Origin: an uncultured Candidatus Saccharibacteria bacterium
GTDB taxonomy: Bacteria; Patescibacteriota; Minisyncoccia; Phycocordibacterales; UBA9973
Direction: 5' to 3'
NCBI GenBank assembly: GCA_964474435.1
Contig: CAYYSI010000002.1
Span: forward strand, 163,604-227,603
Length of the DNA stretch: 64,000 bases
In this document: positions 1-64,000 of the stretch, piece after piece
Position numbering within the stretch: position 1 is the first letter of the stretch
Layout: every line of letters starts with the position of its first letter
The notes under the pieces: generated by a model
Database searches by the model: none
What the model saw: only the letters and a program-made list of their open reading frames with translations
What the model was told of the DNA's origin: nothing
Program-made: the position numbers and the translations under genes

Positions 1-228
1 TGCTTGTATGGGCGAATCAGTATTCATTTGTATAGACTCTGGTTGGGGAGTAGTGCGGGTAATTGGTGCAGTATTGATGATAGGAGGATCGATGACTTCA
101 CGGCTACGCTCATAGTACCAAAATGCGCCAAAGGCAACCAGAACAAAAAGAATAATGAAAAAAGCCCATGGCTTTTGTGCGTGTCGAGAAGGAAGTTGTT
201 GAAATACTGTTTCTCCTTCGTGTCTCAT
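1..228 (-). CDS. Partial hypothetical membrane-anchored protein. Only the N-terminal ~76 aa lie in the window; the gene runs off the window start.
   Basis: ATG at 226-228 on the minus strand begins MRHEGETVFQQLPSRHAQKPWAFFIILFVLVAFGAFWYY..., read by hand. It sits directly downstream of the 234-749 minus-strand gene. No stop lies within the window. Confidence 0.3.
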   Translation of the reverse strand, partial: MRHEGETVFQQLPSRHAQKPWAFFIILFVLVAFGAFWYYERSREVIDPPIINTAPITRTTPQPESIQMNTDSPIQA

Positions 229-233
229 ACGAC

Positions 234-749
234 TTATTGTACCTGTGCGTCGATGGTTGTTGCAACTGCAGCCTTGAGCTCAGTGAGGGAGTTGATGAGA
301 TGGGTACGAGCGTCCTTGAGGTTGTCCTCGACAGTTTTTAGCGCTGCCTTGAGCTCGGTTGTGTCAGTCATATCGTCGGTGACAGTAACCTTTGCAAGGA
401 GATCAAGGTTCGTCTTGGTGAGGCCAAGGGATGTATTGGTAAGGGCGAGTTCGGCTTGGGCCTTGGTAGTATCAACCTTTTTGAGGGTGAGGCGGTCGAT
501 CGCTGCTTGCGTTCGAGTTGCAAAGAGCGAAAACTGCGCTTGGATTGCCTTGAGGTTCTTTTCTGCGGCAACCTTCTTTTCACTGATGGTTTCTGGAGCA
601 ACCGGAGTTGCCTCTGTGGCTACGACCGGTTTTGCGGGTGCAGCAACAGTCACCTGTCCAGCGACGGCTGTGGTCTCGGCTTGGGCCACTGTGTAGGGGA
701 GTGCAAGTGCGAGGATGGCAAATAGTGTTAGATTAAGGCCTTTTTTCAT
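234..749 (-). CDS. Secreted hypothetical protein, Ala/Thr/Lys-rich and probably coiled-coil, with an N-terminal signal peptide.
   Basis: 171-aa ORF. MKKGLNLTLFAILALALPYTVAQA is a typical Sec signal. The rest is low-complexity alpha-helical sequence. The overlapping plus-strand ORF 4-696 is a low-complexity antisense artefact. Confidence 0.5.
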   Translation of the reverse strand: MKKGLNLTLFAILALALPYTVAQAETTAVAGQVTVAAPAKPVVATEATPVAPETISEKKVAAEKNLKAIQAQFSLFATRTQAAIDRLTLKKVDTTKAQAELALTNTSLGLTKTNLDLLAKVTVTDDMTDTTELKAALKTVEDNLKDARTHLINSLTELKAAVATTIDAQVQ

Positions 750-894
750 AAATTACTCTTATAGGTATACCATACAGACGACTGATTGGATAGGGGATTA
801 CATTGGGACACCTCTCTAAAAGCGGGTATACTGTAAGAGTAGCAGGTTCGCGTCGTCGATAGAATCTGTAGTATTACCAGTATTCAATCTATAT

Positions 895-1362
895 ATGAAA
901 GCATCAACAACCATTCTCATTATCCTCGCACTCCTTATTATCGGCTTTGTTGTATGGCCTCGCACCAAGGCTGACCCTATGACACCAGGGACGACCGTGA
1001 CACAAAGTGACTCAATCGAAGGCTGCTATATCGCAACTATTGCCAAGGACGTGTACACACTTGAAATCAAGTCTCAAAATGAACAAGAAGTAACAGGTAC
1101 GCTCGCGTACAAGAACTTCGAAAAAGATAGTTCATCAGGCCCATTTGTGGGGACGTACAGCAGCAGCATGCTCGTCGGTGACTATAGCTTTTCCTCAGAA
1201 GGCATGAACTCTGTCCGCCAAGTTGCATTCAAAAAGGTCGCCAACGGCTTTGTCCAAGGATTTGGCCCAACCAAAACCGAAGGCAATGCCGAGACATTGG
1301 ATATGGCCAACCTGTCATACGACAACTCTCCAGTGTTTGTAAAAACTGCGTGTAAGTCGTAA
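895..1362 (+). CDS. Hypothetical protein with an N-terminal membrane anchor.
   Basis: 155-aa ORF. An N-terminal hydrophobic helix (ILIILALLIIGFVVW) is followed by a soluble domain. No family recognised. Confidence 0.45.
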   Translation: MKASTTILIILALLIIGFVVWPRTKADPMTPGTTVTQSDSIEGCYIATIAKDVYTLEIKSQNEQEVTGTLAYKNFEKDSSSGPFVGTYSSSMLVGDYSFSSEGMNSVRQVAFKKVANGFVQGFGPTKTEGNAETLDMANLSYDNSPVFVKTACKS

Positions 1363-1424
1363 ATCAGGAATTTAAAAGTATCCCTCGAAAGAGGGTACTT
1401 TTTATTTATGGTACGATTCTCCAT

Positions 1425-1847
1425 ATGGAAATACTTGAATATGTAAAAAATGATGAACTGAATCTAGAATCCTTCAACGCAAAAGTTTGGCCGGCAGCAG
1501 ATGCAGAACACTATGGGGACAAACAACCAGATTTTAATAAAAAAGAATTCACATTGATCGCAAAAGAACATGATGAGATTATTGGATACATATCGATGAT
1601 CATCGATAGTGGTGTTGCGCAGATCGAACCACTCATGGTACATCCTCGCGGAAAGGGAATTGGAAGCGCACTTATCACTGCCGCAGAAGAAAAGGCAAAA
1701 AGTATGGGAGTGCACAAGGTGTGGCTTGAAACGGGAAGTACTTGGGAAGCCAAGAAATTTTATGAAAAGCATGGATACACTGTGCGAACAATTTTGCCAA
1801 ATCATACCGGTGGACATGAGTTTGTATTGATGGATAAGATGCTATAG
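1425..1847 (+). CDS. GNAT family N-acetyltransferase.
   Basis: 140 aa. Acetyl-CoA binding-like motif HPRGKGIGSALITAAEEKAKSMGVHKVWLET and overall GNAT-like layout. Confidence 0.65.
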   Translation: MEILEYVKNDELNLESFNAKVWPAADAEHYGDKQPDFNKKEFTLIAKEHDEIIGYISMIIDSGVAQIEPLMVHPRGKGIGSALITAAEEKAKSMGVHKVWLETGSTWEAKKFYEKHGYTVRTILPNHTGGHEFVLMDKML

Positions 1848-1854
1848 TTGCTGT

Positions 1855-2256
1855 ATGGAAACAATGCCAAATATTCAAAGAATGCCAGATATAAGCGAGG
1901 GAGGGCACAATATGGAGTCAAAAGAAAAGCACGAGTTTAGCCTAGAAGAAATCAAAAAGGTGCTTATGCAGATTGACGGGAAAGAGCGTCCAAATCTTGA
2001 TATTAAAGAACGCAAAGAAAATATCAAAGGCGAACTTATGTTTATAGAATTTTCAGATGGTGAAAAGGAGATAATAGGTGATGAAGAGCATGATGTTACC
2101 TACCTGTTGACTGTTGCAGGACAGCGATACAAAGCAGATGGAAGTGAGGGGGCATTGCTTACAAAAACATTTCTCACGAAAAATTATGATGATGGAATGT
2201 TTGATAGCAAAGAATTAGGCGATTATATCGACGGAGCTTGGAGTCATTCTGTTTAG
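1855..2256 (+). CDS. Hypothetical acidic protein.
   Basis: 133-aa ORF with no recognisable motif. The true start may be the internal Met (MESKEKHEF...). Confidence 0.3.
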   Translation: METMPNIQRMPDISEGGHNMESKEKHEFSLEEIKKVLMQIDGKERPNLDIKERKENIKGELMFIEFSDGEKEIIGDEEHDVTYLLTVAGQRYKADGSEGALLTKTFLTKNYDDGMFDSKELGDYIDGAWSHSV

Positions 2257-2337
2257 GGTCTTGTACTTTCCTCTAGTCCTCCACACAAAATCCGCGTATA
2301 CTTATTCTATTATTTCTAAATAGATCAGAGTCGTTGT

Positions 2338-3480
2338 ATGAGAAAAGTTGCATGGGCAGGATTGGTAGTAGTGTTGGTGATAGGGGCGGTGGCATTTCGT
2401 GCGCACCTCGTCGAATTTTATAACACGGTTGCACAACGTGACTTGCTCAAGGTTGAAATAGCGGATTTGCATTTGGAGCTTGCAGCACTCTCGATCGGTG
2501 CGCGTCCTGATCCGAGCGGACCAGAGAGTATCGTCGTACTCGGTGGTAGAACCCAAATGACGAGCAAGAACGATGTGTTCGCAAGTAACAACCTACTCTC
2601 ATGGAATCTCATTTCTCCAAACGCGGCTGCAACGACGAAATGGTCTGCACGAATGAATCCCAACACGGTGTATTTCCGCAATCAATACTGGGTTGTCGGC
2701 ACGAGTCACTGGAATAGTCCATCGAATAACATAACGAGTCCCAACGATGTGTGGTATTCACCTGATGGTATCAACTGGAAACTGACGACCGCACGTCCTC
2801 CGTTTGATAACTACTACGCACCATTTACGTCAGACTTTGCCGGATACTATGAATACCGCGCAACGACATTGGGAAATAAAATGTACGTTGTCGGCGGCAA
2901 GCCGGGCAACGGCAACAAGGCAGTGGTGTGGTCATCCCTTGATGGCACCAACTGGAATGTCGAAACAGCAGCAGCTCCATTTGAAAGTCGCACACTCTTT
3001 TCATTGGTCACCCACAGCGGCAAGATGTATGTCATCGGTGGTCGCTACGGCATGAACTCATATGGCAACAGTGGGGTATGGTCATCATCGGACGGTGCAA
3101 CCTGGACACAAGTCACGGCGACTCCTGCGTTTGGTACGTCACTTGCCAATGCAAAGGCGATCAGCTACAACGATCGACTATATCTCCTCGGAGGGGTTAC
3201 ACAAACTGCAACAAGTGGGGCGCAGTCACCCAAGGTATGGGCATCATATGATGGTGCGACATGGACACTCGTGAGTTCAACACTTCCTGATCCAAGTCAT
3301 ACGGGCTTTGATGTACGAGATGCAGTTGTCTCTGATGGCAAGATCTGGCTTGGCGATGCAGCCTATGATGGCGCAAGCAACAGACTGTGGTCAACAACTG
3401 ACGGTATCACCTGGACCCAAAATACCAAGACACCTGAGTGGTCTCCACGGTTCTCATACAGATTCTTGGGCAAAAGATAA
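2338..3480 (+). CDS. Membrane-anchored beta-propeller protein carrying Asp-box (BNR, S-x-D-x-G-x-T-W) repeats and Kelch-like GG motifs.
   Basis: 380 aa. N-terminal TM helix. Repeated motifs YSPDGINWKL, WSSLDGTNWNV, WSSSDGATWTQV, WASYDGATWTLV and WSTTDGITWTQ match the Asp-box consensus. Interleaved MYVVGG / MYVIGG / LYLLGG are Kelch-like. Confidence 0.6.
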   Translation: MRKVAWAGLVVVLVIGAVAFRAHLVEFYNTVAQRDLLKVEIADLHLELAALSIGARPDPSGPESIVVLGGRTQMTSKNDVFASNNLLSWNLISPNAAATTKWSARMNPNTVYFRNQYWVVGTSHWNSPSNNITSPNDVWYSPDGINWKLTTARPPFDNYYAPFTSDFAGYYEYRATTLGNKMYVVGGKPGNGNKAVVWSSLDGTNWNVETAAAPFESRTLFSLVTHSGKMYVIGGRYGMNSYGNSGVWSSSDGATWTQVTATPAFGTSLANAKAISYNDRLYLLGGVTQTATSGAQSPKVWASYDGATWTLVSSTLPDPSHTGFDVRDAVVSDGKIWLGDAAYDGASNRLWSTTDGITWTQNTKTPEWSPRFSYRFLGKR

Positions 3481-3487
3481 AAGGGGA

Positions 3488-3811
3488 ATGTCTACCAAAC
3501 CAGAAACCATCGATTTCATTCTCGCCAAGCTCGGCGACTACGAGCGGTTCACGACGCGCAAGATGTTTGGGGAATATGCGCTCTATGCAGATGGGAAAGT
3601 TGTCGCGCTCGTCTGTGATGATCAGTTCTATATAAAGATCATGCCCGAGAGCGCAGCACTTGCTGATATCTGCGAACAAGACTCGCCGTATCCTGGTGCA
3701 AAACCACACTACCTCGTCGAAGAACATCAGCTCTCGACGATCAAAGAATTACCAGACATATTAATTGCGATCGGGAAGGCGTTACCGAAGAAGCGAATTG
3801 TTAAAAAATAG
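3488..3811 (+). CDS. TfoX/Sxy N-terminal domain protein (competence-regulator-like).
   Basis: The start was re-chosen at ATG 3488 within ORF 3308-3811, preceded by AAGGGGAA. TRKMFGEYALYADGKVVALVCDDQFYIKI matches the TfoX_N pattern RKMFGGYGLY.DGK.FALI.D..LYLK. Confidence 0.55.
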   Translation: MSTKPETIDFILAKLGDYERFTTRKMFGEYALYADGKVVALVCDDQFYIKIMPESAALADICEQDSPYPGAKPHYLVEEHQLSTIKELPDILIAIGKALPKKRIVKK

Positions 3812-3832
3812 TAATTAATATAGTATCTCGAT

Positions 3833-4459
3833 ATGTTTGCAATTATTGGAATGAGTCCAGGAAATGGCTACTTCAAACAAGAAGTAGTAAATCAACTCTT
3901 AGATAAAGCAATAAAAGAGTATTCAGAAATTGGTATTTTTATACCTGACGTTCCAGCAATATCTACATATGTTGCCCTAGGGTATGATCAGACACGAGCA
4001 AGAAGAGATAAGGCGATTCCTCAAGGTAATGCACTAAAAAATAAAGTAGTTCGCGCACTCAAGGAAAAAGAAATTGATCAATCAAAGGTGAGAATATTTG
4101 ATTGGTCTGGAGAAAACATACAAGAAAATCAATCGTATAGAGATAGTTTTTTGTATATTACAAATCTCTACCATTCAAATGGAGATTTCAAAAAAGAAGT
4201 GGATGATACAACATCAGCAGTACTTGTCGATAATGCATTTCGTAAAATACCAATAACACAAAAAGAAATTGAAATTGGTGCACACTATCTTCTTTCAGAG
4301 CTCACGTTTATGATATTTGTTGGAGAATATATAAATAAACAAGATGTTGGATACATATACCACAATCCGTGGCCGATTTTTCAAAATTTTATTGCAGGGA
4401 AATTTGATGGAATAAAGAAAGATCATATCCATTTTATTCTTTTTCCAAAGTTTTCATAA
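3833..4459 (+). CDS. Cyclodipeptide synthase (tRNA-dependent CDPS, AlbC-like).
   Basis: 208 aa. N-terminal AIIGMSPGNGYFKQ aligns with the AlbC catalytic-Ser region ALIGISAGNSYFSQ. HYLLSEL aligns with the AlbC Y178/E182 motif NYVLAEA. YIYHNPWP aligns with the Y202 region LCYHIDTP. Length and spacing fit CDPS. Confidence 0.65.
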   Translation: MFAIIGMSPGNGYFKQEVVNQLLDKAIKEYSEIGIFIPDVPAISTYVALGYDQTRARRDKAIPQGNALKNKVVRALKEKEIDQSKVRIFDWSGENIQENQSYRDSFLYITNLYHSNGDFKKEVDDTTSAVLVDNAFRKIPITQKEIEIGAHYLLSELTFMIFVGEYINKQDVGYIYHNPWPIFQNFIAGKFDGIKKDHIHFILFPKFS

Positions 4460-4499
4460 TAAAAACACCCCGACTTGCGGGGCATTTTTATGTTAGAAC

Positions 4500-5030
4500 T
4501 TATTTCTGAAACTTTTCTTTATATAACTCTTGAGATTTGATAACTGCCGCAAGTGCTTCAGCCTTATCCCCGATCGAGTCGATCGAGACAGGTTTCTTTT
4601 GGATCTGTTTGTAGGTCAAGAAGAAGTGTTCGATTTCTTTGATCGTGTGCTTGTTCACATCCTTGAGGTCTTGGATGTCATCAAAGCGTGGATCCTTTTC
4701 AGGAACTGCAATGATTTTGGCATCAGAGTCACCATCGTCGATCATGTTGATGACTGCTACAGGACGAACTTTTACAAGCACGCCTGGGACAAGTGGATAC
4801 GTTGTGAGTACTACCACATCCAATGGATCGCCGTCTTCCCAGTGACTCTGTGGCATGAAGCCATAGTCAAATGGATAGTCTTGGGAGGTGTGCATTGCAC
4901 GATCGAGCATGATGAGACCAGTTTCTTTGTCGAGCTCGTATTTGTTTTTTGAACCTTTTGGGATTTCGATGATGACGTTGATGATGTTTGGGACATCAGC
5001 ACCCGCGGTGATTTCGTGGAGGAGATTCAT
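4500..5030 (-). CDS. ppa: Inorganic pyrophosphatase (family I).
   Basis: The start was re-chosen at MNLLHEITAGAD within ORF 4500-5189. Motifs IEIPKGSKNKYELDKE, DPLDVVVL and DDGDSDAKIIAVP are typical of family I PPases. Confidence 0.85.
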   Translation of the reverse strand: MNLLHEITAGADVPNIINVIIEIPKGSKNKYELDKETGLIMLDRAMHTSQDYPFDYGFMPQSHWEDGDPLDVVVLTTYPLVPGVLVKVRPVAVINMIDDGDSDAKIIAVPEKDPRFDDIQDLKDVNKHTIKEIEHFFLTYKQIQKKPVSIDSIGDKAEALAAVIKSQELYKEKFQK

Positions 5031-5031
5031 A

Positions 5032-6378
5032 CTAGTTGTTTTGATTATCCATCTGGGCATCGGCGCCTTCGATTTCATTGGTAATAATTTCACCCGTTGA
5101 GATACCTTCGAGGTCTGACTGGTTGTCAGTTTCGACTGGTACATCAGAAGCAATTTCTTCGAGTGCTTCTTCGTCAGTGATCGGCTCATCAGTTGTTTCT
5201 GCAGTTTCGCCTGCGAAGTTTTTCAATGAGACAAAGTCATCGCCTTCGAGTTTTTCATCAGTTGTTTCTACTTCTGCTTCAGTGCCTTTGATGTCGATCT
5301 TCCAGCCAGTGAGGCGTGCTGCGAGGCGTACATTTTGTCCACCTTTACCGATCGCGAGAGAGAGCTGATCAGGAGTGACTTCGATTGTTGCCTTGTGCTC
5401 TGCGTCATCGAGGTTGAGGTCGAGGACCTTGGCAGGAGAGAGGGATTTCTGGACGAATTCACTTGGGTCTGGTGACCATTCGATGATGTCGATCTTTTCG
5501 CCGCCGAGTTCATTCATAACTGTTGAGACACGCACACCTTTTTGTCCGACACATGATCCGACTGGGTCAATGTTTGCGTCGTCAGTCCAGACAGCGATCT
5601 TTGAACGGCTTCCTGGTTCTCGAGCGATAGCTTTGATTTCGACAATGCCACTTGCAACCTCTGGAGACTCATACCCAAAGAGCTTCTCAAGGAACTTGGG
5701 ATGAGTCCGAGAGATGCGAAGGGTGATACCGCGAGGGGATTCCTCTACGTGATAGAGATATCCACGAATACGTGCACCACGCACGTAGCGCTCACCTGGG
5801 ATTTGTTCGTTGGGAGGGATCACACCAGTTGCACGGTTGAAGTCGACGTACACCATGCCGCGCTCCACCTTTTGGATGTGTCCAGAAATGATATCGCCTT
5901 CCTTGGTACCAAACTCATCGAGGATCGATGTGCGTTCTGCCTCGCGAATGCGTTGCATGATGACCTGCTTTGCAGTTTGTGCAGCAATACGACCAAAGTC
6001 GTCGCGTGGTTCGAGGGAGAATACGATCTCATCACCGATTGCAGCATCAGTTTTCATGATACGTGCGTCATCAAGGAGGATGTGCTTCTCTTCATTATAG
6101 ACTTCTCGTTCATCGTCCTCTGCAACTGCTTCTTCGATACCGTCTTCTGCGACAAATCGAACGAGTGTGTCGTCAACAACAGTCTTTACCTGTTCAAAGT
6201 CGACAGTACCAGCATCGAGACTGATGCGTGCGCGGACTACCTGGCCTTTTTTACCGTATTCTTTCTTGTATGCAGCAGCGAGTGACTGTTCAATCGCATC
6301 AATAAGTTTGTCGCGGCCGATGCGTCGTTCACTTTCGAGTTGTTCAAGTGCGAGTTTGAGTGCTTTTATATCCAACAT
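5032..6378 (-). CDS. nusA: Transcription termination/antitermination factor NusA.
   Basis: 448 aa. N-terminal domain, S1 and two KH motifs (GSRSKIAVW, IGKGGQNVRLAARLTGWKIDI), and an acidic C-terminal tail. Confidence 0.9.
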   Translation of the reverse strand: MLDIKALKLALEQLESERRIGRDKLIDAIEQSLAAAYKKEYGKKGQVVRARISLDAGTVDFEQVKTVVDDTLVRFVAEDGIEEAVAEDDEREVYNEEKHILLDDARIMKTDAAIGDEIVFSLEPRDDFGRIAAQTAKQVIMQRIREAERTSILDEFGTKEGDIISGHIQKVERGMVYVDFNRATGVIPPNEQIPGERYVRGARIRGYLYHVEESPRGITLRISRTHPKFLEKLFGYESPEVASGIVEIKAIAREPGSRSKIAVWTDDANIDPVGSCVGQKGVRVSTVMNELGGEKIDIIEWSPDPSEFVQKSLSPAKVLDLNLDDAEHKATIEVTPDQLSLAIGKGGQNVRLAARLTGWKIDIKGTEAEVETTDEKLEGDDFVSLKNFAGETAETTDEPITDEEALEEIASDVPVETDNQSDLEGISTGEIITNEIEGADAQMDNQNN

Positions 6379-6514
6379 ATATTTTTTTGTTATTTAATTT
6401 TAATAATTTTTTAAAAGCGCGAGTGTTTTGGAGAAAGTTATTAACAGAAATCCCGCTTTTGGCGGGTTCTACACTTGCACATGCATTCTACCATACGTTA
6501 TACTTAGAATCAAC

Positions 6515-7894
6515 ATGACTATATTGCGATCACGAAGCATCAAATCTCTCTTTATCGCTCTTGCAAGTACTGCTCTTGCATTCGCCCTTCTCTCTATCTC
6601 GCCAACTCAGGCACACGCATCGACATCAGACACTATCTATGGCTACGCATGGTCACCAAACATTGGATGGATCAGCATGAACAACTGCACGAGTGCGGGT
6701 GCGTGTACACCTGTCACTTATGGTGTCACGATGCCAACAACCGGTTCAATCCGAAATCTCAGCGGCTACGGATGGTCCTCAAACGTCGGCTGGGTGAGTT
6801 TCAATAGTAAAAATCCAGATGGTACAGCCGGTGCTACAAGCGGTTGTCCAACGTTTCCGGATAATCCAAACTGTCAGGCACAAGTAAACTGGGACTCTGG
6901 AGAGGTTAGTGGATGGGCACGGGCGTGTTCAGTATTTGCAAGTGGTTGTAGTGGTCCCCTCAAGAACGATGGCGTAGGGAATGACATCTATCGTGGCACA
7001 TGGGACGGATTTATCTCGCTTGCGGACACTAACCAGGGCGATCGCGCAGTATTTGGAGTATCTGTAGATGTGGCATCGGGGACACCGGCACGTTTTGCAG
7101 GGTTTGCCTGGGGAGCGGACGTTGTGGGGTGGGTAGACTTCTCTGGGGTGACGTATGATCCACATATATATGAATGTAGTGACACTGTCGACAATCTTGA
7201 CTCAGAGGATCAACTAGCAGATGCAGCTGATCGAGGATGTCACTGGGACTTTGATGTAAATAACCCAGATAGTTATGAACCTATGGATCCTAATGAGTCA
7301 GACTCTATATGTCCAGAGCACACCTATCCTGATGATCCAGTACAACCAAAGAACTGTTATTACTGTCCAAACCTTCCAGGCGGACCATATACCTCACTTC
7401 CAGCAGGGTACCACTACGACACTGATGGTATTTCGTGTATCACTGGGGATCCAACATGTCCACCAGGACAACATGTAGATCCGGTAACTCATCTTTGTGT
7501 AGCTGATCCAGTGTGCCCATCAGGACAGCACGTAGACCCAGTAACCCATCTCTGTGTAGCTGATCCAGTGTGTCCCGCGGGTCAAGTAGTAGACCCTATT
7601 ACCCATCTTTGTGTAAATATCTGTCCTCCCGGCCAAACATGGGACCCTAGAGCAAATGCCTGTATTACTAGTGGCCCAGCCTGTGATCCAAGTACAGCAA
7701 CTTGCCCAGCTGGTGGCCAATGTTCAAACATTCCTGATGATGTTGAGATTGCGCTCGGAGTAGGTGTTCCACCAACTCGACCGTATCGAGCACTTCCTGA
7801 TGGCCGATGTCTCTGTGTGGCAGGATATGTCCTCAATGGCGAATACAAATGTGTGAAGCCGACGTACTGTGAATTAGGAGGTAATTGTAATTAA
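6515..7894 (+). CDS. Secreted cysteine-rich repeat protein.
   Basis: The start was re-chosen at MTILRSRSIKSLFIALASTALAFALLSISPTQAHA, a signal peptide, within ORF 6428-7894. It has two GY(A/G)WS.N(I/V)GW(I/V)S.N repeats. Three tandem 19-aa repeats read DPVCP.GQ.VDP(V/I)THLCV. Many paired Cys. A candidate -35/-10 (TTGCAC / TTATAC) lies at ~6472-6500. Confidence 0.55.
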   Translation: MTILRSRSIKSLFIALASTALAFALLSISPTQAHASTSDTIYGYAWSPNIGWISMNNCTSAGACTPVTYGVTMPTTGSIRNLSGYGWSSNVGWVSFNSKNPDGTAGATSGCPTFPDNPNCQAQVNWDSGEVSGWARACSVFASGCSGPLKNDGVGNDIYRGTWDGFISLADTNQGDRAVFGVSVDVASGTPARFAGFAWGADVVGWVDFSGVTYDPHIYECSDTVDNLDSEDQLADAADRGCHWDFDVNNPDSYEPMDPNESDSICPEHTYPDDPVQPKNCYYCPNLPGGPYTSLPAGYHYDTDGISCITGDPTCPPGQHVDPVTHLCVADPVCPSGQHVDPVTHLCVADPVCPAGQVVDPITHLCVNICPPGQTWDPRANACITSGPACDPSTATCPAGGQCSNIPDDVEIALGVGVPPTRPYRALPDGRCLCVAGYVLNGEYKCVKPTYCELGGNCN

Positions 7895-7900
7895 CATCAT

Positions 7901-8221
7901 ATGGATCAAATGAACAACACAACACAATACGGAGCTCACGACGTGATCATGCCAATGCACCATGACAAGAAACGCACGCTCGTCACAGTCGGGATCATCT
8001 TTGTCGTCATAGCAGCACTTGCGACTGTACTTTATATATACTTCCACAAAAAGGTCTATACGATGGACGAGCTCGAAACAATGCTCGTCAATGTATCGAC
8101 TCCAGTAACTGCAACACCCGAGGAACAAGCCAAGGCAATGAAGGCACTCGAAGCGTCAGCTCCTGCACCGACGGCAACTCTCGAGGAACGCGAAGCAGAG
8201 CTTAACCGATTGAGTCAATAA
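7901..8221 (+). CDS. Small hypothetical membrane protein.
   Basis: 106 aa with a single TM helix (VTVGIIFVVIAALATVLYIYF) and an Ala/Glu-rich C-terminus. Confidence 0.4.
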   Translation: MDQMNNTTQYGAHDVIMPMHHDKKRTLVTVGIIFVVIAALATVLYIYFHKKVYTMDELETMLVNVSTPVTATPEEQAKAMKALEASAPAPTATLEEREAELNRLSQ

Positions 8222-8222
8222 T

Positions 8223-9047
8223 ATGAAACAACAGACCAAACTATTTATCATTACGCTCGCTCTCTGTATTCCTCTCGCCGCAATGACGTACGCGCTCGTG
8301 CCAACAGGAGGATACTTCAATCCAAGTACTGGTCCAACAGGTGACAACAGAGAAGTTGTACCTATCACTATCGGAACCAATCCACAAGCAAAGAATGGTG
8401 GGTTGACGATCCAGTCACCACTCATTGTGCGTGGTGATGCCTTTTTCAAGGCAGAAACATACATCAACGGCTTCATTGCTGGTATCCGACCAGATGCGCA
8501 TGACTCAGTGATCGCATTTGGTGATAGTGGGCACACAGTATCAGTCGAAGCAACAGGGAGTGTCTGGACCAAGAAAGACATGCAGACCAACACGCTCATG
8601 CCAGGAGGCGCAGTCTGTGCCGATGCTGATGGTAAACTTGTGCTCTGTAGTGTTAGTAATACTTGTCCATACGGGTCAACTCCTTCAGGGACAGGTGGCT
8701 GTATTGAGATCCCATGTGTTGTATTTTTGACATTCGAAGGAACCTTTCGTCATGGACGCGTGACCTATGCAGGTTCAACAACAATTCACCCTGCGTTGAC
8801 GATCACTGCAACTCTTGAGGGTTCTGGAAATGCAACGCCGTCGACAGGTAACCCTCGAGATACAACCTTTACAATGCCAGCTGATAGTACGATGAGTTAT
8901 TTCAATGGTGTGGCATGTGGCAATACCATACCGTACAACACTGGTACTGGATGTGGTATCGAAACGACGCCTGGTTTTGATCACGGGTATACCTCACTGG
9001 TATTTCCTGAATACATTCCAGAAGGCAAGATCTGTGTGCAACAATAA
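8223..9047 (+). CDS. Secreted Cys-containing hypothetical protein, paralog 1 of a local three-member family.
   Basis: 274 aa with a signal peptide. Its C-terminal motif GCGIETTPGFDHGYTSLVFPEYIPEGKIC is shared with the 9051-9944 gene (GCEIEGTYGFDHGYTSSVNPPLLPGGRIC). Confidence 0.5.
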   Translation: MKQQTKLFIITLALCIPLAAMTYALVPTGGYFNPSTGPTGDNREVVPITIGTNPQAKNGGLTIQSPLIVRGDAFFKAETYINGFIAGIRPDAHDSVIAFGDSGHTVSVEATGSVWTKKDMQTNTLMPGGAVCADADGKLVLCSVSNTCPYGSTPSGTGGCIEIPCVVFLTFEGTFRHGRVTYAGSTTIHPALTITATLEGSGNATPSTGNPRDTTFTMPADSTMSYFNGVACGNTIPYNTGTGCGIETTPGFDHGYTSLVFPEYIPEGKICVQQ

Positions 9048-9050
9048 TCT

Positions 9051-9944
9051 ATGAACACTATGAAAAAAACAATCCTCAACAACATCAAACTCATCGCCTT
9101 CGGTATCGTCTTTGCGGTTGGTGCAAGTTATGCGTATGCAAGTATTGGTTCACCAAGTATGCCAGCAAGCTTTTCTGCATCAAACAATACCGAGATCCCA
9201 GTCAATATCGGAAATATCCGCCAAGACAAGGGGGGTGCAACTGGAGGAGCGCTCGGGGGCCTCTCGGTGAACAACTTGCTCGCATATCAGACATCGCTTT
9301 TGCAAAAGAAAGCCTATTTCAAGGGTACTGTGCATGGAGGACATCTCGGAGACCTAACATCAATCGTATCCTTTGGAGTCAACTACGTAACTCCTGCTGA
9401 CGACTATCGCGTTGGTATCACGACGACAGGGAGCCTCAATGTAACCAAGGCACTCCAACACCTTCGCTCAAGCAACCTTGTAAACCCGACCATGAAGCAA
9501 GTCTGTGCGACAAGTGATGGTACGCTCACACTGACATGTCCGCCACTTCAGCCGCAATGTCCAGTGAATACTCAGCCAGACGGTGATGGGGGATGTGTCC
9601 CGATCCCGTGTGTTGCCAATGTTAGTTTTAATAAGGGAGGTATTCGATGGGGCTCAGTATCATTTGCAGGGGTAGGAGGAAATACTACCCATCCTGAACT
9701 ATTAATTACTGTTACATTAGTTGGTACGGCCGTACCTTCAGTGACTTCTGGTGGTGAGCGCGATGTCGCATTTATCATTCCTGCAAATGCAACGAATATA
9801 AGCTATAAACCATTGAACCCTTCAGCTAACTGCAATGTCGGTATTGGCTGTGAGATCGAAGGTACATATGGATTTGATCATGGCTATACGAGCTCAGTAA
9901 ATCCGCCACTCCTTCCAGGTGGACGTATCTGTACTGAGGGATAA
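9051..9944 (+). CDS. Secreted Cys-containing hypothetical protein, paralog 2.
   Basis: 297 aa. Signal MKKTILNNIKLIAFGIVFAVGASYAYA is nearly identical to that of the 9953 gene. The C-terminal Cys motif is shared with the 8223 gene. Confidence 0.5.
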   Translation: MNTMKKTILNNIKLIAFGIVFAVGASYAYASIGSPSMPASFSASNNTEIPVNIGNIRQDKGGATGGALGGLSVNNLLAYQTSLLQKKAYFKGTVHGGHLGDLTSIVSFGVNYVTPADDYRVGITTTGSLNVTKALQHLRSSNLVNPTMKQVCATSDGTLTLTCPPLQPQCPVNTQPDGDGGCVPIPCVANVSFNKGGIRWGSVSFAGVGGNTTHPELLITVTLVGTAVPSVTSGGERDVAFIIPANATNISYKPLNPSANCNVGIGCEIEGTYGFDHGYTSSVNPPLLPGGRICTEG

Positions 9945-9952
9945 TATATATA

Positions 9953-10387
9953 ATGAAAACCACTATGAAAAAAACAATCCTCACCAACATCAAACTCATC
10001 GCCTTTGGCATCGTCTTTGCGATTGGGGCAAGTTATGCGTATGGAGCATTCTCTCTCCCAACTGGGGGTGCACCAGGTGCCAACATTGCCATTCCACTTC
10101 ATACCGGTATGAGTCAAAATAGAGCCGGAGCACTCTCTACGGGTACCTTTGTTTCTGAGTCCACCGCAGCCTTTGACCAGAACATCTTTGTCGAAGAGCA
10201 AACTATCTATGGAGGCACACTTGGGGATACCGTATCGACGATCCAGTTTGGTGATACTGACACCGTGTATGTCCAAAGTAATGGAAGTATCAAGGTCAAG
10301 GACTTCATTCGTGCCCAAGACCTTGCCACAGGAGCCATACATCCAGTCTGTGCCGACAATCAAGGCAACATCGTCTTTTGTCCATAA
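9953..10387 (+). CDS. Secreted hypothetical protein, paralog 3 (N-terminal domain only).
   Basis: 144 aa. Signal MKKTILTNIKLIAFGIVFAIGASYAYG. The YGGTLGD region resembles paralogs 1 and 2. It ends ...VCADNQGNIVFCP. Confidence 0.45.
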   Translation: MKTTMKKTILTNIKLIAFGIVFAIGASYAYGAFSLPTGGAPGANIAIPLHTGMSQNRAGALSTGTFVSESTAAFDQNIFVEEQTIYGGTLGDTVSTIQFGDTDTVYVQSNGSIKVKDFIRAQDLATGAIHPVCADNQGNIVFCP

Positions 10388-10451
10388 TAATAGTCTCTCG
10401 TGAAAACACTGCCTGATCCGCAGTGTTTTTTTCATTTCAGAGTGAGTTTTT

Positions 10452-11228
10452 GTGCGTGCTATACTAGATCCAATGAAACTATTGATCGGCAACTGGAAAA
10501 TGGCGCCTGACACCGCAGTACAGGCAGCATCTCTTGCAAAGGCAACTGCAACTATCGCTCGAACATACAAGAAATCTCTCTCTGTCATTGTTGCCGTGCC
10601 ATCTATTCATTTGGCAGCAGTAACAAAGGCTGCAAAAAATCTGCCCCTAGCTGGACAAACGATTGCACCGACAATGGCAGTTGCTTCTACAGGACTCGTC
10701 AGTGCGAGCATGCTCAAGGGTGCAAAGGCAGGGTACTGTATCGTGGGTCACTCAGAGAGTCGCGCACGAGGGGAGACCAATGAGATCGTGCGCGAACAGA
10801 TCGACTGTTTGTTTGAGAAAAAGATCATACCCATCCTCTGTGTTGGAGAAAAGGAGCGTGATGCCCAAGGATGGTATCTCAGCGTGATCAAAGACCAACT
10901 CGAGAGTGCCTTTGCCGACGTACCCAAGGCAACACTCAAGCGTGTCGTTGTCGCCTACGAGCCAGTCTGGGCGATCGGTGCACAGGCAACACGTGAGGCA
11001 ACACCTGCAGAGTGTCAGGAAATGATTATTTTTATACGCAAGATCATCGCAGATCTGTATGACGAAAAAGTCGCCGCAAGTATCAAGGTGCTCTACGGAG
11101 GATCGGTGAGCGAAACAAATGCATACTCATTTGTGACTGACGGTGGAGCAGACGGGCTGCTTGTGGGACGCGTCAGTCTCGAGCCGAAGCGCTTTGCAAA
11201 GCTCGCGCAGAGTATTTCAACAAAATAA
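10452..11228 (+). CDS. tpiA: Triosephosphate isomerase.
   Basis: Motifs IGNWKM, HSESR and AYEPVWAIGAQATREATP are classic TIM signatures. An alternative start at MKLL (10473) is possible. Confidence 0.85.
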   Translation: MRAILDPMKLLIGNWKMAPDTAVQAASLAKATATIARTYKKSLSVIVAVPSIHLAAVTKAAKNLPLAGQTIAPTMAVASTGLVSASMLKGAKAGYCIVGHSESRARGETNEIVREQIDCLFEKKIIPILCVGEKERDAQGWYLSVIKDQLESAFADVPKATLKRVVVAYEPVWAIGAQATREATPAECQEMIIFIRKIIADLYDEKVAASIKVLYGGSVSETNAYSFVTDGGADGLLVGRVSLEPKRFAKLAQSISTK

Positions 11229-11229
11229 T

Positions 11230-12357
11230 ATGCAATCAGTCTCCAAACTCCCATCACTCAAAGGTTCCTCTGTCATCGTTCGCGTTGACTTCAATGTCCC
11301 TCTCAAGGGAACAAAGATTGTTGATACTCGCCGCATCGATGCAAGCTATCAGACCATTGAAACTATTTTGAAAAAAGGCGGCACACCGATACTGCTCGCA
11401 CACCTCGGCAAGGGTGAAGAAAGTCTACGACCAATCGCAACATATCTCTCGAAATCATTTCCGGTTGTCTTTATAACCGCAGACATCACTGATAAAGGAA
11501 CGCATGACATCATTGCGCAAGTCCCAAAGGGGACAGTCATCCTCCTTGAAAATATCCGCCGCTATGAAGGTGAAGAAAAGAATGCCGTTGCCTTTGGAAA
11601 GACACTGGCTTCATATGGTCAGTATTTTGTAAACGACGCATTCTCCGTGTCGCACCGTGCACATGCGTCAGTGGTGGGTGTCGCGAAGTATCTGCCGTCG
11701 TACGCAGGCTACCAGCTAGAGCGAGAGGTCAAAGCACTCACGAGTGCAGTTGAGAACAAAAAGCATCCATTTCTTTTTATCCTTGGCGGTGCAAAATTTG
11801 AAACCAAGATTCCACTCTTGAAACAGTTTAATGAAAAGGCTGACAAGATCGTCATTGCAGGAGCTATTTTAAACAATTTTTATAAAGTCGCAGGGTTTGA
11901 AATAGGTAAGTCAGTCGTCGAAGACGGCTTTGATGCACCGATCAAAAAACTCCTTGCGAGTGAAAAGCTCCTTCTTCCGATCGATGTCATCGTGACACGG
12001 GGCACAAAGAAACTCACGGTGACTCCAGTTGAGATAGAAAAGACGGACGTCATTGTTGACATTGGACCCGAGAGTGTGGCACTTATCGTAAAGGAAATCC
12101 AGAAGGCAAAGCTCGTCGTCTGGAACGGCCCAACTGGCTGGTATGAAAAAGGCTTTACGAAAGGCACAACCGGTCTTGCCGAGGCAATTACCGAGAGCAG
12201 AACAGCCGCAATCATTGGCGGGGGAGACACAGGTGCAGTGATCGAGAAACTTGTCGGCAATGATCAAAGCAAGCGGATCTTTGTCTCAACGGGCGGAGGA
12301 GCAACACTTGATTTCCTTGCAAAGGGGACATTGCCGGGGATCAAGGCGCTCAAGTGA
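11230..12357 (+). CDS. pgk: Phosphoglycerate kinase.
   Basis: The start was re-chosen at MQSVSKLPSLKGSSVIVRVDFNVPL, 2 nt after the tpiA stop, within ORF 11143-12357. Motifs LLENIRRYEGEEKN, GGGDTGA and the overall layout match PGK. Confidence 0.9.
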   Translation: MQSVSKLPSLKGSSVIVRVDFNVPLKGTKIVDTRRIDASYQTIETILKKGGTPILLAHLGKGEESLRPIATYLSKSFPVVFITADITDKGTHDIIAQVPKGTVILLENIRRYEGEEKNAVAFGKTLASYGQYFVNDAFSVSHRAHASVVGVAKYLPSYAGYQLEREVKALTSAVENKKHPFLFILGGAKFETKIPLLKQFNEKADKIVIAGAILNNFYKVAGFEIGKSVVEDGFDAPIKKLLASEKLLLPIDVIVTRGTKKLTVTPVEIEKTDVIVDIGPESVALIVKEIQKAKLVVWNGPTGWYEKGFTKGTTGLAEAITESRTAAIIGGGDTGAVIEKLVGNDQSKRIFVSTGGGATLDFLAKGTLPGIKALK

Positions 12358-12385
12358 TTGACAAGGTCGGAAGGCATGCTATATT
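12357..12385 (+). promoter_or_regulatory. Sigma70-like promoter (TTGACA-16-TATATT) immediately after the pgk stop, driving small-RNA-like unit A.
   Basis: ttgacaaggtcggaaggcatgctatatt, read directly from the sequence. Confidence 0.4.
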
Positions 12386-12391
12386 CAAACT

Positions 12392-12461
12392 AGTTTTCAT
12401 AGGGTACGGATTAAAAACAATGGGCTGGATTTCTATCCTGGCCCATTTTCTTTTGCCTTGC
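12392..12461 (+). ncRNA. Candidate small RNA, unit A (~65 nt), ending in an intrinsic terminator hairpin with loop AUUUCUAU.
   Basis: Sequence AACUAGUUUUCAUAGGGUACGGAUUAAAAACAAUGGGCUGGAUUUCUAUCCUGGCCCAUUUUCUUUU. The stem GGGCUGG / CCUGGCCC is followed by a U-tract. A homologous copy lies at 12646-12706. Confidence 0.35.
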
Positions 12462-12610
12462 TATTTTGTATGAGAGGTATAGACTTAAAGAAATCTAACC
12501 CTGTAAAAATGTCTTGAATGATACAGAGGAGAAAAACCACATATATCACCCAATCCAATCTCCTATAAATCTTCCAAAAAGCCCGGCATATCCCCGGGCT
12601 TTTCTAGTAC

Positions 12611-12639
12611 TTGCGCATTTTTGAGAGCTGTGCTATAGT
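12611..12639 (+). promoter_or_regulatory. Sigma70-like promoter (TTGCGC-17-TATAGT) driving small-RNA-like unit B.
   Basis: ttgcgcatttttgagagctgtgctatagt. A separate GC hairpin plus T-tract (gcccggcatatccccgggcttttct) lies just upstream at ~12580-12606. Confidence 0.35.
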
Positions 12640-12645
12640 AAAGGC

Positions 12646-12706
12646 TGGTTTTTCATAGGATATTGGATTTTAATACGGGACTTGATTTCTATCAGGTCCC
12701 CTTTTT
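12646..12706 (+). ncRNA. Candidate small RNA, unit B (paralog of unit A), ending in a terminator hairpin with the identical loop AUUUCUAU.
   Basis: Sequence GGCUGGUUUUUCAUAGGAUAUUGGAUUUUAAUACGGGACUUGAUUUCUAUCAGGUCCCCUUUUUC. The 5' part is shared with unit A (GGUUUUCAUAGG..GGAUU..AA.AC). The stem is GGGACUUG / CAGGUCCC, with compensatory changes relative to A. Confidence 0.35.
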
Positions 12707-12790
12707 CAAAAACTATGAAAACATATAATTAAATATTGAAAATCAAAATATTGGTATCTTAAGGGGGTTACAGAATCGGGAGATTCTTAA

Positions 12791-12826
12791 TAGGCCGGTG
12801 ATGTTTATCACTGGCCATTTTTATTT
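12791..12826 (+). terminator. Intrinsic terminator hairpin (ggccggtgat-gttt-atcactggcc) followed by ATTTTTATTT.
   Basis: 10-bp stem with one G-U wobble, followed by a T-tract. It abuts the HIT gene stop at 12821, which sits on the opposite strand. Confidence 0.4.
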
Positions 12827-13222
12827 CCCCAATCCACTCCGTATCTTTTCTGCAAACGCTGCCATTTCCCCATCTTTGTATTGAAATATAGGCCAGCCGT
12901 GCAGGTGATCATTGAGTGTTCGTGGCATGAGGTGAATATGAAAATGAGGCACGTCTTTGCCGAGTACTGATATTTGCACATAATCACACCCTAATCCTTT
13001 GATCATTCCCATCATCAACATCTTTGTTTTTGTAAACAAGTAACTCAGAAGCTCATCGGGGACATCTTGCATCCATATATAGTGTTCTTTTGGAATGACA
13101 AGTACATGTCCGTTTGATACAGGATTGATATCCATAAATGCCAAACATCGATCATCCTCATAAACCTTGGTCGCAGGGATTTCTCCTCTAATAATTTTCC
13201 CAAATACCGTGTCATTTTGCAT
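12821..13222 (-). CDS. HIT (histidine triad) family nucleotide hydrolase.
   Basis: 133 aa. The HIT motif HFHIHLMP and N-terminal FGKIIRGEIPA are typical HinT-like features. Confidence 0.8.
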   Translation of the reverse strand: MQNDTVFGKIIRGEIPATKVYEDDRCLAFMDINPVSNGHVLVIPKEHYIWMQDVPDELLSYLFTKTKMLMMGMIKGLGCDYVQISVLGKDVPHFHIHLMPRTLNDHLHGWPIFQYKDGEMAAFAEKIRSGLGK

Positions 13223-13277
13223 ATTCCAAGTATAGCAAAAGGCACCTCGTATGGTGCCTTTTGATTTTGAAACTTAT

Positions 13278-13940
13278 TTAGATCTTGTGGATCGTCTTTA
13301 CGAGATCCTGGAGCGGCATTGTTGCGCCAGAGCCAGTGATGTTGAGTTTGAGGAAGGTGTTCGTTGAGAGAGGGATGATATACGTCAACCATCGCTTCGT
13401 GCCTGCATATACTGGGAGCTTGTCCGCAGTATAGGTTGCGATGCGTGCTGGAGCAGGAGTTGAGAGCTGGTTTGGATCCTTTGTTTCTGAATTATTTACC
13501 TCGAGCCATCGCTGAGTACTCTTTTCATAATAGTAGGTGACGCTGCCAAACTTTGAGTCAGTGTCAGATATCTTGTCACCGAGGACGTACTCGATCGTCA
13601 TACTATCACCCTTGCCTTCGCCTGCAGTGTCAGAAAGGACGATTTTGTTGGAGAGCTGTGCATTGCTTACTGTCCAGTCAGCGCCCTTTGTAAAGGCGAT
13701 GTGCCAGTCAGCATTACTGAGTTCGTTAGCGTTCTTTACTTCTACAACAGTTTTGTTTGGAGACTCAGGGTTTGCAACTGGTTTTGTTGCTGGTCGAGTA
13801 CCTGGCTTAGCGGTAGTGGTTTCTGTCGGAGTCGGAGGGGTAACGACAGGGTCCACCATAGGTGCCTTTTTGTGAGTAGCTAGTAATGCAACGATTATAA
13901 TAATAACGACGATACCTGCGATCCACATTTTTTTATTCAT
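13278..13940 (-). CDS. Membrane-anchored hypothetical protein with a Pro/Thr-rich linker.
   Basis: 220 aa. N-terminal TM helix (IAGIVVIIIIVALLA), then PVVTPPTPTETTTAKPGTRPATKP, then a beta-rich domain. Confidence 0.45.
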   Translation of the reverse strand: MNKKMWIAGIVVIIIIVALLATHKKAPMVDPVVTPPTPTETTTAKPGTRPATKPVANPESPNKTVVEVKNANELSNADWHIAFTKGADWTVSNAQLSNKIVLSDTAGEGKGDSMTIEYVLGDKISDTDSKFGSVTYYYEKSTQRWLEVNNSETKDPNQLSTPAPARIATYTADKLPVYAGTKRWLTYIIPLSTNTFLKLNITGSGATMPLQDLVKTIHKI

Positions 13941-14040
13941 ATATGTATATGGTATACCTCCTGCACGATTTGTCGATAGGGGAAGCTTATGTGATTGACA
14001 ATCTTATCTTTAAGTATTAAGGTTAGCAAAATTTAAAGCA

Positions 14041-14370
14041 ATGGACACTATACAAAAAGTTATGGAGTTTATTAACTCCAAGTATGTTTTTAATGAAGAA
14101 AACTACCCTAATATGAAAGGAATGGATGCGGCGCAGCAGGCAATGTTTGTCTTAAATCATAGCGTGCTGCATATGCAAAAATCTATTGGTAAAATAGCAG
14201 AAGTTTGCGAAAACTACGATCATTCGGGGAAAATAAATGAAACTGATGGAGCAAAGGTTGAAGAAGCAACCGTAAAAATGCTTATAAACACTTTAAAGCT
14301 TGCCCATGAGCTTGGATTAAATGGTGAAGGACTTGCAGAAAGAGTTCCAAAATTTATGAAGAGTAAATAA
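14041..14370 (+). CDS. Hypothetical all-alpha protein, possibly a MazG-like NTP pyrophosphohydrolase.
   Basis: 109 aa. Acidic helices (KVEEATVKMLINTLKLAHELGL) give a weak resemblance to small MazG/YpjD-type proteins. A strong terminator follows. Confidence 0.35.
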   Translation: MDTIQKVMEFINSKYVFNEENYPNMKGMDAAQQAMFVLNHSVLHMQKSIGKIAEVCENYDHSGKINETDGAKVEEATVKMLINTLKLAHELGLNGEGLAERVPKFMKSK

Positions 14371-14391
14371 GTTTAAACACAGTATTTTTTG

Positions 14392-14425
14392 AAGCTGTCC
14401 CAAGGTGGACAGCTTTTTCTTTTAT
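14392..14425 (+). terminator. Intrinsic terminator.
   Basis: agctgtcc-caaggt-ggacagct followed by TTTTTCTTTT. Confidence 0.6.
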
Positions 14426-14444
14426 TCACTATTATTAGATTCCA

Positions 14445-16127
14445 ATGCACCCTCTCGTGTTACAATCATCCTCTATGAACCCCACTCTGCCGACACCTGC
14501 TGAGCTTGAAATCCTCCTCGCAAAGCGTTTGAGGCTCTCGCCTGACGAGCATCAAGCGTTTATTGCGCCCACGTACAAACTCGGAGACCTCTTTGCATTT
14601 ACTGACATGCAGATCGCAGTTGCGCGATTCTACAAGGCTGTGACAGGTGGGGAACACATCGGGATTTATTCAGACTATGACTGTGATGGCATTCCGGGCG
14701 CAGTGGTGTTCATCGATCTGTTCAAGAAACTTGGCATCATGGATCGCGTGCATGTGTACATTCCCGATCGGCATGACGAAGGCTACGGGGTAAGCAAAAT
14801 TGGGATCGATGAACTCGAAAAGCAGGGCGTGACACTTATGCTCACAGTCGATGTTGGGATCACCGCGATTGCAGAAATAGCTGACGCACAGTCACGCGGT
14901 ATCGATGTCATCCTCACCGATCATCACGCACCACTTCCAGAATTCCCAGCTGCATTTGCAGTTGTGCATCCCGCAAAAGGGAACTATGTAAACCAAGATC
15001 CGTGTGGTGCTGCAATGGCCTTTTATGTGGTGTGTGCATTCCTCGAAAAATATCGCGCAGAGTTCGACATACCAGAGGGCTGGGAGAAATGGCTACTCGA
15101 TCTCGTCGGGTTTGCGACTCTTGCCGACATGGTGCCACTGGTCGGAGAGAATCGCATGCTTGTTGCGTATGGACTCCATGTCGTGCGCAAGACTCGCCGC
15201 ATTGGGCTCAAGATGTTGCTTGAGAAAAATGGCATCGCGCTCCCAAATCTGATCGAAACAGACCTCACATTCACTGTCGCACCCCGACTGAACGCCGCGT
15301 CACGCATGGACACACCCATGCTTGCATTTGAGCTCCTCTCAACTGACGACCCAGAGCGTGCTAAAGAGATCGTATCTATCCTCGACTCCATCAACAACGA
15401 TCGCAAGGTACTCGTTGCTCGCATTGTCAAAGCCGCGCACGCAAGCCTCGAACAACGATCAGTTGCAAATGATCTCTCACCGATCGTAGTTATCGGCAAC
15501 CCGGAATGGCGACCCGCAGTCCTCGGTCTTGTGGCAAACAAACTCCAGGAAAAATACAACCGAAGCTTCTTTGTCTGGGGCGAGGCAGGGGACGGCACGA
15601 TCAAGGGTTCATGTCGCATGATCGATGAACACCATGCAGCGCTCCTATTCCAAGCATTGCCCGAAGGCATGGTGCTCCATGCAGGCGGACACCAAGCAGC
15701 GGGTGGATTCTCTGTCTCCAAAGACAACATTCACTTCCTCGAAGAAGCATTGAATGCTGCGATCGCAAGTGTCGACCATACTGGTGCTGACAAAGATACG
15801 CTGGATGTGATCGCGCTCCCGCTCGTGAGCTCGACGACGCGCCATCTCTCTGTGGTGCGCAAGTTTGCACCCTTTGGTGTAGGCAACACCGAGCCACACT
15901 TTATGTTTGAAGGGCTCCTCATCATGTCAGTAAAAATGTTTGGGAAACAAAAGGAGCACATCGAAGTCATGATTCGTGACTCGACTGCAAGTGCGACTGC
16001 ATTTACATTCTTTGCAGACGAGAAACTCATCTCGCAACTCACCGAAGGCAATACTGTGACAATCATTGGCACCATTGAAGCGGGCTGGAGGGGAGGAGTA
16101 CGGATCAGGATACAGGAGGTGAAATAA
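14445..16127 (+). CDS. recJ: Single-stranded-DNA-specific exonuclease RecJ (DHH/DHHA1).
   Basis: 560 aa. Motifs DYDCDGIPGAVV, TDHHAP and the DHHA1 region GGHQAAGG. Confidence 0.85.
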   Translation: MHPLVLQSSSMNPTLPTPAELEILLAKRLRLSPDEHQAFIAPTYKLGDLFAFTDMQIAVARFYKAVTGGEHIGIYSDYDCDGIPGAVVFIDLFKKLGIMDRVHVYIPDRHDEGYGVSKIGIDELEKQGVTLMLTVDVGITAIAEIADAQSRGIDVILTDHHAPLPEFPAAFAVVHPAKGNYVNQDPCGAAMAFYVVCAFLEKYRAEFDIPEGWEKWLLDLVGFATLADMVPLVGENRMLVAYGLHVVRKTRRIGLKMLLEKNGIALPNLIETDLTFTVAPRLNAASRMDTPMLAFELLSTDDPERAKEIVSILDSINNDRKVLVARIVKAAHASLEQRSVANDLSPIVVIGNPEWRPAVLGLVANKLQEKYNRSFFVWGEAGDGTIKGSCRMIDEHHAALLFQALPEGMVLHAGGHQAAGGFSVSKDNIHFLEEALNAAIASVDHTGADKDTLDVIALPLVSSTTRHLSVVRKFAPFGVGNTEPHFMFEGLLIMSVKMFGKQKEHIEVMIRDSTASATAFTFFADEKLISQLTEGNTVTIIGTIEAGWRGGVRIRIQEVK

Positions 16128-16158
16128 AAATACTGCCAGGATTTGGCAGTATTTAATG
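16128..16158. terminator. Bidirectional intrinsic terminator between recJ (+) and the 16163-16405 (-) ORF.
   Basis: aaaaa-tactgcca-ggatt-tggcagta-ttta. Perfect 8-bp stem with A/T tracts on both sides. Confidence 0.5.
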
Positions 16159-16162
16159 AAAG

Positions 16163-16405
16163 CTACTTTTTTAACAGAAATTTTCTCAAACCGTTTTTTA
16201 GGTTATCAATTCTTTCAGGAAGGATAGTTACTGTAAATTCAGTACGTCCCCGGCTCGTTTTGATAGAAGAATGTTCAATTGTCCCATTTGTGTTTAAGAA
16301 AATGAAAGTTTTAAACTCCTCACTTTCAAAAATTTTCTTTGGGAAGTTTTGTACAAAGTAATCTTCAGCAGTTTTTGTCACTTGAATATCTAATATGCGT
16401 GCCAT
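16163..16405 (-). CDS. Hypothetical small protein.
   Basis: 80-aa ORF lying in an AT-rich stretch. No motif recognised. Confidence 0.3.
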   Translation of the reverse strand: MARILDIQVTKTAEDYFVQNFPKKIFESEEFKTFIFLNTNGTIEHSSIKTSRGRTEFTVTILPERIDNLKNGLRKFLLKK

Positions 16406-16545
16406 ATGTAATGTGCGTTTAGTTATTACACACGGTATATGGATTGCTTCGTACTGTCAAATGATTAACTAATGCCATTGACATCTCAGTACTTTATAGT
16501 AGTATTTGTGGAAACAATTTTTAACCTGTTCTAAAACAAACAAAT

Positions 16546-17811
16546 ATGAAAAGAAGAGAAATACCGAAACTTTGCTTCAAAGAGCTCTTGGTATTAGCCA
16601 GAGAACTCATTTTTGTAGAAAAAACACATCTTCCTCAACGTATTACGATGAGAGAATTTTCTCGGAGCATTCAGGTTGAATTCATTAAGAGATTCCGTTG
16701 CTATAAGCAAAATCTTCGTGATGAACTTCATGGCGAATTATCAATTATGATTGCTGATATGAATGGGATCATTCTAGACAAAATAGAGATGCCCAAACGA
16801 GAGATAATCAAGATACCTCTTTCGGATGATATATATAAAAACCTTCCGGATATTGAATTTCTTGAGTTACTAAAATCAGCACTCCATGCTGATGATGGGG
16901 TGTATAGTTCATTTGGTTTTACACCAAAACTTTCGCTTCATCGGGAAACTACCGATAGGTTACAAATGGGTCTCAACTGCTTCGGTATCGCAAGTCTTAT
17001 TGGATCATATTGCACATGGAAAGGAATTTCTGTTGAACTTGGTATTACACCAGATCATCCGTACGCGGTCGTTTCCTTGAAAGAAGGAGTATATCTTGTT
17101 GACCATTTCAATCTCATAAAGTTAGACGGTGAAATCAAACGATATAAGGATTACGGGGTGTATTATCCTACAGAGAAAGAAGAAGGGAAAATCCTCGCTA
17201 TGATCATGGTAGTTCCGTTTGATGATGGCTTGGTCTATGAAATACTTGAGAATACAGAAATGCTTAGATGTGTACTCAATGGTACTCAAAAGGATATGTT
17301 ACCTGGTACAGAATGTAAAGGTAAAATTATTGCAAAGGAAAATGAAACGATTCTCAATCGTTGCAACTGGAAACAATTACAGATGTTGCTATTTCCTGAA
17401 ATTACGGCTGCATTTGCTAAGCATCAGCTTGGATGGCAGCTCAATGTATCTATGATCTATCAACAGCGATATGAATGGTATGCTCAGAAAATTTTTGAAT
17501 ATGCTGCATTTCATGCACAAAAAGCAACACTATTTTCTAGTGAAAAGTTCGATGAAGCACATGAAGTATTGGTCGACGTATTTAAGGATCATTACGAAGA
17601 AATCATGTTGTATTTAGAACATGGAATGGAATTTAGTGAATTTGTACCATTAGATGTTTGTAACTATTTTTGCACTCTAAAAGTTGCAATAAATAAAAAA
17701 GAACAAGAGGATGGTACACTTGTTGCTGAGCATATTTATAAAATGATCAACACTAAGCTTGTTGACATGAATATCCAAAAGAAGTATAAGGAAACAAATC
17801 TCGTCACCTAA
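16546..17811 (+). CDS. Hypothetical protein with a transglutaminase-like (papain-fold Cys-His-Asp) core.
   Basis: 421 aa in an AT-rich region. GLNCFGIASLIGSYCTWKGISVELGITPDHPYAVVSLKEGVYLVDHFN matches the order G-x-C ... GI ... H ... D of transglutaminase-like cysteine peptidases. Confidence 0.45.
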   Translation: MKRREIPKLCFKELLVLARELIFVEKTHLPQRITMREFSRSIQVEFIKRFRCYKQNLRDELHGELSIMIADMNGIILDKIEMPKREIIKIPLSDDIYKNLPDIEFLELLKSALHADDGVYSSFGFTPKLSLHRETTDRLQMGLNCFGIASLIGSYCTWKGISVELGITPDHPYAVVSLKEGVYLVDHFNLIKLDGEIKRYKDYGVYYPTEKEEGKILAMIMVVPFDDGLVYEILENTEMLRCVLNGTQKDMLPGTECKGKIIAKENETILNRCNWKQLQMLLFPEITAAFAKHQLGWQLNVSMIYQQRYEWYAQKIFEYAAFHAQKATLFSSEKFDEAHEVLVDVFKDHYEEIMLYLEHGMEFSEFVPLDVCNYFCTLKVAINKKEQEDGTLVAEHIYKMINTKLVDMNIQKKYKETNLVT

Positions 17812-17822
17812 ATCATCAGGTT

Positions 17823-18029
17823 ATGTTTTTTATTAGTAAAAAGAAGTTTAAAGAAACAGTTAAAAACGCAGTAGATGAGCATCTGAAGAGTACGGGAAAG
17901 GAGGTGATAGTACAAAAGACAGTAGTACAACATCACCACCATTCAAATTCAGGTAGTAGTTCATCTGTTCGTCAGGATGGATCAAATATAAATGGTCCAT
18001 CAGAAGCTCTAAAGAAATCGTGGCTATAA
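17823..18029 (+). CDS. Small hypothetical protein with a His4 and Ser-rich stretch.
   Basis: 68-aa ORF containing HHHHSNSGSSSS. It could be non-coding. Confidence 0.2.
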   Translation: MFFISKKKFKETVKNAVDEHLKSTGKEVIVQKTVVQHHHHSNSGSSSSVRQDGSNINGPSEALKKSWL

Positions 18030-18069
18030 TCTCCACACATTAATCCTTCCATAAAATGGGAGGATTTTT

Positions 18070-18522
18070 TTATTTCTTCTCTTCAAGCATCTTTATAATC
18101 TTGTCGAGTTTGTCTTGTTCAATAGAATCGAGGCGGGACATGAGTTGTTCGATTTCTTCTTTGGCGGCGAGGTTTGTCTCGTAGTCATTTTGTGCCTGTT
18201 CACGATCACGCAGGCTTGCACGGTTTTGGCTCATCATGATGATTGGTGCGGCATACGCAGCTTGTGTTGAAAAGACGAGGTTGAGCAAGATAAATGGAAA
18301 CGGATCCCAGTGATGCACATAGGCCACCATGTTCAATGCCATCCATATGACCACAAATACGGTCTGCGTAATAATGAAGCCCCATGAGCCCATGCCATTT
18401 GCGATCGAGTCTGCCATCCGCTGTCCAAAGGTTCGTTCGCTAAGAAGTTTTTCATTGAGGTTTCGTACCTGGCGAATCTTGCGCTCTGCCTTTGTCCGCA
18501 TGTCTTTCGTTGTTTGTTCCAT
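18070..18522 (-). CDS. DUF1003 family membrane protein.
   Basis: 150 aa. SWGFIITQTVFVVIWMALN ... DPFPFILLNLVFSTQAAYAAPIIMMSQNRASLRDREQAQNDYETNL matches the conserved DUF1003 block (DPYPFILLNL..S..AA..AP.ILMSQNRQ..RD). Confidence 0.6.
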   Translation of the reverse strand: MEQTTKDMRTKAERKIRQVRNLNEKLLSERTFGQRMADSIANGMGSWGFIITQTVFVVIWMALNMVAYVHHWDPFPFILLNLVFSTQAAYAAPIIMMSQNRASLRDREQAQNDYETNLAAKEEIEQLMSRLDSIEQDKLDKIIKMLEEKK

Positions 18523-18547
18523 ATAGGTACTATGATACTGCTATACT

Positions 18548-19279
18548 GTGGGAATGAAAAGCCAAAAAGATCATATAGCGTTGTATACAGATGGGGCTTC
18601 CCGTGGCAATCCAGGCCCAGGCGGTTGGGCAGCGATTGTGATAGGTGATGAAAAGGTGATTGAGCTTGCAGGAGCAAAGAAGCCCGCGACGAACAACCAA
18701 ATGGAACTCCAAGCAGTGATCGCAGGGCTTGCGTATGCGCAGAAACATTTCCCTGATGGGGCAGTTGAGCTCCATGCAGACTCGCGCTATGTGCTTAATG
18801 GTATTGAGAAATGGCTTGATGGATGGGTCCGGAAAGGGTGGATGACAATGGTCAAGAAGCCGGTGGAAAATAGAGATCAATGGGAAGAGCTCCTTGCACT
18901 CCGTGATCACTTTGGCAAAAATCTGAAACTCACCAAAGTCGACGGACACAGTGGACATCTCTACAACGACCGATGTGACGAGCTTGCAGTTACGGCTGCA
19001 CTTGGCAAAAAGGTAGATCTCTTTGAAGGGAGCACAAAGGCATACGACACCTATCTCGCCGACAATCCTCCAACCTCTGAGAAAAAATCTCCCTCAAAAG
19101 CAAAGACAGGACCAGCCTACTCGTACGTGTCACTTGTCGATGGCAAGGTGTACGCCGACAAAGATTGGGCAGCGTGTGAGAAGCGCGTCAAAGGAAAAAA
19201 CGCCAAGTTCAAAAAAGTATTTTCAAAAGCAGAAGAGACTGATTTGATACAGGATTATACATTGGCGAGTTTGATGTAG
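18548..19279 (+). CDS. rnhA: Ribonuclease HI with a C-terminal hybrid-binding (dsRHbd / Cauli_VI-like) domain.
   Basis: 243 aa. The RNase H core has TDGASRGNPGPGGWAA, ...NNQMELQAV... and DGHSGHLYNDRCDELA. The C-terminal ~60 aa, YSYVSLVDGKVYADKDWAACEKRVKGKNAKFKKVFSKAEE, matches the pattern YAV..G...GIY..W.EC...V.G.....YKKF of RNase H1 hybrid-binding domains. Confidence 0.75.
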   Translation: MGMKSQKDHIALYTDGASRGNPGPGGWAAIVIGDEKVIELAGAKKPATNNQMELQAVIAGLAYAQKHFPDGAVELHADSRYVLNGIEKWLDGWVRKGWMTMVKKPVENRDQWEELLALRDHFGKNLKLTKVDGHSGHLYNDRCDELAVTAALGKKVDLFEGSTKAYDTYLADNPPTSEKKSPSKAKTGPAYSYVSLVDGKVYADKDWAACEKRVKGKNAKFKKVFSKAEETDLIQDYTLASLM

Positions 19280-19329
19280 ATTCTTGACTTAGCGCTATTT
19301 CTAAGTAGGATTGTCAAAAACTACAACAT

Positions 19330-19944
19330 ATGAAGCCTGACAATCAAAATGCTGACGCACTTCAGTTTATAGAGGTAATAGCTTCTATAGCTAAAAAGTT
19401 ACCGCCTTCAGAGGTTGCATATTGGGGACGTTCGGAAACTCACTTACTCAATCGGCTGAAGAGAAGGCCAACAGAATTTTTACAAGAACTTGAATCTGAA
19501 AGAGGATGTATTCCACAACAAGGTCAAGCAATAACTGATGAAATTTTGGAATCTGCACCATTTCGTCGAAAAGTTTCTATATCCGATAGAAGTCAATTGA
19601 GGGATATTTATAAAGGAACTGTTCAAACAGAAGTAATGCCATATTTAGCAGTTTGCAGAATGTCCCTTGAAGAAATTTTGGGAATTATTGATGATGATGG
19701 AATGTTTTGTACATTAACTCTTCAGCAAATTCGATACCTGGCGACGAAGCAAAATCAAAGAGGAAGAAAAGGAATACTTTCATTTGAAGGATTTAATTAC
19801 TTCTTGATAAGAACTAATAGAAATCGGATGACCTTAGGATCTTTGTTTTGGATAAAAAATGACGATTTTCCTTATGCAAGAAACAAATGGGACTTTGGTT
19901 TATCAGAGAACGTAATTAGTGGAAGATTATTGTTACCTATCTAA
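19330..19944 (+). CDS. Hypothetical protein.
   Basis: 204-aa ORF in an AT-rich stretch, followed by a strong terminator. No family recognised. Confidence 0.35.
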   Translation: MKPDNQNADALQFIEVIASIAKKLPPSEVAYWGRSETHLLNRLKRRPTEFLQELESERGCIPQQGQAITDEILESAPFRRKVSISDRSQLRDIYKGTVQTEVMPYLAVCRMSLEEILGIIDDDGMFCTLTLQQIRYLATKQNQRGRKGILSFEGFNYFLIRTNRNRMTLGSLFWIKNDDFPYARNKWDFGLSENVISGRLLLPI

Positions 19945-19949
19945 AAGTA

Positions 19950-19985
19950 TTAATACCGACATTGGTCGGTATTTTTTGTTGTAAA
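19950..19985 (+). terminator. Intrinsic terminator.
   Basis: aataccgac-attg-gtcggtatt followed by TTTTTGTT. Confidence 0.6.
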
Positions 19986-20026
19986 TTGTTTAGAGAAAAT
20001 TTAATCTTCATCAGTATCATATCTGC

Positions 20027-21481
20027 ATGATTGAACTTGTTGCGCTCATGCTGACTATTGGTGCGCTGTTGTATCACAGCTTTCACACAGGGATCGAGAT
20101 GGTGAGCTATATTGGAGTACTTGTTGCGATATGTATCGGTATCTTTTTCCGATCAGGTCGAGGGTTGGCGTTCGGAGTAATACTTAGTGGGACACTGATA
20201 CTCGGAGCACTTGCAGTCTGGCGGATCGATGTACGGACTCCGCCTGACATATTTGGGAACCGTGCATTTGATGCGACAGTGGTGTCAGTTGATCGCAGGC
20301 TTGATAAAACAAACCTGGTTGTGCGCGACTCTGTGTATGATGAGCGGCTGCAGGCAAGTGTGGTGGGGGATATTGAATTGCTGCCCGGAGACCGGATCAC
20401 CGTACGAGGCAGTGTCGAAGCGCCAGAGGACTTTGTGACAAACTCAGGGCGCATCTTTGGATACCAAGCATACCTGTCGAGCAAGGGGATTGTGGGACTT
20501 GTGAAGAATCCGACGGTTGTACTTGTGAAAGAAGGGCACATATCGCTGTCGCGTGTTGCGACGATCATCAGGTACAAAGTTGCTGATATTTTTGCGGAGC
20601 ATATCTCATTTCCGGTGGACGGCGTGATCGGTGGCATGGTTGTTGGGTACCAAGGTGGACTCCCGCAATCAATCCAAGATCTCTTTCGTGACACCGGCGT
20701 GCTCCATGTCCTCGTGCTCTCCGGCTACAACATCACGCTCCTGGCGGGATTCCTCGCGCTCATATTGAAGTCTCTGCCGTTTCGTCTCCGCACTGCCATC
20801 ACTGCAATCGCCATCATCATGATCGTGCTCGTCAGTGGGGCCGGCGTTGCATCGGTGCGAGCAGGAATCATGGGATCGATAGCCCTTGTTGCAGGGCTGT
20901 CGATCAGGACGTATCAGCCCATGCGGGCATTGTTTGTGTCGTACATAGTATTCTTTTTCATTTCGCCGCACACGATATTTGCTGATCCTGGATTTCATCT
21001 GTCATTTCTCGCAACGCTGTTTATGATTGCCGTGCTGCCCAAAGTTGAACAACTGTTTCACTTCATTCCACAAACCAAACACGTCGATCTGCGCGAGCTC
21101 ATCATGCTTGCAGTATCGGCCCCGATATTTATGTTGCCGTACACGATGTATTTCTCGGGCAACTTTCCACTCGCGTCCCCGTTTGCCAACATGCTGCTCG
21201 CCATCGTCACACCGATCATTATGATTGCGGGGATTATTGTCATTGCACTATCATGGATCACACCACTTGCCGCATTGTTCGGAATGATTATTTCAGTTGC
21301 AGGAAAGGCGGTGCTCTGGTGTCTCGTGCAGTTTGCCAAGCTCCCCATATGGAACACACCACCAATTGCGTGGTGGTGTGTAGTTGGTATCTATGGAGTG
21401 ATTCTTGTCGCGTTATTTAAAAACAATATCGTTACTTATTTTTCGCATCGTCATAGAGTGCTTCGACGGCGGACCAGTTGA
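20027..21481 (+). CDS. comEC: ComEC/Rec2 DNA-uptake channel (DUF4131 plus Competence domain). It lacks the C-terminal metallo-beta-lactamase domain.
   Basis: 484 aa and polytopic. GVLHVLVLSGYNITLLAGF matches the ComEC competence-domain signature (..LLVISGLHI..). An N-terminal OB-like region is present. Confidence 0.7.
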   Translation: MIELVALMLTIGALLYHSFHTGIEMVSYIGVLVAICIGIFFRSGRGLAFGVILSGTLILGALAVWRIDVRTPPDIFGNRAFDATVVSVDRRLDKTNLVVRDSVYDERLQASVVGDIELLPGDRITVRGSVEAPEDFVTNSGRIFGYQAYLSSKGIVGLVKNPTVVLVKEGHISLSRVATIIRYKVADIFAEHISFPVDGVIGGMVVGYQGGLPQSIQDLFRDTGVLHVLVLSGYNITLLAGFLALILKSLPFRLRTAITAIAIIMIVLVSGAGVASVRAGIMGSIALVAGLSIRTYQPMRALFVSYIVFFFISPHTIFADPGFHLSFLATLFMIAVLPKVEQLFHFIPQTKHVDLRELIMLAVSAPIFMLPYTMYFSGNFPLASPFANMLLAIVTPIIMIAGIIVIALSWITPLAALFGMIISVAGKAVLWCLVQFAKLPIWNTPPIAWWCVVGIYGVILVALFKNNIVTYFSHRHRVLRRRTS

Positions 21482-22034
21482 TAGATGCAAAGAAATCCTC
21501 GACGTACTGTTTCTTGCCGCTTGGCTGATAGTCGGCGACGTATGCGTGCTCCCACATATCAAGCGCGATGATGATACTGCAGTCCGCAAGCTGCCCGAGG
21601 TGTTGCTCGTCTATCCATGCAGGGAGGAGCATGTCAGACTTCTTGTCATAGCAGAGCATTGCCCAGCCGATGCCGCGGGTCATGGCAGTCATTTTCATGC
21701 GAGTGACAAAGATGTCGATTGTGTCCCATTGCTTGATGATTTTTTTATATAAATCAGACTCAGGATTGGGAGCAGTCGCGCCATCTGCAAGGAGTGCAAA
21801 GTACACTTCGTGGTTGCGCATGCCACCCCATTCAAATGAAAATCTGCGCTGCAGCTCACCGAGCTCATAGGTGTATTTCTCAATATTCTCGGCGTCTTTA
21901 GTGAATTCTCGTGCGTGATCAGCAATAAGGTTTGCGTGCTTCACATATCCCACATAGAGCTTCTTGTGTTCGTCATGCGTCGTTTGGGTAATTTTGCCAA
22001 AAGGTTGGGGTGAAAGGGTTTGTTCTGTAAACAT
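21432..22034 (-). CDS. Fe/Mn superoxide dismutase.
   Basis: The start was re-chosen at MFTEQTL within ORF 21432-22154. Motifs HDEHKKLYVGYV, WGGMRNHEVYF, GIGWAMLCYD and LDMWEHAYVADYQ are classic Fe/Mn-SOD ligand and signature regions. Confidence 0.8.
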   Translation of the reverse strand: MFTEQTLSPQPFGKITQTTHDEHKKLYVGYVKHANLIADHAREFTKDAENIEKYTYELGELQRRFSFEWGGMRNHEVYFALLADGATAPNPESDLYKKIIKQWDTIDIFVTRMKMTAMTRGIGWAMLCYDKKSDMLLPAWIDEQHLGQLADCSIIIALDMWEHAYVADYQPSGKKQYVEDFFASINWSAVEALYDDAKNK

Positions 22035-22122
22035 ATAGGGAGTATATAGGAATTGGGGAGGGTTGGGTATATGCAGTTTGACTTTCTGATGGAAATAAGG
22101 AGAATGGGTAAAAACTATTAAT

Positions 22123-22434
22123 ATGAAAAATAATGACAATGAACCCTTTTTCATTGACGAAAAAGGAAGAATTATTTTTAAAATAACTAAAACAATTAAG
22201 AAAAAGATTACAGTATCTGAAGATGAAATGAAGACACTTTTGATACAGCGTCACATTATCAGCAATAGCAGAGACCCTCTTTTTTCTAAAAGAATAAAAA
22301 AATCAGGAGCGAAATCTTTAGCCGAATATGCTAAAAAACTAGAAAGTAGCCCATCTGTTATTGAGTATGCCAAAAAAATGGCAGCAAAAATAAATGCTTT
22401 AAATCTAATTGTTCATCAAAGAGTTGTTATATAG
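22123..22434 (+). CDS. Small Lys-rich hypothetical protein.
   Basis: 103-aa ORF, very AT-rich. No family recognised. Confidence 0.25.
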   Translation: MKNNDNEPFFIDEKGRIIFKITKTIKKKITVSEDEMKTLLIQRHIISNSRDPLFSKRIKKSGAKSLAEYAKKLESSPSVIEYAKKMAAKINALNLIVHQRVVI

Positions 22435-22515
22435 ACAACTTTTTTTATTTGTCCAATATAATAATATTCAAAACAACTTTAAATAATATTTAACCATCCA
22501 CGCTACAATACCTCC

Positions 22516-23376
22516 ATGAACAGAAAAACCGCAACGCTTGCGATCATGCTGACAATCATCCTCGTGCTTGGTATTGCGGCGGCGGTGCTTCAGCCGAGTG
22601 CTGTGGTGGGCAAGGGAAGTGTTGCGATGCTCGATATTGGCCAGGGTGATAGCTTCCTCATTCAGTCAGCGAGTGGCACGCAGCTCCTCATTGATGGTGG
22701 CAAAGATTCAAAGGTGTTGAGCGAGCTCAGCAAGGCAATGCCGACCGGCGACCATACGATTGATGTTGTTATTGCCACGCACCCAGATGCAGATCACATT
22801 GGAGGACTACCATTGGTCCTTGAGCGATATAGTGTCGGACTCTTCCTCACCTCAGAGGTTACGAGTGACAGTCAGGTATTCCGAGATCTCAATGGATTGA
22901 TTCATGAAAAAAATATTCCTGCATATTATGCGCGAGGTGGCATGACACTTGCACTTGATGATGAGACTTCGTTCAAAGTCCTCTTTCCCGATCGTGACAC
23001 CACTGGCTGGGAAACCAACACTGCATCGGTTGTGGGACGACTCGATATGAGCGGTCGCAGCATGTTGCTCAATGGAGACTCACCGATATCTATCGAACAA
23101 TACCTCGTACAACACGCGCCGCGCGACATCGATGTCGATATTTTGAAACTAGGGCATCATGGTTCCAAGACTTCGAGTAGTGCTGAATTCCTCAAGGCAA
23201 CAAGTCCAGCACTCGCGCTGATCTCTGCGGGTGTGAACAATCGTTACGGCCATCCTGCACCCATTGTCCTCGATCGCCTCAAGGAGCTCCATATCCCTTG
23301 GGTCTCGACGCAGCAACACGGACTGGTGACATTCACGACCGATGGTACCAAGTGGGTGGAGAAGGATGAGAAATAG
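22516..23376 (+). CDS. Membrane-anchored metallo-beta-lactamase-fold protein, equivalent to the ComEC C-terminal nuclease domain but encoded as a separate gene.
   Basis: 286 aa with an N-terminal TM helix. Motifs AMLDIGQGDSFLIQ, IATHPDADHIGG and KLGHHGSKTSS fit the MBL HxHxDH pattern as found in ComEC. Confidence 0.7.
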   Translation: MNRKTATLAIMLTIILVLGIAAAVLQPSAVVGKGSVAMLDIGQGDSFLIQSASGTQLLIDGGKDSKVLSELSKAMPTGDHTIDVVIATHPDADHIGGLPLVLERYSVGLFLTSEVTSDSQVFRDLNGLIHEKNIPAYYARGGMTLALDDETSFKVLFPDRDTTGWETNTASVVGRLDMSGRSMLLNGDSPISIEQYLVQHAPRDIDVDILKLGHHGSKTSSSAEFLKATSPALALISAGVNNRYGHPAPIVLDRLKELHIPWVSTQQHGLVTFTTDGTKWVEKDEK

Positions 23377-23391
23377 GATATACTCATATAT

Positions 23392-23949
23392 ATGAAATCT
23401 CTCTACACGCTCGCACTTGCATGTTTGGTTGTTGGGGGAGGGTTGTTTGGGGTAGCAATCGCGCACGAGACGGTCAAAGGGGGAACGGCGACGATGTTTG
23501 TCCATATCGATCCAACAGAGCCTGCAGTTGTTGGAATACCTGCAACACTTTTTATAAATCTGACCAATACTGAAAAAGGATTTTTGATTGGAAATTGTAA
23601 CTGCACACTCACGATCAAACACGACAAAAAGATTCTTCTCGCAGTACCGCTTGTTGCTTCCGTTGATCCCGACACATTTGGCATCGAAGGGGTGCCTGTG
23701 ACGTTTATGACAAGTGGCGACTATGACATTACGGTGCATGGTGAACCAGCAACCCCAGGGCTCTTTGCACCATTTGATGTCGACTACGATACAGATGTTT
23801 TGGCAGTAGGGATGAGCGGCACTTCGAGTGAGCACACACATCACAGCCCACTCCTTCATGATCTTCATCTCCTCGTCCTCTTTGGCGGCATCGGCGCATC
23901 AACTGTTGTCATTTATCGAGAGCGAAAGGAATTGTTTGGGAAGAAATAA
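23392..23949 (+). CDS. Hypothetical secreted protein with a C-terminal membrane anchor.
   Basis: 185 aa. A signal-like N-terminus, a beta-rich middle region and a C-terminal hydrophobic helix (LLVLFGGIGASTVVIY). Confidence 0.4.
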   Translation: MKSLYTLALACLVVGGGLFGVAIAHETVKGGTATMFVHIDPTEPAVVGIPATLFINLTNTEKGFLIGNCNCTLTIKHDKKILLAVPLVASVDPDTFGIEGVPVTFMTSGDYDITVHGEPATPGLFAPFDVDYDTDVLAVGMSGTSSEHTHHSPLLHDLHLLVLFGGIGASTVVIYRERKELFGKK

Positions 23950-24069
23950 AAAAGCCGCCCTCAAACCAAAAACAAAAGGACGGCTTTACCTGCATCTATG
24001 AGTAATAAAAAGTGGAATTAAAGGTGCTGTATTACAGTGTAGTATATGCCGCCTATAATCTCTGTCAAA

Positions 24070-24092
24070 CAAAAAAGCCCCCGAAGGGGATT
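24070..24092 (-). terminator. Intrinsic terminator for rpmB (bidirectional hairpin).
   Basis: On the minus strand it reads ATCCCCTTCGGGGGCTTTTTT. Confidence 0.5.
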
Positions 24093-24097
24093 TTGTA

Positions 24098-24346
24098 TTA
24101 TTTCAAAACACCAGCTTTCTTGAGTGATGCGTAGGCACCGTTTTTGGTGATTGTGCGGAGACCTTTGGCTGAAACAGTGATGATGACGTTTTTGCCGATT
24201 TCAGGGACGTAGATGCGCTTCTTTTGGAGGTTGGCATACTTGCGAGAAGGGGTGATAGGGTTGAATTTGGTCGCACGAACCTTGGTCGAGTATCCACCCG
24301 CCATCTGTGAGGTCTTTTTAGTTATTGCGCATTCTTTTGCCATAGT
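24098..24346 (-). CDS. rpmB: 50S ribosomal protein L28.
   Basis: The start was re-chosen at MAKECAITKKTSQMAGGYS. ...ITVSAKGLRTITKNG matches the L28 pattern (LRVSAKGMRVIDKKG). Confidence 0.8.
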   Translation of the reverse strand, partial: TMAKECAITKKTSQMAGGYSTKVRATKFNPITPSRKYANLQKKRIYVPEIGKNVIITVSAKGLRTITKNGAYASLKKAGVLK

Positions 24347-24376
24347 GATTGCCATGGTACCATAGAGGGTATTGCT

Positions 24377-25000
24377 ATGCAAGGACCGATTTCTATTTTT
24401 TATTTCCTCATATTAATGATTTCTATCATTGTGCACGAGGTTGCACACGGGCTCATGGCAGAGAGAGAAGGCGACCCAACGGCCCGCATGCTCGGACGCA
24501 TCACACTTAACCCACTCAAGCACATCGACTGGCTCGGGTCAGTCATTTTGCCACTGACACTCATACTCTCTAATGCTGGATTTGTCGTCGGCTGGGCAAA
24601 GCCAGTGCCGTACAATCCCGAAAATCTGAAAAATGGCAACAAATCGGTCGCCAAGGTCTCGATCGCAGGGATCGTCGTGAACCTCTGCATTGCCGTCGTG
24701 TTTGGGATAATGATCCGCATTTCCATCCTCACGGGCCTTATTTCTACGGCATTTATTGATATCGCAAGTATTATTGTGCTCGTAAATATTGTACTCGCAC
24801 TCTTCAATGCCATTCCACTCGCACCACTTGACGGCTTCCGCTTCCTCAATGCAGTGCTCCCAGCGAGATTTACTCCAGCAATGCGAGCAATCGAGCAATA
24901 TAGCCTGCCACTCCTCCTTGTCTTCATCGTCTTTGGCTGGAAATTCGTCGCTCCATTTGCCTTTACGCTCTTTAGTTTGATTACGGGGATTTCTATATAA
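24377..25000 (+). CDS. Site-2 protease family (M50-like) intramembrane zinc metalloprotease.
   Basis: 207 aa and polytopic. HEVAHGLMA (HExxH) and NPLKHIDWLGS with LAPLDG are typical of small M50B/SpoIVFB-like proteases. Confidence 0.6.
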   Translation: MQGPISIFYFLILMISIIVHEVAHGLMAEREGDPTARMLGRITLNPLKHIDWLGSVILPLTLILSNAGFVVGWAKPVPYNPENLKNGNKSVAKVSIAGIVVNLCIAVVFGIMIRISILTGLISTAFIDIASIIVLVNIVLALFNAIPLAPLDGFRFLNAVLPARFTPAMRAIEQYSLPLLLVFIVFGWKFVAPFAFTLFSLITGISI

Positions 25001-25047
25001 TCGGCCTACTTGATTAATTTTGACCACTATAGTAGGATATGCTCCAC

Positions 25048-25470
25048 ATGGCTACTATTAACCAGCTTATAAAGAAACCTCGCAAGAGTACTGCTCGCAA
25101 ATCAAAGGCGGTCACTCTCTCTCGAGGATTTAATGCGATTCACAATCGTCCTGTTCTCTACGCGTCTCCGTTCAAGCGTGGTGTGTGCGTCAAAGTTTCA
25201 ACAACAACTCCAAAGAAACCTAACTCAGCTATCCGAAAAATCGCTCGTGTTCGCCTTACCAACGGTGATACTGTGACTGCATACATCCCAGGTGAAGGCC
25301 ACAACCTCCAGGAACACTCAGTGGTTATGCTTCGCGGAGGCCGTGTGAAGGACTTGATCGGAGTCCGATACCACATCGTGCGCGGTGTGCTCGATACTCA
25401 GGGTATCGACAAGCGACGCAAGTCTCGCTCTATGTACGGAACCAAGCGCCCTAAGGTAGCTAAGAAATAA
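25048..25470 (+). CDS. rpsL: 30S ribosomal protein S12.
   Basis: [13 protein letters not shown]... [19 protein letters not shown] ... [11 protein letters not shown]. Start chosen at the conserved MATINQL. Confidence 0.9.
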
Positions 25471-25475
25471 ATTTT

Positions 25476-25946
25476 ATGCGAAGAAAAGTAACAAATCGAA
25501 ATATCGTAAAGCCTGACATCAAGTTTGATAGCACAACACTTGAAAAGTTCATTAACTCCATCATGATGGATGGCAAAAAGAACACGGCTCGTACTGTGGT
25601 CTATGGCGCACTCGACATCATCAAGGAAAAAGAAAGCGTTGAAAACCCGCTCGATACCTTTAATGAAGCACTCAAGAATGCAGGACCACTCGTGGAAGTT
25701 CGTTCACGACGTATTGGTGGAGCAAACTACCAGGTGCCACGAGAAGTTCGTGCTGAACGCCGCACTGCGCTCGCAATGCGATGGATCATCGAAGCAACTC
25801 GCGGACGCAAAGGAGTAAAGACCGCTGTTGCACTCGCCGAAGAATTGATGCTCGCAGCAAAGGGAGAAGGAAATGCCGTCAAGAAAAAGAAGGATACGCA
25901 CAAAATGGCAGAATCCAACAAAGCATTTGCCCACTTTGCTTGGTAA
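25476..25946 (+). CDS. rpsG: 30S ribosomal protein S7.
   Basis: 156 aa. KFINSIMMDGKKNTAR ... RRIGGANYQVP. Confidence 0.9.
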   Translation: MRRKVTNRNIVKPDIKFDSTTLEKFINSIMMDGKKNTARTVVYGALDIIKEKESVENPLDTFNEALKNAGPLVEVRSRRIGGANYQVPREVRAERRTALAMRWIIEATRGRKGVKTAVALAEELMLAAKGEGNAVKKKKDTHKMAESNKAFAHFAW

Positions 25947-26094
25947 ACCGACTCATATACAAACACGAAGTTCCCAAGAGGGGATTTTTTGTTGCAAAAA
26001 GGGAGGTTGTGCCGTATAGTTGTGGACACAAGTGTGACCTCGGAAGTCCCTTTTTATTTTAGTATCTAACCCTTTATTACAGAAGAATTATTAT

Positions 26095-28236
26095 ATGCAA
26101 CGAGAGTACCCCCTCAATAAAACACGTAACTTCGGAATCATTGCCCACATTGATGCCGGCAAAACCACGACTTCAGAACGCGTGCTCTACTATACTGGTC
26201 AGAGTCACAAGATCGGAGAAGTGCACGATGGTGAGACCACAACTGACTGGATGGAACAGGAGCGAGAGCGCGGTATCACTATCACTGCAGCTGCGGTGAC
26301 TTGTGCGTGGATCCCAACATATGAAAAAGGGGACAAGAGTAAGAGCTTCCGATTCAACATCATCGATACGCCAGGACACATCGACTTTACGGTGGAAGTG
26401 AAGCGATCACTGCGTGTACTCGACGGAGCAGTAGTGGTGTTCGACGGTGTTGCAGGAGTAGAACCTCAATCAGAAACAAACTGGCGTTACGCTGATGAAG
26501 CGCAAGTACCGCGTATTTGTTTTGTGAATAAACTCGACCGAACTGGTGCATCATTTGAACATTCATACAAGACGATCCAGGAACGACTTTCAAAGAAAGC
26601 TGTGCGATACCAGATCCCAATCGGACTTGAAGAAAATCACGAAGGTGTTGTTGATCTCCTCGAAATGAAGGCCTACTACTTCGAAGGTGAGATGGGGAAC
26701 AAGGTGATCCAAAAGGAGATCCCAGAAAACATGCTCGCCGAAGCCAAGACACTTCATGCAGAACTCGTCGAACGCATTGTCGAAAATGACGAAGCACAAA
26801 TGAATGCATACCTCGAAGGCAACGAACCAAGTCTTGCAGAACTCAAGGCAACCATGCGCAAGGCAGTCATTGCAAATGCAATCTTCCCAGTCTTTGCAGG
26901 TTCTGCATTGAAAAACAAAGGTGTACAGCTCGTCCTCGACGCCGTTGTTGACTACTTGCCAGCACCGATTGATATCAAGGCGATCACTGGTGTTAATCCA
27001 GATACTGACGAAGCGATTGATCGACCAGCAGACGATAGTGCACCGTTTTCAGCGCTCGCATTCAAGCTCATGGCCGATCCATTCGTTGGACAGCTCGTCT
27101 TCTTCCGTGTGTATTCAGGTACGCTCGAAGCAGGGTCATCGATCTACAATCCACGTACTCGCAACAAGGAACGCATCTCTCGTATCGTGCGCATGCAAGC
27201 CGACCAGCGTGAAGAAGTCCAGAAAGTATTCGCAGGAGAAATCGCGGCAGCTGTGGGACTCAAGGATGTGATCACGTCAGACACACTCTGTGATGAAGCA
27301 AATCCGATCGCGCTTGATCGTATCAAGTTCCCAGACCCAGTTATCTCACTCCGTATTGAACCAAAGACCAAAGCTGACCAAGAAAAGATGGGTCTTGCAC
27401 TCAACCGTCTCGCCAAAGAAGACCCAACCTTTGTGGTATCAACTGATCCAGAAACGATGGAAACTATCATCGCAGGTATGGGAGAGCTCCACCTCGAGAT
27501 CATCATCGATCGTATGAAGCGTGAGTTCAACGTTGAAGCAAACGTTGGTAAGCCACAGGTTGCATACCGCGAGACTATCACTGGTACTGCAGAAGTAGAA
27601 GGTAAGTACATCAAGCAGTCTGGAGGTAAGGGTAACTACGGTCACGTGAAAATCAAGATGAAGCCAATGGATCAGTCTATCAAGGCAGAAGACTTGCCAA
27701 AGAACACGACTCGCAAAAATGGTTACGAATTCATCAACAACATCAAAGGAGGAGCTATTCCAAATGAATTCATCCCACCAATCGAAAAAGGATTCCGAGA
27801 AGGTTTGGAACGTGGTGTACTCGCAGGCTTCAAACTCGAAAACGTCTCTGTCGAACTTTACGATGGATCATTCCACGAAGTCGACTCAAACGAAATGGCC
27901 TTCAAGATTGCTGCATCAATGGCAGTGCAGGATGCTGCAAAGATGGCAAAGCCTGTTATTCTTGAACCAATGATGAAAGTCGAAGTCGTCACTCCTGACA
28001 AGTTCATGGGAGATGTGACGGGATCACTCTCAGGCAAGCGAGGTATCATCGAAGGAATGGAGACTCGTGGACTCAACCAGGTCGTCAACGCAGTTGTACC
28101 GCTTTCAGAAATGTTTGGCTACATGACGAACCTTCGCTCTATGACCGAAGGACGCGCCGGATTTACGATGGAATTCCTCCGTTACGACATCGTGCCGACC
28201 AACGTTGCCGAGACGATCATCGCAGCGAGAAAATAA
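26095..28236 (+). CDS. fusA: Elongation factor G.
   Basis: 713 aa. G-domain motifs AHIDAGKTT and DTPGHIDF, with domains II-V present. Confidence 0.95.
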
Positions 28237-28249
28237 TTACTCACAAAAT

Positions 28250-28275
28250 CTCCCCGAAAGGGGAGTTTTTGTTTT
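28250..28275 (+). terminator. Intrinsic terminator after fusA (CTCCCCGAAAGGGGAG plus T-tract).
   Basis: Perfect 6-bp GC stem with GAAA loop and TTTTTGTTTT. It belongs to the recurrent ccccgaaagggg terminator family in this window. Confidence 0.6.
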
Positions 28276-28301
28276 GACAAAAAGTGAAATATAGATATAA
28301 T
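28274..28301 (+). promoter_or_regulatory. Consensus sigma70-like promoter (TTGACA-16-TATAAT).
   Basis: ttgacaaaaagtgaaatatagatataat, directly downstream of the fusA terminator and upstream of the 141-aa ORF. Confidence 0.5.
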
Positions 28302-28326
28302 AAAGAAAAACTTAAAACAATTTCAT

Positions 28327-28752
28327 ATGAACAAAAGCAAAGTCCTCTTGCCAGAGGCTATTTTGATCCTTGGCAAGAAAAAAGGAATCATACGGATTCT
28401 AGGAACCAAAAGGAAATGGAAAATAAATGCAACACAGCGTACTGGCGAAATGCAGGTTGAGGGTACCGGAAGACTTGTAATCCGAGTCCTAAAACATCCT
28501 TGCAGCAGTTCTTTATCTGTTGCATACTCGCCAAACGAACATGAAGAGAAATCTTTATTCACCGTACTAAGCTCTAATGTAGAAGGCCAAACTGAACGGA
28601 TCAGGGTTATACCGACCAATGGTTTTGAAGAGTCTCCCGGTTTAGTTACTATAGTGAAGGGGATATATAATTATTTCAATCAACTCCTTCCCCCTACTAT
28701 GCGGTTACCAGAGTTTGCCACCCAATGTTCATCCGGTGATGTTTGCTATTAA
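28327..28752 (+). CDS. Hypothetical protein inserted between fusA and tuf.
   Basis: 141-aa ORF, AT-rich, flanked by its own promoter and terminator. No family recognised. Coding status is uncertain. Confidence 0.3.
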   Translation: MNKSKVLLPEAILILGKKKGIIRILGTKRKWKINATQRTGEMQVEGTGRLVIRVLKHPCSSSLSVAYSPNEHEEKSLFTVLSSNVEGQTERIRVIPTNGFEESPGLVTIVKGIYNYFNQLLPPTMRLPEFATQCSSGDVCY

Positions 28753-28763
28753 TTTTTTTTGAA

Positions 28764-28792
28764 AGAGCCTTCGCAAGAGGCTCTTTTTCTTT
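28764..28792 (+). terminator. Intrinsic terminator.
   Basis: agagcct-tcgcaag-aggctct followed by TTTTTCTTT. Confidence 0.55.
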
Positions 28793-28818
28793 GACAAAAC
28801 ACCTCCACCTGTTATCAT
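28791..28818 (+). promoter_or_regulatory. Sigma70-like promoter for tuf (TTGACA-16-TATCAT).
   Basis: ttgacaaaacacctccacctgttatcat. The ~80-nt leader contains hairpin gcctcc-tccc-ggaggc. Confidence 0.45.
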
Positions 28819-28899
28819 AGGGGACAACCTATTTTGCGCCTCCTCCCGGAGGCTGGTTGGTTTTGTTTGTACGATTATTAGATATATAACATTTATTAT

Positions 28900-30090
28900 A
28901 TGGCAGAAGCATTTAAGAGAGACAAGCCACACGTAAACGTTGGTACCATCGGTCACGTTGACCATGGCAAGACCACGCTTACCGCGGCAATCCTTCATGT
29001 ATTGAACATGGCAGGAAACACAGTTAAGTTGAAGGGTGTTGGAGACATCGACGGTGCTCCAGAAGAAAAGGCACGTGGTATTACGATCAACATTTCGCAC
29101 AATGAGTACGAAACTGCGACTCGTCACTACGCACACATTGATGCTCCAGGTCACGCCGACTACATCAAGAACATGATTACTGGTGCAGCTCAGATGGACG
29201 GTGCAATCATTGTGGTTGCAGCGACTGATGGTGCTATGCCACAGACTCGTGAACACATCCTCCTTGCAAAGCAAGTTGGTGTGCCAAAGATCATCGTGTT
29301 CCTCAACAAGTGTGACATGGTGGACGATGCCGACATGATCGACCTCGTTGAAGAAGAAATCCGAGAAATCCTCGGCAAGCAAGGCTTTGACAAAGACTGC
29401 CCGGTTATCCGCGGATCAGGTCTCAAGGCACTTGAATCAACTTCTATTGATGACCCATGGGCACAAAAGGTTCTTGAGCTCACAAACGCGCTCGACACCT
29501 ACATCCCAATGCCAGAACGTGAAATCGACAAGCCATTCCTTATGCCGATCGAAGATATCTTTTCTATCGAAGGACGTGGAACGGTGGTTACTGGTCGTAT
29601 CGAACGTGGTCAGGTAAAGGTTGGAGAAGAAATTGAAATCGTTGGTATCAAGGACACTGTGAAAACAACTGTTACTGGTATCGAAATGTTCAACAAACAG
29701 CTCGACACTGGTTTGGCAGGTGACAACGCAGGTATCCTCCTTCGCGGTGCGAAGAAAGATGACCTCACTCGTGGTCAGGTGCTTGCAAAGGTTGGCTCAG
29801 TGAAGCCTCACACAGAATTTGAAGGTGAAGTGTACATCTTGAAGAAGGAAGAAGGCGGACGCCACACTCCATTCATCAACGGATACAAGCCTCAGTTCTA
29901 CGTGCGAACAACTGACGTGACTGGAGAAGTATCACTCCCAGCAGGAACAGAAATGGTCATGCCAGGAGATACTGTAAAGATCACTGTCAAGCTCGTTGTG
30001 CCAGTTGCGCTCGAAGACCAAATGCGTTTTGCTATCCGAGAAGGAGGCCGAACCGTTGGAGCTGGAGTGGTAACAAAGGTTATTGCGTAA
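28900..30090 (+). CDS. tuf: Elongation factor Tu.
   Basis: 396 aa. [10 protein letters not shown] and DAPGHADY, with high identity to canonical EF-Tu throughout. Confidence 0.95.
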
Positions 30091-30174
30091 ATACTAATAA
30101 GGCGTGAGTCGCGGACTCTTTCATGAAAACATAAGCACTCATGATCGATCATCCAACGCTATGCCGAGTTCATT

Positions 30175-30534
30175 ATGACAACAAAAACCCCAGCAAAAAA
30201 AACGAAAGCTACGAAAAAGGACGACGTACAAAGCATGCTTCGCATCCGAGTACGAGCGTACGAAAACAAAATTCTTGATGCGTCAGTGAAGCAGATCGTG
30301 GACACTGCAGTACGGTACGATGCCGTAGTCCGTGGTCCGATCCCATTGCCAACTGAGATCAAGAAGTACACGGTCAACCGTTCTCCGTTCATCTACAAAA
30401 ACGCTCGTGAGCAATTTGAGATGCGCGTACACAAGCGATTGATCGACATCGAAAACCCTTCACCCAAAGTCATTGAGGCGCTTACAAACCTCTCAATGCC
30501 ATCTGGTGTAGATATTGATGTCAAAATGATGTAA
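30175..30534 (+). CDS. rpsJ: 30S ribosomal protein S10, with a Lys-rich N-terminal extension.
   Basis: [24 protein letters not shown] ... RGPIPLPT ... [24 protein letters not shown]. Confidence 0.9.
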
Positions 30535-30595
30535 GGGAACATTTATCCAGCGAAGACGTAGTCTGAGTCGGGTAAAGCAAAAATTACTCAGCAAA

Positions 30596-30624
30596 AAATC
30601 CCCGAAAGGGGATTTTTTGTTTTA
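30596..30624 (+). terminator. Intrinsic terminator (ATCCCCGAAAGGGGAT plus T-tract) after rpsJ.
   Basis: aaaaaatccccgaaaggggattttttgtttt. Identical hairpins recur at 31708 and 32163. Confidence 0.6.
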
Positions 30625-30660
30625 GAAATTCTTTAACTCGTACCTGATACGATTTATATT

Positions 30661-31053
30661 ATGAACAAAAAAGATTATTCAATCTGGCATGATATAAAAA
30701 CTGAAGTTCATAATAAAAAAGAGCGGCCATATTTTCATGAGCGAGAAATATGGTTTTGTATGCTCGGTGCAAATATTGGTTTTGAACAAGATGGAAGAGG
30801 AAAAGAATATCTGCGCCCTGTGGTCGTTATAAGAAAGTTTAATAATGAGGTTTGTCTGGTAATCCCTCTGACCAAGAATCATAAGAAAGGAATTCATTAT
30901 TTTTCTTTCTTATATAAAGATGAGATGGTTAGCACTGCTATTCTTTCACAGGTGAGACTTGTTGATGCAAAACGTTTGGATTACAAATCTGGAACTATAT
31001 CAGAACTTGATTTTCTATCATTAAAACAAAAACTCAAGCGGTTGATTGCCTGA
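30661..31053 (+). CDS. MazF/PemK/Kid-like endoribonuclease toxin-fold protein, apparently solitary.
   Basis: 130 aa. EREIWFCMLGANIGFEQDGRGKEYLRPVVVIRKFNNEVCLVIPLT and VRLVDAKRL align with the MazF/EndoA pattern (GD.Y...L.P..GSEQ.G.RPVLV. ... IRTIDK.RL). No small antitoxin-like ORF lies upstream. Confidence 0.55.
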   Translation: MNKKDYSIWHDIKTEVHNKKERPYFHEREIWFCMLGANIGFEQDGRGKEYLRPVVVIRKFNNEVCLVIPLTKNHKKGIHYFSFLYKDEMVSTAILSQVRLVDAKRLDYKSGTISELDFLSLKQKLKRLIA

Positions 31054-31207
31054 GTTTTTGTACTTTTTACCCCGAAGGGAGGGCCGAAGCCATTTGTACT
31101 ACTAGTATACTTGGCGCTCGTGATAAGTCAATTTTCCCCGAAGGGAACGTGAGTAGCCCAAAATGTATACTAAGTATATCAAACCCTATTTGCTATAATT
31201 ACTCAAT

Positions 31208-31699
31208 ATGAAAAATATACAACAGGGTTTTATCGGCATAGTACTGATTATTGTTGCGGCACTTGCAATCGGAGGAGGTGTATATTACCAACACAAGAAC
31301 AAAGTGGAAGTGAAGCAGCAAGTGGACACTAGTGTTGTTGTAAACGATGAGCAGAAAACTGTTGAGGAACAAAAACCTGCACCAGCAAAGAAACCAGTAG
31401 TACTAAGCTTTGAAGCAAAGGCGCGTGCTGCTGCGAAGGCGGGTGAATGTGGGAAAAAGGGTACGATCGGCGCTGCTACAAATGTACAAGAAGAATATGA
31501 GTACGCACTATTCACTATTGATGGCTCAACTACTGCGAACTATTGTGCTGTCGATTTGTATGCAGGTACTATCACTGCTATCAATTCAAGACCCCTATGT
31601 GATGCAAATGGTGAGAATTGTCATGGAACTGGACTTATGCTGACACCTAAAAAGCTATACGAAAGTATTCCTGTAGCACCTGACCCTTCAACTCTCTAA
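31208..31699 (+). CDS. Membrane-anchored hypothetical protein, Cys-containing extracytoplasmic domain.
   Basis: 163 aa. N-terminal TM helix (FIGIVLIIVAALAIGGGVYY), a Lys/Glu/Pro linker and a C-terminal domain with 4 Cys. Confidence 0.4.
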   Translation: MKNIQQGFIGIVLIIVAALAIGGGVYYQHKNKVEVKQQVDTSVVVNDEQKTVEEQKPAPAKKPVVLSFEAKARAAAKAGECGKKGTIGAATNVQEEYEYALFTIDGSTTANYCAVDLYAGTITAINSRPLCDANGENCHGTGLMLTPKKLYESIPVAPDPSTL

Positions 31700-31707
31700 G
31701 TAAAAAA

Positions 31708-31758
31708 ATCCCCGAAAGGGGATTTTTTGTTTGACCAATTCTTGAAAAAGAGTAGAGT
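31708..31758 (+). promoter_or_regulatory. Terminator plus promoter module (ATCCCCGAAAGGGGAT plus T-tract, then TTGACC-16-TAGAGT).
   Basis: aaaaaatccccgaaaggggattttttgtttgaccaattcttgaaaaagagtagagt. A near-identical module recurs at 32163-32210. Confidence 0.5.
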
Positions 31759-31776
31759 GAAGCAAAACTTACAATT

Positions 31777-32154
31777 ATGAACCTTATATTTAAAAAACTA
31801 TTTTTGGGAGTATTACTCTCCACAGTGTTACTTGTACCCTTTTTAGAAGGTGAGTATGTTAAGAGCCAAATTATCAGGATAGTTCTTGCATGGCTCGGTG
31901 TATGGCTTGCATGGGTACTATTTCTGATGAGTGTTACTCGAATCTTTTCCGTAAAACGTACTGACCTGATAAATATTGCCACAATATTTATTTCGTTTTT
32001 CATATTAGTTCTCTTGGTTGTTCACTCAAAGGTCTTGCCAGATCATTTTCTCCGAACATTCTTTCCAGTGATTACGGCGGTATTGTATTGTGGAGCTTTC
32101 TCTTATGCTCGTGCTTACATCAAAGCTAAAAAAGAAGCAAACATATCCTGCTAA
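31777..32154 (+). CDS. Small polytopic hypothetical membrane protein.
   Basis: 125 aa with 3-4 predicted TM helices. Confidence 0.4.
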   Translation: MNLIFKKLFLGVLLSTVLLVPFLEGEYVKSQIIRIVLAWLGVWLAWVLFLMSVTRIFSVKRTDLINIATIFISFFILVLLVVHSKVLPDHFLRTFFPVITAVLYCGAFSYARAYIKAKKEANISC

Positions 32155-32162
32155 TCCTTCAA

Positions 32163-32210
32163 ATCCCCGAAAGGGGATTTTTTTGACTTATTTTCAAAAA
32201 AGAGTAGGGT
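32163..32210 (+). promoter_or_regulatory. Terminator plus promoter module (ATCCCCGAAAGGGGAT plus T-tract, then TTGACT-16-TAGGGT).
   Basis: aaatccccgaaaggggatttttttgacttattttcaaaaaagagtagggt. It is paralogous to the 31708 module. Confidence 0.5.
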
Positions 32211-32229
32211 ACAAGAAAAATATAATTTT

Positions 32230-32514
32230 ATGAGTAAAATCATCAATCTCCAGGTTTATTGGCAGACTCACTGTGACCAAAAATATCTCGTCATAAAGAA
32301 AGCTGACAAGGAGTATGTTAATCCGCAGGCAACAATTCGTTCTCTTGCTCTTGATATCGAAGACAACTTTCTCCCTAAAGAAAAAGATGCTCTTGTAAAT
32401 ATCAATTGTAGTCCAGATTTTGAGATATCGATTAGATACGGAAAAAACCCTAAACATAACCAGGCACTTTCCGAGGAGGAAGAAGTTCAATTATTCAAAG
32501 AGCTTCATGATTAA
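32230..32514 (+). CDS. Hypothetical small protein.
   Basis: 94-aa ORF. No family recognised. Confidence 0.35.
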   Translation: MSKIINLQVYWQTHCDQKYLVIKKADKEYVNPQATIRSLALDIEDNFLPKEKDALVNINCSPDFEISIRYGKNPKHNQALSEEEEVQLFKELHD

Positions 32515-32534
32515 AAACTTCTGATAGAGATGTA

Positions 32535-32558
32535 AGGCCCTATTTAATAGGGCTTTTT
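32535..32558 (+). terminator. Intrinsic terminator.
   Basis: aggcccta-ttta-atagggct followed by TTTTT. Confidence 0.5.
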
Positions 32559-32566
32559 ATATAAAC

Positions 32567-32594
32567 TTGCGTGATTTTAAAAGCCGTGTATAAT
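32567..32594 (+). promoter_or_regulatory. Sigma70-like promoter for the rplC operon (TTGCGT-16-TATAAT).
   Basis: ttgcgtgattttaaaagccgtgtataat. The ~60-nt leader contains hairpin agaccaa...ttggtct. Confidence 0.5.
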
Positions 32595-32654
32595 CTCCAG
32601 ACCAATTAAAAGGCCGCCTTTGGTCTCAGAAAAATGGTCCAATACCCGCCCTAG

Positions 32655-33290
32655 GTGGCGAGCAAGAACATGAAATTCATCATCGGAACAAAACTCAATA
32701 TGACGCAGCGCTTCGACGAGAAGGGAATCGTTACTCCTGTAACGGCTATTTCTGTTGACGCAAACGTTGTGACAGCCCTCAAGACTGTCGAAAAGGATGG
32801 CTATACTGCAGTCCAGGTTGGATTCGGGACCCAAAAGGAATCTCGTGTAAATCAGGCACAGCTCAAGGCCAATGACGGCAAGGCATTCAAAGGCATGCAG
32901 GAATTCCGCACAGACGGTGCGACAGATGTTGCGGTCGGAGATGCAGTTGCACTCTCTGCATTTGCAGCAGGGGATGATGTCGTTGTGACTGGGACATCCA
33001 AGTCAAAAGGCTTCCAAGGTGTGGTCAAGCGACACGGCTTCCACGGAGGACCTCGCTCTCACGGTCAGAAGCACTCAGAACGTGAACCAGGATCAATTGG
33101 TGGTGGACCAGGACGTGCCGGAGGCCGCGTGGTCAAGGGTATGCGCATGGCAGGACGCACCGGAGGTGATACTGTGACTGTGAAGGGCCTCAAGGTAGTG
33201 GCAGTTGATGAAGCTTCAAACATGATCTTCATCAGTGGCGCAGTGCCAGGTCGTCGAGGAACGCTTGTTCGTATCGTGAGTATGAGTTAA
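32655..33290 (+). CDS. rplC: 50S ribosomal protein L3.
   Basis: The conserved core begins MKFIIGTKLNMTQRF at 32670, which may be the true start. The track ORF opens 5 codons earlier at a GTG. Confidence 0.9.
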   Translation: MASKNMKFIIGTKLNMTQRFDEKGIVTPVTAISVDANVVTALKTVEKDGYTAVQVGFGTQKESRVNQAQLKANDGKAFKGMQEFRTDGATDVAVGDAVALSAFAAGDDVVVTGTSKSKGFQGVVKRHGFHGGPRSHGQKHSEREPGSIGGGPGRAGGRVVKGMRMAGRTGGDTVTVKGLKVVAVDEASNMIFISGAVPGRRGTLVRIVSMS

Positions 33291-33294
33291 TTAT

Positions 33295-34005
33295 ATGGCT
33301 ACAACAAAAACAACAACTAAAAAGGCTCCAACCACAGTATCTCTCGATGCAACTATTTACTCACAGGCTGGAAAGAGTGCTGGAACAGTTACTCTTCCCG
33401 AAAAAGTATTCGGACTCAAGTGGAATGCCGACCTCGTACACGAAGTGGTGACATCAATGATGGCCAACAAGCGCGCAGGCACCGCTCATACCAAGGATCG
33501 CTCAGAGGTTTCTGGTGGTGGTAAAAAGCCATGGAAGCAAAAGGGAACTGGTCAGGCTCGACACGGCTCAACTCGATCTCCTATCTGGAGTGGTGGAGGT
33601 ATCACATTCGGTCCTCGCAACGACAAGGATTATTCTAAAAAGATCAACAAAAAGACTCGCGTCAAAGCACTCTTTACGGTCATCTCTCGCAAGTACGCAC
33701 TTGGTGCAATGCTCTTTGTGGATGCGGTATCACTCTCTGCAATGAAGACAAAGGATGCACAGTCAGTCGTGTCTGCATGGGCAAAGGTTGATGGATTTGA
33801 TAAGATCGACTCAACCAAGAAAACGGGTACACTTATGGTGCTTCCTGAGCATGATGTAAACGTTGAAAAGAGTTTTGCAAACCTCCCTGGTGTCACCACT
33901 GTGTTGCTTGCAGATATCAACCCACTCACGCTCATGAATTTCCGTCACATCGTGATGGTAAATCCCGCAGCTCTCGTACCAGTGTTAGAAGCAAAGATGA
34001 AATAA
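33295..34005 (+). CDS. rplD: 50S ribosomal protein L4.
   Basis: 236 aa. ...GGGKKPWKQKGTGQARHGS... is the canonical L4 motif. Confidence 0.9.
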   Translation: MATTKTTTKKAPTTVSLDATIYSQAGKSAGTVTLPEKVFGLKWNADLVHEVVTSMMANKRAGTAHTKDRSEVSGGGKKPWKQKGTGQARHGSTRSPIWSGGGITFGPRNDKDYSKKINKKTRVKALFTVISRKYALGAMLFVDAVSLSAMKTKDAQSVVSAWAKVDGFDKIDSTKKTGTLMVLPEHDVNVEKSFANLPGVTTVLLADINPLTLMNFRHIVMVNPAALVPVLEAKMK

Positions 34006-34010
34006 ACTAT

Positions 34011-34319
34011 ATGGCTACTACAAAAGACACAACTAAAAAGGTAGAAGTGAAGGCAAGTGTGCTCAAGCGTCCTCGCATTACAGAAAAGGCGGCAAACAAT
34101 GCGAGCCACTCTTGCTACCTCTTTGATATTGCTCCAGGTACGACCAAGAATGAAGTCGCAAAGGCATTCCAGGCGCAGTACAAGCAAAAGCCTATCAAGG
34201 TAAATGTGGTCAATGTGAAGCCAAAGTCATTTTTCCGACGCGGCGTCCTCGGCTTTGCCAAGAAGAGCAAGAAGGCGTATGTCTTTTTAAAGAAAGGCAC
34301 GACGATCGAAATAATGTAA
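34011..34319 (+). CDS. rplW: 50S ribosomal protein L23.
   Basis: 102 aa. VLKRPRITEKAANNASHSCYLFDIAPGTTKNEVAKAF. Confidence 0.9.
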   Translation: MATTKDTTKKVEVKASVLKRPRITEKAANNASHSCYLFDIAPGTTKNEVAKAFQAQYKQKPIKVNVVNVKPKSFFRRGVLGFAKKSKKAYVFLKKGTTIEIM

Positions 34320-34332
34320 AGAGTTATTATTT

Positions 34333-35169
34333 ATGAAATCACGCAAACCAACATCAGCAGGACAGAGACAGACACTTACGATCGACTATCGCAAGCTTTT
34401 GACTCGCACCAAGCCAGAGAAATCTCTCACGGTTGGACAGAAGCGTCACGTAGGCCGCAACAACCTCGGTCGTATCACGACTCGCCACAAAGGAGGAGGT
34501 AACAAACGCAACTACCGTCTCGTAGACTTTACATACAACAAACACGACATTCCGGCTCGCATTGACTCTATCGAATACGATCCAAACCGATCTGCATTTA
34601 TCGGACTTGCCATCTATGCTGACGGCGAGAAGCGATACGTTGTCCTCCCAAAGAACATGAAGGTTGGTGACAAATTCATCGTCTCTGAAACTGCCGCAAT
34701 CGAAACTGGAAACCGCCTCCCATTCAAAAATATCCCTGCAGGTACATTCGTCTACAACATCGAGGTGAAACCTGGGGCGGGGGCAAAGATCGTTCGCTCA
34801 GCAGGTTCATTTGCTCAGATTGTTGCGCAAAACGAAGGTTACACCCAGCTCAAACTTCCATCATCTGAAATCCGCCGTGTCCAAGAAACATGTTGGGCAA
34901 CCATCGGTACGGTATCAAACGATGAGAACAAACTCGTGCGATACGGAAAGGCTGGCCGAAGTCGATGGATGGGTATCCGACCGACTGTCCGTGGTACTGC
35001 CATGAACCCTGTGGATCACCCATACGGTGGAGGTGAAGGCGTACAGGGCCGTGGTACCAAGCGTCCCAAGACTCTCTGGGGTAAGGTTACTGGCGGTCGC
35101 AAGACTCGTACTCCAAAGAAGTACTCAAACCAAAACGTCATCTCGAGACGCAAGGTTGGGAAGAAATAA
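34333..35169 (+). CDS. rplB: 50S ribosomal protein L2.
   Basis: 278 aa. ...MNPVDHPYGGGEG... is the canonical L2 motif. Confidence 0.95.
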   Translation: MKSRKPTSAGQRQTLTIDYRKLLTRTKPEKSLTVGQKRHVGRNNLGRITTRHKGGGNKRNYRLVDFTYNKHDIPARIDSIEYDPNRSAFIGLAIYADGEKRYVVLPKNMKVGDKFIVSETAAIETGNRLPFKNIPAGTFVYNIEVKPGAGAKIVRSAGSFAQIVAQNEGYTQLKLPSSEIRRVQETCWATIGTVSNDENKLVRYGKAGRSRWMGIRPTVRGTAMNPVDHPYGGGEGVQGRGTKRPKTLWGKVTGGRKTRTPKKYSNQNVISRRKVGKK

Positions 35170-35201
35170 TTTCTCCACTATTCTTAAATTTTTTACAAGA
35201 A

Positions 35202-35249
35202 GCCATCCGAAAGGGTGGTTTTTGACTTTTTTAATATATTTGGTATAGT
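35202..35249 (+). promoter_or_regulatory. Terminator (gccatcc-gaaa-gggtggt plus T-tract), then sigma70-like promoter (TTGACT-16-TATAGT), downstream of rplB.
   Basis: agccatccgaaagggtggtttttgacttttttaatatatttggtatagt. Confidence 0.45.
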
Positions 35250-35264
35250 AAATAAAAATCTTTT

Positions 35265-35462
35265 ATGAAAAAGTTCTATATTTGCTGCTTGATAGTATGG
35301 CTCGGTCTGCTGGTTGTACTCATACTGATTGGTTCAAAACCTCAGTATCAAAAACAAAGCGGGGCCATATTTGGACTATTATTCTTTAGTTTCCCCCTGC
35401 TTCTCATTTCAGCCGGCAATATCCTTAATACGTTTTTTAATAAAATCCTATTTCATAAATAG
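35265..35462 (+). CDS. Small hydrophobic hypothetical protein (2 TM helices).
   Basis: 65-aa ORF, MKKFYICCLIVWLGLLVVLILIG...FGLLFFSFPLLLISAG. Its 3' end overlaps the unused upstream portion of ORF 35329-35895. Coding status is uncertain. Confidence 0.3.
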   Translation: MKKFYICCLIVWLGLLVVLILIGSKPQYQKQSGAIFGLLFFSFPLLLISAGNILNTFFNKILFHK

Positions 35463-35487
35463 GATTTTATCTATTATACTTCTTGGA

Positions 35488-35895
35488 ATGGAAGAAAAAC
35501 TCTCAAAGAATATATCAGAAAAGAAACGCTTCTCAATCATTGCTCGCGCGCGAAGTTTTAAGCATGCAGTACGGGGGATTGGTATCATTTTTAAAACACA
35601 GCACAATGCGTGGGTGCATACAATCGCAGGGATTGCTGTAGTGGGACTGGGATTGCATCTCAAGATCAATGAAGCTGAATGGTCTGCCATTATCATAGCC
35701 ATAGCTGCTGTATTGGCCGCAGAAGGCTTCAATACAGCCCTCGAAATCGACATTGATCTTACCAGTCCAGACTACCATCCCTATGCCCGGGACACGAAGG
35801 ATGTGGCCGCAGGGGCAGTACTTTTGACGGTTATCGGAGCAGTTTTGGTCGGATTGATCATATTTATTCCAAAGCTCATACCGCTTTTCTCATAA
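35488..35895 (+). CDS. dgkA: Diacylglycerol kinase / undecaprenol kinase family protein (DgkA-like).
   Basis: The start was re-chosen at MEEKLSKNISEKKRFS within ORF 35329-35895. SFKHAVRGIGIIFKTQHNAWVH ... AEGFNTALEIDIDLTSPDYHPYARDTKDVAAGAVLL matches the DgkA signature (AE..NTAIE..VD......H...K.AKD.GSAAV). Confidence 0.65.
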   Translation: MEEKLSKNISEKKRFSIIARARSFKHAVRGIGIIFKTQHNAWVHTIAGIAVVGLGLHLKINEAEWSAIIIAIAAVLAAEGFNTALEIDIDLTSPDYHPYARDTKDVAAGAVLLTVIGAVLVGLIIFIPKLIPLFS

Positions 35896-35897
35896 AG

Positions 35898-35925
35898 TTT
35901 GACATTGCCTCACAATTTGCTACTA
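35898..35925 (+). promoter_or_regulatory. Sigma70-like promoter (TTGACA-16-TACTAT) upstream of rpsS.
   Basis: ttgacattgcctcacaatttgctactat. Confidence 0.4.
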
Positions 35926-35962
35926 TACTCGGAGCTCAAAACCGGGCTTCTTTTTTTCTCAC

Positions 35963-36310
35963 ATGACACGATCACTCGCAAAAGGACCATATATTGACGA
36001 AAAACTCCTCAAAAAGATTGCAGGCAAACAGCCGCTTTCTGCAGGAGTGATTAAGACATGGTCACGTGCAAGTCAGATCGCACCAGAAATGGTTGGCTTT
36101 ACCTTTGGCGTTCACAATGGCAAGACGCATGTTGAAGTGCTCGTCACTGAGGACATGGTGGGACACCGATTAGGAGAATTCTCATTGACTCGCAAGTTTA
36201 CACGACACGGCGGTAAGATGCAGAAGGAAATCGACCAAAAGAAAAAGGAAGCTGAAATCACTGCTGCAAAGTCTGCAAAGGCTACGACTGCTGATACCAA
36301 GAAGAAATAA
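35963..36310 (+). CDS. rpsS: 30S ribosomal protein S19, with a Lys/Ala-rich C-terminal tail.
   Basis: [18 protein letters not shown] ... GVHNGKTHV ... GHRLGEF..TR. Confidence 0.9.
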
Positions 36311-36328
36311 TCTCATTTTATCAATACC

Positions 36329-36688
36329 ATGAAAGCAACACTTACCAATTATCGACAATCACCTCGCAAGGTTCGCCTTGTGGCTAATGCCGTGAAAGGG
36401 AAGTCACTTGCCGATGCTGATGTGACACTTGCATACATGGTCAAGCGTGGCGCGCTCCCAATGCAGAAATTGATCAAGAGTGCTGCGGCAAATGCAGTGC
36501 AATCAGGCGCTGATGCATCAACACTTATGATCAAGAATGTGGAGGTAAACAAAGGCATCGTGCTCAAGCGTTCAATGCCACGCGCGATGGGTGTTGCAAA
36601 GCCAATCAACAAGCGAAACTCTCACGTCACAGTGACTCTTGCGCAGATTGTCCCAAAGCAAAGTAAGCGTAAGGTAGTTAAGAAATAA
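36329..36688 (+). CDS. rplV: 50S ribosomal protein L22.
   Basis: 119 aa. SPRKVRLVANAVKGKSLADA. Confidence 0.9.
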   Translation: MKATLTNYRQSPRKVRLVANAVKGKSLADADVTLAYMVKRGALPMQKLIKSAAANAVQSGADASTLMIKNVEVNKGIVLKRSMPRAMGVAKPINKRNSHVTVTLAQIVPKQSKRKVVKK

Positions 36689-36695
36689 TAATTAT

Positions 36696-37367
36696 ATGTC
36701 AAAAGTAGTCCATCCATATGCACACCGCCTCGTAATCCTTCGTGATTGGAAATCACGCTGGTTTGCAACTGACAAAAACTATGTGAACAACCTTCACGTC
36801 GATGTTGTCGTGCGCCAATACCTCGAGAAGCGTCTCCGTGTTTCATACCTCTCAAGTGTTGAAATCGAACGCGGTCAAAAGGCACTTCGTATCATTCTCC
36901 GCACCTCACGTCCTGGTATGATCATTGGACGAAGTGGTGAAGGCGCAACCAAGCTCAAAGCTGACCTTGTAAAGGAACTCAAGCGTGCAAAGCTCAATGT
37001 CACTGATGACATCAAGCTTGAAATCGTCGAAGTCACGAGTCCTGATGCTGACGCAAAGATCGTTTCATTTATGATTGCCGAAGGTCTCGAGAAGCGTCTC
37101 CCATACCGACGCGTCATGAAGCAGCTCATCGAAAAGGTGATGGCAGTGCGCGGCGTGCAAGGAGTGAAGTTCTATCTCGGCGGTCGCCTCGGTGGTGCAG
37201 AAATCTCACGTTCAGAAGTCCTCAAGCGTGGTTCAATCCCACTTCAGACATTCCGTGCTGACATCGACTACGCTCGCGAGCGCGCAAACCTCGCCTATGG
37301 TGTGATCGGTATCAAGGTATGGATCTACAAAGGTCAGGTGTTTGGCACTGAGGAAAAGACTAAATAA
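36696..37367 (+). CDS. rpsC: 30S ribosomal protein S3.
   Basis: 223 aa with KH-domain features. RPGMIIGRSGEGATKLK. Confidence 0.9.
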   Translation: MSKVVHPYAHRLVILRDWKSRWFATDKNYVNNLHVDVVVRQYLEKRLRVSYLSSVEIERGQKALRIILRTSRPGMIIGRSGEGATKLKADLVKELKRAKLNVTDDIKLEIVEVTSPDADAKIVSFMIAEGLEKRLPYRRVMKQLIEKVMAVRGVQGVKFYLGGRLGGAEISRSEVLKRGSIPLQTFRADIDYARERANLAYGVIGIKVWIYKGQVFGTEEKTK

Positions 37368-37373
37368 ACTACT

Positions 37374-37790
37374 ATGTTATTCCCGAAAAAAGTAAAATTT
37401 AGAAAGTGGCAGAAAAAGAGAACCAAGATGGATGGTCGTGTTGAAACACGTGGTACTGCGGTGACATTTGGCTCATACGGTCTCAAGACTGAAAGTATGT
37501 CTCGCATCACCTCAAACCAGATCGAAGCAGCCCGCAAGGCAGCATCTCGCCACCTCGGCAAAGTCGGTCGCATGTGGATCCGAGTATTCCCTGATCGACC
37601 AATCACAAGTAAGCCTGCAGAAGTACCGATGGGTGGAGGAAAGGGAGACCTCGACGGATACTGCATGGAAGTATTGCCAGGTCGCATCATCTTTGAAGTA
37701 GATGGCGTTACCGAAGCAGTTGCCCGAGAAGCCCTCCGCAAGGCAGGAACCAAGCTCCCACTCAAGACACGCGTCGTTGAACGAGTCTAA
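37374..37790 (+). CDS. rplP: 50S ribosomal protein L16.
   Basis: 138 aa. MLFPKKVKFRKWQKKR ... GKGDLDGYCMEV. Confidence 0.9.
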   Translation: MLFPKKVKFRKWQKKRTKMDGRVETRGTAVTFGSYGLKTESMSRITSNQIEAARKAASRHLGKVGRMWIRVFPDRPITSKPAEVPMGGGKGDLDGYCMEVLPGRIIFEVDGVTEAVAREALRKAGTKLPLKTRVVERV

Positions 37791-37842
37791 TCTGCCGCAA
37801 ACTCGACAGAACTCAAAAAATAAGTAATATACACTCACTAGC

Positions 37843-38097
37843 ATGCAATCATCCACGAAAAACAACAAAATACTCCGAGGCACCGTTGTCTCAGACAAAA
37901 TGGATAAAACCGTGGTTGTTGCTGTGACGCGTTTCGTCAAGCATGCAAAGTACCAGAAGTTCTTGAAAATCACCAAGAAATTCAAGGCACATGACGAGAA
38001 CAATGAGTCGAAAGTAGGGGACGAAGTTTCATTGCGTCAGACACGCCCACTCTCAAAGGACAAGCGCTTTGAAGTAGTTAAGGAAGCTACGAGTTAA
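37843..38097 (+). CDS. rpsQ: 30S ribosomal protein S17.
   Basis: 84 aa. [27 protein letters not shown]. It directly follows rplP after a 52-nt gap with no rpmC in between. Confidence 0.9.
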
Positions 38098-38101
38098 TTG
38101 T

Positions 38102-38473
38102 ATGTTGCAAGATGGATCAATCGTAAAAATCACAGACAATGCCGGCGGTAAGGTAGGCAAGATCTTCAAGGTACTTGGAGGTAGTAAGCGTCGCTATGCA
38201 GGTATTGGCGATGTTGTTGTCCTTTCGATCAAGGTTGCAGAACCTCGCAAGAACGTAAAGAAAAAGGATGTATGTTATGCAGTCGTTGTTCGTCAGCGCA
38301 ATGCATTTCGCCGCAAGGACGGTTCATACATCCGCTTTGATGACAATGCAGTTGTGATCATCGAAAAGGGCAAGAAAGAACCAAAGGCAGGTCGCATCTT
38401 TGGTCCAATCCCACGCGAGATCGGTGAACTCGGATACCAGAAAATCGTGTCACTCGCACCAGAAGTGCTATAA
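38102..38473 (+). CDS. rplN: 50S ribosomal protein L14.
   Basis: 123 aa. MLQDGSIVKITDNAGGK ... GDVVVLSIK. Confidence 0.9.
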   Translation: MLQDGSIVKITDNAGGKVGKIFKVLGGSKRRYAGIGDVVVLSIKVAEPRKNVKKKDVCYAVVVRQRNAFRRKDGSYIRFDDNAVVIIEKGKKEPKAGRIFGPIPREIGELGYQKIVSLAPEVL

Positions 38474-38481
38474 CCATTTTT

Positions 38482-38691
38482 ATGAAAATCAAGAAAGGAG
38501 ACAATGTAGTAGTTATCGCCGGCAAGCACAAAGGTGCCAAGGGCAAGATCGCGCAGATCGTGGGAGAGCGCGTGGTTGTTGACGGCGTCAACAAAATGAA
38601 ATTTCATGTGAAGGCAAAGAGCAAGACTGAAAAGGGCTCTATTGTTGAGCGCGAAGCACCATTGCATCACTCAAACGTAAAGAAAGTATAA
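38482..38691 (+). CDS. rplX: 50S ribosomal protein L24 (short form).
   Basis: 69 aa. KOW motif KIKKGDNVVVIAGKHKGAKGKI. Confidence 0.85.
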   Translation: MKIKKGDNVVVIAGKHKGAKGKIAQIVGERVVVDGVNKMKFHVKAKSKTEKGSIVEREAPLHHSNVKKV

Positions 38692-38701
38692 TCATTTATA
38701 T

Positions 38702-39250
38702 ATGGAAATCACCAAGCAAAAACAAGATAGCGCATACAAGACCCTCGGCCAGTTTGGCTACAAGGCAAAGCTCGCAGCTCCACGACTTTTGAAAATTGTG
38801 GTGGCAAGTGGCACAGGGTCTGGTATGAAGAAAGACCGTGAGAAAAACAACACGATCATCGATCGTCTCGCGCGTATCACTGGGCAGAAACCAACACTTC
38901 GCATCGCAAAGAAATCTGTTGCGTCATTTAAGGTTCGAGAAGGGGATCCGATCGGTGTCTCAGTGACACTTCGCGGTGCTCGCATGAACCACTTCATGGA
39001 CAAGCTCATCAACATCGCCATCCCTCGTACCAAGGACTTCCGTGGTATCGACCGCAAGGCAGTGGACAACATCGGCAACATGACGCTCGGTATCAAGGAG
39101 CACACGATCTTCCCAGAAACCTCTGACGAAGACCTCCGCGATGTATTCGGCTTTGCGATCACCCTCGTTTCATCTGCAAAGACCAAAGCAGAAGCACTCG
39201 CATTCTTTGAACACCTCGGCATCCCGTTCAAGAAAGAAGAAGCGAAATAA
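38702..39250 (+). CDS. rplE: 50S ribosomal protein L5.
   Basis: 182 aa. ...PRTKDFRGI... LGIKEHTIFPE. Confidence 0.9.
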   Translation: MEITKQKQDSAYKTLGQFGYKAKLAAPRLLKIVVASGTGSGMKKDREKNNTIIDRLARITGQKPTLRIAKKSVASFKVREGDPIGVSVTLRGARMNHFMDKLINIAIPRTKDFRGIDRKAVDNIGNMTLGIKEHTIFPETSDEDLRDVFGFAITLVSSAKTKAEALAFFEHLGIPFKKEEAK

Positions 39251-39331
39251 TTTTTTACTCACAAACACCTCCCGATCGGGAGGTGTTTGACTTTTGTATA
39301 GAGAAGCATAGAGTTAACAAAACTCCCGCTC

Positions 39332-39958
39332 ATGAAAAAGATAATAATAACCCCTACGCTCAAGGAGTACATACTCCTTCCTATTATTCCTCCACTCAGT
39401 ATTTATCTCTGTCTTCAATTTCTCCCACAACTTGCTGATTTTCTTAATGGCACAGTGATTGTTTTTGTTTGTGTATATATTATAGCTGCTATACATATCC
39501 GAAAATGGACATGGAAACAGCTTGGTGTTGAATTTGGCAATATTACATTAGCGAAAATAGGACTTTGTTTTGCTGGTCTCGCAGCAGGTATTGGTTGGCT
39601 ATGGATTCTCGGACATCTTAATCCAGAAAAATGGGATTTTAGTACGCAAAAAAATATCGGTCTTGTTAAATGGGCCGGACTTGGAGTCTTCGGACAAGTT
39701 CTTATTTTTCAGGGATATTTGCCCCAGCTCGGAAATAGTTTAGAGATAAGACCCTGGATCAACTTTAGTTGGAACGCAATTTCTTTTATAGGAATGCATC
39801 TTATTTTCAGTGATCTTGGAAAAGTTATGCCTATTATTATTCCCGCGTCTATCCTTTTTGCAGGACTGTATTGGAAATGCCGTAATAGCCTTTTGGTATC
39901 GATTGTTCATATGCCACTGACCGCTATTACTATTCTGGAACTTATTTTTAAAATCTGA
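39332..39958 (+). CDS. CPBP/Abi-like polytopic membrane protein, inserted between rplE and rpsZ.
   Basis: 208 aa with ~6 TM helices. FIGMH fits motif 2 (F...H) of CPBP intramembrane proteases and SIVHMPLT may be motif 3. The EE..R motif 1 is not evident. AT-rich. Confidence 0.4.
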   Translation: MKKIIITPTLKEYILLPIIPPLSIYLCLQFLPQLADFLNGTVIVFVCVYIIAAIHIRKWTWKQLGVEFGNITLAKIGLCFAGLAAGIGWLWILGHLNPEKWDFSTQKNIGLVKWAGLGVFGQVLIFQGYLPQLGNSLEIRPWINFSWNAISFIGMHLIFSDLGKVMPIIIPASILFAGLYWKCRNSLLVSIVHMPLTAITILELIFKI

Positions 39959-39963
39959 TTAAA

Positions 39964-40020
39964 CAGCAGGCACAATGCCTGCTGTTTTTGTTTGACATTG
40001 TAGGGGCACTCTGGTACGAT
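39964..40020 (+). promoter_or_regulatory. Terminator (cagcaggca-caa-tgcctgctg plus TTTTTG), then sigma70-like promoter (TTGACA-17-TACGAT) upstream of rpsZ.
   Basis: cagcaggcacaatgcctgctgtttttgtttgacattgtaggggcactctggtacgat. A ~95-nt leader follows. Confidence 0.5.
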
Positions 40021-40119
40021 ACCCCAGTTCTTCGGTAATCCACGATTTTCTCTCTGGAGACCCTCTCGGGGGAATCTAGAGAAATAACCGTGTGATATTC
40101 CCCAGAACGATCCCATTCT

Positions 40120-40305
40120 ATGGCAAAAACTTCAACCGTTGCGCGTTCCAAAAAGACGCCAAAATTTAGCACTCGTCAGGTCAACCGCTGCTTCCGCTGC
40201 GGTCGTCGTCACGGCTACATGCGTGACTTCGGACTTTGTCGTATCTGCTTCCGAGAGCTTGCCAACGAAGGAATGATCCCAGGTATCCGCAAGAGTTCAT
40301 GGTAA
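40120..40305 (+). CDS. rpsZ: 30S ribosomal protein S14, type Z (zinc-binding).
   Basis: 61 aa with a C-x2-C ... C-x2-C ribbon ([20 protein letters not shown]). Confidence 0.85.
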
Positions 40306-40316
40306 ACGAGTAATAT

Positions 40317-40712
40317 ATGGTAACCGACCCAATTTCAAACATGATCATCAGTATGAAGAACGGCGCACTCGTTTCAAAGAAAACAGTCGTTGTCCCTTTC
40401 TCAAAGCTCAAGTACGCAATCGCGCAGTGCTTGAAAGAGCAGGGCTACATTACTGAAGCTTCAAAAAAGACTGAAAAGAACAACGTGCCCGTACTCGAAA
40501 TGACACTTGCATACCACGGTGACGCTCCACGCATTCACGATGTGAAGCGAATGTCGAAGCCTTCTCGCCGCACGTACCTTGGTGTCCACGACATCCGTGG
40601 GGTCAAAAATGGTCATGGTATGGTTGTGCTCTCAACTCCGAAAGGAATTTTGACTGACAAGCAGGCTCGCAAGGAAATGGTCGGCGGAGAGGCGTTATTT
40701 ATGATTTGGTAA
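40317..40712 (+). CDS. rpsH: 30S ribosomal protein S8.
   Basis: 131 aa. DPISNMIISMKNG ... STPKGILTDKQARK. Confidence 0.9.
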   Translation: MVTDPISNMIISMKNGALVSKKTVVVPFSKLKYAIAQCLKEQGYITEASKKTEKNNVPVLEMTLAYHGDAPRIHDVKRMSKPSRRTYLGVHDIRGVKNGHGMVVLSTPKGILTDKQARKEMVGGEALFMIW

Positions 40713-40719
40713 TATTTAT

Positions 40720-41253
40720 ATGAGCAGAGTTGGAAAACAACAATTGGTAATCCCAAGCAATACCGAAGTAACGTACGTCGATGGCATCGCGACTGTAAAG
40801 GGGCCACTTGGTACTGTTACAAAAGTCCTTCCTGAAACAGTGACTGTCACGATTGCTGACGGCATGGTAACCTTTGCACAAAAGGGAAATGATCCATTTG
40901 CTCGCGCAATCTGGGGTACCTACGCATCTCACTTCAAGAACATGATTGCTGGAGTAAACACTCCATACAGCAAGAAACTCGTTCTCGACGGAGTTGGATT
41001 TAAAAGTGAAGTAAAGGGTACTGATCTCCACCTCGCACTCGGATTTTCACACCCAGTCGTTGTTGCGATCCCAGCAGGACTCACTGTCACTGCAGAAAAG
41101 AACAACATCACGATCAGTGGTATCGACAAGGAACTTGTGGGACAATGGTCAGCCAAGGTCCGCGCGCTCAAGAAACCAGAACCGTACAAAGGAAAAGGCT
41201 TCCACTATCATGACGAAGTCATCCGACGCAAGGCCGGCAAGAAGACTGCATAA
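40720..41253 (+). CDS. rplF: 50S ribosomal protein L6.
   Basis: 177 aa. MSRVGKQQLVIPSN ... two L6 repeats. Confidence 0.9.
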   Translation: MSRVGKQQLVIPSNTEVTYVDGIATVKGPLGTVTKVLPETVTVTIADGMVTFAQKGNDPFARAIWGTYASHFKNMIAGVNTPYSKKLVLDGVGFKSEVKGTDLHLALGFSHPVVVAIPAGLTVTAEKNNITISGIDKELVGQWSAKVRALKKPEPYKGKGFHYHDEVIRRKAGKKTA

Positions 41254-41265
41254 TAAAAAACATAT

Positions 41266-41613
41266 ATGTCACGATCAACACCACAACAGAAAAGACTCCG
41301 AAACAAACGAAAGATCCGTGCGGTTATTTCTGGTACGGAAACTCGTCCACGTCTTTCAGTCTTTCGTTCAAACAACTTCCTCTACGCGCAGCTTATTGAT
41401 GACACCAAGGGTGTGACGATCGTTGCAGCTACTGACAAGACAAAGAAGAGTGGGACTAAAGTTGAAGGTGCTGTAAGTGCCGGCAAGGCAATTGCAGCAG
41501 CTGCAAAAGGAAAGGGGATCGACGCAGTTGTCTTTGACCGAAATGGATTCCGCTATGCAGGTCGCATCAAGGCATTTGCAGACGCGGCTCGCGAGGGAGG
41601 ATTGAATTTTTAA
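41266..41613 (+). CDS. rplR: 50S ribosomal protein L18.
   Basis: 115 aa. RPRLSVFRSNNFLYAQLIDD ... FDRNGFRYAGRIKAFADAAREGGL. Confidence 0.9.
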   Translation: MSRSTPQQKRLRNKRKIRAVISGTETRPRLSVFRSNNFLYAQLIDDTKGVTIVAATDKTKKSGTKVEGAVSAGKAIAAAAKGKGIDAVVFDRNGFRYAGRIKAFADAAREGGLNF

Positions 41614-41618
41614 TACAT

Positions 41619-42230
41619 ATGACTACACCAACACACACAACTAAACCAGCAGCAGGTGCACCAACAGGTGATCGTGCTCCGTTTGCACGTCGCCCACGTC
41701 GCGATGGTGGCAAGACATTTGGCGATCGCGTCAAAGACGTTGACCAAAAGATTCTCGACATTCGTCGCGTGACTCGCGTGGTTGCTGGAGGACGTCGTAT
41801 GAGTTTTGCAGTATCAATGATCATCGGAGATAAAAATGGTGTTGTTGGTCTCGGAACAGGAAAGGGAAATGACACAGCACTTGCGATCGCAAAGGCGCTC
41901 AAGGACGCAAAGAAAAATGCGATCAAAATCAAGCGCACTGAAAAGCACTCAATCCCGCACGATGTTAATGCAAAGTACAATGCATCACGCGTCATGCTTT
42001 TCCCAAACCATGGTAAGGGTCTCGTTGTTGGAGCAGCGCTTCGCGATATCATCACTATCGCCGGTGTCAAAAATGTATCTGGAAAGGTACTTTCAGGCAG
42101 CAAGAACAAACTCAACACTGCGCGAGCATGTATGAAGGCACTTGCGACGATCAGTACGAAACACATCTTTGGAGGTAAGGTTGAAACTCCAGTTGTCGCA
42201 GATGAAGCAGTAGCAGCTGTTAAGGAATAA
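41619..42230 (+). CDS. rpsE: 30S ribosomal protein S5, with an N-terminal extension.
   Basis: 203 aa. RRVTRVVAGGRRMSFAVSMIIGDKNGVVGLGTGKGNDTALAIAKA. It is followed directly by rplO, with no rpmD between them. Confidence 0.9.
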   Translation: MTTPTHTTKPAAGAPTGDRAPFARRPRRDGGKTFGDRVKDVDQKILDIRRVTRVVAGGRRMSFAVSMIIGDKNGVVGLGTGKGNDTALAIAKALKDAKKNAIKIKRTEKHSIPHDVNAKYNASRVMLFPNHGKGLVVGAALRDIITIAGVKNVSGKVLSGSKNKLNTARACMKALATISTKHIFGGKVETPVVADEAVAAVKE

Positions 42231-42233
42231 TAT

Positions 42234-42668
42234 ATGATGGACCTCAAACGAAAAACAGAAAATAAGAAAGGTAAGCTCGTTGGACGAGGAAGCAAGCGCG
42301 GCAAGACCAGTGGTCGGGGAACCAAAGGGCAGAAGTCTCGTGCAGGTCACAAGATCCGTCCTGAAATCCGAGATCGCATCAAGAAACTTCCAAAACTCCG
42401 TGGTCGCGGCAAGAACATCTTTAGAGCATTTCGCGCAACTCCTGAAACGGTAAACGTCGGCGTCATCGGCAAGGTCTTTGAAAAAGGCGCAGTCATCACT
42501 CCTGCAACACTCTTTGACAAGAACGTCATCCGACGCAAAAAGGGAGTACTTCCTGCAGTCAAAATCCTCGGAGGAGGTGAGATCGCTCACGCAGTTGAAA
42601 TCTATGATTGTCAGGTTACCGATGCTGCAAAAGCAAAGATTGAGGCAGCAGGTGGTATCATTAAGTAA
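42234..42668 (+). CDS. rplO: 50S ribosomal protein L15.
   Basis: 144 aa. GRGSKRGKTSGRGTKGQKSRAGHK. Confidence 0.9.
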   Translation: MMDLKRKTENKKGKLVGRGSKRGKTSGRGTKGQKSRAGHKIRPEIRDRIKKLPKLRGRGKNIFRAFRATPETVNVGVIGKVFEKGAVITPATLFDKNVIRRKKGVLPAVKILGGGEIAHAVEIYDCQVTDAAKAKIEAAGGIIK

Positions 42669-42670
42669 TC

Positions 42671-43942
42671 ATGAACTCATTTTTCAGAAAATTCACAACA
42701 CTCTTTACCGATAAAAGCCTCCGCAACAAAATTTTGTTTGTTGTGGCTGTGTTGTTTATTTTCCGATTCCTTGCAACCATCCCAGTGCCAGGTGTCGATG
42801 TTGCACGACTTAACCAGTTCCTCTCAACGAACCAATTCCTTGGACTCTTCAATGTGCTCTCAGGTGGGGGACTCTCATCATTCTCTATCGTCATGCTTGG
42901 AGTCGGAGGATACATCACTGCATCGATCATCATGCAGGTGCTCTCAATGATGGTGCCATCGCTCAAAGAACTCATGCAAGAAAGTGGGGACGCTGGTCGC
43001 CGCACCTTTAACCAATACGTTCGACTCCTCACTGTGCCGATCTCTGCACTTCAGGCCTTCTCATTCATCAAATACCTTCAGAGTCAGGGTGCGATTGGCG
43101 CACTCTCTGCGGGCGCGCTCGTCACCAACGTCATCATTATTGTTGGAGGATCAATGCTTCTCTTGTGGCTTGCCGAGCTCATCAATGAATTTGGTATCGG
43201 AAACGGCACATCACTCATCATCATGAGTGGTATCTTGGCAGTCATCCCACCAAAGATCTCACAATTTCTCTTTACACTCACGCCAGACCAGCTTCCAGTA
43301 GTACTACTCTACATCGCCATCGGATTCCTTGTGATCGCCGGTGTTGTGTATATCTATGAAGCAGAGCGACCAGTGAAAGTAACCTATGCACGACAGGTGC
43401 GTGGCATCCGTACACTCGGTGGCAACGAAAGTTACCTCCCACTTCGCCTTACCCAAGCAGGTGTGATGCCAATCATCTTTGCATCATCCCTCCTCTTGTT
43501 CCCACAATTCCTTGCAGGACTCTTTGCAACCTCTCAATCACTTCGCCTCCAAGCGATCAGTCACAGCCTCACGTCATTCCTTCAGAGCACCGTGCTTTAT
43601 TCAATCGTCTATTTCGTGCTCGTCGTCTTCTTTACATACTTTTACACTGCAGTAACCTTTGATCCAAAGCAGATTGCAAACAACCTCCAGAAAAATGGCG
43701 CCTTCGTGCCAGGTATCCGACCAGGAGACGCAACCAACAACTACCTTGCAAGTATCGTCACACGCATCACACTCGTCGGTTCGATCTTCCTTGGAGTTGT
43801 CGCAGTGCTCCCACTCATCGTTCGCAGTACGACTGGTATCACTGCATTTGCTATTGGGGGTACGTCACTTCTCATCGTTGTGTCAGTAGTTATCGATCTC
43901 GTTCGCCGTGTTGATGCACAAGTCGCAATGCAGGAATATTAA
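42671..43942 (+). CDS. secY: Preprotein translocase subunit SecY.
   Basis: 423 aa with 10 TM helices. The canonical position is after rplO. Confidence 0.95.
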   Translation: MNSFFRKFTTLFTDKSLRNKILFVVAVLFIFRFLATIPVPGVDVARLNQFLSTNQFLGLFNVLSGGGLSSFSIVMLGVGGYITASIIMQVLSMMVPSLKELMQESGDAGRRTFNQYVRLLTVPISALQAFSFIKYLQSQGAIGALSAGALVTNVIIIVGGSMLLLWLAELINEFGIGNGTSLIIMSGILAVIPPKISQFLFTLTPDQLPVVLLYIAIGFLVIAGVVYIYEAERPVKVTYARQVRGIRTLGGNESYLPLRLTQAGVMPIIFASSLLLFPQFLAGLFATSQSLRLQAISHSLTSFLQSTVLYSIVYFVLVVFFTYFYTAVTFDPKQIANNLQKNGAFVPGIRPGDATNNYLASIVTRITLVGSIFLGVVAVLPLIVRSTTGITAFAIGGTSLLIVVSVVIDLVRRVDAQVAMQEY

Positions 43943-43959
43943 TCTGCTATACTTTCCGT

Positions 43960-44562
43960 ATGGAAACACCTCATTCAAAAGACGCCTATATCTTTATAGG
44001 ACAGTCGGGGGCAGGCAAGGGAACACAGGCCGCACTTCTCGAAGAAAAAGTTCGAGCAGGCTATCCTAACGAATCTATTCTCCATCTCGAGACCGGTACG
44101 ATCTTTCGTTCTTTTATTACGCGGGACTCATACACAGCAAAGATGACAAAGGAAATGATGAATGAAGGCAAACTTCCACCATCATTTATCGGTATTCATG
44201 TCTGGAGCCATGAGCTCATTGAACAATACGTAGGACAGCGATTTGTATTCCTCGATGGTACGCCGCGAATTTCCGAAGAAGTGCCGGTACTCCTCTCTGC
44301 TGCAGCATTTTATAATTGGAATCTCACCGTTGTATATCTAGAAGTAACTGACGCTTGGGCCAATGATCGCCTTGTCGGACGCGGACGAGAGGATGACAAA
44401 GATGAGAGCGATCGCGCAGAGCGTATCGCATGGTTTCATGTCAATGTCATGCCCGCAGTTGAGCTTCTCCGAAATTCTCCTGAAGTGAAAGTTCTCACGA
44501 TCAACGGCGAGCGTCCGATCGAGGAGATCCATGCGGAGATTTGTGGGAAGCTTGGATTGTAG
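43960..44562 (+). CDS. adk: Adenylate kinase.
   Basis: 200 aa. P-loop GQSGAGKGTQA, LID-like region and ...GRGREDD.... Confidence 0.8.
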   Translation: METPHSKDAYIFIGQSGAGKGTQAALLEEKVRAGYPNESILHLETGTIFRSFITRDSYTAKMTKEMMNEGKLPPSFIGIHVWSHELIEQYVGQRFVFLDGTPRISEEVPVLLSAAAFYNWNLTVVYLEVTDAWANDRLVGRGREDDKDESDRAERIAWFHVNVMPAVELLRNSPEVKVLTINGERPIEEIHAEICGKLGL

Positions 44563-44565
44563 TGT

Positions 44566-44797
44566 TCATTCAAAGAAACATACTTCTGCCGTCGCATAAA
44601 TTTCTGCTGAAATTTTGCTCCTGCTCGGGCCAGTCGCCCTGCGCAAGACGGCATAAGCATATTTCTTTTCATTCACACCATACGTAGATCGCGCTGCTAC
44701 GCCGGAAGAACTACCTACTTCCCGAAGCCTGTCTGAGGCACAGCCGAGTTCTGCAGGGGAGTAGGTAGTTCTGGAGAAGTAGCAAAGAATATTTTTT
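44566..44797 (+). promoter_or_regulatory. Highly structured adk-map intergenic region. It holds a nested-hairpin element (~44590-44650) and a 17-bp inverted repeat with a 32-nt spacer (~44713-44780).
   Basis: ugccguc...gacggca encloses aaauuu-cugcug-aaauuu and gggc-caguc-gccc. Later agaactacctacttccc / ggggagtaggtagttct forms a 17-bp stem with one G-U pair. Confidence 0.35.
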
Positions 44798-45559
44798 ATG
44801 ATAATTATAAAAACCGACAGCGAAATACAACGTTTAAAAAAAGGGGGACCAATTCTCGCTCGTATTTTGCGTGAAGTTGCGGCAGCGGTGAAGCCAGGCA
44901 TCACAACCAAGTCACTTGATGATCTTGCATACAAACTCATTATTGCCGCAGAATGCAAACCAGCATTTTTGAACTATCGGCCAGACAGTGCAGACATTCC
45001 ATACCCTGCAACACTCATCACCTCGGTGAACGAAGAAGTCGTGCACGGTATTCCCAATGATCGCGTGCTCAAAGAAGGTGATATTATTTCACTTGATTTG
45101 GGGTTGAACTACGAGGGCGTATTCCTCGATCACGCAATCACTGTCGGAGTTGGCGAAATCAAACCCAAAGACAAGGAGCTGTTGTCGATCACACAGTCTG
45201 CACTTGCAGAGGGTATTGCGGCAATTGCCCCAGGAGGTACTGTAGGAGACATCGGCTATGCGATCGAGCAATATGTGAAGCCGTACAAGCTCGGCATCGT
45301 CCGTGATCTCTCGGGTCATGGTGTCGGCCGCGAGATCCACGAAGACCCCTACGTGCCCAACTATGGCAAGAAGGGCAAGGGCGCCAAGCTCGTCCCGGGT
45401 ATGGTGATCGCCATTGAGCCAATGCTCACGAGAGGCTCAGAGGATGTCGTACTCCTTGCGGACGGCTATACACTCGTCACCCCCGACAAGTCCCGCGCCG
45501 CCCACTTTGAACACACAGTCCTGATCACTGAAGCAGGAGCCGAAATCCTCACAATCTAG
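44798..45559 (+). CDS. map: Methionine aminopeptidase type I.
   Basis: 253 aa. Metal ligands lie in ...DLGLNYEGVFLDHA..., ...HGVGREIHE... and ...AIEPM. Confidence 0.9.
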   Translation: MIIIKTDSEIQRLKKGGPILARILREVAAAVKPGITTKSLDDLAYKLIIAAECKPAFLNYRPDSADIPYPATLITSVNEEVVHGIPNDRVLKEGDIISLDLGLNYEGVFLDHAITVGVGEIKPKDKELLSITQSALAEGIAAIAPGGTVGDIGYAIEQYVKPYKLGIVRDLSGHGVGREIHEDPYVPNYGKKGKGAKLVPGMVIAIEPMLTRGSEDVVLLADGYTLVTPDKSRAAHFEHTVLITEAGAEILTI

Positions 45560-45585
45560 CTCTCAATTTGCTATACTAGTCCCAC

Positions 45586-48500
45586 ATGACCAAGGGAAAG
45601 AAAATCATTCTATCGATAGCACTATTTGTTGCTGCATTCTTCTGTACTACAGTATCTGCCCATGCGGCGGTCTATTATTTCAATAATGCAGTCAATACGT
45701 CCCCGACAACGCTGGGGAACTACTGGACTAATGTCGGCGCAACTACTCCCGCGGGTTCACTCCCTGATACTTCAGTGGACGAAGTCACTATTCTCACCGG
45801 TGCAACGTATGCAGGAGATGCTATCTTTAACGGCACTAGTACCAATGAGGGAACTGTAGATGGTAATGCTACATTTAACGACGATAGTATTAATAATGGA
45901 ACAGTCACAGGAGACGGGCTCTTTAATGGAGATGTGTCTGATACGTATGGGCCTATTATAGGTTCGCACACAAGAAAATATACAGCATCACTTCAAACAT
46001 TTCGTGACTTCGGTACTGATGGTCCTTGGATAGTCATTGCCGATGGAGCTGGTGTGGTGGTTGATGTTTCAGACTCAAATGCAGATGAGACCACTATATT
46101 TACGGCATTAAACGGAGCTTCTTTTATAGGAACAACGTTCGGACAAATTTTTCTATATAGTAATAAAATTTTTTTTAGTGCATCAAAACCTCTTGATCCA
46201 GAATCGATTCCTGACACGAGTGATTTTACTGTCAAGGTAAATGGCAGCCCTGTTTCGATTTCAAGTATTACTTTTGAAAACTCGAATCAGCGTGTAGTTG
46301 TAAATCTCTCTACTTCAGTGACATCTCGAGATACTGTAACCATAGCCTATACCCCCGGAAGCACACCTCTACAAACAGAGTTTGGCCATATTACTTCTCC
46401 TGCAATCTCAGAAACGTCAATCCCTCTTTCTGTTCCCTATGGAGGTGCATTTTATTCTTTTGCGACAGGTGGCAAACTCTATGTTCTTACACACGGATCG
46501 GACCTACTCCATATAATAGATGTTGCAACCAATACATTGATCGAATCAGTCTCAACTGGTGATGGTCCATACAATCTTGGGATTATTGGTAAAAAAATCT
46601 ATGTTGTAAATCAGCAAGCAAATACCGCAACAGTTATCGATACGACCAACAATACTGTTACTGCAACCGTTCCAGTTGCACCTCAAAATCCATACTATGC
46701 GAGCATTATTGGGACAAAAATGTATGCAAACAGTTTTACTGATAATAAACTCTCTATTATTGATACGAATACGGATATCGCATCAGTGATTACTGCCGGT
46801 GCAACACAGACATGGCTCCCTTTTGCTGTTGGAAGAAAAGTGTATATATCGAGTGTTGGCAAGGTTGCTGTTGTTGATGCTATAACAAACAGTGTCATCA
46901 CAACAATAGATACCCCAAATGGAGGTAACCGCTTTTTCGCCCTTGCTGGGACCAAACTATACGTGACGGCCTCTGGCGGCACCTATACATATGTTATTGA
47001 TACGATTACAGATACAGTTTTAGGCACATTGCCGATCGGACAAAGTTCTGAGGGGGCACTTACGATAAATAATAAAGTGTATATAAGTAACGGTGGTGCA
47101 AATACGATCAGTGTTGTAAATCCCTCTGCGAGTACAACAGGAAGCGTAATAGCAACTATCCCAATCAGCGATGGCTCTAGTCATTTATCAGTGTATGGTA
47201 AATATCTATATGTTGGTGGAACCACCCCCAATGTTATTGATACAACGACAGATACAAACCTTGGCGCAATAAGTCCACTTATTTTAAATTCTGTAAATTC
47301 CTTGATAACAAGGAGTGGTTCAACACTATATGTAACAGGTTCGGCAATTGGTAGTAGCTATGTTTTTGATGATGATGTACTTCCTTTCCTTATGCCCAAC
47401 CTCTCCTCCTTCTCAACCCCTTCTCCCTCCGCCTCATACCACACCGGCCAATCCATACCCATAGTTGCGCATTTTGGCCGCACTCTCGCTTCAGGTTCAA
47501 CGATGACCGTCCTTCTCAATAGTGGTGCCAGTATCGTCCTCAACAATGTTTCCGACGATACATTAAGCGGTACGTATATTGTCGGTTCTGGAGACTCATC
47601 CCCAGACCTCGCAGTCAGATCCATAACCTCTGCCTCTGTCTCAGACGGCACCCACTCTCGCACCACATACGACCTCCCATCTTCTCAAGGCGACTACACT
47701 ATCTTCCAAGGCGAAAACTCCTTCATCACCCGCAACCTCGGCGACGCCAAAAACATCAGTATCAACACCGTCCCCACAACGCTCGACACTGGCTCACACC
47801 CATACCAAGTCTCCCAAAGCATTAATGGCTTCATCTATGTTGCCAACCAAGGTGCAGGCACCGTCTCTGTCATCAATGAATCAACCGGTACACTCGCACA
47901 AACAATCACTGTCGGGCTTGAGCCATACGGCCTCGCACTCTCGGGTACTACGCTCTATGTTGCAAACACTGGTTCCGACACTGTTTCTGCAATCGATACG
48001 GCCTCAAAGACTGTTGTCGCGACTATTAGCGTTGGCGTCAAGCCATACTATGTCGCAGTCATTGGTACCAAGGTGTACGTGACTAACGGTGCATCAAACA
48101 CGGTCTCTGTCATCAATGCATTGAACAACACAGTCACCGCAACCATTGCAGTTGGCTCATATCCTCGCGGCATCAAAGCGCATGGCACTGATCTCTATGT
48201 TGCCAACTATGGAGATCCAAACTATTCAGGAGGAAATTATATCTCAGTTATCAACTCACTCAACAACACCGTCACCGATACAATCCTCCTTCCCGCAGAA
48301 AGTGACGGTCCTCGCGGAGTGTTCACTTTAGGTTCCAAGGTGTACGTCACAAACTTCCGTTCAAACAATGTTTCAGTTATCGACACTGCAACGAACTCCA
48401 TCACAGACACCATCAATGTCGGTATGGGTCCACGAGGTATCACCGGACTCGGCACCACACTTTACGTCGAGAACTTTGATGATGGCACGATCAGCATCAT

Positions 48501-49083
48501 CGACACTAACTCAAACACAGTCACTGATACCATTGATGTTGGATCAAGTCCTGCAGGTATGAGTATCTCAGGCACAGACATCTATGTCTCATCATTTCAG
48601 GATGACAAGCTGTATGTACTTGATACGACAACCAATACATTAAAAGGAACGGCAATCACTGTTGAAGAAGAGGAAGAAGAACAACCTCAAACTCACGGCC
48701 CCTCCGGTGGCGGCACCTACACACCCCCAACCCCCACCGACTGTCTCCCCGGCATGCGCTACTCTCCATCTACTGGACAACTATGCCCCATCATTTCTCC
48801 CACAAGTGGTCCCACTGCTCCACTTATACCCACAAAACCTTCATCCCCACCAACCTTCACCCGAACCCTCAAGCTCGGGTCTTCTGGTTCTGACGTCAAA
48901 GCACTCCAACAATACTTAAACTCTCACAACGTTATTGTTTCAACGGTTGGTGCAGGTTCTCCTGGAAAAGAAACAACACTCTTTGGTACCAAGACCAAAC
49001 TTGCAGTTATTAAATTCCAACTCATGAATAAATTGAAAGGGGATGGGATAGTCGGTCCAATGACGCGGAGCTTTCTTAAATAA
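45586..49083 (+). CDS. Giant secreted surface protein with YVTN-family beta-propeller repeats, a Glu6 linker and a C-terminal peptidoglycan-binding domain (PG_binding_1-like).
   Basis: 1165 aa. Signal MTKGKKIILSIALFVAAFFCTTVSAHAA. It has more than 15 approximately 40-aa repeats of the form LYV(A/T)N.GS.TVSVID.....V..TI.VG..P.G(I/L). A EEEEEEQP linker follows. The C-terminal LKLGSSGSDVKALQQYLN ... GDGIVGPMTRSFL resembles PG-binding domains. Confidence 0.7.
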   Translation: MTKGKKIILSIALFVAAFFCTTVSAHAAVYYFNNAVNTSPTTLGNYWTNVGATTPAGSLPDTSVDEVTILTGATYAGDAIFNGTSTNEGTVDGNATFNDDSINNGTVTGDGLFNGDVSDTYGPIIGSHTRKYTASLQTFRDFGTDGPWIVIADGAGVVVDVSDSNADETTIFTALNGASFIGTTFGQIFLYSNKIFFSASKPLDPESIPDTSDFTVKVNGSPVSISSITFENSNQRVVVNLSTSVTSRDTVTIAYTPGSTPLQTEFGHITSPAISETSIPLSVPYGGAFYSFATGGKLYVLTHGSDLLHIIDVATNTLIESVSTGDGPYNLGIIGKKIYVVNQQANTATVIDTTNNTVTATVPVAPQNPYYASIIGTKMYANSFTDNKLSIIDTNTDIASVITAGATQTWLPFAVGRKVYISSVGKVAVVDAITNSVITTIDTPNGGNRFFALAGTKLYVTASGGTYTYVIDTITDTVLGTLPIGQSSEGALTINNKVYISNGGANTISVVNPSASTTGSVIATIPISDGSSHLSVYGKYLYVGGTTPNVIDTTTDTNLGAISPLILNSVNSLITRSGSTLYVTGSAIGSSYVFDDDVLPFLMPNLSSFSTPSPSASYHTGQSIPIVAHFGRTLASGSTMTVLLNSGASIVLNNVSDDTLSGTYIVGSGDSSPDLAVRSITSASVSDGTHSRTTYDLPSSQGDYTIFQGENSFITRNLGDAKNISINTVPTTLDTGSHPYQVSQSINGFIYVANQGAGTVSVINESTGTLAQTITVGLEPYGLALSGTTLYVANTGSDTVSAIDTASKTVVATISVGVKPYYVAVIGTKVYVTNGASNTVSVINALNNTVTATIAVGSYPRGIKAHGTDLYVANYGDPNYSGGNYISVINSLNNTVTDTILLPAESDGPRGVFTLGSKVYVTNFRSNNVSVIDTATNSITDTINVGMGPRGITGLGTTLYVENFDDGTISIIDTNSNTVTDTIDVGSSPAGMSISGTDIYVSSFQDDKLYVLDTTTNTLKGTAITVEEEEEEQPQTHGPSGGGTYTPPTPTDCLPGMRYSPSTGQLCPIISPTSGPTAPLIPTKPSSPPTFTRTLKLGSSGSDVKALQQYLNSHNVIVSTVGAGSPGKETTLFGTKTKLAVIKFQLMNKLKGDGIVGPMTRSFLK

Positions 49084-49092
49084 TAGATTTGA

Positions 49093-49128
49093 ATAAAAAA
49101 TCCCTCTCGAGATGAGAGGGATTTTTTA
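49093..49128. terminator. Bidirectional intrinsic terminator between the giant surface-protein gene (+) and rplT (-).
   Basis: aaaaaatccctctc-gagat-gagagggattttttag. Confidence 0.6.
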
Positions 49129-49139
49129 GTATGGACTCC

Positions 49140-49487
49140 TTATTTGTTTACAGTATCAAACACTCGCTTGAAACTTTCTGGGTTGTTTTGGGCGAGAGAG
49201 GAGAGGATCTTGCGGTCAACGATGATGCCAGCTTTGGTAAGCTTGTCGATGAATGTTGAGTAGGTACCGCCAAGTGCGCGAACGCCTGCATTGATACGAA
49301 CCTGCCAGATACGGCGAGCTTCACCCTTTTTGTCGCGTCGGTGTGCAAAGGCGTATGAACCAGCGTGGAAGATTGCTTCTTTAGCCTGTGCTTCCTTGGT
49401 TGAGCGGCCGAAACGGTACCCCTTTGTCATTGAAAGGACATTCTTTCGACGCTTGTTTGCAATTGTTCCTCTTTTTACGCGTGTCAT
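49140..49487 (-). CDS. rplT: 50S ribosomal protein L20.
   Basis: 115 aa. MTRVKRGTIANKRRKNVL..TKGYRFGRS. Confidence 0.9.
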   Translation of the reverse strand: MTRVKRGTIANKRRKNVLSMTKGYRFGRSTKEAQAKEAIFHAGSYAFAHRRDKKGEARRIWQVRINAGVRALGGTYSTFIDKLTKAGIIVDRKILSSLAQNNPESFKRVFDTVNK

Positions 49488-49509
49488 GGTAGTGGGATAG
49501 TATTAAAAA

Positions 49510-49698
49510 TTATTTGGTGATAAAGCGGCTTTCTGCCTTTGCAGTCATATTGAAAGCAACCATCTTCTTGCCAGCAAGCTGCTTGGTGCGAGACTGCTTT
49601 GCATTGAAGTGGTTAAAGCCTGGCTTGCGGCCGAGGATTTTGCCCGTAGGGGTTACCTTGAGGCGCTTCATGAATGATTTGTTCGTTTTCGTACTCAT
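49510..49698 (-). CDS. rpmI: 50S ribosomal protein L35.
   Basis: 62 aa. MSTKTNKSFMKRLKVTPTGKIL.RK.G..H. Confidence 0.85.
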   Translation of the reverse strand: MSTKTNKSFMKRLKVTPTGKILGRKPGFNHFNAKQSRTKQLAGKKMVAFNMTAKAESRFITK

Positions 49699-49702
49699 AG
49701 AT

Positions 49703-50266
49703 TTATGCTGCGTTTGGCTGTTCCACGGGTTTTGGGGCTTCTTTGGACACTTCCTTGGTACCCTTGTCTCGTTCGATAACGACTGCGAGACCCTTGGGAG
49801 AGCGCTTATGTGGCTCAGCTATCTTATAGTGTTCTGTCACAAAATGCAAGACCCGGTCAAGGCGCTCCCGGAGGAAGGCGTCATCCATACCCTTGGAGCG
49901 GCCTCGGAGGTAGAGCTCCACTTTGATGCGGTGGCCGTCCTTGAGCCAGCCCGAAGCCTGACGAGCTTTCATCTCGAGATCGTGGTCACCAGTCCCTACT
50001 TTGATCTGGATAGACTTGGTTTCGGTGGCTTTTGCACCAGATTTTGCCTTTTGGGCCTTTTTCTTGAGTTCGTACTGGTATTTGCCAAACTCCATGAGCT
50101 TGCAGATTGGCGGTTTTGCAGCAGGACTGATCTCGATCAAGTCGACACCACGGTCTTCGGCCATTTTGAGCGCATCAGCAAATGGAAAGACTCCAAGGTT
50201 TGTTCCCTCATCGTCGATCACACGAACTTCGGCCGCACGTATTTGTTTGTTGATTCGTTCCTTCAA
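49703..50266 (-). CDS. infC: Translation initiation factor IF-3.
   Basis: 187 aa. INKQIRAAEVRVIDDEGTNLGV ... KVELYLRGR and a basic C-terminal tail. Canonical infC-rpmI-rplT order. Confidence 0.85.
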   Translation of the reverse strand: MKERINKQIRAAEVRVIDDEGTNLGVFPFADALKMAEDRGVDLIEISPAAKPPICKLMEFGKYQYELKKKAQKAKSGAKATETKSIQIKVGTGDHDLEMKARQASGWLKDGHRIKVELYLRGRSKGMDDAFLRERLDRVLHFVTEHYKIAEPHKRSPKGLAVVIERDKGTKEVSKEAPKPVEQPNAA

Positions 50267-50285
50267 GAAAGCTATAGTTGGGTTA

Positions 50286-51056
50286 ATGTCTCAATATCAT
50301 ACTAACAAAACGCCCCAAAGTCAATCATTTTCTGGCATATTTCCTATACAGAAATACCGAGGGGAGACCCTCGCAGTACTCCTTGCGCGTTTTCGTCATG
50401 AGCACGGCCTCGATATTGAAACCAAACTCACCTATGCAGGACGCCTCGATCCCATGGCCCAAGGTATGGTGCTCATACTTGCAGGGGTTGCCCGGTTTGA
50501 AAAGGATGCACTCCTTGGTCTCACGAAAATATATGACGTCGACATCTTGCTCGGTGTAGCGACAGATACCCAAGACCCGCTCGGACTCATTACTGGTACA
50601 CACTCTGTAGGCCTCGAAGCGGATGTAATACAAAAAGCCGTATCAGACATGACCTCGATCACGACATTGCCGTACCCAATGTACTCATCGGTGCCCGTCG
50701 ACGGCCAGCCACTCTTTGTGCATGCACGAGAAGGAAATGAGGTACTCGTTCCACAAAAAAAGGTGACTATATATAGTGCAGAATTACTCAGTATTGAAAA
50801 AATATCTCTCAGGACACTGGCAACAAGCGCGATCAGTGACATACAAAAAGTGGTAGGGGACTTCCGACAAGCAGATATCATCACGTGTTGGCAACAATTG
50901 GCAACAGAACATACTGAAATACAACTCGTGAAAGTTCGCATCACTGCTTCCTCTGGTACCTATATGAGATCACTCGCTGCCTGGTTGGGAGAGCGGCTTG
51001 GTGTACCAGCGCTTGCATACACCATCATTAGAAAAAGTATTGGAGAGTACACCTAA
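50286..51056 (+). CDS. truB: tRNA pseudouridine(55) synthase TruB-like, without a PUA domain.
   Basis: The start was re-chosen at MSQYHTNK within ORF 50001-51056, whose 5' part is antisense to infC. AGRLDPMAQGMVLILAG holds the catalytic Asp. LGLTKIYDVDILLGVATDTQDPLG matches the TruB pattern K.Y.....LG..TDT.D..G. SSGTYMRSLAAWLGERLG matches the TruB GTYIRT region. Confidence 0.75.
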   Translation: MSQYHTNKTPQSQSFSGIFPIQKYRGETLAVLLARFRHEHGLDIETKLTYAGRLDPMAQGMVLILAGVARFEKDALLGLTKIYDVDILLGVATDTQDPLGLITGTHSVGLEADVIQKAVSDMTSITTLPYPMYSSVPVDGQPLFVHAREGNEVLVPQKKVTIYSAELLSIEKISLRTLATSAISDIQKVVGDFRQADIITCWQQLATEHTEIQLVKVRITASSGTYMRSLAAWLGERLGVPALAYTIIRKSIGEYT

Positions 51057-51114
51057 AAAATAAAACATTTTATTTTTTCTTTAGAACAAGTGCGCTATAC
51101 TTGTTCTAATTCGT

Positions 51115-53316
51115 ATGAATCGTCGCATCCACATTTTTTTTATTCCTGCAGTCGTGTGTATTGGTGCACTCGGTATCACGTATTTATTGTGGATGTTTAC
51201 CAAAGCCAGTCTCGCATCTCAAGCAACGGCACAATTTCAATCGCGCAGTACTGAAATCAAATCATTGATTTCAAAAAAGATGGAGGTGTATACCGGACTC
51301 CTTTCTGGGGCACAAGGACTCTTTGCTGCGTCAGACACCGTTGAGGCTGATGAGTGGAGTTCGTATGTCGCCAAACTTGATTTAGCACATCAGTACAAAG
51401 GAGCCGCAGGAATGTCGTTCATCAAGCGCGTACCTAAAGCTGAGGTTGCCTCATTTCCATATACTATTTATCCTTCCACCAAAAAAGAGGTGTATTATCC
51501 ATTTGCGTATGTGAGTTCTATAACTGACACCGCCAAGAAAACACTTGGCTTTGATGCAAGCTCAGAATCAAAACGCTTTGATGCACTCATGACTGCCGCA
51601 AAGACTGATACACCAACGGCATCTGCAGTCGTGCTCAGTGTCAGTGCACAGCTCCCATCTTTTTCTATCTATGCACCGATTTATACAAATGGCGCACGTC
51701 ACACGACGCAATCTGAACGCATGAATGCACTCAAGGGATTTGTGATTATCGGATTTCGCGTCGAGGAGTTGTTTGCTGATATTGCCGCAGACCCAACCTT
51801 TGACAAAAACATCGATCTCGAGATTTATGATGCAACGTCCGAGGGGCAGGCAACTGCCGAGACACTGATTTATGATACGGACAAACAGGCACACGCACTG
51901 GAACGCACTGCATCTCGCGTGACGACTGTGCAGACGATCAAGGTTGCAGGTCGCACGTGGACACTCTACTTTTCTGCGGATGAAGGCTATCAGTTCAATA
52001 ATATTGAATCATACGCACCACTCGTTGTGCTCTTTGGGGGGATACTGGTCAGTATTATTTTGACATGGCTCATGTATATCTATGCTGCATCGCGCAACCG
52101 CGCTATTGCACTGGCGAACAAAATCACCAAAGATCTTGCAGCGCAAACGGTGGAGCTCAAACGAGAGACCAAGGCGCTCGCTGAAATAAAGGCGAAAGAT
52201 GAGGCAATCCTCAGTTCAATCGGGGATGGTGTTGCGGTTGCAGATACGACGGGCAAACTCATTTATTGGAATACGGCAGCAGAAGAAATTGTGGGAATAA
52301 AATTTGGCGAAACACAGTCAGACGATTGGGAAAAAACGTACGGCGTATTTTATCCTGATGAAAAAACGCCGATGCCCGGAGAGGAGCAAGCGCTCGCACT
52401 TGCCGTCAAAGGCCAAACGATTGATGCAATGCCGGAGTTCATCAGAAATGCTGGCGTACCAGAAGGCCGCCACATCGCAGTCAGTGCCAAGCCAGTGAAG
52501 CTTGCCGACGGCACCGTGCTTGGTGCAGTTGCGATATTTCGCGATGTAACCAAGGAATTCGAAGTCGACAAGGCAAAGACTGAGTTTGTCTCGCTCGCAT
52601 CTCATCAACTGCGCACACCACTGACTGCGATCAACTGGTATTCCGAAATGTTGGGAACGACGGGCAAGCTTACCAAAGATCAACAATCATTTGCAGCAGA
52701 AATCAACACTGCATCGACGCGTATGTCGGACCTCGTGAACTCACTCCTCAACGTCTCTCGGCTTGAGCTCGGCACATTTGCAATCGAACCAGAGCCTGCA
52801 GATATTGTCGCAATTGCAGAAGCGGCGATCCATGAACAAGAGATAACATTCAAGACAAAGAAGCAGACATTTACCTTTACGCATGATGATGCACTTCCAA
52901 CACTTGCGCTCGACAAACGACTTATTCACATCACAATCCAAAACCTGCTTTCAAATGCATCAAAGTATACGCCTGATGGCGGTGAAGTAACGCTTGCAAT
53001 TACCAAGAAAGGTAAGGGTATTCGTATCACATGTATAGACAACGGCTACGGCATTCCAAAGGCACAGCAAAAAGACATGTTCAAGAAACTCTTCCGTGCA
53101 GACAATGTCAAAAAACTTGCGATCGAAGGCACTGGGCTTGGTCTCTACATTATCAAAAGCATCATTGAAGCAGCTGGATCCACCATTTCTTTCAAATCAA
53201 CCGAAGGAAAAGGAACGACATTTACCATTGATATTCCCGCGGGTGGTATGAAATCAAAAATAGGTGATCGTACACTCTCGCAGAGTGTGGGGGATTCTGC
53301 TATACTCAAGAAATAA
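51115..53316 (+). CDS. Sensor histidine kinase with an extracytoplasmic CHASE-like domain, PAS, HisKA and HATPase_c.
   Basis: 733 aa with two TM helices flanking a ~270-aa periplasmic domain. H-box SHQLRTPLTAI. N/G boxes NLLSNASKYTPDGG ... DNGYGIP ... GTGLGLYIIK. Confidence 0.8.
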   Translation: MNRRIHIFFIPAVVCIGALGITYLLWMFTKASLASQATAQFQSRSTEIKSLISKKMEVYTGLLSGAQGLFAASDTVEADEWSSYVAKLDLAHQYKGAAGMSFIKRVPKAEVASFPYTIYPSTKKEVYYPFAYVSSITDTAKKTLGFDASSESKRFDALMTAAKTDTPTASAVVLSVSAQLPSFSIYAPIYTNGARHTTQSERMNALKGFVIIGFRVEELFADIAADPTFDKNIDLEIYDATSEGQATAETLIYDTDKQAHALERTASRVTTVQTIKVAGRTWTLYFSADEGYQFNNIESYAPLVVLFGGILVSIILTWLMYIYAASRNRAIALANKITKDLAAQTVELKRETKALAEIKAKDEAILSSIGDGVAVADTTGKLIYWNTAAEEIVGIKFGETQSDDWEKTYGVFYPDEKTPMPGEEQALALAVKGQTIDAMPEFIRNAGVPEGRHIAVSAKPVKLADGTVLGAVAIFRDVTKEFEVDKAKTEFVSLASHQLRTPLTAINWYSEMLGTTGKLTKDQQSFAAEINTASTRMSDLVNSLLNVSRLELGTFAIEPEPADIVAIAEAAIHEQEITFKTKKQTFTFTHDDALPTLALDKRLIHITIQNLLSNASKYTPDGGEVTLAITKKGKGIRITCIDNGYGIPKAQQKDMFKKLFRADNVKKLAIEGTGLGLYIIKSIIEAAGSTISFKSTEGKGTTFTIDIPAGGMKSKIGDRTLSQSVGDSAILKK

Positions 53317-53687
53317 TGAACACTGGAAAACACATTCTTATTGCCGAAGATGAGAAGCCGCTTTCTCGAGCACTTGAACTAAAACTCGCAAGCGAGGGAT
53401 TTGTCATTGATACTGCATTTGATGGTGAGACGGTCAAAGAAAAGATTGCTGCAAACACGTACGACATTATTCTCATGGACCTCATGATGCCCAACCATGA
53501 TGGCTTTGCAGTGATCGAGGATCTCAAGTCTCGCGGCATCACGACTCCAGTTGTCATCATGTCCAACCTCAGCCAAGACTCTGATCGCAACCGTGCCGCG
53601 ATCGCTGGTGCAAGTCACTACTTCGTCAAGGCAGATGTGAAGCTCGCCGATATTGTTAGCTATATCAAAGAAACACTTAGTCATTAA
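53316..53687 (+). CDS. Single-domain response regulator (CheY-like receiver).
   Basis: 123 aa. ILIAEDE...DIILMDLMMP(N)HDG ... VVIMSN are the canonical receiver motifs. Translationally coupled to the kinase (overlapping stop/start). Confidence 0.8.
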   Translation: MNTGKHILIAEDEKPLSRALELKLASEGFVIDTAFDGETVKEKIAANTYDIILMDLMMPNHDGFAVIEDLKSRGITTPVVIMSNLSQDSDRNRAAIAGASHYFVKADVKLADIVSYIKETLSH

Positions 53688-53694
53688 AATCACC

Positions 53695-55362
53695 ATGTTT
53701 GACCAGGCTCTTTATCAAAACATTCTCCTCGATCAAAACTACATTAGTCCCGCTGATGCGGCAGCTGCCAGTGCATACGAGGCAGCAGGACGGGGGACAT
53801 TTATCGAATACCTTCTCCAAAACGATATTCTCAATGAGTCGACCCTTGGCCTTGCGATTGCCGAGCACTACAACACGACGTTTGCAGACCTTGGTACTCG
53901 ACCACCATCTGATGTCGACATGGCTCGCATTCCCGAAGATATTTCCAAGAAATACCGCATCGTATTTATCGATGGTACCGAGACCGCAGTCCGAGTTGCA
54001 AGTGATACGCCTGATAATGCAGAGCTTCCAGGCGTCCTTGCGACTCTCTTTCCGAACATACCGGTGACGATATCGTTTGCATTTACGACTGCGATCGACA
54101 CCGTGCTCAGCCATTACCAAAAGGCGCTCAATACCCGATTTTCTGATATTATCAAAGGCGACAAACGCGTTGCCCCAGAAATCTTTGATGAGATCATCAA
54201 AGACGCGATTTCATTTCGTGCATCCGACATTCACTTTGAGCCCGCACTGACCAAGGCGATCGTCAGATTCCGTGTTGACGGCATGCTGAGGTTGGCAGGC
54301 GAGATCCCACGTGAGTATTACGAAAATGTATTGAACCGCATCAAGATCCAATCAAATCTCCGTACTGACGAGCACTTTGCACCACAGGATGGCGCGATCC
54401 GATTTGTTTCGGCAGCTACCACAGTCGATCTCCGTGTGTCCATTGTTCCGACCCTTGATGGCGAAAAGGTCGTGATCCGCGTGCTTGCAGAATACGTCAA
54501 AGGGCTCACCTTTGCAGATCTCGGATTTTCTGATCGCAACATCGCACTCCTTGAAGCGGCAGCGCGCAAGCCGTTTGGGATGATCATCGTCTCTGGACCG
54601 ACTGGATCTGGAAAGACGACGACATTGTATTCACTCATCAAGAAACTCAATACGCCCGAAGTCAACATCACAAGTATTGAAGACCCGGTTGAGTACCGTA
54701 TGATTGGTGCAAACCAGATCCAGGTTAACCCCAAGACCGATCTCACCTTTGCCAAAGGGTTGCGCGCCATCGTTCGTCAGGACCCCAACATTATTTTGGT
54801 CGGAGAAATCCGTGATACGGAGACTGCAGAGACCGCAGTGAATGCCGCATTGACTGGCCACCTGCTCCTTTCTACATTCCATGCAAATGATGCAGCAACA
54901 ACGATCCCGAGACTTTTGGAAATGTCGATCGAGCCATTCCTTCTTGCATCGACCGTAGAGCTCATCATCGCACAGCGACTCGTGCGCACTATCTGTGAAT
55001 CCTGTAAGCAAAGTTACAAGACAACACCTGCCAAACTCACAGAGCTCTTTCCGCAAGCAAAAAATTATTTCTCAGGCGCATCACTCACGCTCTACAAAGG
55101 CAACGGCTGTACTGCATGCAACAACACAGGATACCTCGGACGCACGTCTATCATCGAGATCATTTCAGTCGACAAGTCACTTCGCGAGCTCATTGTGACT
55201 CGGCCATCGGCAGGCGAGATTTGGGATGCGGCCAAGCGTGCAGGAGCACAGTCACTCTTTGATGATGGTATCAGCAAGGTCAAAGTTGGTGTCACCACGG
55301 TCGAAGAAATCCTGCGTGTCGCTTCTCCTGATCAGACTATTCAAATCCCCAAGAAGGTATGA
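53695..55362 (+). CDS. pilB: Type IV pilus / type II secretion assembly ATPase (PilB/GspE family).
   Basis: The start was re-chosen at MFDQALYQ within ORF 53653-55362. N-terminal GSPII_E_N domain. Walker A GPTGSGKTTTL. GEIRD...A..AA.TGH and the tetracysteine motif CESCK...C.AC. Confidence 0.85.
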   Translation: MFDQALYQNILLDQNYISPADAAAASAYEAAGRGTFIEYLLQNDILNESTLGLAIAEHYNTTFADLGTRPPSDVDMARIPEDISKKYRIVFIDGTETAVRVASDTPDNAELPGVLATLFPNIPVTISFAFTTAIDTVLSHYQKALNTRFSDIIKGDKRVAPEIFDEIIKDAISFRASDIHFEPALTKAIVRFRVDGMLRLAGEIPREYYENVLNRIKIQSNLRTDEHFAPQDGAIRFVSAATTVDLRVSIVPTLDGEKVVIRVLAEYVKGLTFADLGFSDRNIALLEAAARKPFGMIIVSGPTGSGKTTTLYSLIKKLNTPEVNITSIEDPVEYRMIGANQIQVNPKTDLTFAKGLRAIVRQDPNIILVGEIRDTETAETAVNAALTGHLLLSTFHANDAATTIPRLLEMSIEPFLLASTVELIIAQRLVRTICESCKQSYKTTPAKLTELFPQAKNYFSGASLTLYKGNGCTACNNTGYLGRTSIIEIISVDKSLRELIVTRPSAGEIWDAAKRAGAQSLFDDGISKVKVGVTTVEEILRVASPDQTIQIPKKV

Positions 55363-56468
55363 GCACCTCTCCCCGCACAGGATGGACGCGTCTGAAGCAC
55401 GATCTGTTTCTCAAGTCGCGCGCCTTTGGGCTCCACAATCAGTCAAACTTTTTTATTCAAAACCTCGCCGTGCTCATCGGGGCAGGGATGTCGATCTCTA
55501 CCGCACTCTCGTCAGTCTATGATGAAGTTCGGTCACGTCGCATGCGCTCTGCGATTCGCGATATCATCACAGATGTTGATAATGGTCTGCCACTCTCCAA
55601 AGCCATTGCTCGTGCAGAGATCGTCTCGCCCCACACACTCTCGCTCATCGAGCTCGGAGAACTCTCGGGTCGACTCTCTCAAAATCTCCAAGTTGCCGCA
55701 CTTCAAAATGAAAAGGAAGCAGTCTTTCGTTCTCGTGTGCGCTCCGCGCTTGCGTACTCCTCATTCGTCTTCGTCGTGGCACTTGTCGTCGGGATTGGAG
55801 TCGCATGGTATGTTCTGCCCAAGATCGCCGTCTTTTTCACTGAGCTTGATGCATCACTTCCGCCATTAACGCGGACCATCATTAGTATTGGCACCTTTCT
55901 TCAAAATTATGGATACATCTTTGTCCCTGCGTTTTTTATCATCTGCGCGATTTTATTTTACTTCCTCTTTTCATTTCCCAAGACCAAGTTTATCGGGCAT
56001 ACCATCCTCTTTCATATTCCTATTATCAAACGACTGATACTTGAGACAGAGGTTGCACGATTTGGATTCCTTGCGGGTAGCATGGTCAAAGCCGGCGTGC
56101 CGATCTACACCGTCTTTCAGCTCCTGCCGAGTACGACGACCTTTGGCAACTATCGCGCGTTTTATACATTCATTTCTGAACGTATCATGGAAGGTTCGTC
56201 ATTTCAGCGCGCATTCAACGACTACGAGCGTATCGGTGCTATCATGCCGCTCTCTGTGCGCCAGATGATCATTGCTGCCGAACAGTCCGGGACACTTTCG
56301 GATACGCTTACCAAAGTGGGGGATATGTACGAAGCCAAGGTCGAAACAACGTCGCGCAATATTCCTGCATTTCTTGAGCCGGCACTTCTCCTTATCATCG
56401 GTACCATGGTTGGCATTCTTGCACTCGGTATTATCATGCCGGTCTATCAGATTGGTAATAGCTTCTAA
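55359..56468 (+). CDS. pilC: Type IV pilus / T2SS inner-membrane platform protein (PilC/GspF family).
   Basis: 369 aa with two T2SSF repeats (...LIELGELSGRLSQ... / ...IAAEQSGTLSDTL...) and 3 TM helices. Confidence 0.85.
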   Translation: MSTSPRTGWTRLKHDLFLKSRAFGLHNQSNFFIQNLAVLIGAGMSISTALSSVYDEVRSRRMRSAIRDIITDVDNGLPLSKAIARAEIVSPHTLSLIELGELSGRLSQNLQVAALQNEKEAVFRSRVRSALAYSSFVFVVALVVGIGVAWYVLPKIAVFFTELDASLPPLTRTIISIGTFLQNYGYIFVPAFFIICAILFYFLFSFPKTKFIGHTILFHIPIIKRLILETEVARFGFLAGSMVKAGVPIYTVFQLLPSTTTFGNYRAFYTFISERIMEGSSFQRAFNDYERIGAIMPLSVRQMIIAAEQSGTLSDTLTKVGDMYEAKVETTSRNIPAFLEPALLLIIGTMVGILALGIIMPVYQIGNSF

Positions 56469-56899
56469 TGAGTATGCAGCGAGGATTCTCTATCATCGAA
56501 GTACTCGTCACGATCTCGATCACTGCAGTACTTCTTGCAGTGTCAGTGAATGCGTATGCAAGTGTCAGGCAAACCCGTGACCCACTTCGCGTGAGCTATA
56601 TCTATAGCGACGCACTCAAACAAGCCATAGTGAAGGCGCGCGCGATGGACAATGACCTCTCGTGGGGAGTGCGCATCAACAGCGGTGCGATCGTCGTCTT
56701 TTCGGGGACTTCATACGCCACACGTGCAACCTCTCTCGACAAGACCTATTCATTCCCAACGACGGTCACTGCAACCGGTATTACCGAGGTCGTCTTCAAC
56801 AAATTTTCTGGACGAACAGTGACATCGGGCACCACGACCTTTAGCAATAGTTTCAGTTCGAAATCGGTCACCCTCACGAGCGGGGGAGCAATACAATGA
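56468..56899 (+). CDS. Pseudopilin or minor pilin with a class III (prepilin-type) signal.
   Basis: 143 aa. MSMQRG|FSIIEVLVTISITAVLL, with G at -1 and E at +5. Confidence 0.7.
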   Translation: MSMQRGFSIIEVLVTISITAVLLAVSVNAYASVRQTRDPLRVSYIYSDALKQAIVKARAMDNDLSWGVRINSGAIVVFSGTSYATRATSLDKTYSFPTTVTATGITEVVFNKFSGRTVTSGTTTFSNSFSSKSVTLTSGGAIQ

Positions 56900-57711
56900 G
56901 AAAATATTTTACACAATCAGGGATGACTGTTGTCGAAGCTGTCGTTGCGATCGGCGTGTTTTCGCTCATTGTTGGTATTGGATATCAACTCTATATCACA
57001 TCCAACAGACTTATCGTGCGTGCCGATACCAAGGCCCAGGCACTTGCGCTGGCCGAAGAAGGACTCGAAGCCGCTCGATCGATCCGGGATACTTCATACG
57101 CATCTTTGACACTGGGGACATCAGGGATTGCACAAAGTGGCAACAAATGGAATCTCTCGGGCTCATCTGATACGACGGGGATCTTTACGCGCACGCTCTT
57201 GATCGGGCTCGTCAGTGCCGATGAAAAATCAGTGCGGTCGACGGTGTCATGGAACGAACGAGGTACTGCATTATCAGTCGTTCTCAATACGAGTCTTACC
57301 AACTGGCGCAAGATCTCCTCCTCGATGTCCGCGGGGCTTACGGTTATTAGTAGTACTGCCAACCTCTCACTTTTGAGCAGTCTTCGATTACTTACAGGGA
57401 TCGGACTCTCGTCTACTGGTACGCCGTCCACGATCACGATTACGAGCATCCAAACGAGTTGGACAAAAAGTTCTCGTACTTTGCAGCAGATTCGCAGTCC
57501 CAACGGCACTGCCATTATGACCGGGTCATATGCATCAGGCACAAATGTCACGCTCACAACCCCGATCACGATGACTGGGGTAGGGACCCGTGGCCTCGAG
57601 TTCTACTTTAATGCGTCGATGAATGGCAATAATACTATTACAGTTATACTCACGTTCAGTGATGGTACAACCCAGACCTTTACTATTACCAATCCGCCAA
57701 CAGGGGTATAA
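56896..57711 (+). CDS. Pseudopilin or minor pilin with a class III signal.
   Basis: 271 aa. MRKYFTQSG|MTVVEAVVAIGVFSLIV. Confidence 0.65.
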   Translation: MRKYFTQSGMTVVEAVVAIGVFSLIVGIGYQLYITSNRLIVRADTKAQALALAEEGLEAARSIRDTSYASLTLGTSGIAQSGNKWNLSGSSDTTGIFTRTLLIGLVSADEKSVRSTVSWNERGTALSVVLNTSLTNWRKISSSMSAGLTVISSTANLSLLSSLRLLTGIGLSSTGTPSTITITSIQTSWTKSSRTLQQIRSPNGTAIMTGSYASGTNVTLTTPITMTGVGTRGLEFYFNASMNGNNTITVILTFSDGTTQTFTITNPPTGV

Positions 57712-57713
57712 GT

Positions 57714-58229
57714 ATGAAAAAATATTCATCACAACACGGTATGACGCTCATGGAGACCATCATTGCAATCGCGATCATGGCAATGCTCGTGCTTGCTGCA
57801 GCATCTCTGATATCCACATTCATGAAAAGCGAGCGCAGAAATCGTGCGATCTCTGAAACGGAATGGCAGGCGACGTCTCTGATCGAGCAGATCGAGCAAA
57901 GTGCGCGAAACGCAACCAGTATCACCACTCCCGCAACTGCGGGTAGTAGTGGGAGTACGCTTACACTTGCACTCACTGGTGTGACCGCAGAAAATCCAAC
58001 AACGTACTCGCTTTCATCGGGTGCACTCTTTGTGATAAAGGGGTTAGAGCCATCTACCCAGATTTCTTCGTCTCTCGTGACAGTGACATCATTCACCGTA
58101 ACAAATCTCACTGCAACTGGCACCAATGGTACGGTACGCATAGCACTCACACTTTCGTATAAAAATCCTTCCAATCAACCCGAGCTTGCATATACCACCA
58201 CGCGGTATACTACTGTTACCATACGATGA
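57714..58229 (+). CDS. Pseudopilin or minor pilin with a class III signal.
   Basis: 171 aa. MKKYSSQHG|MTLMETIIAIAIMAMLV. Confidence 0.65.
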   Translation: MKKYSSQHGMTLMETIIAIAIMAMLVLAAASLISTFMKSERRNRAISETEWQATSLIEQIEQSARNATSITTPATAGSSGSTLTLALTGVTAENPTTYSLSSGALFVIKGLEPSTQISSSLVTVTSFTVTNLTATGTNGTVRIALTLSYKNPSNQPELAYTTTRYTTVTIR

Positions 58230-58615
58230 TGACCCATCCACAACAACAAGGATTTGTCCTTCTCTATATTGTCCTCGTTATCTCCAGTATCACGGTTGCG
58301 ACTGCACTTGGCCTGGCACAACATGCGACCTTTACCGGAGATCGCATGAAGACGTATAATTCTATCGTCCAATTGCGCACGATCGAAATGTATTGTGCAG
58401 AAAACTTGATGATGCAAGTCCGCAATACAGCGACCCTCCTGAGCTCAGGGACCCTGACGTACAATGGGGGATCATGTACCTATACCGTTGCAGGTACACA
58501 ACCAGTCAAGACAATCAATATTGTTGCGACCTACGGCACGATGTACAAACGCCTCAATATCACGACCTCACAACTTTTCCCCGTGATTGTATCGAGCTGG
58601 GTTGAGACGCCGTAG
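58226..58615 (+). CDS. Minor pilin-like protein lacking Glu+5 (GspK/PilX-like).
   Basis: 129 aa. MMTHPQQQG|FVLLYIVLVISSI has G at -1 but Tyr at +5. Confidence 0.45.
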   Translation: MMTHPQQQGFVLLYIVLVISSITVATALGLAQHATFTGDRMKTYNSIVQLRTIEMYCAENLMMQVRNTATLLSSGTLTYNGGSCTYTVAGTQPVKTINIVATYGTMYKRLNITTSQLFPVIVSSWVETP

Positions 58616-58683
58616 GATTTTGATCCGTGTATAAAAATAAATAAGGCCTACCATCTTTTGATAGTAGGCCTATTTTTTAGTGT

Positions 58684-59103
58684 TTACGCAGTCAGGTATC
58701 GTGGGTTCACGATATAGTACCCTTCGGGAAGCGGTTGCGAAATGTCTGGGTGGTTGTCCGGTATGTTTTGTAAGTCCGGGTTTTCTTTTTTAAGACTTTC
58801 TAAATGCACGATCGATCGTACGACTGCTCCCATTTGCGATGCTGTGGTTACAGTCGCATAGATGATACCTTTTTCTTTCATGAGATTGGAAATCTCTTTT
58901 TCCATCTCATAGGCATAGTTTTTGCGTGAATGAGGGAGGTCATTGTCGAGATCTACAGGTTTTTTTTCTTTGAGAAATGAAAAAGGGCTTGCGGAGGCCG
59001 TGAGAGATAAAGTCTGTGCAATAGTTGCGGAAATGCTCTTACGCATAAATAAACAGTTTTTGGATTGTGAAGAAAGTGGGTTATTTCCATTATTATTACA
59101 CAC
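58684..59103 (-). CDS. Hypothetical protein.
   Basis: 139-aa ORF. The true start may be the internal MRKSISATIAQTLSLTASA, which is signal-like. No family recognised. Confidence 0.3.
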   Translation of the reverse strand: MCNNNGNNPLSSQSKNCLFMRKSISATIAQTLSLTASASPFSFLKEKKPVDLDNDLPHSRKNYAYEMEKEISNLMKEKGIIYATVTTASQMGAVVRSIVHLESLKKENPDLQNIPDNHPDISQPLPEGYYIVNPRYLTA

Positions 59104-59134
59104 TTCATAAATAAAGCAAGTATTTCACACAAGC

Positions 59135-59165
59135 AAAAAGCCGCCCTGGAGGGGCGGCTTTTTGT
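59135..59165. terminator. Strong bidirectional intrinsic terminator downstream of csp.
   Basis: aaaaagccgcccc-tgga-ggggcggcttttt. Confidence 0.65.
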
Positions 59166-59178
59166 GGATAGAGTGTGA

Positions 59179-59376
59179 TTACGCGCGCTGCACGTTTACC
59201 GCACTCATTCCTTTTTGAGAATCTTCTGTTTCGAAAGAAACAGCATCGCCTTCGCGAAGTTCGTCAAAGGTTACACCAACGAGAGAGTTAGCATGAAAGA
59301 AAAGATCTTTTGCTAGGCTTTCTGAAGCGATGAAACCAAATCCTTTGTCAGTCAGTTTTTTGATTGAACCAGTCAT
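59179..59376 (-). CDS. csp: Cold-shock protein (CspA family).
   Basis: 65 aa. KGFGFI (RNP1) and DLFFH (RNP2-like). A promoter-like TTGACT-17-TACTAT lies at ~59461-59492 on the minus strand, which would give a ~90-nt 5'UTR. Confidence 0.85.
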   Translation of the reverse strand: MTGSIKKLTDKGFGFIASESLAKDLFFHANSLVGVTFDELREGDAVSFETEDSQKGMSAVNVQRA

Positions 59377-59505
59377 TGAATTGAATTGTTTACGAATAAT
59401 TACAAAATGAACTGTCTCTAGAAAACGACTCCTTCCTCAACCTCGCTCTTTTGTACTTTTATAGTATCACCCTTTGATTAAAAAGTCAAGGTGATATTTT
59501 AATTG

Positions 59506-59892
59506 TGGAACTGGGGGGAATCGAACCCCCGTGCAAAAATGCAGAATATACAGGTCTACATGTGTAGCAAGGTTTGATGTTTAGAACGTGATCTTGAAAC
59601 AATGCAAAACAATCACATTCGAGTCTCGTCATTTTGGCGCACTACTGAGACGAGTAGTACTGCCTATCCCGATGAATGTTGCCGCGACCTATCTATCGGA
59701 AGTCGATAGAAGCGACACCAGCTTGGCCTAAGTTAGGCGAAGATTGGAATGGCTCCGGCCATACTAAAGTATGGTGAAGCCACCTTAGCGGAGTTCTTTG
59801 CAGATATCCTGTTGGACGACGTTTTGCGAGGGTACGTCCATGCTCGACATGCGTATATATTCGAAACAGTTTTGTCGAAACCAAACAGCCCC
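59506..59892 (-). ncRNA. ssrA: tmRNA (ssrA).
   Basis: The minus strand reads 5'-GGGGCUGUUUGGUUUCGAC..., against E. coli GGGGCUGAUUCUGGAUUCGAC. It ends ...GGGGGUUCGAUUCCCCCCAGUUCCA, a T-arm plus acceptor 3' strand that pairs with the 5' GGGGCUG. The in-frame tag ORF ends ...AGAIPIFA-UAA, and the stop sits inside hairpin GCCUAACUUAGGC. Genomic CAA replaces CCA at the 3' end. The gene lies immediately downstream of smpB. Confidence 0.7.
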
Positions 59893-60057
59893 GATTTTTG
59901 AACCCCACACCTCTTTACAGGGCGGGGGTGAAAAAATCGTCCAGGGCCGTACGCAGAGCGTGCGGCATCGGGCGAATTTTCTTTGTTTACTTCGTACAAA
60001 ACTTCGCGCCAGGAGATTTTTTGTAGTAAGCAAAAAATTCGTGGTGCTAATTTTCTT

Positions 60058-60498
60058 CTATTCACCACGCCGCACCTCACGATCAAGATCGCGAGATTTC
60101 AGTGTGGCTCTCTTGTCAAAGGTCTTCTTTCCTCGGGCAACGGCAAGCTGAAGCTTGATCTGCCTCCCTTTACCATACAGTGAGACGGGGATGATCGTCA
60201 AACCTTTCACCTTGAGTTCTTTGGCCAGATACAAGAGCTCCTTTTTGTGTACGAGGAGGTTGCGTGTGCGATAGGGGTCAAAGCCAGGCTCGGCATTCTT
60301 TTCTTGCCATGCAGGAATGTGTGCACCCAGGAGCACCAGGGAGCCGTCTACTATAGATACATATGCAGCCGAAAGAGAACCATGATGCGCCTTCACAGAT
60401 TTGACCTCAGTACCCAGGAGTTCAACTCCAGCCTCGATTGTTTCCTCGAGGTGATAGTCAAACGTCGCCTTTTTGTTACGCAGATATTCCATAGCCAA
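60058..60498 (-). CDS. smpB: SsrA-binding protein SmpB.
   Basis: 146 aa. ...NKKA.FDY.LEE..EAGV.L.GTEVKS ... LLGAHI..W ... LLVHKKEL, canonical SmpB. Confidence 0.9.
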   Translation of the reverse strand: MAMEYLRNKKATFDYHLEETIEAGVELLGTEVKSVKAHHGSLSAAYVSIVDGSLVLLGAHIPAWQEKNAEPGFDPYRTRNLLVHKKELLYLAKELKVKGLTIIPVSLYGKGRQIKLQLAVARGKKTFDKRATLKSRDLDREVRRGE

Positions 60499-60532
60499 AT
60501 GGTAACATATTCCTTTATAAGGAACGGCAAAA

Positions 60533-62452
60533 ATGTCATTTTTGTGTATAATGCTTGGAATGGAAAAGACACCAAAGGCGCAAGCGCCAAAACCTACTCA
60601 GAAACCCAAGCGACCACTGACGTCGTATATTTTTTCGACACTCCTTATATTTGCGATCCTCACCGCGCTGTACTCAATGGTCGCTGACATGGGTGGCAAA
60701 AAGGTAGAAACAGTGGGACTCTCAGAGGTTGCACGCATGGTGACTGCCGGGGAAGTGAAGTCGATCAGTATTGATGGACAAAGCCTCACCGTTATAAAAA
60801 ATGATGACACGACTGTGAAGTCTAAAAAAGAACCTGATGCAGCGCTTACTGAAACATTAGTGTCATATGGTGTCGAACCAGTGAAACTTGCGGCAGTTGA
60901 TGTGAACGTTGTTGCGCAATCTGGATTTGGATTTTTCTTGCTGAATATTTTGCCAATACTATTGCCAGTAGTACTTGTCGTATTTTTCTTTTGGATGCTG
61001 TCTCGTCAGGCAAAGGCAGGTGGGATGCAGGCATTTAGTTTCGGCCAGTCCAAGGCGCGTGTGACTGATCCGTCGGACACCAACAACCGTGTCACATTCA
61101 AAGACGTCGCAGGTGCTCGTGAAGCAAAAGAAGAACTCAAAGAGATTGTCGACTTCTTGAAAAATCCAAAGAAATTCTTGGATATTGGTGCACGCATCCC
61201 TAAAGGTGTACTCCTGACAGGAAGCCCGGGAACAGGGAAGACATTGCTTGCCCGAGCTGTTGCAGGCGAAGCTGGTGTGCCATTCTTTCACCTCTCTGGT
61301 TCAGAATTTGTAGAAATGTTTGTTGGAGTTGGTGCATCACGTGTACGAGACTTATTCAAAATGGCAAAGCGCGCATCCCCATCTATCATGTTCATCGATG
61401 AGATTGATGCAGTGGGACGTGTCCGAGGTGGAGGCTATGGCGGGGGAAATGACGAGCGTGAGCAGACACTCAACCAGATCCTTGTTGAGATGGATGGTTT
61501 CGAACCAAATGATAAAGTCATCGTTATGGCTGCAACCAACCGTTCAGATGTCCTTGATCCGGCATTGCTTCGTCCAGGTCGCTTTGATCGACGTGTGACT
61601 CTCGACTTGCCAGATCGTCGTGATCGTGAAGAAATCCTCACAGTACACTCAACCAAGAAACCATTTGGAGAAGATGTAAATCTCAAAACGATCGCAGAGC
61701 GAACACCAGGATTCTCGGGTGCAGATCTTTTCTCGCTCATGAACGAAGGAGCGATCCTTGCCGCACGCGAAAATAGAAAGAAGATTTCACAATTTGATCT
61801 CGTCCGCAGTATCGAAAAAGTGATGATGGGTCCAGAGCGCAAGAGTCATCTCATGACCAAACATGAAAAGGATATTGTGGCGTACCACGAGGCAGGGCAC
61901 GCACTTGTCGCATCGGTGCTTCCTGATGCAGATCCAGTACACAAAGTGTCGATCGTTGCACGTGGACGAGCAGGAGGATTTACGATGAAGATCGAACTCG
62001 AAGAAAAGAAATTGCATTCGAGCAAGGAATACTTCGATGACATCGCGATGTCGCTTGGTGGCTATGCTGCAGAGCAGATAATATTTGGCGATGTGACAAC
62101 TGGTCCATCCAACGACCTTCAGGTGGCAAGTAACCTCGCACGCGCAATGGTAACGAGATGGGGTATGAGTCAGGTCATCGGACCTCGCGCCCTTGAAAAT
62201 GATGGTGGTACTCCGATGTTTGGTCACGGTGTCGAAAAGGAATATTCAGAAAAGATGTCTGCAGTCATCGACGCGGAGGTAGAGCGCATTATGAAAGAAG
62301 GGCTTGAGCGCGCAACTGCTGTGCTCACCGAACATCGCAAGGTCCTCGACATCATCGCCAAGAAATTGATCGAAGTAGAAACGCTTGAACAAGCTGAGTA
62401 CGAAACAATCCTCACTGCCCATGGCATCCCTCTCAAGAAAATTGAAAGTTAG
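60533..62452 (+). CDS. ftsH: ATP-dependent zinc metalloprotease FtsH.
   Basis: 639 aa. Two TM helices. AAA motifs [17 protein letters not shown] and DEIDAV. SRH. Zn site HEAGHAL. Confidence 0.9.
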
Positions 62453-63446
62453 TATTGTTGTCGCGGTACTCGCGATAGGTGTGTTTGTTGGTGTTGCAAT
62501 TGCGCCATCTCGGCATGTGCAGGTTGTGGAAAAGAAAGAAGTTAGTAAACCCATCACACTGACATTGGCTGGGGACATCATGATGGATCGCGGAGTACGT
62601 CGCAGTATCGAAAAGAATTTTGCGAATGACTATAACGCACTGTTTATAAACACTCCATATCTCGCAGATGCAGATATCGCATTTGCAAATCTCGAGGGAA
62701 CTGCGACCACTGACATCAGTCCACGAACGGGAAGTCGGTTTTCATTTCGTATGAATCCTGACTCACTTGGTGCGATAAAAAATAGTGGGATTGATATTGT
62801 ATCGTTTGCAAACAATCATGTGGGGGATTATTCGACTAAAGGATTCTTGGGAACAATTGAAAATTTGAAATCAAATAACCTACTCTATGCAGGAGCAGGG
62901 GAGAATTATGTTGATGCAACAACACCGACCACCATCGCAGTACGTGGAATGAAGATAGGATTTCTTGCAGCAACTGATGTTGGACCAGACTGGCTGGCAG
63001 CGACAGATACCAAACCAGGAATTTTGCTTGCAAGTGACCCAAAGCTTGCAGATGTCGTTGTGAATGCAAAAGCACAAGTCGATATACTCGTTTTGTCTCT
63101 GCACTGGGGTAATGAATATTCTCCGGCAAATACCAAACAAGAAAAAATCGCGCATGCTGTCATCGATGCAGGTGTAGACATTGTCGCCGGACATCATCCA
63201 CATGTGATGGAGCGAGTGGAGGAGTACAACGGCAAACCTATTTTTTATAGCCTTGGCAACTTTATCTTTGATCAATATTTCTCAGAGCACACCATGCGCG
63301 GCATGGTCGCGACAGTATCGATCGATCCAGAAACAAAAGCTATTGCTCACACAGAACACGTGAGTACACTTTCCAAACAATATATTCCGCAAGCTCTTGT
63401 TCCGTTGACTGAGGATCTATTGATTACGAAATCATTTACGCCGTAG
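62442..63446 (+). CDS. capA: CapA/PgsA-like metallophosphatase (poly-gamma-glutamate capsule biosynthesis family), membrane-anchored.
   Basis: Track ORF 62385-63446. The probable start is TTG 62442 or an upstream ATG, overlapping the ftsH stop. LTLAGDIMMDRG ... ANLEG ... SFANNHVGDY ... LSLHWGNEY ... GHHPHV fit the PGA_cap family. Confidence 0.65.
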   Translation: MKVSIVVAVLAIGVFVGVAIAPSRHVQVVEKKEVSKPITLTLAGDIMMDRGVRRSIEKNFANDYNALFINTPYLADADIAFANLEGTATTDISPRTGSRFSFRMNPDSLGAIKNSGIDIVSFANNHVGDYSTKGFLGTIENLKSNNLLYAGAGENYVDATTPTTIAVRGMKIGFLAATDVGPDWLAATDTKPGILLASDPKLADVVVNAKAQVDILVLSLHWGNEYSPANTKQEKIAHAVIDAGVDIVAGHHPHVMERVEEYNGKPIFYSLGNFIFDQYFSEHTMRGMVATVSIDPETKAIAHTEHVSTLSKQYIPQALVPLTEDLLITKSFTP

Positions 63447-63939
63447 CTTTATCAGCCCCTTTTGATCCAAGTTCGCTTTCTGCCATTTCGAGGAGTTCGT
63501 AGTGCCAGTCCACGCCTTCTGATGCAAGTACGGTGAGTGCTGCATGATCGAGTGCTTCTGCAGCACCACGAACAAGTGCCCAATGCACAACTGCAGCTCC
63601 CTCAAAAAATCCACTCCATTCCAAAAGTTCAGTTGCATTGTCCCACTGGTCTCCGACATAGAGATCGCGCATCGCACGAAGCTTTTCCGAAGTCTTGTCA
63701 GCTTTTGCAAAAGTGGTCTCATTCACGCCTGCATCAGTTGCGATCTTGGTAATAGTTTCGCCGTGCATTTTATTGTGCTCTTCCATATCAAGGATTCTTT
63801 CTTCACCGAGGACTGCCACAAGTGCCGCGCGCCCTTTCTCGAGTGTCTCAGTTCCTACCCGATTAAATGCCAATACTTCACCCAACTTTTTTGCAACAAA
63901 TTCATTTATCATACCTATAGTGTACACCCCTTTTTGCAC
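63436..63939 (-). CDS. Hypothetical ferritin-like four-helix-bundle protein (DUF892/YciF-like).
   Basis: 167 aa. It is helical, with paired E/H-containing segments (EEHNKMHGE ... HWALVRGAAEALDHAAL). The family assignment is weak. Confidence 0.35.
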   Translation of the reverse strand: MQKGVYTIGMINEFVAKKLGEVLAFNRVGTETLEKGRAALVAVLGEERILDMEEHNKMHGETITKIATDAGVNETTFAKADKTSEKLRAMRDLYVGDQWDNATELLEWSGFFEGAAVVHWALVRGAAEALDHAALTVLASEGVDWHYELLEMAESELGSKGADKATA

Positions 63940-63977
63940 AAATAGGGTAATGCATATAGAATCAAGGGGTAATTTCC

Positions 63978-64000
63978 GCCTGTAGCTCAGTTGGTAGAGC
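63978..64000 (+). tRNA. 5' portion of a tRNA gene, truncated by the window end.
   Basis: GCCTGTA GCTCAGTTGGTAGAGC is an acceptor 5' strand followed by a canonical D-arm. The anticodon is not within the window. Confidence 0.55.

Follow-up and report, generated by a model that had tools for sequence, protein, structure and literature searches.

A predicted NYH-type cyclodipeptide synthase with a short N-terminus, encoded by a stand-alone gene in a CPR bacterium

Closest described cyclodipeptide synthases

The cyclodipeptide synthases (CDPSs) of the NYH subfamily with known structures comprise AlbC (PDB 3OQV), YvmC (3OQH), BtCDPS (6ZTU), the Staphylococcus haemolyticus cLL synthase (6EZ3) and Rv2275 (2X9Q). 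The CDPS predicted from the window (the whole 64 000-nucleotide stretch of DNA analysed here) shares with them the fold (TM 0.71–0.85), the catalytic Ser/Tyr/Glu/Tyr residues and the N-Y-H signature, and would share their ping-pong mechanism on two aminoacyl-tRNAs. It differs from them in sequence (only 16–20% identity in Foldseek structural alignments), in lacking their 20–30 N-terminal residues, in its pocket residues and in having neither a cyclodipeptide oxidase nor a P450 clustered with it. Its host is a CPR bacterium, whereas the solved NYH enzymes come from an actinobacterium or a firmicute.

Four unclassified NYH CDPSs from CPR metagenomes were listed by Gondry et al. (2018): OGZ44804.1 (Ryanbacteria), OGY31047.1 (Andersenbacteria), OGY85379.1 (Kerfeldbacteria) and OGI43181.1 (Moranbacteria) (PMC5816076, Data Set 4). 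They are uncharacterised and their activity is listed as not predictable (PMC5816076). All four fall in the same clade as the window CDPS. The pockets of this clade in that list (LGMPWFIY/TGCGRMP, VGLAWFLY/TAVGKWT and IGFAWFLY/TGVGKWE) follow the same pattern as those of the window enzyme (IGFPWFMY/TAVDNWP). Two of the four carry a C-terminal 'ABC transporter' (SBP_bac_3) domain, whereas the window CDPS lies on a separate, stand-alone branch.

A Parcubacteria enzyme of the XYP subfamily, ParcuCDPS (PDB 7QB8), has been fully characterised; it makes cHP and cHE and is an example of a CPR CDPS with activity both in E. coli and in vitro (PMC5816076, PMC7613923). The preliminary description of the locus therefore overstated its novelty, CPR CDPSs having been listed since 2017–2018. 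ParcuCDPS comes from the same CPR superphylum and is likewise without an obvious cluster, but it differs in subfamily (Pro at position 203), length (230 residues), the position of its serine (Ser26), a Ser/Asp dyad and a rearranged β3/α3 region. It superposes on the window model with a TM score of only 0.63 and was not found by a single-sequence search at E below 0.01.

A putative CDPS from Porphyromonas gingivalis (PDB 9GUN, 207 residues, released 2026-04-08), on which no paper was found in a literature search, is as short as the window CDPS. Its catalytic loop also lies at the extreme N-terminus (window residues 2–168 align to chain residues 2–169; TM 0.77), but it is only 22% identical, and the cLL synthases of Bacillus and Staphylococcus are closer in sequence to the window CDPS.

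We read the window gene as encoding an active NYH-type CDPS that would release a plain cyclodipeptide, that probably reached a Paceibacteria lineage as a promoter-less insert and that selection appears to have kept there. From sequence, model and analogy with solved enzymes, the probability of this reading was put at about 85%.

Predicted fold, active site and substrate pockets

The open reading frame starts with ATG and encodes 208 residues (Table 1). The product matched the Pfam CDPS family PF16715 with 100.5 bits (E = 1.5e-28; cut-off 27 bits) and TIGR04539 with 123.4 bits (E = 9.6e-36; cut-off 45 bits). The AF2 model (pLDDT 97.2, pTM 0.92) was compared with the PDB using Foldseek; all 49 matches with E ≤ 0.001 were CDPSs, and the next was a TyrRS variant (4nd7, E = 9e-3). 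The best structural matches were NYH enzymes (TM 0.78–0.85 to 6ez3, AlbC, YvmC and BtCDPS), spanning about 205 of the 208 residues, and the XYP enzymes matched less well. The model has the Rossmann-like fold of CDPSs, which is akin to that of the catalytic domain in class-Ic aminoacyl-tRNA synthetases. The preliminary description had named a profile search and a predicted structure as checks; both bore it out, and together they confirm, at the level of sequence and model, that the gene is a genuine, well-conserved CDPS and a member of a known family.

Table 1. Coordinates of the CDPS gene, its active-site codons and its neighbours in the window
Feature	Position	Strand	Basis
Kelch-repeat protein, 380 residues, hydrophobic N-terminus; first gene of the likely Kelch–TfoX_N–CDPS transcription unit	2338..3480	+	Pfam Kelch families
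TfoX_N-domain-only protein, 107 residues; neighbour by inherited gene order	3488..3811	+	PF04993, 46 bits
21-nt leader from TfoX_N stop codon to CDPS start; left edge of the putative insert	3812..3832	+	Sequence
CDPS gene, predicted NYH type, short N-terminus, stand-alone form	3833..4459	+	ORF, profile matches, model, GC
Codons for S8-P9-G10-N11: catalytic Ser (AlbC S37) and N of the NYH signature (N40)	3854..3865	+	Alignments to homologues and solved CDPSs
Codons for Y152-L-L-S-E156 (AlbC Y178, E182)	4286..4300	+	Invariant Y152 and E156; AlbC offset 26
Codons for Y176-H177 (AlbC Y202-H203; Y and H of the NYH signature)	4358..4363	+	Invariant; alignments to solved CDPSs
G+C-rich hairpin with flanking A and T runs, intrinsic-terminator-like, between the convergent CDPS and ppa; right edge of the putative insert	4459..4491	.	
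Inorganic pyrophosphatase gene (ppa)	4500..5030	-	PF00719, 188.7 bits
nusA; used for taxonomy and as dN/dS yardstick	5032..6378	-	

The size had been called right for a CDPS. With 208 residues the protein lies at the short end of the CDPS range, without the 20–30 N-terminal residues of AlbC or YvmC. The catalytic Ser lies at residue 8–15 in nearly all of 120 homologues, so the short N-terminus is a clade-wide trait. A mis-called start was rejected because of this trait and of an in-frame TAG four codons 5' of the ATG.

The three signature motifs are present and map to AlbC residues as first proposed: GMSPGNGYF contains S8 (AlbC S37) and N11 (N40), HYLLSEL contains Y152 and E156 (Y178 and E182), and YIYHNPWP contains Y176 and H177 (Y202 and H203). 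The mapping was taken from phmmer alignment ranges (window CDPS 3–161 versus AlbC 32–187) and, for three further NYH CDPSs, from alignments at residue level; Y176-H177 aligns with the 'YH' of 'AYHxPW' in 6ez3, YvmC and BtCDPS. All six residues are invariant in 40 aligned homologues and, bar one Tyr-to-Phe change, in the full-length genomic loci examined. N11, Y176 and H177 correspond to the Asn40, Tyr202 and His203 (AlbC numbering) of the NYH subfamily. Membership of the XYP subfamily was rejected, His177 standing where ParcuCDPS has Pro.

The acceptor arm of the tRNA is bound by a basic patch on helix α4 of CDPSs. By sequence position only, a predicted helix at residues 53–78 of the window protein carries R55, R57, R58, K60, K69, K71, R74 and K77, with K79 following; K60 is invariant in the 40 homologues.

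By analogy with AlbC and YvmC, a first aminoacyl-tRNA would be bound and its aminoacyl group moved onto Ser8, with the side chain in pocket P1. A second aminoacyl-tRNA, using pocket P2, would then give a dipeptidyl-enzyme, and intramolecular cyclisation aided by Tyr176 would release a 2,5-diketopiperazine; Tyr152 and Glu156 would complete the active site. We infer these steps from the conserved residues and the fold.

Both pockets of the window CDPS (P1 IGFPWFMY, P2 TAVDNWP) are lined by hydrophobic and aromatic residues, and P1 is nearly invariant across the clade. The pocket mapped for one Kerfeldbacteria locus (L030), VGLAWFLY/TAVGKWT, is the same as the published motif of another Kerfeldbacteria member. 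The nearest published pockets, compared by motif only, are those of CDPS 82 from Streptomyces varsoviensis (LGFPWFMF/LKAGQFE; makes cPL), Nvec2 from Nematostella vectensis (LGFPWYIF/ERVKRWP; makes cWL and cWF), CDPS 84 (LGLPWFLF; makes cFI) and CDPS 77 (LGFPWLVF; makes cLV), the first two being the most similar. The window pockets most resemble those of NYH enzymes making Pro-, Leu-, Phe- or Trp-containing cyclodipeptides. The xGxPW motif in P1 is, according to the authors of the prediction scheme, not reliably predictive and is found in enzymes of differing specificities. The published P1/P2 rules were tried and gave no firm product call, the window motif belonging to the NYH set that they leave unclassified; sequence does not allow a reliable prediction of the exact product.

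Distribution of the clade and readings of its function

The clade was surveyed as 74 genomic loci in species-representative genomes. CPR/Patescibacteria labels account for 43 of these, and nine are archaeal, mostly DPANN, one of them with a Methanosarcinales label. Eight are Melainabacteria/Obscuribacterales, four are labelled Bdellovibrionales or Bdellovibrionota (with a fifth labelled delta proteobacterium) and one is from Dependentiae. The taxon labels are coarse for many of the metagenome-assembled genomes concerned. In about half of the relatives an SBP_bac_3 domain is fused at the C-terminus, an arrangement not seen in characterised CDPSs; the stand-alone branch of the window CDPS has Pro at P1 position 67, and the fused branch has Ala there. 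No separate SBP_bac_3 gene was found in the window by tblastn with four fused C-terminal domains (best E = 0.07).

All open reading frames within 5 kb of the CDPS were clustered for 72 loci. No neighbour was common to the loci as a whole, and no tailoring enzyme was found. The sole recurring real neighbour was an AsnC-type regulator, at seven archaeal loci only; the other recurring clusters were out-of-frame reading frames inside the CDPS or its fused domain. Literature searches on the clade and on the SBP fusion returned nothing, and a phrase search of the 2018 global CDPS genomics paper gave no match on clusters without tailoring.

A cyclodipeptide acting as a diffusible signal or host-manipulating molecule in an episymbiotic lifestyle would be compatible with the proposed chemistry, and we hold this idea only tentatively, as unlikely. 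It draws on the stand-alone gene without tailoring enzymes, on the near-invariance of P1 across groups, on strong purifying selection (see below) and on the host-dependent or predatory habit of many of the groups (CPR, DPANN, Melainabacteria, Bdellovibrionota and Dependentiae). The spread over such lineages is compatible with signalling but does not show it; the lineage counts are raw counts under coarse labels. The CDPS is also absent from two close relatives (L078 and L079), so it is dispensable for the lifestyle.

A CDPS fold might instead put aminoacyl-tRNA to a different use, for instance by passing the aminoacyl group to another acceptor or by forming a linear dipeptide. The uncharacterised status and unusual spread of the clade, the SBP_bac_3 fusions and the missing tailoring genes would suit such an activity. 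However, the residues for both acyl transfers and cyclisation (the S37, Y178, E182, Y202, N40 and H203 equivalents) are invariant, the two pockets are there and have the composition usual for CDPSs, and the NYH fold match covers nearly the whole chain. We consider such chemistry improbable beside diketopiperazine formation.

Insertion into a housekeeping locus

The gene sits alone between a TfoX_N gene and ppa/nusA, as the preliminary description had it. Its neighbours encode the Kelch and TfoX_N proteins, inorganic pyrophosphatase (ppa, called as 176 residues in locus L001), NusA, trigger factor, a GNAT and secreted hypothetical proteins. The description of the gene as stand-alone also held: no tailoring enzyme such as a cyclodipeptide oxidase, P450, methyltransferase or prenyltransferase was found among these neighbours. 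Elsewhere in the window, the annotated genes serve housekeeping, pilus and competence functions. The only RNA element is a tmRNA, far off at 59503–59892. Searches for defence systems and phage families gave no PADLOC or PHROGs matches, and a scan of IMG/VR for phage carriage gave no relative. The best named relatives of NusA (77–87% identity) were Candidatus Pacebacteria, Paceibacterota, Nomurabacteria and Patescibacteria; the window was therefore placed in the Paceibacteria/Parcubacteria, and the guess of a CPR genome holds.

In L078 (NusA 87% identical) the order is TfoX_N, a 36-nt hairpin spacer, ppa and nusA, without a CDPS; its hairpin is analogous to that of the window, where a terminator-like site was called at 4468–4482 and the same hairpin appears as inverted repeat I5. 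In L080 (NusA 83% and CDPS 81% identical) the arrangement is that of the window, with the same 21-nt leader, which is absent from L078. It would follow that the CDPS entered this Paceibacteria (CPR) genome alone, as a single-gene insertion, and that TfoX_N belongs to the older gene order that received it. The GC content is 0.32 for the CDPS gene versus 0.46 for the rest of the window and breaks sharply at the TfoX_N stop codon. Apart from the terminator hairpin, a look for mobile-element signs at the insertion revealed just short repeats attributable to chance. Identical gene order with a 100% identical CDPS was found in two independent SRA assemblies, so the locus is not an assembly artefact.

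The gaps from Kelch to TfoX_N and from TfoX_N to CDPS are 7 and 21 nt. No plus-strand promoter match was found in the leader, so co-transcription of the CDPS with the upstream Kelch–TfoX_N genes is likely; no Shine–Dalgarno-like sequence was found before the CDPS. On the preferred reading of an inserted, active CDPS, a promoter-less segment of about 650 nt would have arrived with the TfoX_N stop codon on its left and the terminator hairpin preceding ppa on its right, would probably be read through from the Kelch–TfoX_N genes and would since have been retained under strong purifying selection. The end product is predicted to be a plain, unmodified cyclodipeptide because no tailoring gene is present.

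Between the window and L080 the CDPS has dN 0.113 and dS 1.28 (dN/dS about 0.09), and nusA has dN 0.114 and dS 1.43; judged from these alignments, purifying selection on the CDPS is as strong as on nusA. Its GC3 stays low (0.20 versus about 0.5) despite saturated synonymous divergence.

The preliminary description had drawn attention to the TfoX_N neighbour. PF04993 (cut-off 30.1 bits) covers residues 15–71 of that protein, which has TfoX_N only; without TfoX_C, the assignment as a TfoX/Sxy competence regulator was rejected. A functional pair with the CDPS for competence or DNA uptake could be argued from the shared strand, the short gap, the probable single transcript and the ComEC and type IV pilus genes elsewhere in the window, but it is very improbable: synteny with L078 contradicts it, base composition breaks between the two genes, TfoX_N adjoins the CDPS in none of the 72 other loci and two genomes have this kind of CDPS between dnaK and dnaJ instead. 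The association is best taken as incidental. That the CDPS is a decaying, N-terminally truncated remnant or a binning or assembly artefact, as its short N-terminus and foreign base composition might suggest, is scarcely credible and already contradicted by the nusA-like dN/dS, the intact catalytic residues, the same short N-terminus in the homologues and the solved 9gun, and the identical locus in independent assemblies.

A bolder extension of the preferred reading, which we think unlikely, is that the whole clade makes one conserved cyclodipeptide for host sensing or manipulation (in CPR, DPANN, predatory or parasitic Obscuribacterales, Bdellovibrionota and Dependentiae). The gene would spread by landing in housekeeping operons (TfoX_N/ppa, dnaK/dnaJ) as an AT-rich cassette of one gene without a promoter, and half of the lineages would have it joined to an SBP_bac_3 domain acting as a cytoplasmic sensor that binds amino acids.

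To our knowledge, CPR bacteria have few known metabolic functions, and their host interactions are largely unresolved. A strongly conserved CDPS diverting charged tRNAs into a small, stable, membrane-permeant molecule would be one of the few putative candidates for a secreted CPR effector or signal. For the enzyme family, the clade represents an NYH branch in which the N-terminus is minimal, the P1 pocket hardly varies and fusion to a solute-binding domain recurs, and assignment of its product would fill a gap in the published specificity-prediction scheme.

Identity, predicted structure and substrate pockets

The open reading frame of the putative cyclodipeptide synthase (CDPS) starts with ATG, encodes 208 residues and cannot be extended because an in-frame TAG lies four codons upstream. 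The protein scored 100.5 bits against Pfam CDPS (PF16715; E = 1.5e-28, cut-off 27) and 123.4 bits against NCBIfam TIGR04539 (tRNA-dependent cyclodipeptide synthase; cut-off 45). Residues 3-161 were aligned by phmmer with AlbC 32-187, and the YH of YIYHNPW paired with that of AYHxPW in three other enzymes of the NYH subfamily. On the basis of these alignments, S8, N11, Y152, E156, Y176 and H177 correspond to AlbC S37, N40, Y178, E182, Y202 and H203; the three CDPS motifs read in the preliminary description were right.

A structural model was calculated with AlphaFold2 from an input of 40 homologues and was very confident (mean pLDDT 97.2, pTM 0.92). Using the model as the Foldseek query, all 49 PDB matches at E <= 0.001 were CDPS structures, in agreement with a predicted CDPS fold. 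The best were NYH structures (BtCDPS, TM 0.84-0.85; YvmC, 0.81-0.83; AlbC, 0.79; Staphylococcus haemolyticus cLL synthase, 0.76-0.83); those of the XYP subfamily were poorer (ParcuCDPS, TM 0.63). The first match outside the CDPSs was a tyrosyl-tRNA synthetase variant, which is in keeping with the fold. CDPS structures could be aligned with about 205 of the 208 modelled residues, so that the missing N-terminal segment lies outside the core. Two outcomes named beforehand as refuting the identification, a missing HMM match and a wrong fold, did not occur. The identification as a CDPS is right and robust.

Every residue needed for the CDPS ping-pong reaction is present and invariant, and canonical cyclodipeptide synthesis is therefore the most likely function. 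By analogy with AlbC and YvmC biochemistry (summarized in PMC7613923 and PMC12945691), a first aminoacyl-tRNA would acylate Ser8, a second would give the dipeptidyl-enzyme, and Tyr176 would help cyclization to the diketopiperazine.

The substrate pockets were mapped using published positions (PMC5816076; P1, 33, 35, 65, 67, 119, 185, 186 and 200; P2, 152, 155, 156, 159, 204, 206 and 207). P1 consists of I4, G6, F36, P38, W91, F159, M160 and Y174, and P2 of T126, A129, V130, D133, N178, W180 and P181. The mapping is supported by a Kerfeldbacteria locus (L030), the pockets of which (VGLAWFLY/TAVGKWT) are identical to the published motif of another Kerfeldbacteria clade member. P1 is nearly invariant across the clade ([IV]G[MLF][AP]WF[LM]Y) and P2 has three variable positions. 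The nearest characterized pockets belong to enzymes making cPL, cFI, cLV and cWL/cWF. As a P1 motif of this type is not reliably predictive according to the authors of the scheme, the assignment was limited to a probable cyclodipeptide composed of hydrophobic or aromatic residues. Its proposed role as a signal is hypothetical.

Insertion and maintenance of the gene

The same gene arrangement and an identical CDPS were found in two independent SRA assemblies. ppa and nusA lie downstream on the opposite strand. The gene has a GC content of 0.32, compared with 0.46 elsewhere in the window, with the change in composition located exactly at the stop codon of TfoX_N. Three relatives were compared. 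In L078 (a 545 kb contig; NusA 87% identical) the order is nusA, ppa, a 36-nt hairpin-containing spacer and TfoX_N, with the CDPS absent; in L079 both TfoX_N and the CDPS are missing from this site; L080 (NusA 83%, CDPS 81%) shares the arrangement of the window and the same 21-nt leader. From this comparison, a ~650-nt insert with the CDPS as its only reading frame entered an ancestor of the lineages of the window and L080, landing between the hairpin and the stop codon of TfoX_N. The TfoX_N gene, noted earlier as the neighbour of the CDPS, is a bystander, since it adjoins ppa/nusA in L078. Neither flanking repeats nor mobile-element genes marking the insertion were found at the locus, and a scan of viral contigs yielded no CDPS relatives.

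Between the window and L080, dN and dS were 0.113 and 1.28 for the CDPS and 0.114 and 1.43 for nusA. The gene has thus diverged at the pace of the genome and under purifying selection just as strong; it is not in decay, and its arrival was not very recent. Its GC3 is 0.20-0.29 versus 0.46-0.55 in nusA and tfoX; this low value persists although synonymous sites are saturated between the orthologues (dS ~1.3), and the composition shows no drift towards that of the genome.

The leader contains no promoter-like site and the gene is followed by a terminator-like hairpin, so that the CDPS is likely to be transcribed by read-through from the upstream Kelch and TfoX_N genes. The same pattern of a single gene within an operon was observed in two CPR genomes (L003 and L017), in which a stand-alone CDPS lies between dnaK (ending 21-25 nt upstream) and dnaJ (starting 10-23 nt downstream) on the same strand, with GC ~0.29 versus 0.39-0.40 in the flanks (a deficit of ~0.10). 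These arrangements suggest a cassette without a promoter that becomes established within expressed operons.

All ORFs within 5 kb of the CDPS were clustered for 72 loci. There was neither a neighbour common to the loci as a whole nor any tailoring enzyme, which bears out the stand-alone character first described. The sole recurrent neighbour, at seven archaeal loci only, was an AsnC-type protein, possibly an amino-acid-responsive regulator of the CDPS.

The NusA relatives are 77-87% identical, the named ones being Candidatus Pacebacteria, Paceibacterota, Nomurabacteria or Patescibacteria; the genome, correctly termed CPR-like, belongs more precisely to the Paceibacteria (Parcubacteria). CPR-typical genes in the window include ComEC, a type IV pilus, a ribosomal-protein operon, tmRNA (adjoined by smpB, judging from a homologous contig) and many secreted hypothetical proteins. 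ComEC and the pilus are typical CPR DNA-uptake/attachment machinery and have no connection with the CDPS locus. A second low-GC single gene, encoding a membrane protein, is wedged in the ribosomal-protein operon between L5 and S8, the usual place of S14 (GC ~0.38 versus ~0.47 in the flanks), and is followed by ~360 nt with no called gene.

Coordinates of features in the window and at the compared loci
Feature	Location	Strand	Remarks
CDPS, 208 aa	window 3833-4459	+	
TfoX_N-only protein, 107 aa	window 3488-3811		Upstream of CDPS; TfoX_N 46 bits
Terminator-like hairpin	window 4468-4482		3' of CDPS
ComEC	window 20027-21481		
Multi-pass membrane protein, 208 aa	window 39332-39958	+	No Pfam, PADLOC or PHROGs match
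CHASE-PAS histidine kinase and response regulator	window 51115-53700		Ahead of pilus genes
Type IV pilus set (T2SSE, T2SSF, pilins)	window 53653-58229		
tmRNA	window 59503-59892	-	Rfam 128.7 bits; tag peptide AKNSAKVASPYFSMAGAIPIFA
CDPS orthologue	L080 969-1595		
dnaK-CDPS-dnaJ	L003 2867-5694; L017 6072-9543		
CDPS-SBP_bac_3 fusions	L009 7989-9371; L052 7989-9431; L043 3081-4517		~35 further loci
AsnC/Lrp-type HTH protein, ~345 aa	L060, L061, L064, L066, L067, L068, L071	Opposite to CDPS, divergent	150-200 nt upstream of CDPS; archaeal, mostly DPANN

Distribution of the clade and relation to known enzymes

In a set of 5.8 billion proteins, 191 homologues were detected. Of the 120 listed, nearly all are 200-220 residues long and have their catalytic serine at position 8-15, so that a short N-terminus characterizes the clade as a whole. 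S8, P9, G10, N11, Y13, F14, D39, P41, Y152, E156, Y174, Y176, H177 and W180 are invariant in 40 aligned members. Among 1.84 billion cluster representatives searched with a profile, only 799 CDPS-like clusters reached E <= 0.001, and 99 reached E <= 1e-30.

With each GTDB species represented by a single genome, scanning gave 75 loci, or 74 after a distant Streptomyces CDPS (26% identity) was left out. By taxon labels, many of them coarse, 43 are CPR/Patescibacteria, nine archaeal (mostly DPANN: Woesearchaeota, Micrarchaeota and Nanoarchaeota), eight Melainabacteria/Obscuribacterales, four Bdellovibrionales/Bdellovibrionota and one 'delta proteobacterium'; the others are one Dependentiae, one Bryobacterales, three Proteobacteria and four unnamed bacteria. 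At 38 of 72 analysed loci the CDPS is fused to a C-terminal family-3 solute-binding domain of ~265 residues (SBP_bac_3; PF00497, 58-70 bits), giving ~470-480 residues in total with no position for a signal peptide. Carriers include Obscuribacterales, Bryobacterales and one Woesearchaeota locus; the window CDPS is the stand-alone form. The literature on such a fusion notes an 'ABC transporter domain' and no more. Three groups were obtained in a neighbour-joining tree: a group of archaeal sequences together with that of Dependentiae; a stand-alone, CPR-only group placing the window protein with L003, L004, L005, L006, L017 and L069; and a large group of mostly fused CDPSs.

The novelty originally claimed was too strong, since many CDPSs of CPR genomes were catalogued in a 2018 survey (PMC5816076), four of them from this clade (Ryanbacteria, Andersenbacteria, Kerfeldbacteria and Moranbacteria), listed as unclassified NYH CDPSs, none characterized. 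CDPS 90 of Parcubacteria bacterium RAAC4_OD1_1, which makes cHP and cHE and for which crystal structures exist (PMC5816076; PMC7613923), is XYP-type and distant from the window CDPS; the Porphyromonas gingivalis protein 9GUN is as short. No later literature was found on the clade, the SBP_bac_3 fusion or 9GUN.

The window CDPS is a member of a known enzyme family and falls in a branch that has been catalogued but not studied. The analysis adds to the original finding a single-gene insertion, purifying selection together with persistent AT-richness, a near-invariant P1 pocket, SBP_bac_3 fusions in sister lineages and a clade concentrated in CPR, DPANN and predatory bacteria. Given all of these points, the enzyme is a reasonable and cheap target for expression and LC-MS.

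Follow-up and report, generated by a model that had tools for sequence, protein, structure and literature searches.

Five co-directional open reading frames, A-B-C-D-E, occupy positions 6515-10387 of the window (the whole 64,000-nucleotide stretch of DNA analysed, from an ultrasmall bacterium of the Patescibacteria, or CPR), with intergenic gaps of 1-8 bp in the ORF listing. They form a single operon that would encode a Patescibacteria-specific cell-surface module. The promoter-like site 5' of A is weak, since the regional count of such sites is not above the shuffled expectation. Housekeeping genes flank the cassette. The features of the operon, and of a pilus gene block 43 kb away in the same window, are as follows.

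6476..6504, + strand: promoter-like site TGCACA-17-TATACT, 5' of A (consensus scan; weak)
6515..7894, + strand: ORF A, 459 aa (word-index matches, motif alignment)
6641-6685, 6764-6808 and 7100-7147, + strand: conserved N-domain motifs of A, G[YF][AG]W.....GW[IV].[FM] (alignment with relatives)
7460..7615, + strand: 57-nt (19-aa) tandem repeat of A, DPVCPxGQxVDPxTHLCVA (TRF: 2.7 copies, 79% matches)
7715-7891, + strand: conserved C-terminal ~55 aa of A
7901..8221, + strand: ORF B, 106 aa, one transmembrane segment at aa ~24-47, no Cys
8223..9047, + strand: ORF C, 274 aa, "position 1" paralogue, signal peptide (aa 1-24), module and C-terminal domain
8295-8651, + strand: module of C, ending C132-X9-C142
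8652-9044, + strand: C-terminal domain of C, 130 aa, 6 Cys, GFDHGYTS motif
9051..9944, + strand: ORF D, 297 aa, "position 2" paralogue, signal peptide (aa ~1-30), module and C-terminal domain
9141-9542, + strand: module of D, ending C152-X10-C163
9546-9938, + strand: C-terminal Cys domain of D
9953..10387, + strand: ORF E, 144 aa, "position 3" paralogue, signal peptide (aa ~1-31) and module only
10046-10384, + strand: module of E, ending C133-X9-C143
10402..10430, + strand: terminator-like hairpin, 11-bp stem then T run, before tpiA; closes the A-E operon
53695..58615, + strand: type IV pilus/pseudopilus block (tblastn and Pfam; synteny with loci L003, L088 and L091)
53695-55362, + strand: PilB (tblastn and Pfam)
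55359-56468, + strand: PilC (tblastn and Pfam)
56468-56899, 56896-57711, 57714-58229 and 58226-58615, + strand: four class III pilin-like genes (tblastn and Pfam)

Because the identical five genes are present in the same order in another species, with proteins 52-65% identical, the gene set is not a chance arrangement. None of A-E matched Pfam, NCBIfam, PHROGs or PDB sequences. The sequence features described in the initial annotation were all present at their coordinates, and database searches with A-E gave no housekeeping match. ORF B, which that annotation lacked, is a small bitopic membrane protein conserved in relatives; it has orthologues in L001 and L003, and of 40 loci at least 22 have a B-like single-TM ORF of ~100 aa that separates A from the first module gene.

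On the evidence of its alignment, A is a member of a large, unannotated family in which the N-domain, with its Trp/Gly motifs, is conserved while the C-terminal parts vary. A predicted signal peptide (aa 1-35, with cleavage predicted between AHA and ST) is followed by the N-domain (aa 36 to ~215) and then by a variable Cys-rich spacer. The two GY.WS.N.GW.S.N repeats recognized earlier lie at aa 43-57 (GYAWSPNIGWISMNN) and 84-98 (GYGWSSNVGWVSFNS); we also found a third, weaker copy at aa 196-211 (GFAWGADVVGWVDFSG), and all three are conserved among relatives in the alignment. Family members carry three G[YF]AW..N.GW[IV].F motifs, GWARACSVF, GGWDG[FW]I.L and conserved Cys pairs, all found in A, and the corresponding columns are invariant or nearly so (alignment A4); A was detected in the window by HMM. 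A word-index search gave 247 matches, mostly to the N-domain only, and in its hundreds of relatives this domain is fused to varied Ig-like domains, with PKD, CARDB, Big and similar domains at the ends. The 19-aa repeats described earlier were recovered by TRF, and orthologues of A have different Cys-rich repeats at the same site. Pfam, scanned with A at E ≤ 1, gave nothing but a sub-threshold CBM_14 match, a PDB profile search returned nothing relevant, and no relatives of the A family were found in 2.9 million viral contigs.

C, D and E align as paralogues at 30-37% identity, as had been proposed, and each carries after its signal-peptide-like N-terminus a ~115-aa module with a Cys-X9/10-Cys hairpin at its end. 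Profile searching indicates that this module defines a large, unannotated family, with 837 cluster representatives at E ≤ 1e-3 among 1.84 billion clusters. Its hallmarks are a signal-peptide-like N-terminus, a P..PP.N..P segment, a Q.K.GGLSV..F.A..NA.F core and a (V/L)CAD..G.L.LC terminal hairpin, whose two Cys do not vary among 150 sequences; the module profile (A3) matches all three proteins, C, D and E, across positions 1-141. C-terminal extensions in the family are highly variable and include Hint and DUF4215. E stops directly after its Cys-X9-Cys hairpin and had been taken for a truncated copy, but stand-alone forms of 137-160 aa are common and its orthologue in L003 has 145 aa, so that E is better described as the minimal form of the family. 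The motif GC.IE.T.GFDHGYTS...IC, assigned earlier to two paralogues, belongs to C and D, whose C-terminal domains are 47% identical; since these domains are more alike than the C and D modules, the domain was copied between C and D more recently. The near-identical signal peptides are those of D and E (24 of 27 residues; 74 of the first 79 nt), and the 5' ends of these two genes bear signs of gene conversion. We rejected a phage tail fibre or receptor-binding identity, as PHROGs gave no match below E = 0.03 for any of 27 module proteins, the viral contigs yielded no A-family relative and the flanks are housekeeping genes.

A, C, D and E look exported: their N-termini run from a basic n-region through 14-17 hydrophobic residues to an A-x-A-type end, with cleavage judged by eye. 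Cys counts in the mature proteins are all even (28, 8, 8 and 2, respectively, with all 28 of A in its mature part), and the proteins are acidic by pI. These features are consistent with the earlier label of secreted proteins, and the adhesin or host-interaction role suggested with it would fit the way both families are built, with a conserved module and variable Ig-like or Cys-rich ends. In the fused proteins P0127 and P0130, the second module begins at profile position 28-29 without a hydrophobic segment, which suggests that the fold does not include the hydrophobic N-terminus. In their mature forms, C, D and E start with a conserved Pro-rich extended segment.

The statement that these proteins are not class III pilins was borne out. 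N_methyl (PF07963) gave no match for A-E at E ≤ 1 and was found, at 29 bits, in two of the four pilin-like genes of the window; the class III motif expression found nothing in C, D or E, and when HHalign compared profile A3 with four alignments of pilins taken from related loci, probabilities were 0.9-2.1%, below 3%. With neither a class III motif nor profile similarity, a pilin or pseudopilin identity for C/D/E was rejected. We likewise found no support for the PilY1/Neisseria PilC family for A (no PF05567 match in the Pfam scan), PilN, PilO or PilP for B-E (no Pfam matches at E ≤ 1) and a sortase-anchored protein or sortase pilin (no LPXTG-type motif or hydrophobic tail in the C-termini, which read ...CELGGNCN, ...GKICVQQ, ...GRICTEG and ...IVFCP). 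A lipoprotein identity was also set aside: the lipobox [LVI][ASTVI][GAS]C is absent, and a leader Cys occurs only in C (LALC, Leu at -1) and is absent from the L001 and L003 orthologues. Across Pfam, profile searches and HHalign, nothing in A-E resembled a known pilus component in sequence or profile.

By sequence comparison, C, D and E are ancient, position-specific paralogues. Of 51 copies compared across 17 species, 48 have as their nearest relative in another species a copy at their own position, which argues that the triplication is old and the copies non-redundant; position 1 copies are monophyletic, and L005 keeps three modules although two are fused into one gene. The initial annotation had instead proposed a local paralogue expansion under diversifying selection, and neither part is supported. 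The expansion is at odds with the three position-specific orthologue groups, and gene-wide NG86 dN/dS against the L001 orthologues was 0.13-0.20 (NusA, 0.07) with saturated dS. The cassette is faster-evolving than its neighbour (52-65% identity vs 84% for NusA), and these values suggest faster evolution under purifying selection.

To describe recurrence, we used 74 species loci, which were selected via A and are phylogenetically related. Throughout the Paceibacterota the A-(B)-module cassette is a recurrent arrangement, with a module gene within 5 kb of A in 57 of the 74 loci, and in 54 of those 57 every module gene is on A's strand; 18 loci have exactly three module genes, and many have one, two or four. 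In many relatives, PilB, PilC and minor pilins lie directly 3' of the third module gene, between nusA and tpiA-pgk: the order is A-B-3 modules-PilB-PilC-3 pilins-595aa-TIM-PGK in L091 and A-B-C-D-E-TIM-PGK in the window. In 12 of the 74 loci the cassette has a type IV pilus gene no more than 300 bp away (binomial P below 3e-4 at a 5% chance rate, a significance that is overstated for phylogenetically dependent loci), and PilB is directly 3' of the third module gene in four of five contexts chosen via module proteins. Gaps from the cassette to the nearest pilus gene in adjacent loci are 5-126 bp, those to PilB 21-78 bp on the same strand, and the A proteins there are just 31-46% identical to that of the window. 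L086 and L090 keep PilB with the cassette but not PilC and the pilins. In L056 and L064 an A-family gene is followed immediately by minor-pilin genes, with no module genes between, and in L070 such genes immediately precede it. Against a pilus link, the cassette and pilus blocks are unlinked in the window, and 59 of the 74 loci have no pilus gene within 5 kb. NusA adjoins in 24 loci and is thus an even commoner neighbour, which points to strong vertical synteny.

Elsewhere, non-pilin accessory or adhesive parts of pili are provided by PilY1 with minor pilins or by PilX-type adhesins. A resembles PilY1/PilC1-2, which with core minor pilins makes up the type IVa priming/tip complex, in being a large non-pilin, apparently Sec-exported protein encoded beside pilus genes; A-family genes adjoin class III minor-pilin sets in L056, L064 and L070, although the window's A is 46 kb from the pilin genes. 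Both are modular, with one conserved and one variable, adhesive part. However, A's conserved part is N-terminal and not a C-terminal beta-propeller, the PilY1 Pfam match is missing, and A comes with a small membrane protein and three module proteins that are not pilins, none of which has a T4aP counterpart. C, D and E recall GspI-GspJ-GspK and minor-pilin heterotrimers, three anciently diverged small subunits in fixed order beside assembly ATPase/platform genes, an arrangement that suggests one copy of each per complex. Unlike these, they lack a class III signal, an N-terminal methylation motif and profile similarity, and the same gene strings contain separate genes for genuine minor pilins. 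The T4bP-dependent proteins TcpF and CofJ have a Sec signal peptide, fold outside the membrane and, by way of an extended N-terminal segment, need the pilus tip for their export. The Sec-type N-terminus and Pro-rich mature start of C/D/E are analogous to this without homology, and TcpF and CofJ are single effectors of Gram-negative enteric pathogens, whereas C/D/E are a conserved triplet.

Saccharibacteria type IV pilus loci encode putative tip adhesins with non-canonical signals, PilX1 and PilX2 (PMC11623550). In Nanosynbacter lyticus TM7x, these are encoded in the pilus locus and are proposed tip adhesins with lectin-like ends; like C/D/E, they are patescibacterial and have no PilD-type signal peptide, but going by their description they are pilin-like with accessory domains (PMC11623550), while C/D/E have no pilin similarity and an apparently dispensable hydrophobic N-terminus. 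Paceibacterales UBA5633 has signal-peptide gene arrays with pilBCDMT, and similar arrays in Saccharibacteria are cited in the same paper (PMC9763046). By description these arrays are like A-E, being runs of small signal-peptide genes beside CPR type IV pilus genes that are thought relevant to host attachment; they were characterized by signal-peptide prediction and blastp only, and that work defined neither families and module boundaries nor a fixed triplet and A/B partners (PMC9763046).

We propose that A-E form a Sec-exported heteromeric surface complex that works with the type IV pilus, with a probability of roughly one half. Since in relatives the A-E genes lie directly before type IV pilus genes, the cassette most likely serves the pilus as a surface or attachment accessory that has not been described before. 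A, C, D and E would be Sec substrates that signal peptidase I cleaves and that are disulfide-oxidized outside the membrane; a single copy each of C, D and E would assemble with A into a hetero-complex of fixed stoichiometry, perhaps tethered by the bitopic B, that would be a non-pilin accessory or adhesive part of the pilus or pseudopilus. The conserved modules may serve assembly or docking, and the variable ends (the Cys-rich repeats of A, the GFDHGYTS domain of C/D) may contact the host or substrate. On the other hand, the cassette could be a self-standing surface adhesin or envelope complex anchored via B or the cell wall, without pilus contact, the pilB adjacency being inherited synteny or co-regulation of two attachment systems. 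We regard this as possible but unlikely: the 59 loci without a nearby pilus gene, the intact cassette of the window with its own terminator-like hairpin 43 kb from pilB, the commoner NusA neighbour, and an architecture general among monoderm surface proteins all agree with it, but it does not readily explain why the short gaps to pilus genes persist at 31-46% A identity, why PilB stays without PilC and pilins or why A-family genes adjoin minor-pilin sets with no module genes between.

pilMNOPQ genes are often found near pilus genes, and the position of the five genes just 5' of pilB-pilC, the bitopic B and the lack of PilM/N/O genes in the pilus blocks examined would suit B, C, D and E as membrane-anchored machine parts with uncleaved signal anchors, standing in for PilN/PilO/PilP-type alignment or envelope-spanning components in the monoderm CPR envelope. 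This is very improbable given the conserved A-x-A end and the fused second module without a hydrophobic segment, which argue for cleavage, the highly variable adhesin-like extensions and the missing PilN, PilO or PilP matches. A scenario in which secreted adhesin paralogues expanded locally and recently under diversifying selection and E is a decayed, truncated copy is scarcely tenable: the secreted-looking, Cys-rich proteins, the cassette's faster evolution than NusA, the C/D domain copying and the D/E gene conversion speak for it, but position-specific orthology in 17 species largely refutes it, and conserved, common E-type short forms and the dN/dS values also oppose it. The modules could alternatively build a new Sec-dependent fibre, either a heterotrimeric shaft to which each paralogue gives one chain or a strand-exchange polymer, in which A would form the distal head and B the base and which the pilus ATPase might help to display or extend; we consider this improbable. 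Three modules are conserved even through gene fusion, and PilB is the tightest gene linkage. In the structure prediction suggested earlier, AlphaFold gave no usable fold; the module with a 150-sequence alignment had pLDDT 70-87 and almost no intramolecular secondary structure, as single chains of trimeric fibres may often appear. The top Foldseek rows, non-significant (E ≥ 2) and not evidence alone, were proteins of trimeric fibres, among them reovirus sigma1 and endosialidase stalks. However, Foldseek gave no significant structural match, the number of module genes is one, two or four, and not three, in many loci, and no repeat periodicity was demonstrated.

Alongside the pilus-accessory complex that we prefer, a broader form of the fibre idea, still rather improbable, is that the paralogues C, D and E each supply one of the three chains in an undescribed Sec-exported heteromeric fibre or tip, with A as head and B as membrane base, built or deployed with the type IV pilus ATPase of Paceibacterota. 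If this is true, the C/D/E fibre would be a new CPR-specific, non-pilin appendage component that is central to host attachment.

Five ORFs at 6515-10387 (A to E) are co-directional, with intergenic gaps of 6, 1, 3, and 8 bp, and are followed by a terminator-like hairpin, while the nusA and inorganic pyrophosphatase genes upstream of A lie on the opposite strand; this arrangement argues for a single operon. The features concerned are the following.

6515-7894, + strand: ORF A, 459 aa
7901-8221, + strand: ORF B, 106 aa, absent from the initial annotation
8223-9047, + strand: ORF C, 274 aa
9051-9944, + strand: ORF D, 297 aa
9953-10387, + strand: ORF E, 144 aa
10402-10430: terminator-like hairpin (11-bp stem and T run), upstream of tpiA
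10452-11228: tpiA, with pgk beyond
53695-58615: PilB, PilC, and four pilin-like genes, preceded by genes for a CHASE-PAS histidine kinase and a response regulator

In their predicted mature form the proteins are acidic (pI 4.1-6.5). Their cysteines are even in number (A, 28; C, 8; D, 8; E, 2), and B has none. On the upstream side, the pyrophosphatase adjoining nusA (4500-5189, - strand) is ~41% identical to its positional counterparts in the related loci L001 and L003, where NusA is 84-87% identical. Since its longest ORF overlaps the nusA 3' end by 158 nt, the gene probably starts further inside.

C, D, and E align pairwise at 30-37% identity, which bears out the initial annotation in calling them paralogs; also as described there, the D and E N-termini are almost the same and the GFDHGYTS C-terminal domain is common to C and D. 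All three share a module of ~115 aa, which comes after a signal-peptide-like N-terminus (consensus MKKTLLTNLKYIAFGLVLA.G.SYA.A) and runs through a Pro-rich segment and a core (Q.K.GGLSV..F.A..NA.F...G.IRGG...STV.FG) to a (V/L)CAD..G.L.LC hairpin with two invariant cysteines. Word-index searches returned 2 proteins for D and 14 for the module profile, with one orthologue only for C/D/E, so the family became visible only in an exhaustive profile search of 1.84 billion cluster representatives, which gave 837 proteins at E ≤ 1e-3 (216 at E ≤ 1e-10). Nearly all of these matches are confined to profile positions 1 to ~145, and stand-alone module proteins of 137-160 aa are common; E is therefore the minimal form, not the truncated copy it was first taken for. 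Other members carry long, varied extensions, a few with Hint/PT-HINT or DUF4215, so that the module acts as an N-terminal carrier for widely differing ends; in P0144 and others, the self-cleaving Hint/PT-HINT or the Cys-rich DUF4215 comes after the module. The GFDHGYTS domain is rare, being limited to the C/D orthologues of two related lineages and three further representatives.

Searches of Pfam (E ≤ 10) and PHROGs (E ≤ 1) with 27 members, of NCBIfam with A-E, and of PDB sequence profiles found nothing above threshold for the five proteins or their family profiles. Neither AlphaFold2 model gave a usable fold: E (27 sequences) reached pLDDT 62 and pTM 0.27, and C (150 sequences) pLDDT 63 and pTM 0.31, with almost no secondary structure in the C module (pLDDT 70-87) and values below 50 in its C-terminal Cys domain. 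A pilin homology test was negative for C, D, and E, in agreement with the earlier statement that they are not class III pilins. We rejected A-E as class III pilins, PilY1 homologues, sortase substrates, or lipoproteins, and the cassette proteins (A, B, and the module genes) as phage-derived or phage fibres.

The two GY.WS.N.GW motifs first noticed in A are present at aa 43-57 and 84-98, with a third, weaker copy at aa 196-211, and the 19-aa repeat corresponds to a 57-nt tandem repeat at 7460-7615 (2.7 copies). A word-index search with A gave 247 matches, mostly covering the first ~200 residues only; the source names point to Paceibacterota/Parcubacteria lineages, and the relatives end in PKD, CARDB, Big-like, DUF4215, and similar domains. 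Full-length relatives consist of a conserved N-domain, a Cys-rich middle with repeats that differ in type from species to species, and a conserved ~55-aa C-terminal piece. The middle of A (7160-7714) bears DPVCPxGQ..THLCV repeats in the window and C-W-C-type repeats in the L001 and L003 orthologues, with 36-45% identity compared to 56-77% in the flanking conserved domains. From sequence comparison, this middle appears to be a hypervariable spacer or display region.

To follow the cassette across species, we scanned one genome per species using the A-family alignment as the query, the module alignment having no conserved stretch of 7-10 columns. This gave 80 loci, of which nearly all carry the label of a Patescibacteria lineage, and HMM scans of the locus ORFs placed an A N-domain gene in 74. 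At least one module gene lies within 5 kb of A in 57 of the 74, all on the strand of A in 54 of these 57; 18 loci have exactly three. In at least 22 of 40 loci, A is separated from the first module gene by an ORF of ~100 aa with a single transmembrane segment. The neighbour found most often is NusA, a sign of vertical synteny, and PilB and PilC are the only recurrent non-housekeeping neighbours.

We compared modules by position in the 17 species loci where an A gene is followed by three module genes in tandem. The closest module in a different species occupied the same position in 48 of 51 cases (position 1, 17/17; position 2, 16/17; position 3, 15/17), and position 1 modules form a single clade. 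These comparisons indicate that the triplication is ancient and that the C, D, and E copies are non-redundant. In L005, two modules are fused in one 533-aa protein and three modules are still kept, so a joint function of the modules is probable. Within the fusion, the second module begins at profile position 29 and lacks the hydrophobic segment, which marks the hydrophobic N-terminus as a leader outside the fold. P0127 and P0130 (L005 10076-11677) are tandem fusions with two modules per chain.

The cassette proteins are 52-65% identical to their L001 orthologues, compared to 84% for NusA. Gene-wide NG86 dN/dS against these orthologues was 0.13-0.20 (NusA, 0.07), informative in direction only since dS is saturated at 1.6-2.5; the direction is purifying, contrary to the diversifying selection first suggested, and paralogue dN/dS at 30% identity is meaningless. 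The cassette thus evolves fast, yet under purifying selection. Some recent exchange between copies seems to lie atop the ancient triplication, as C and D are more alike in their C-terminal domain (47% identical) than in their modules, and D and E agree at 94% of their first 79 nt. These signal-peptide-coding 5' ends (D 9060-9138, E 9965-10043) match at 74 of 79 nt, synonymous sites included, while the remainder of D and E has only ~36% protein identity, a pattern that suggests gene conversion. The L001 D and E orthologues also have a near-identical stretch of ~30 nt at the leader, unlike that of the window in sequence; within a given genome, the two leaders thus seem to undergo concerted evolution.

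In L003, from Candidatus Pacebacteria and the closest named relative, the order is nusA followed by A-B-C'-D'-E'-PilB-PilC, three class III pilins, and a 597-aa protein. L091 has A-B-three modules-PilB-PilC-three pilins-595aa-TIM-PGK where the window has A-B-C-D-E-TIM-PGK, so in this lineage the pilus block is missing between E and tpiA. Minor-pilin genes lie immediately after the A-family gene in L056 and L064 and before it in L070, and PilB typically lies 21-78 bp from the cassette, on the cassette strand. Among contexts selected by module instead of by A, PilB directly follows the third module gene in 4 of 5. In 12 of 74 loci, a type IV pilus gene and the cassette are no more than 300 bp apart (P < 3e-4 even at a generous 5% chance rate, although related loci mean that independence is overstated). 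In 59 of 74, pilus genes are lacking within 5 kb. The link is real, if partial. In L086 and L090, PilB alone follows the cassette, before a replication-origin set (rnpA/rpmH or yidD, then dnaA and dnaN), so the cassette and PilB stay paired even when PilC and the pilins are elsewhere.

Immediately upstream of pilB in the window, the 733-aa histidine kinase and the 123-aa, single-domain response regulator span 51115-53687, the regulator ORF overlapping the longest pilB ORF; the pair may regulate the translocated pilus block specifically. The cassette is followed ~10 kb downstream by a ComEC-type competence channel (20027-21481, + strand; Pfam Competence, E = 1e-38), and between them a 560-aa ORF (14445-16127, + strand) was read as RecJ from the Pfam record (DHH, DHHA1, RecJ_OB) of the same-length gene in L002, a second assembly of the region. 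L089 has the same RecJ/ComEC order, with a TfoX_N gene upstream as well. The ComEC context and a pilus block without PilT and PilMNO hint at a Com-like DNA-uptake pseudopilus. A DNA-receptor role for the cassette beside it is unlikely, since the mature proteins are acidic.

Elsewhere in the window, a low-GC segment (16001-18000; 35.5% compared to ~46% elsewhere) may be foreign DNA and includes a 421-aa ORF without a Pfam match (16546-17811, + strand). A tmRNA gene (59505-59892, - strand; tag AKNSAKVASPYFSMAGAIPIFA) adjoins a candidate SmpB ORF, so read by sequence inspection (60058-60498, - strand). No tRNA genes were found in the whole 64 kb.

The most probable reading, about an even bet (roughly 0.5), is that the operon products form a heteromeric surface complex, exported by Sec and disulfide-bonded, which is a non-pilin accessory or adhesive part working with a type IV pilus or pseudopilus. 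The complex would include single copies of C, D, and E as well as A, with B perhaps as its tether; PilY1 with minor pilins is a related idea in a known system. The partial gene link also bears on a surface adhesin complex independent of any pilus, a tentative reading that we hold to be rather unlikely: the 59 loci lacking a pilus gene within 5 kb fit it, and the 12 adjacent ones favor the pilus-associated complex. A new Sec-dependent fibre is improbable, and it is very doubtful that these proteins are machine components in place of PilN/O/P. The recent local paralog expansion put forward in the initial annotation is scarcely credible, given that nearest relatives share position across species.

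CPR/Patescibacteria account for a large part of bacterial diversity and live attached to other cells. To our knowledge, type IV pili are the sole means of attachment with a known important role in the few CPR members in culture, and we know of no cultivated representatives of this class that are amenable to genetics. Pilus-linked surface or adhesion genes in CPR bacteria are already known. Previous work describes non-canonical signals in TM7x PilX1/PilX2 (PMC11623550), signal-peptide gene arrays adjoining pilBCDMT in Paceibacterales (PMC9763046), and CPR-enriched families whose function is not known (PMC6744442). In this literature we found general accounts of CPR pili and signal-peptide arrays, and no name for the two families, the fixed triplet, or the A-B-module cassette.

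Our analysis defines two large families without a Pfam or NCBIfam model and a fixed cassette (A, B, and three non-redundant modules) that lies in the same gene string as pilB, pilC, and minor pilins in many Paceibacterota. If the cassette encodes a pilus accessory or tip complex, it would supply concrete candidates for host-recognition proteins in the class and would account for a block of "hypothetical proteins" that recurs in these genomes. Should it instead encode an independent surface complex, it would still be a conserved, lineage-defining feature of the envelope.

What the first reader, a model, noticed from the sequence alone, without database searches (positions are those of the whole stretch)
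12357..12830. Two paralogous ~65-nt small-RNA-like units with their own promoters, a covarying terminator stem and an identical loop
The region downstream of pgk contains two units, A at ~12392-12461 and B at ~12646-12706. Each is preceded by a -35/-10 pair (TTGACA-16-TATATT; TTGCGC-17-TATAGT). Both share a 5' block (GGUUUUCAUAGG ... GGAUU.UAA.AC). Each ends in a hairpin with the identical 8-nt loop AUUUCUAU and a U-tract. The stems differ in a base-pair-preserving way (GGGCUGG/CCUGGCCC versus GGGACUUG/CAGGUCCC). Identical loops with compensatory stem changes are a hallmark of selection on RNA structure and on a loop-mediated interaction, not of a generic terminator. Two further terminator hairpins lie in the same 470-nt stretch (~12580-12606 and 12791-12826). 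No known RNA family is obvious.
Basis: seen in the sequence. Interest (0 to 1): 0.7.

Follow-up and report, generated by a model that had tools for sequence, protein, structure and literature searches.

The report
FopS-like small RNAs in a CPR bacterium
The two units are real genes for ~60-nt regulatory RNAs, distant relatives of the FopS small RNAs of gut Bacteroides. The family is common in soil and freshwater Chitinophagales and their phages, and here turns up unexpectedly in an ultra-small Paceibacteria (CPR) genome.

Summary
Units A (12392-12454) and B (12647-12706) share a 5' block, an A-rich linker and a terminator hairpin with a conserved apex. Each has its own sigma-70-type promoter. 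They are not pgk terminators and not riboswitches.

The same ~58-nt RNA, in the same two sequence types, occurs in at least 120 Chitinophagales (Bacteroidota) genome loci. There it follows a Bacteroidetes-type -7 promoter box and is mostly followed by a convergent gene. It also occurs in several phage contigs and in a narrow clade of Paceibacteria, always downstream of pgk.

The 5' end (G)GUUUUUCAUAG..UAUU.GAUUU matches the seed of FopS/GibS of Bacteroides (Rfam RF04319). That model scores unit B at only 15 bits against a threshold of 56, and does not list unit A. This is therefore a sister family, not a member.

By analogy, the single-stranded 5' seed probably pairs next to start codons and blocks translation; its complement reads CCUAUGAAAAA. 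In the window the only complementary partner found is a third small RNA, X (12491-12604), lying between A and B. X may be a sponge or a target.

A fourth unit, C, completes a four-gene small-RNA island. The function is inferred, not shown.

The parts
12358..12385 (+). Promoter of unit A: -35 TTGACA (12358-12363), 16-nt spacer, TG-extended -10 TATATT (12380-12385). It overlaps the pgk stop codon (12355-12357).
   Evidence: Consensus scan, 11 of 12 matches with TG; sequence.
12392..12454 (+). Unit A, a ~62-nt sRNA of type A. The 5' seed AGUUUUCAUAGGGUACGGAUUAAAAAC is followed by a terminator hairpin (12419-12447, apex GGAU-UUCU-AUCC) and a U-tract (12446-12454). The 5' end is inferred from the promoter.
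   Evidence: Model R1, 59.9 bits. Fold. The seed is identical over 27 nt to Chitinophagales type A. The hairpin is identical to type-B copies L031 and L100.
12458..12485 (+). Promoter of RNA X: TTGCTA (12458-12463), 16-nt spacer, TAGACT (12480-12485).
   Evidence: It aligns with TTGCAA-16-TACTAT (L003, L146) and TTGCAT-16-TACAAT (L010). Inferred, not shown.
12491..12604 (+). RNA X, ~114 nt. It carries two boxes complementary to the B seed, GAAAAACC (12531-12538) and AAUCCAAUCUCCUAUAAA (12552-12569), and a terminator (12581-12599 plus U-tract). It is a candidate sponge or target of A and B.
   Evidence: Duplexes of -17.9 to -19.0 and -16.4 to -16.7 kcal/mol; 2-4% of shuffles do as well. The same two boxes occur in X of L003, L009, L010, L146, L170 and L172. 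Combined p = 2e-5, on genomes that are not independent. Fold z = -3.7.
12611..12639 (+). Promoter of unit B: TTGCGC (12611-12616), 17-nt spacer, extended -10 TGCTATAGT (12631-12639).
   Evidence: Sequence. The extended -10 is conserved in L003, L009, L145 and L170 at the same distance from the RNA start.
12647..12706 (+). Unit B, a ~60-nt sRNA of type B. The 5' seed GGUUUUUCAUAGGAUAUUGGAUUUUAAUAC is followed by a 10-bp terminator hairpin (12677-12700, apex UGAU-UUCU-AUCA) and a U-tract (12702-12706).
   Evidence: Model R1, 81.1 bits. Terminator scan. Best of 4227 Rfam families is RF04319 FopS at 15.2 bits. Up to 92% identical to Chitinophagales copies.
12752..12826 (+). Unit C. It has an extended -10 TGGTATCTT (12752-12760) and a ~60-nt RNA from about 12766, with two hairpins (12767-12791 and 12793-12816) and a U-tract (12818-12826). 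It is a degenerate paralogue whose terminator apex GAU-GUUU-AUC resembles the family apex. The terminator overlaps the 3' end of the convergent HIT gene.
   Evidence: Fold -24.4 kcal/mol, z = -6.5. R1 partial hit of 16.9 bits. Counterparts in L003, L010 and L146.

Best explanation
A and B are two independently transcribed genes for ~60-nt trans-acting small RNAs. The family is related to FopS/GibS of Bacteroides.

Each RNA starts at (G)GUUUUUCAUAGG, so a ~25-nt single-stranded conserved seed lies at the very 5' end. An A-rich linker follows, then a Rho-independent terminator whose apex (R-U-UUCU-A-Y) is also conserved.

The family has two types, A and B. It is abundant in Chitinophagales and is carried by phages. 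In one narrow clade of Paceibacteria it has been refitted with sigma-70 promoters, most likely after horizontal transfer.

Proposed mechanism, inferred by analogy with FopS: the seed base-pairs with RNAs around a start codon and blocks translation initiation. The seed's complement reads ..AAUAUCCUAUGAAAAACC, that is AUG followed by Lys codons.

In this genome the neighbouring RNA X carries two anti-seed boxes. X is either a sponge that titrates A and B, or it is their target.

Shown: gene anatomy, family membership, distribution, stem covariation and complementarity to X.

Inferred: transcription, seed pairing, direction of transfer and the role of X.
For: Anatomy and chance.

Stand-alone genes:
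- In 120 Chitinophagales loci the next gene is mostly convergent.
- Neighbours are unrelated housekeeping genes in conserved synteny.
- A TAnnTTTG-like -7 box lies at a fixed distance (consensus per PMC7366714).
- In the CPR copies an extended -10 puts the start at the same nucleotide.

Structure: 94% paired and 111 double-change cells against 36 in shuffles.

FopS link:
- FopS-10 and GibS start with GUGUUUUUCAUAGUAUUAG, and the FopS probe gives ..GUAUUAGAUUUAAGGUUAACAAA.
- RF04319 is the top Rfam hit for B.
- Model R1 finds the FopS copy at its own position in all 9 distinct FopS-bearing loci tested; the tenth, L223, a shortened FopS-like copy after a tRNA, scored only 13.3 bits, E = 0.45.
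- The joint alignment keeps UUUUCAUAG invariant.
- FopS has the same architecture, is multicopy, occurs in a phage and represses susC translation through its 5' seed (PMC11697453).

Transfer:
- The cluster is present in the window, L003, L006, L009, L010, L146, L170 and L172. The spacer is empty in L148, L149 and L150.
- CPR copies are 74-93% identical to their closest Chitinophagales copies (85-93% for five of the eight). The median among Chitinophagales copies is 78%.
- Phage copies.

X.
Against: - No expression data exist. Transcription start sites are inferred.
- Rfam's FopS model scores B at 15.2 bits and does not list A, against a threshold of 56. Homology therefore rests on ~20 nt plus shared architecture, and convergence on a common target is possible.
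- No translation-initiation region in the 64-kb window pairs with the seed better than with shuffled seeds. The same holds for 834 gene starts in the Chitinophagales loci.
- The known FopS targets are susC-like outer-membrane transporters. A CPR cell is not expected to have these (general knowledge).
- The X complementarity is individually significant at p <= 0.05 in only 4 of 8 genomes (window, L003, L170, L172; L010 p = 0.07), and those genomes are related.
- The invariance of the seed across the 120 Chitinophagales copies is partly forced by the search pattern.
Confidence: 0.6

Rival explanations
1. Protein-titrating RNAs. The conserved 5' block with its GGR-U repeats, and the conserved apex, are binding sites for an RNA-binding protein such as an RbpB-like RRM protein. 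The RNAs would work mainly by sequestering or being handled by that protein, not by base pairing.
For: FopS and GibS are bound by RbpB in their 5' portion (PMC11697453). The apex U-UUCU-A is conserved although a terminator does not need a fixed loop. No mRNA target was found.
Against: In Bacteroides, RbpB antagonises FopS, and base pairing is the demonstrated activity. No RRM protein is encoded in the window; only a cold-shock protein has an RNP-like motif. X carries sequence complementary to the seed.
Confidence: 0.12
2. Host-directed effectors. The Paceibacteria clade and the phages carry copies of a Chitinophagales sRNA in order to reprogramme translation in a Chitinophagales host. The sRNA would have no target in the CPR cell itself.
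For: The family is native to and abundant in Chitinophagales. CPR copies fall within the identity range seen among Chitinophagales copies. Phages carry it, sometimes fused to tRNA or tmRNA genes. No target start codon occurs in the window. Canonical FopS targets are outer-membrane transporters.
Against: No route for RNA delivery from CPR cells is known. The host of this clade is unknown. The conserved anti-seed RNA X next to the genes argues for an internal circuit.
Confidence: 0.1
3. Cis-acting attenuators or riboswitches with a terminator-embedded aptamer, controlling downstream sequence such as tiny ORFs.
For: A conserved 5' block followed by a terminator with a conserved apex looks like an expression platform. 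GGAUA/GGGUA in the 5' block can pair with UAUCC/UACCC of the terminator's 3' half.
Against: - The downstream gene is convergent in most of the 120 loci.
- In the window, B is followed by unit C and then the convergent HIT gene.
- The 5'-block/terminator covariation is not kept: type-B seeds occur with GGGU..ACCC apices, and window A has GGGUA with AUCC.
- Loop variants are not compensated in the 5' block.
- There is no Rfam riboswitch hit.
Confidence: 0.03
4. Ordinary tandem terminators of pgk, or a dispersed repeat (REP/MITE-like) without an RNA function.
For: The units lie downstream of pgk, contain strong hairpins with U-tracts, and are multicopy in Chitinophagales.
Against: - Each has its own promoter at a fixed distance in two promoter systems.
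- A 25-nt non-palindromic block is conserved across phyla.
- Copies sit at orthologous positions across genera rather than at variable insertion sites.
- No terminal inverted repeats were seen.
- Relatives L148, L149 and L150 terminate pgk without them.
Confidence: 0.04

Closest known systems
FopS, family of paralogous sRNAs of Bacteroides (Rfam RF04319 BTncRNA_FopS; PMC11697453), and GibS, which shares its R1 seed
   Same: - The 5' end GUUUUUCAUAG, then UAUU, R, GAUUU.
- The transcript starts 4-5 nt after a TAnnTTTG -7 box.
[quoted passage not shown]
- Length is 58-70 nt.
- There are many paralogues per genome.
- Copies occur in phages, some directly after tRNAs.
   Different: - There is a 2-nt insertion in the seed and a shorter linker.
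- This family has a conserved hairpin apex, whereas FopS terminators vary.
- It has two fixed seed types, A and B.
- Scores against RF04319 are 15 bits (B) and unlisted (A), against a threshold of 56.
- Hosts are Chitinophagales and Paceibacteria rather than Bacteroidaceae.
- In the window the promoters are sigma-70-type.
- Targets and RbpB binding are unknown.
Multicopy seed-type sRNAs such as Qrr1-5 of Vibrio, or OmrA/B and RybB of enterobacteria (from general knowledge)
   Same: A conserved seed lies at or near the 5' end, paralogues have variable 3' parts, and a terminator serves as the 3' module.
   Different: There is no sequence relation. Those RNAs depend on Hfq, which Bacteroides lacks (PMC7366714). 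Their range is a genus or family, not two phyla.
Sponge or decoy RNAs for sRNAs, such as 3'ETS-leuZ, SroC and the chb mRNA trap for ChiX (from general knowledge)
   Same: RNA X carries sequence complementary to the seed of the adjacent sRNAs. Some phage copies of the family are cut from tRNA or tmRNA precursors, as 3'ETS-leuZ is.
   Different: The role of X is inferred from complementarity only. X is encoded in tandem with the sRNAs it would titrate.
Terminator-embedded riboswitch aptamers, such as the HMP-PP (thiS) riboswitch (from general knowledge)
   Same: It is a small element in which conserved nucleotides sit in a terminator hairpin.
   Different: No gene is regulated downstream. No alternative-pairing covariation was found. 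There is no Rfam hit.

Membership tests
FopS (Rfam RF04319 BTncRNA_FopS) | Score at or above the Rfam gathering threshold of 56 bits | tested here: not met
   Unit B scores 15.2 bits, E = 1.5, though it is the top family of 4227 on the 73-nt stretch. Unit A is not listed at E <= 10. True FopS copies score 69-82 bits in the same tool.
FopS (Rfam RF04319 BTncRNA_FopS) | Conserved 5' seed R1/R1' (GUGUUUUUCAUAGUAUUAGAUUU) at the transcript's 5' end | tested here: inconclusive
   About 20 of 23 positions are identical to unit B after a 2-nt insertion, and UUUUCAUAG is invariant in the joint alignment. R1 finds the FopS copy in all 9 distinct FopS-bearing loci tested at 18-27 bits; L223, a shortened FopS-like copy, scored 13.3 bits. 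This is enough for a relationship but not for identity of the seed.
FopS (Rfam RF04319 BTncRNA_FopS) | [quoted passage not shown] | tested here: met
   Folds and terminator scan. Consensus structure with covariation. Length is 58-62 nt.
FopS (Rfam RF04319 BTncRNA_FopS) | Own canonical sigma-ABfr promoter (TAnnTTTG at -7); multicopy in the genome | tested here: met
   This is met in the Chitinophagales copies: at least 7 syntenic contexts for type B and one for type A. In the window the promoters are sigma-70-type instead, and there are two copies plus a degenerate third.
FopS (Rfam RF04319 BTncRNA_FopS) | Binds RbpB; represses translation of susC-like mRNAs by pairing next to the start codon | not testable with these tools
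   Complete genomes and experiments are needed. No complementary start region was found in the window or in 834 gene starts of the loci held.
Riboswitch / transcription attenuator | Located in the 5' leader of a regulated gene on the same strand | tested here: not met
   The downstream gene is convergent in most loci. In the window only small RNAs and the convergent HIT gene follow.
Any other Rfam 15 family | Gathering-score match | tested here: not met
   The whole window gave only tmRNA. The 601-nt region at E <= 10 gave only noise. Eighteen related loci gave only tRNAs.

The most novel reading that the evidence does not exclude
The Paceibacteria clade, like the phages that carry the same RNA, uses FopS-like sRNAs as effectors against a Chitinophagales host. 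They would silence host mRNAs such as SusC-type transporters. The sRNA sequence would then betray the host of an uncultured CPR lineage and would be a first case of inter-bacterial regulation by a stolen sRNA. X would serve as an internal antidote or sponge.
Probability: 0.1. Interest if true: 0.9.

Novelty: new variant of a known kind. Interest (0 to 1): 0.68.

Why it matters
Regulatory sRNA families are normally confined to a genus or family. Here one seed sequence links three groups:

- Bacteroides FopS, described in 2025 and reported only for Bacteroidaceae and one phage
- a large, unrecorded sister family in Chitinophagales
- many phage contigs and a clade of Paceibacteria

Three things follow.

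1. It widens a newly found regulatory system to a second order of Bacteroidota.
2. It gives a concrete example of an sRNA gene crossing a phylum boundary and being refitted with a different promoter type.
3. It shows a four-gene sRNA island, with a built-in complementary RNA, in a genome usually thought to have minimal regulation.

It also offers a testable clue to the unknown host or partner of this CPR clade.

Tried and rejected
- **Riboswitch or attenuator.** Rejected on gene context and on the lack of consistent covariation between the 5' block and the terminator.
- **Pseudoknot between AUAGG and the loop UCUAU.** Loop variants (GUCA, UUCC, UUUU) are not compensated.
- **Pairing with tmRNA.** No better than shuffled seeds, for either the window's tmRNA or the phage's.
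- **mRNA targets in the window.** The best start-region duplexes, -15.8 and -17.0 kcal/mol, are weaker than the best of shuffled seeds.
- **Loop complement.** GATAGAAATC occurs only opposite the two units and once inside an ORF at 24418.
- **Targets near Chitinophagales copies.** There is no enrichment in the flanks or at 834 gene starts. The complementarity of type A to the neighbouring polysaccharide-deacetylase start in L092 is not conserved in the other 29 loci. Five large ORFs gave nothing.
- **Type-A seed against X.** Not significant.
- **Exact-sequence literature search.** It found nothing relevant. Keyword searches did not name the family directly, and the Cas12f paper was irrelevant.
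- **BLAST of the family against cultured phages and plasmids.** No match.
- **Weak model hits.** The hit at 4449-4489 is that gene's own terminator. The antisense hit at 12671-12723 reflects hairpin symmetry.
Full report
**1. The observation**

- A composite pattern of the shared blocks matches exactly twice in the window, at 12394-12437 and 12650-12693. It never matches in 100 shuffles.
- Unit A has a near-consensus TG-extended promoter at 12358-12385.
- Unit B has TTGCGC-17-TGCTATAGT at 12611-12639.
- Both units fold into a terminator hairpin.
- The two extra terminators exist. They belong to further units, described in section 5.
- The flanking ORFs are phosphoglycerate kinase (upstream, same strand) and a convergent HIT-family gene.

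**2. The organism**

The HIT protein's named relatives are all Paceibacterota, Parcubacteria or Patescibacteria. The window is therefore from a CPR bacterium.

**3. Conservation in CPR relatives**

I fetched contigs encoding HIT proteins 67-81% identical to the window's.

- A type-B unit with its own extended -10 promoter lies downstream of pgk in L003, L006, L009, L010, L146, L170 and L172.
- The pgk-HIT spacer is only 0-58 nt in L148, L149 and L150.
- The cluster is therefore specific to a narrow lineage. Only the window has unit A.

**4. The family outside CPR**

Nearly all were Chitinophagales MAGs.

- They fall into exactly the window's two sequence types: AGUUUUCAUAGGGUACGGAUUAAAAAC.. 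and GGUUUUUCAUAGGAUAUUGGAUUUUAAAAC...
- Upstream lies a conserved TAnnTTTG-like box 4-6 nt before the RNA start. This is the Bacteroidetes -7 promoter element (PMC7366714).
- The sigma-70 promoters of the CPR copies place the start at the same nucleotide.
- The next gene downstream is mostly convergent.
- Neighbours are unrelated housekeeping genes in conserved synteny. Type A has one locus, between a polysaccharide deacetylase and TatD. Type B has at least seven contexts.
- These are therefore stand-alone genes, not leaders.

A covariance model built from 55 copies recovers 104 copies. In these the hairpin is 94% paired, with 111 double-change cells against 36 in shuffles.

The apex U-UUCU-A is exact in 12 of 19 copies that were retrieved without any constraint on the hairpin.

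Caveat: the invariance of the 5' block among the 120 loci is partly imposed by my search pattern.

**5. The rest of the island**

RNA X lies between A and B, at about 12491-12604. Its promoter, TTGCTA-16-TAGACT, aligns with promoters in L003, L010 and L146. Its terminator is at 12581-12599.

X carries GAAAAACC (12531-12538) and AAUCCAAUCUCCUAUAAA (12552-12569). Both are complementary to the B seed.

- Duplexes are -16 to -19 kcal/mol, matched by 2-4% of shuffles.
- The same two boxes recur in X of L003, L009, L010, L146, L170 and L172.
- L169 keeps X, with a contiguous anti-seed, but has no B at the locus.
- Fisher's combined p over eight genomes is 2e-5, but the genomes are related, so this overstates independence.
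- Chitinophagales copies show no such neighbour.

After B comes unit C, at about 12766-12826. It has two hairpins (z = -6.5). Its terminator apex resembles the family's (16.9 bits).

The 470-nt spacer thus holds four small transcription units.

**6. What it is related to**

Rfam gives no family at threshold. A literature search led to the FopS paper (PMC11697453). Its oligonucleotide table gives the 5' ends of FopS-10 and GibS as GUGUUUUUCAUAGUAUUAG, and the FopS probe site as GUAUUAGAUUUAAGGUUAACAAA.

Unit B reads GGUUUUUCAUAG-GA-UAUUGGAUUU. The FopS seed retrieves Bacteroides, Parabacteroides, Phocaeicola and Prevotella records, a Bacteroides phage and 95 viral contigs.

| Test | Result |
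|---|---|
| RF04319 on true FopS copies | 69-82 bits |
| RF04319 on unit B | 15.2 bits, best of 4227 families on the 73-nt stretch |
| RF04319 on unit A | not listed at E <= 10 |
| Model R1 on FopS loci | the FopS copy found at 18-27 bits in all 9 distinct FopS-bearing loci; a tenth, L223, a shortened FopS-like copy, scored 13.3 bits |
| Joint alignment | UUUUCAUAG invariant |

Architecture, promoter spacing, multicopy nature and carriage by phages are the same as reported for FopS. I conclude it is a sister family below Rfam's threshold. The FopS paper reports the family only in Bacteroidaceae and one phage, and does not mention Chitinophagales.

**7. Phages and transfer**

Viral contigs carry the Chitinophagales-type RNA:

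- L133, a 236-kb contig with baseplate genes and ribonucleotide reductase
- L168, downstream of 12 tRNA genes
- L155, starting 2 nt after a phage tmRNA gene
- L159, between tRNAs
- L166, with a sigma-70-like promoter next to a terminase gene

CPR copies are 74-93% identical to their closest Chitinophagales copies, and five of the eight are 85-93%. They are thus about as close as Chitinophagales paralogues are to one another, whose median is 78%. Window A has a type-A seed identical over 27 nt to Chitinophagales type A.

The simplest reading is horizontal acquisition, possibly through phages, with promoter replacement. The direction of transfer is inferred.

**8. Mechanism**

By analogy with FopS, the seed would pair next to start codons and block initiation. 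FopS seed positions 1-21 pair beside the start codon of susC-like mRNAs and block translation, and RbpB antagonises this. The complement of the seed here contains CCUAUGAAAAA.

I could not find a target:

- No start region in the window or in 834 gene starts of the loci held beats shuffled seeds.
- tmRNA is not complementary.
- A candidate neighbour target was not conserved.

X is the only supported partner. A CPR cell presumably lacks SusC-type targets (general knowledge). The RNAs therefore either have acquired internal targets, with X as sponge or target, or they act on a Bacteroidota partner. The latter is the most novel reading that the evidence does not exclude.

**9. Verdict**

It is a new, widely distributed variant of a recently described sRNA kind, with an unexpected cross-phylum occurrence. 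The function is inferred, not shown.

Noticed in passing
window 12491-12604 (+): RNA X is a ~114-nt unit with its own promoter and terminator, lying between A and B. It carries two boxes complementary to the sRNA seed. It is conserved downstream of pgk in the clade, even in L169, which lacks unit B.
   Followed up: yes
window 12752-12826 (+): Unit C is a two-hairpin ~60-nt RNA with an extended -10 promoter. Its terminator overlaps the end of the convergent HIT gene, and the terminator apex resembles the family apex. It is probably a degenerate paralogue.
   Followed up: partly
window 59503-59892 (-) and ~59100-59350 (-): A tmRNA gene (128.7 bits) is followed on the same strand by a small cold-shock-domain ORF with a KGFGFI motif. 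No RRM protein was seen anywhere in the window.
   Followed up: partly
window 4449-4489 (+): AGUUUUCAUAAUAAAAAC, then a hairpin and a U-tract, gives a weak resemblance to the family (10.6 bits). It overlaps the stop codon of ORF 3833-4459 and is most likely just that gene's terminator.
   Followed up: yes
L155 12757-13222; L159 5145-5386; L223, L257, L178: In viral contigs, members of this family and of Bacteroides-type FopS sit directly 3' of tmRNA or tRNA genes without a promoter of their own. This suggests release from tRNA or tmRNA precursors.
   Followed up: partly
L010 3402-3575 (+): A 57-aa gene called in the public record lies antisense across unit B. It is probably a spurious gene call.
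   Followed up: no
window 12392-12447 versus L031, L100, L026: Unit A looks chimeric. Its seed is type A, but its hairpin (AUGGGCUGGAUUUCUAUCCUGGCCC) is identical to that of type-B copies in Chitinophagales.
   Followed up: partly
L134, L141, L145 (metagenome contigs): A second lineage of unknown taxonomy has sigma-70-type promoters and encodes very large surface proteins. It carries a tandem array of three units: one type B and two divergent GGGUUU..AGGGUA..AAAG-hairpin units.
   Followed up: partly
L142 8669-11980: A copy with a variant apex (GGAUGUCAAUCC) lies near conjugative-transposon genes, a TraG-like coupling protein and a relaxase, in a Bacteroidota contig.
   Followed up: no
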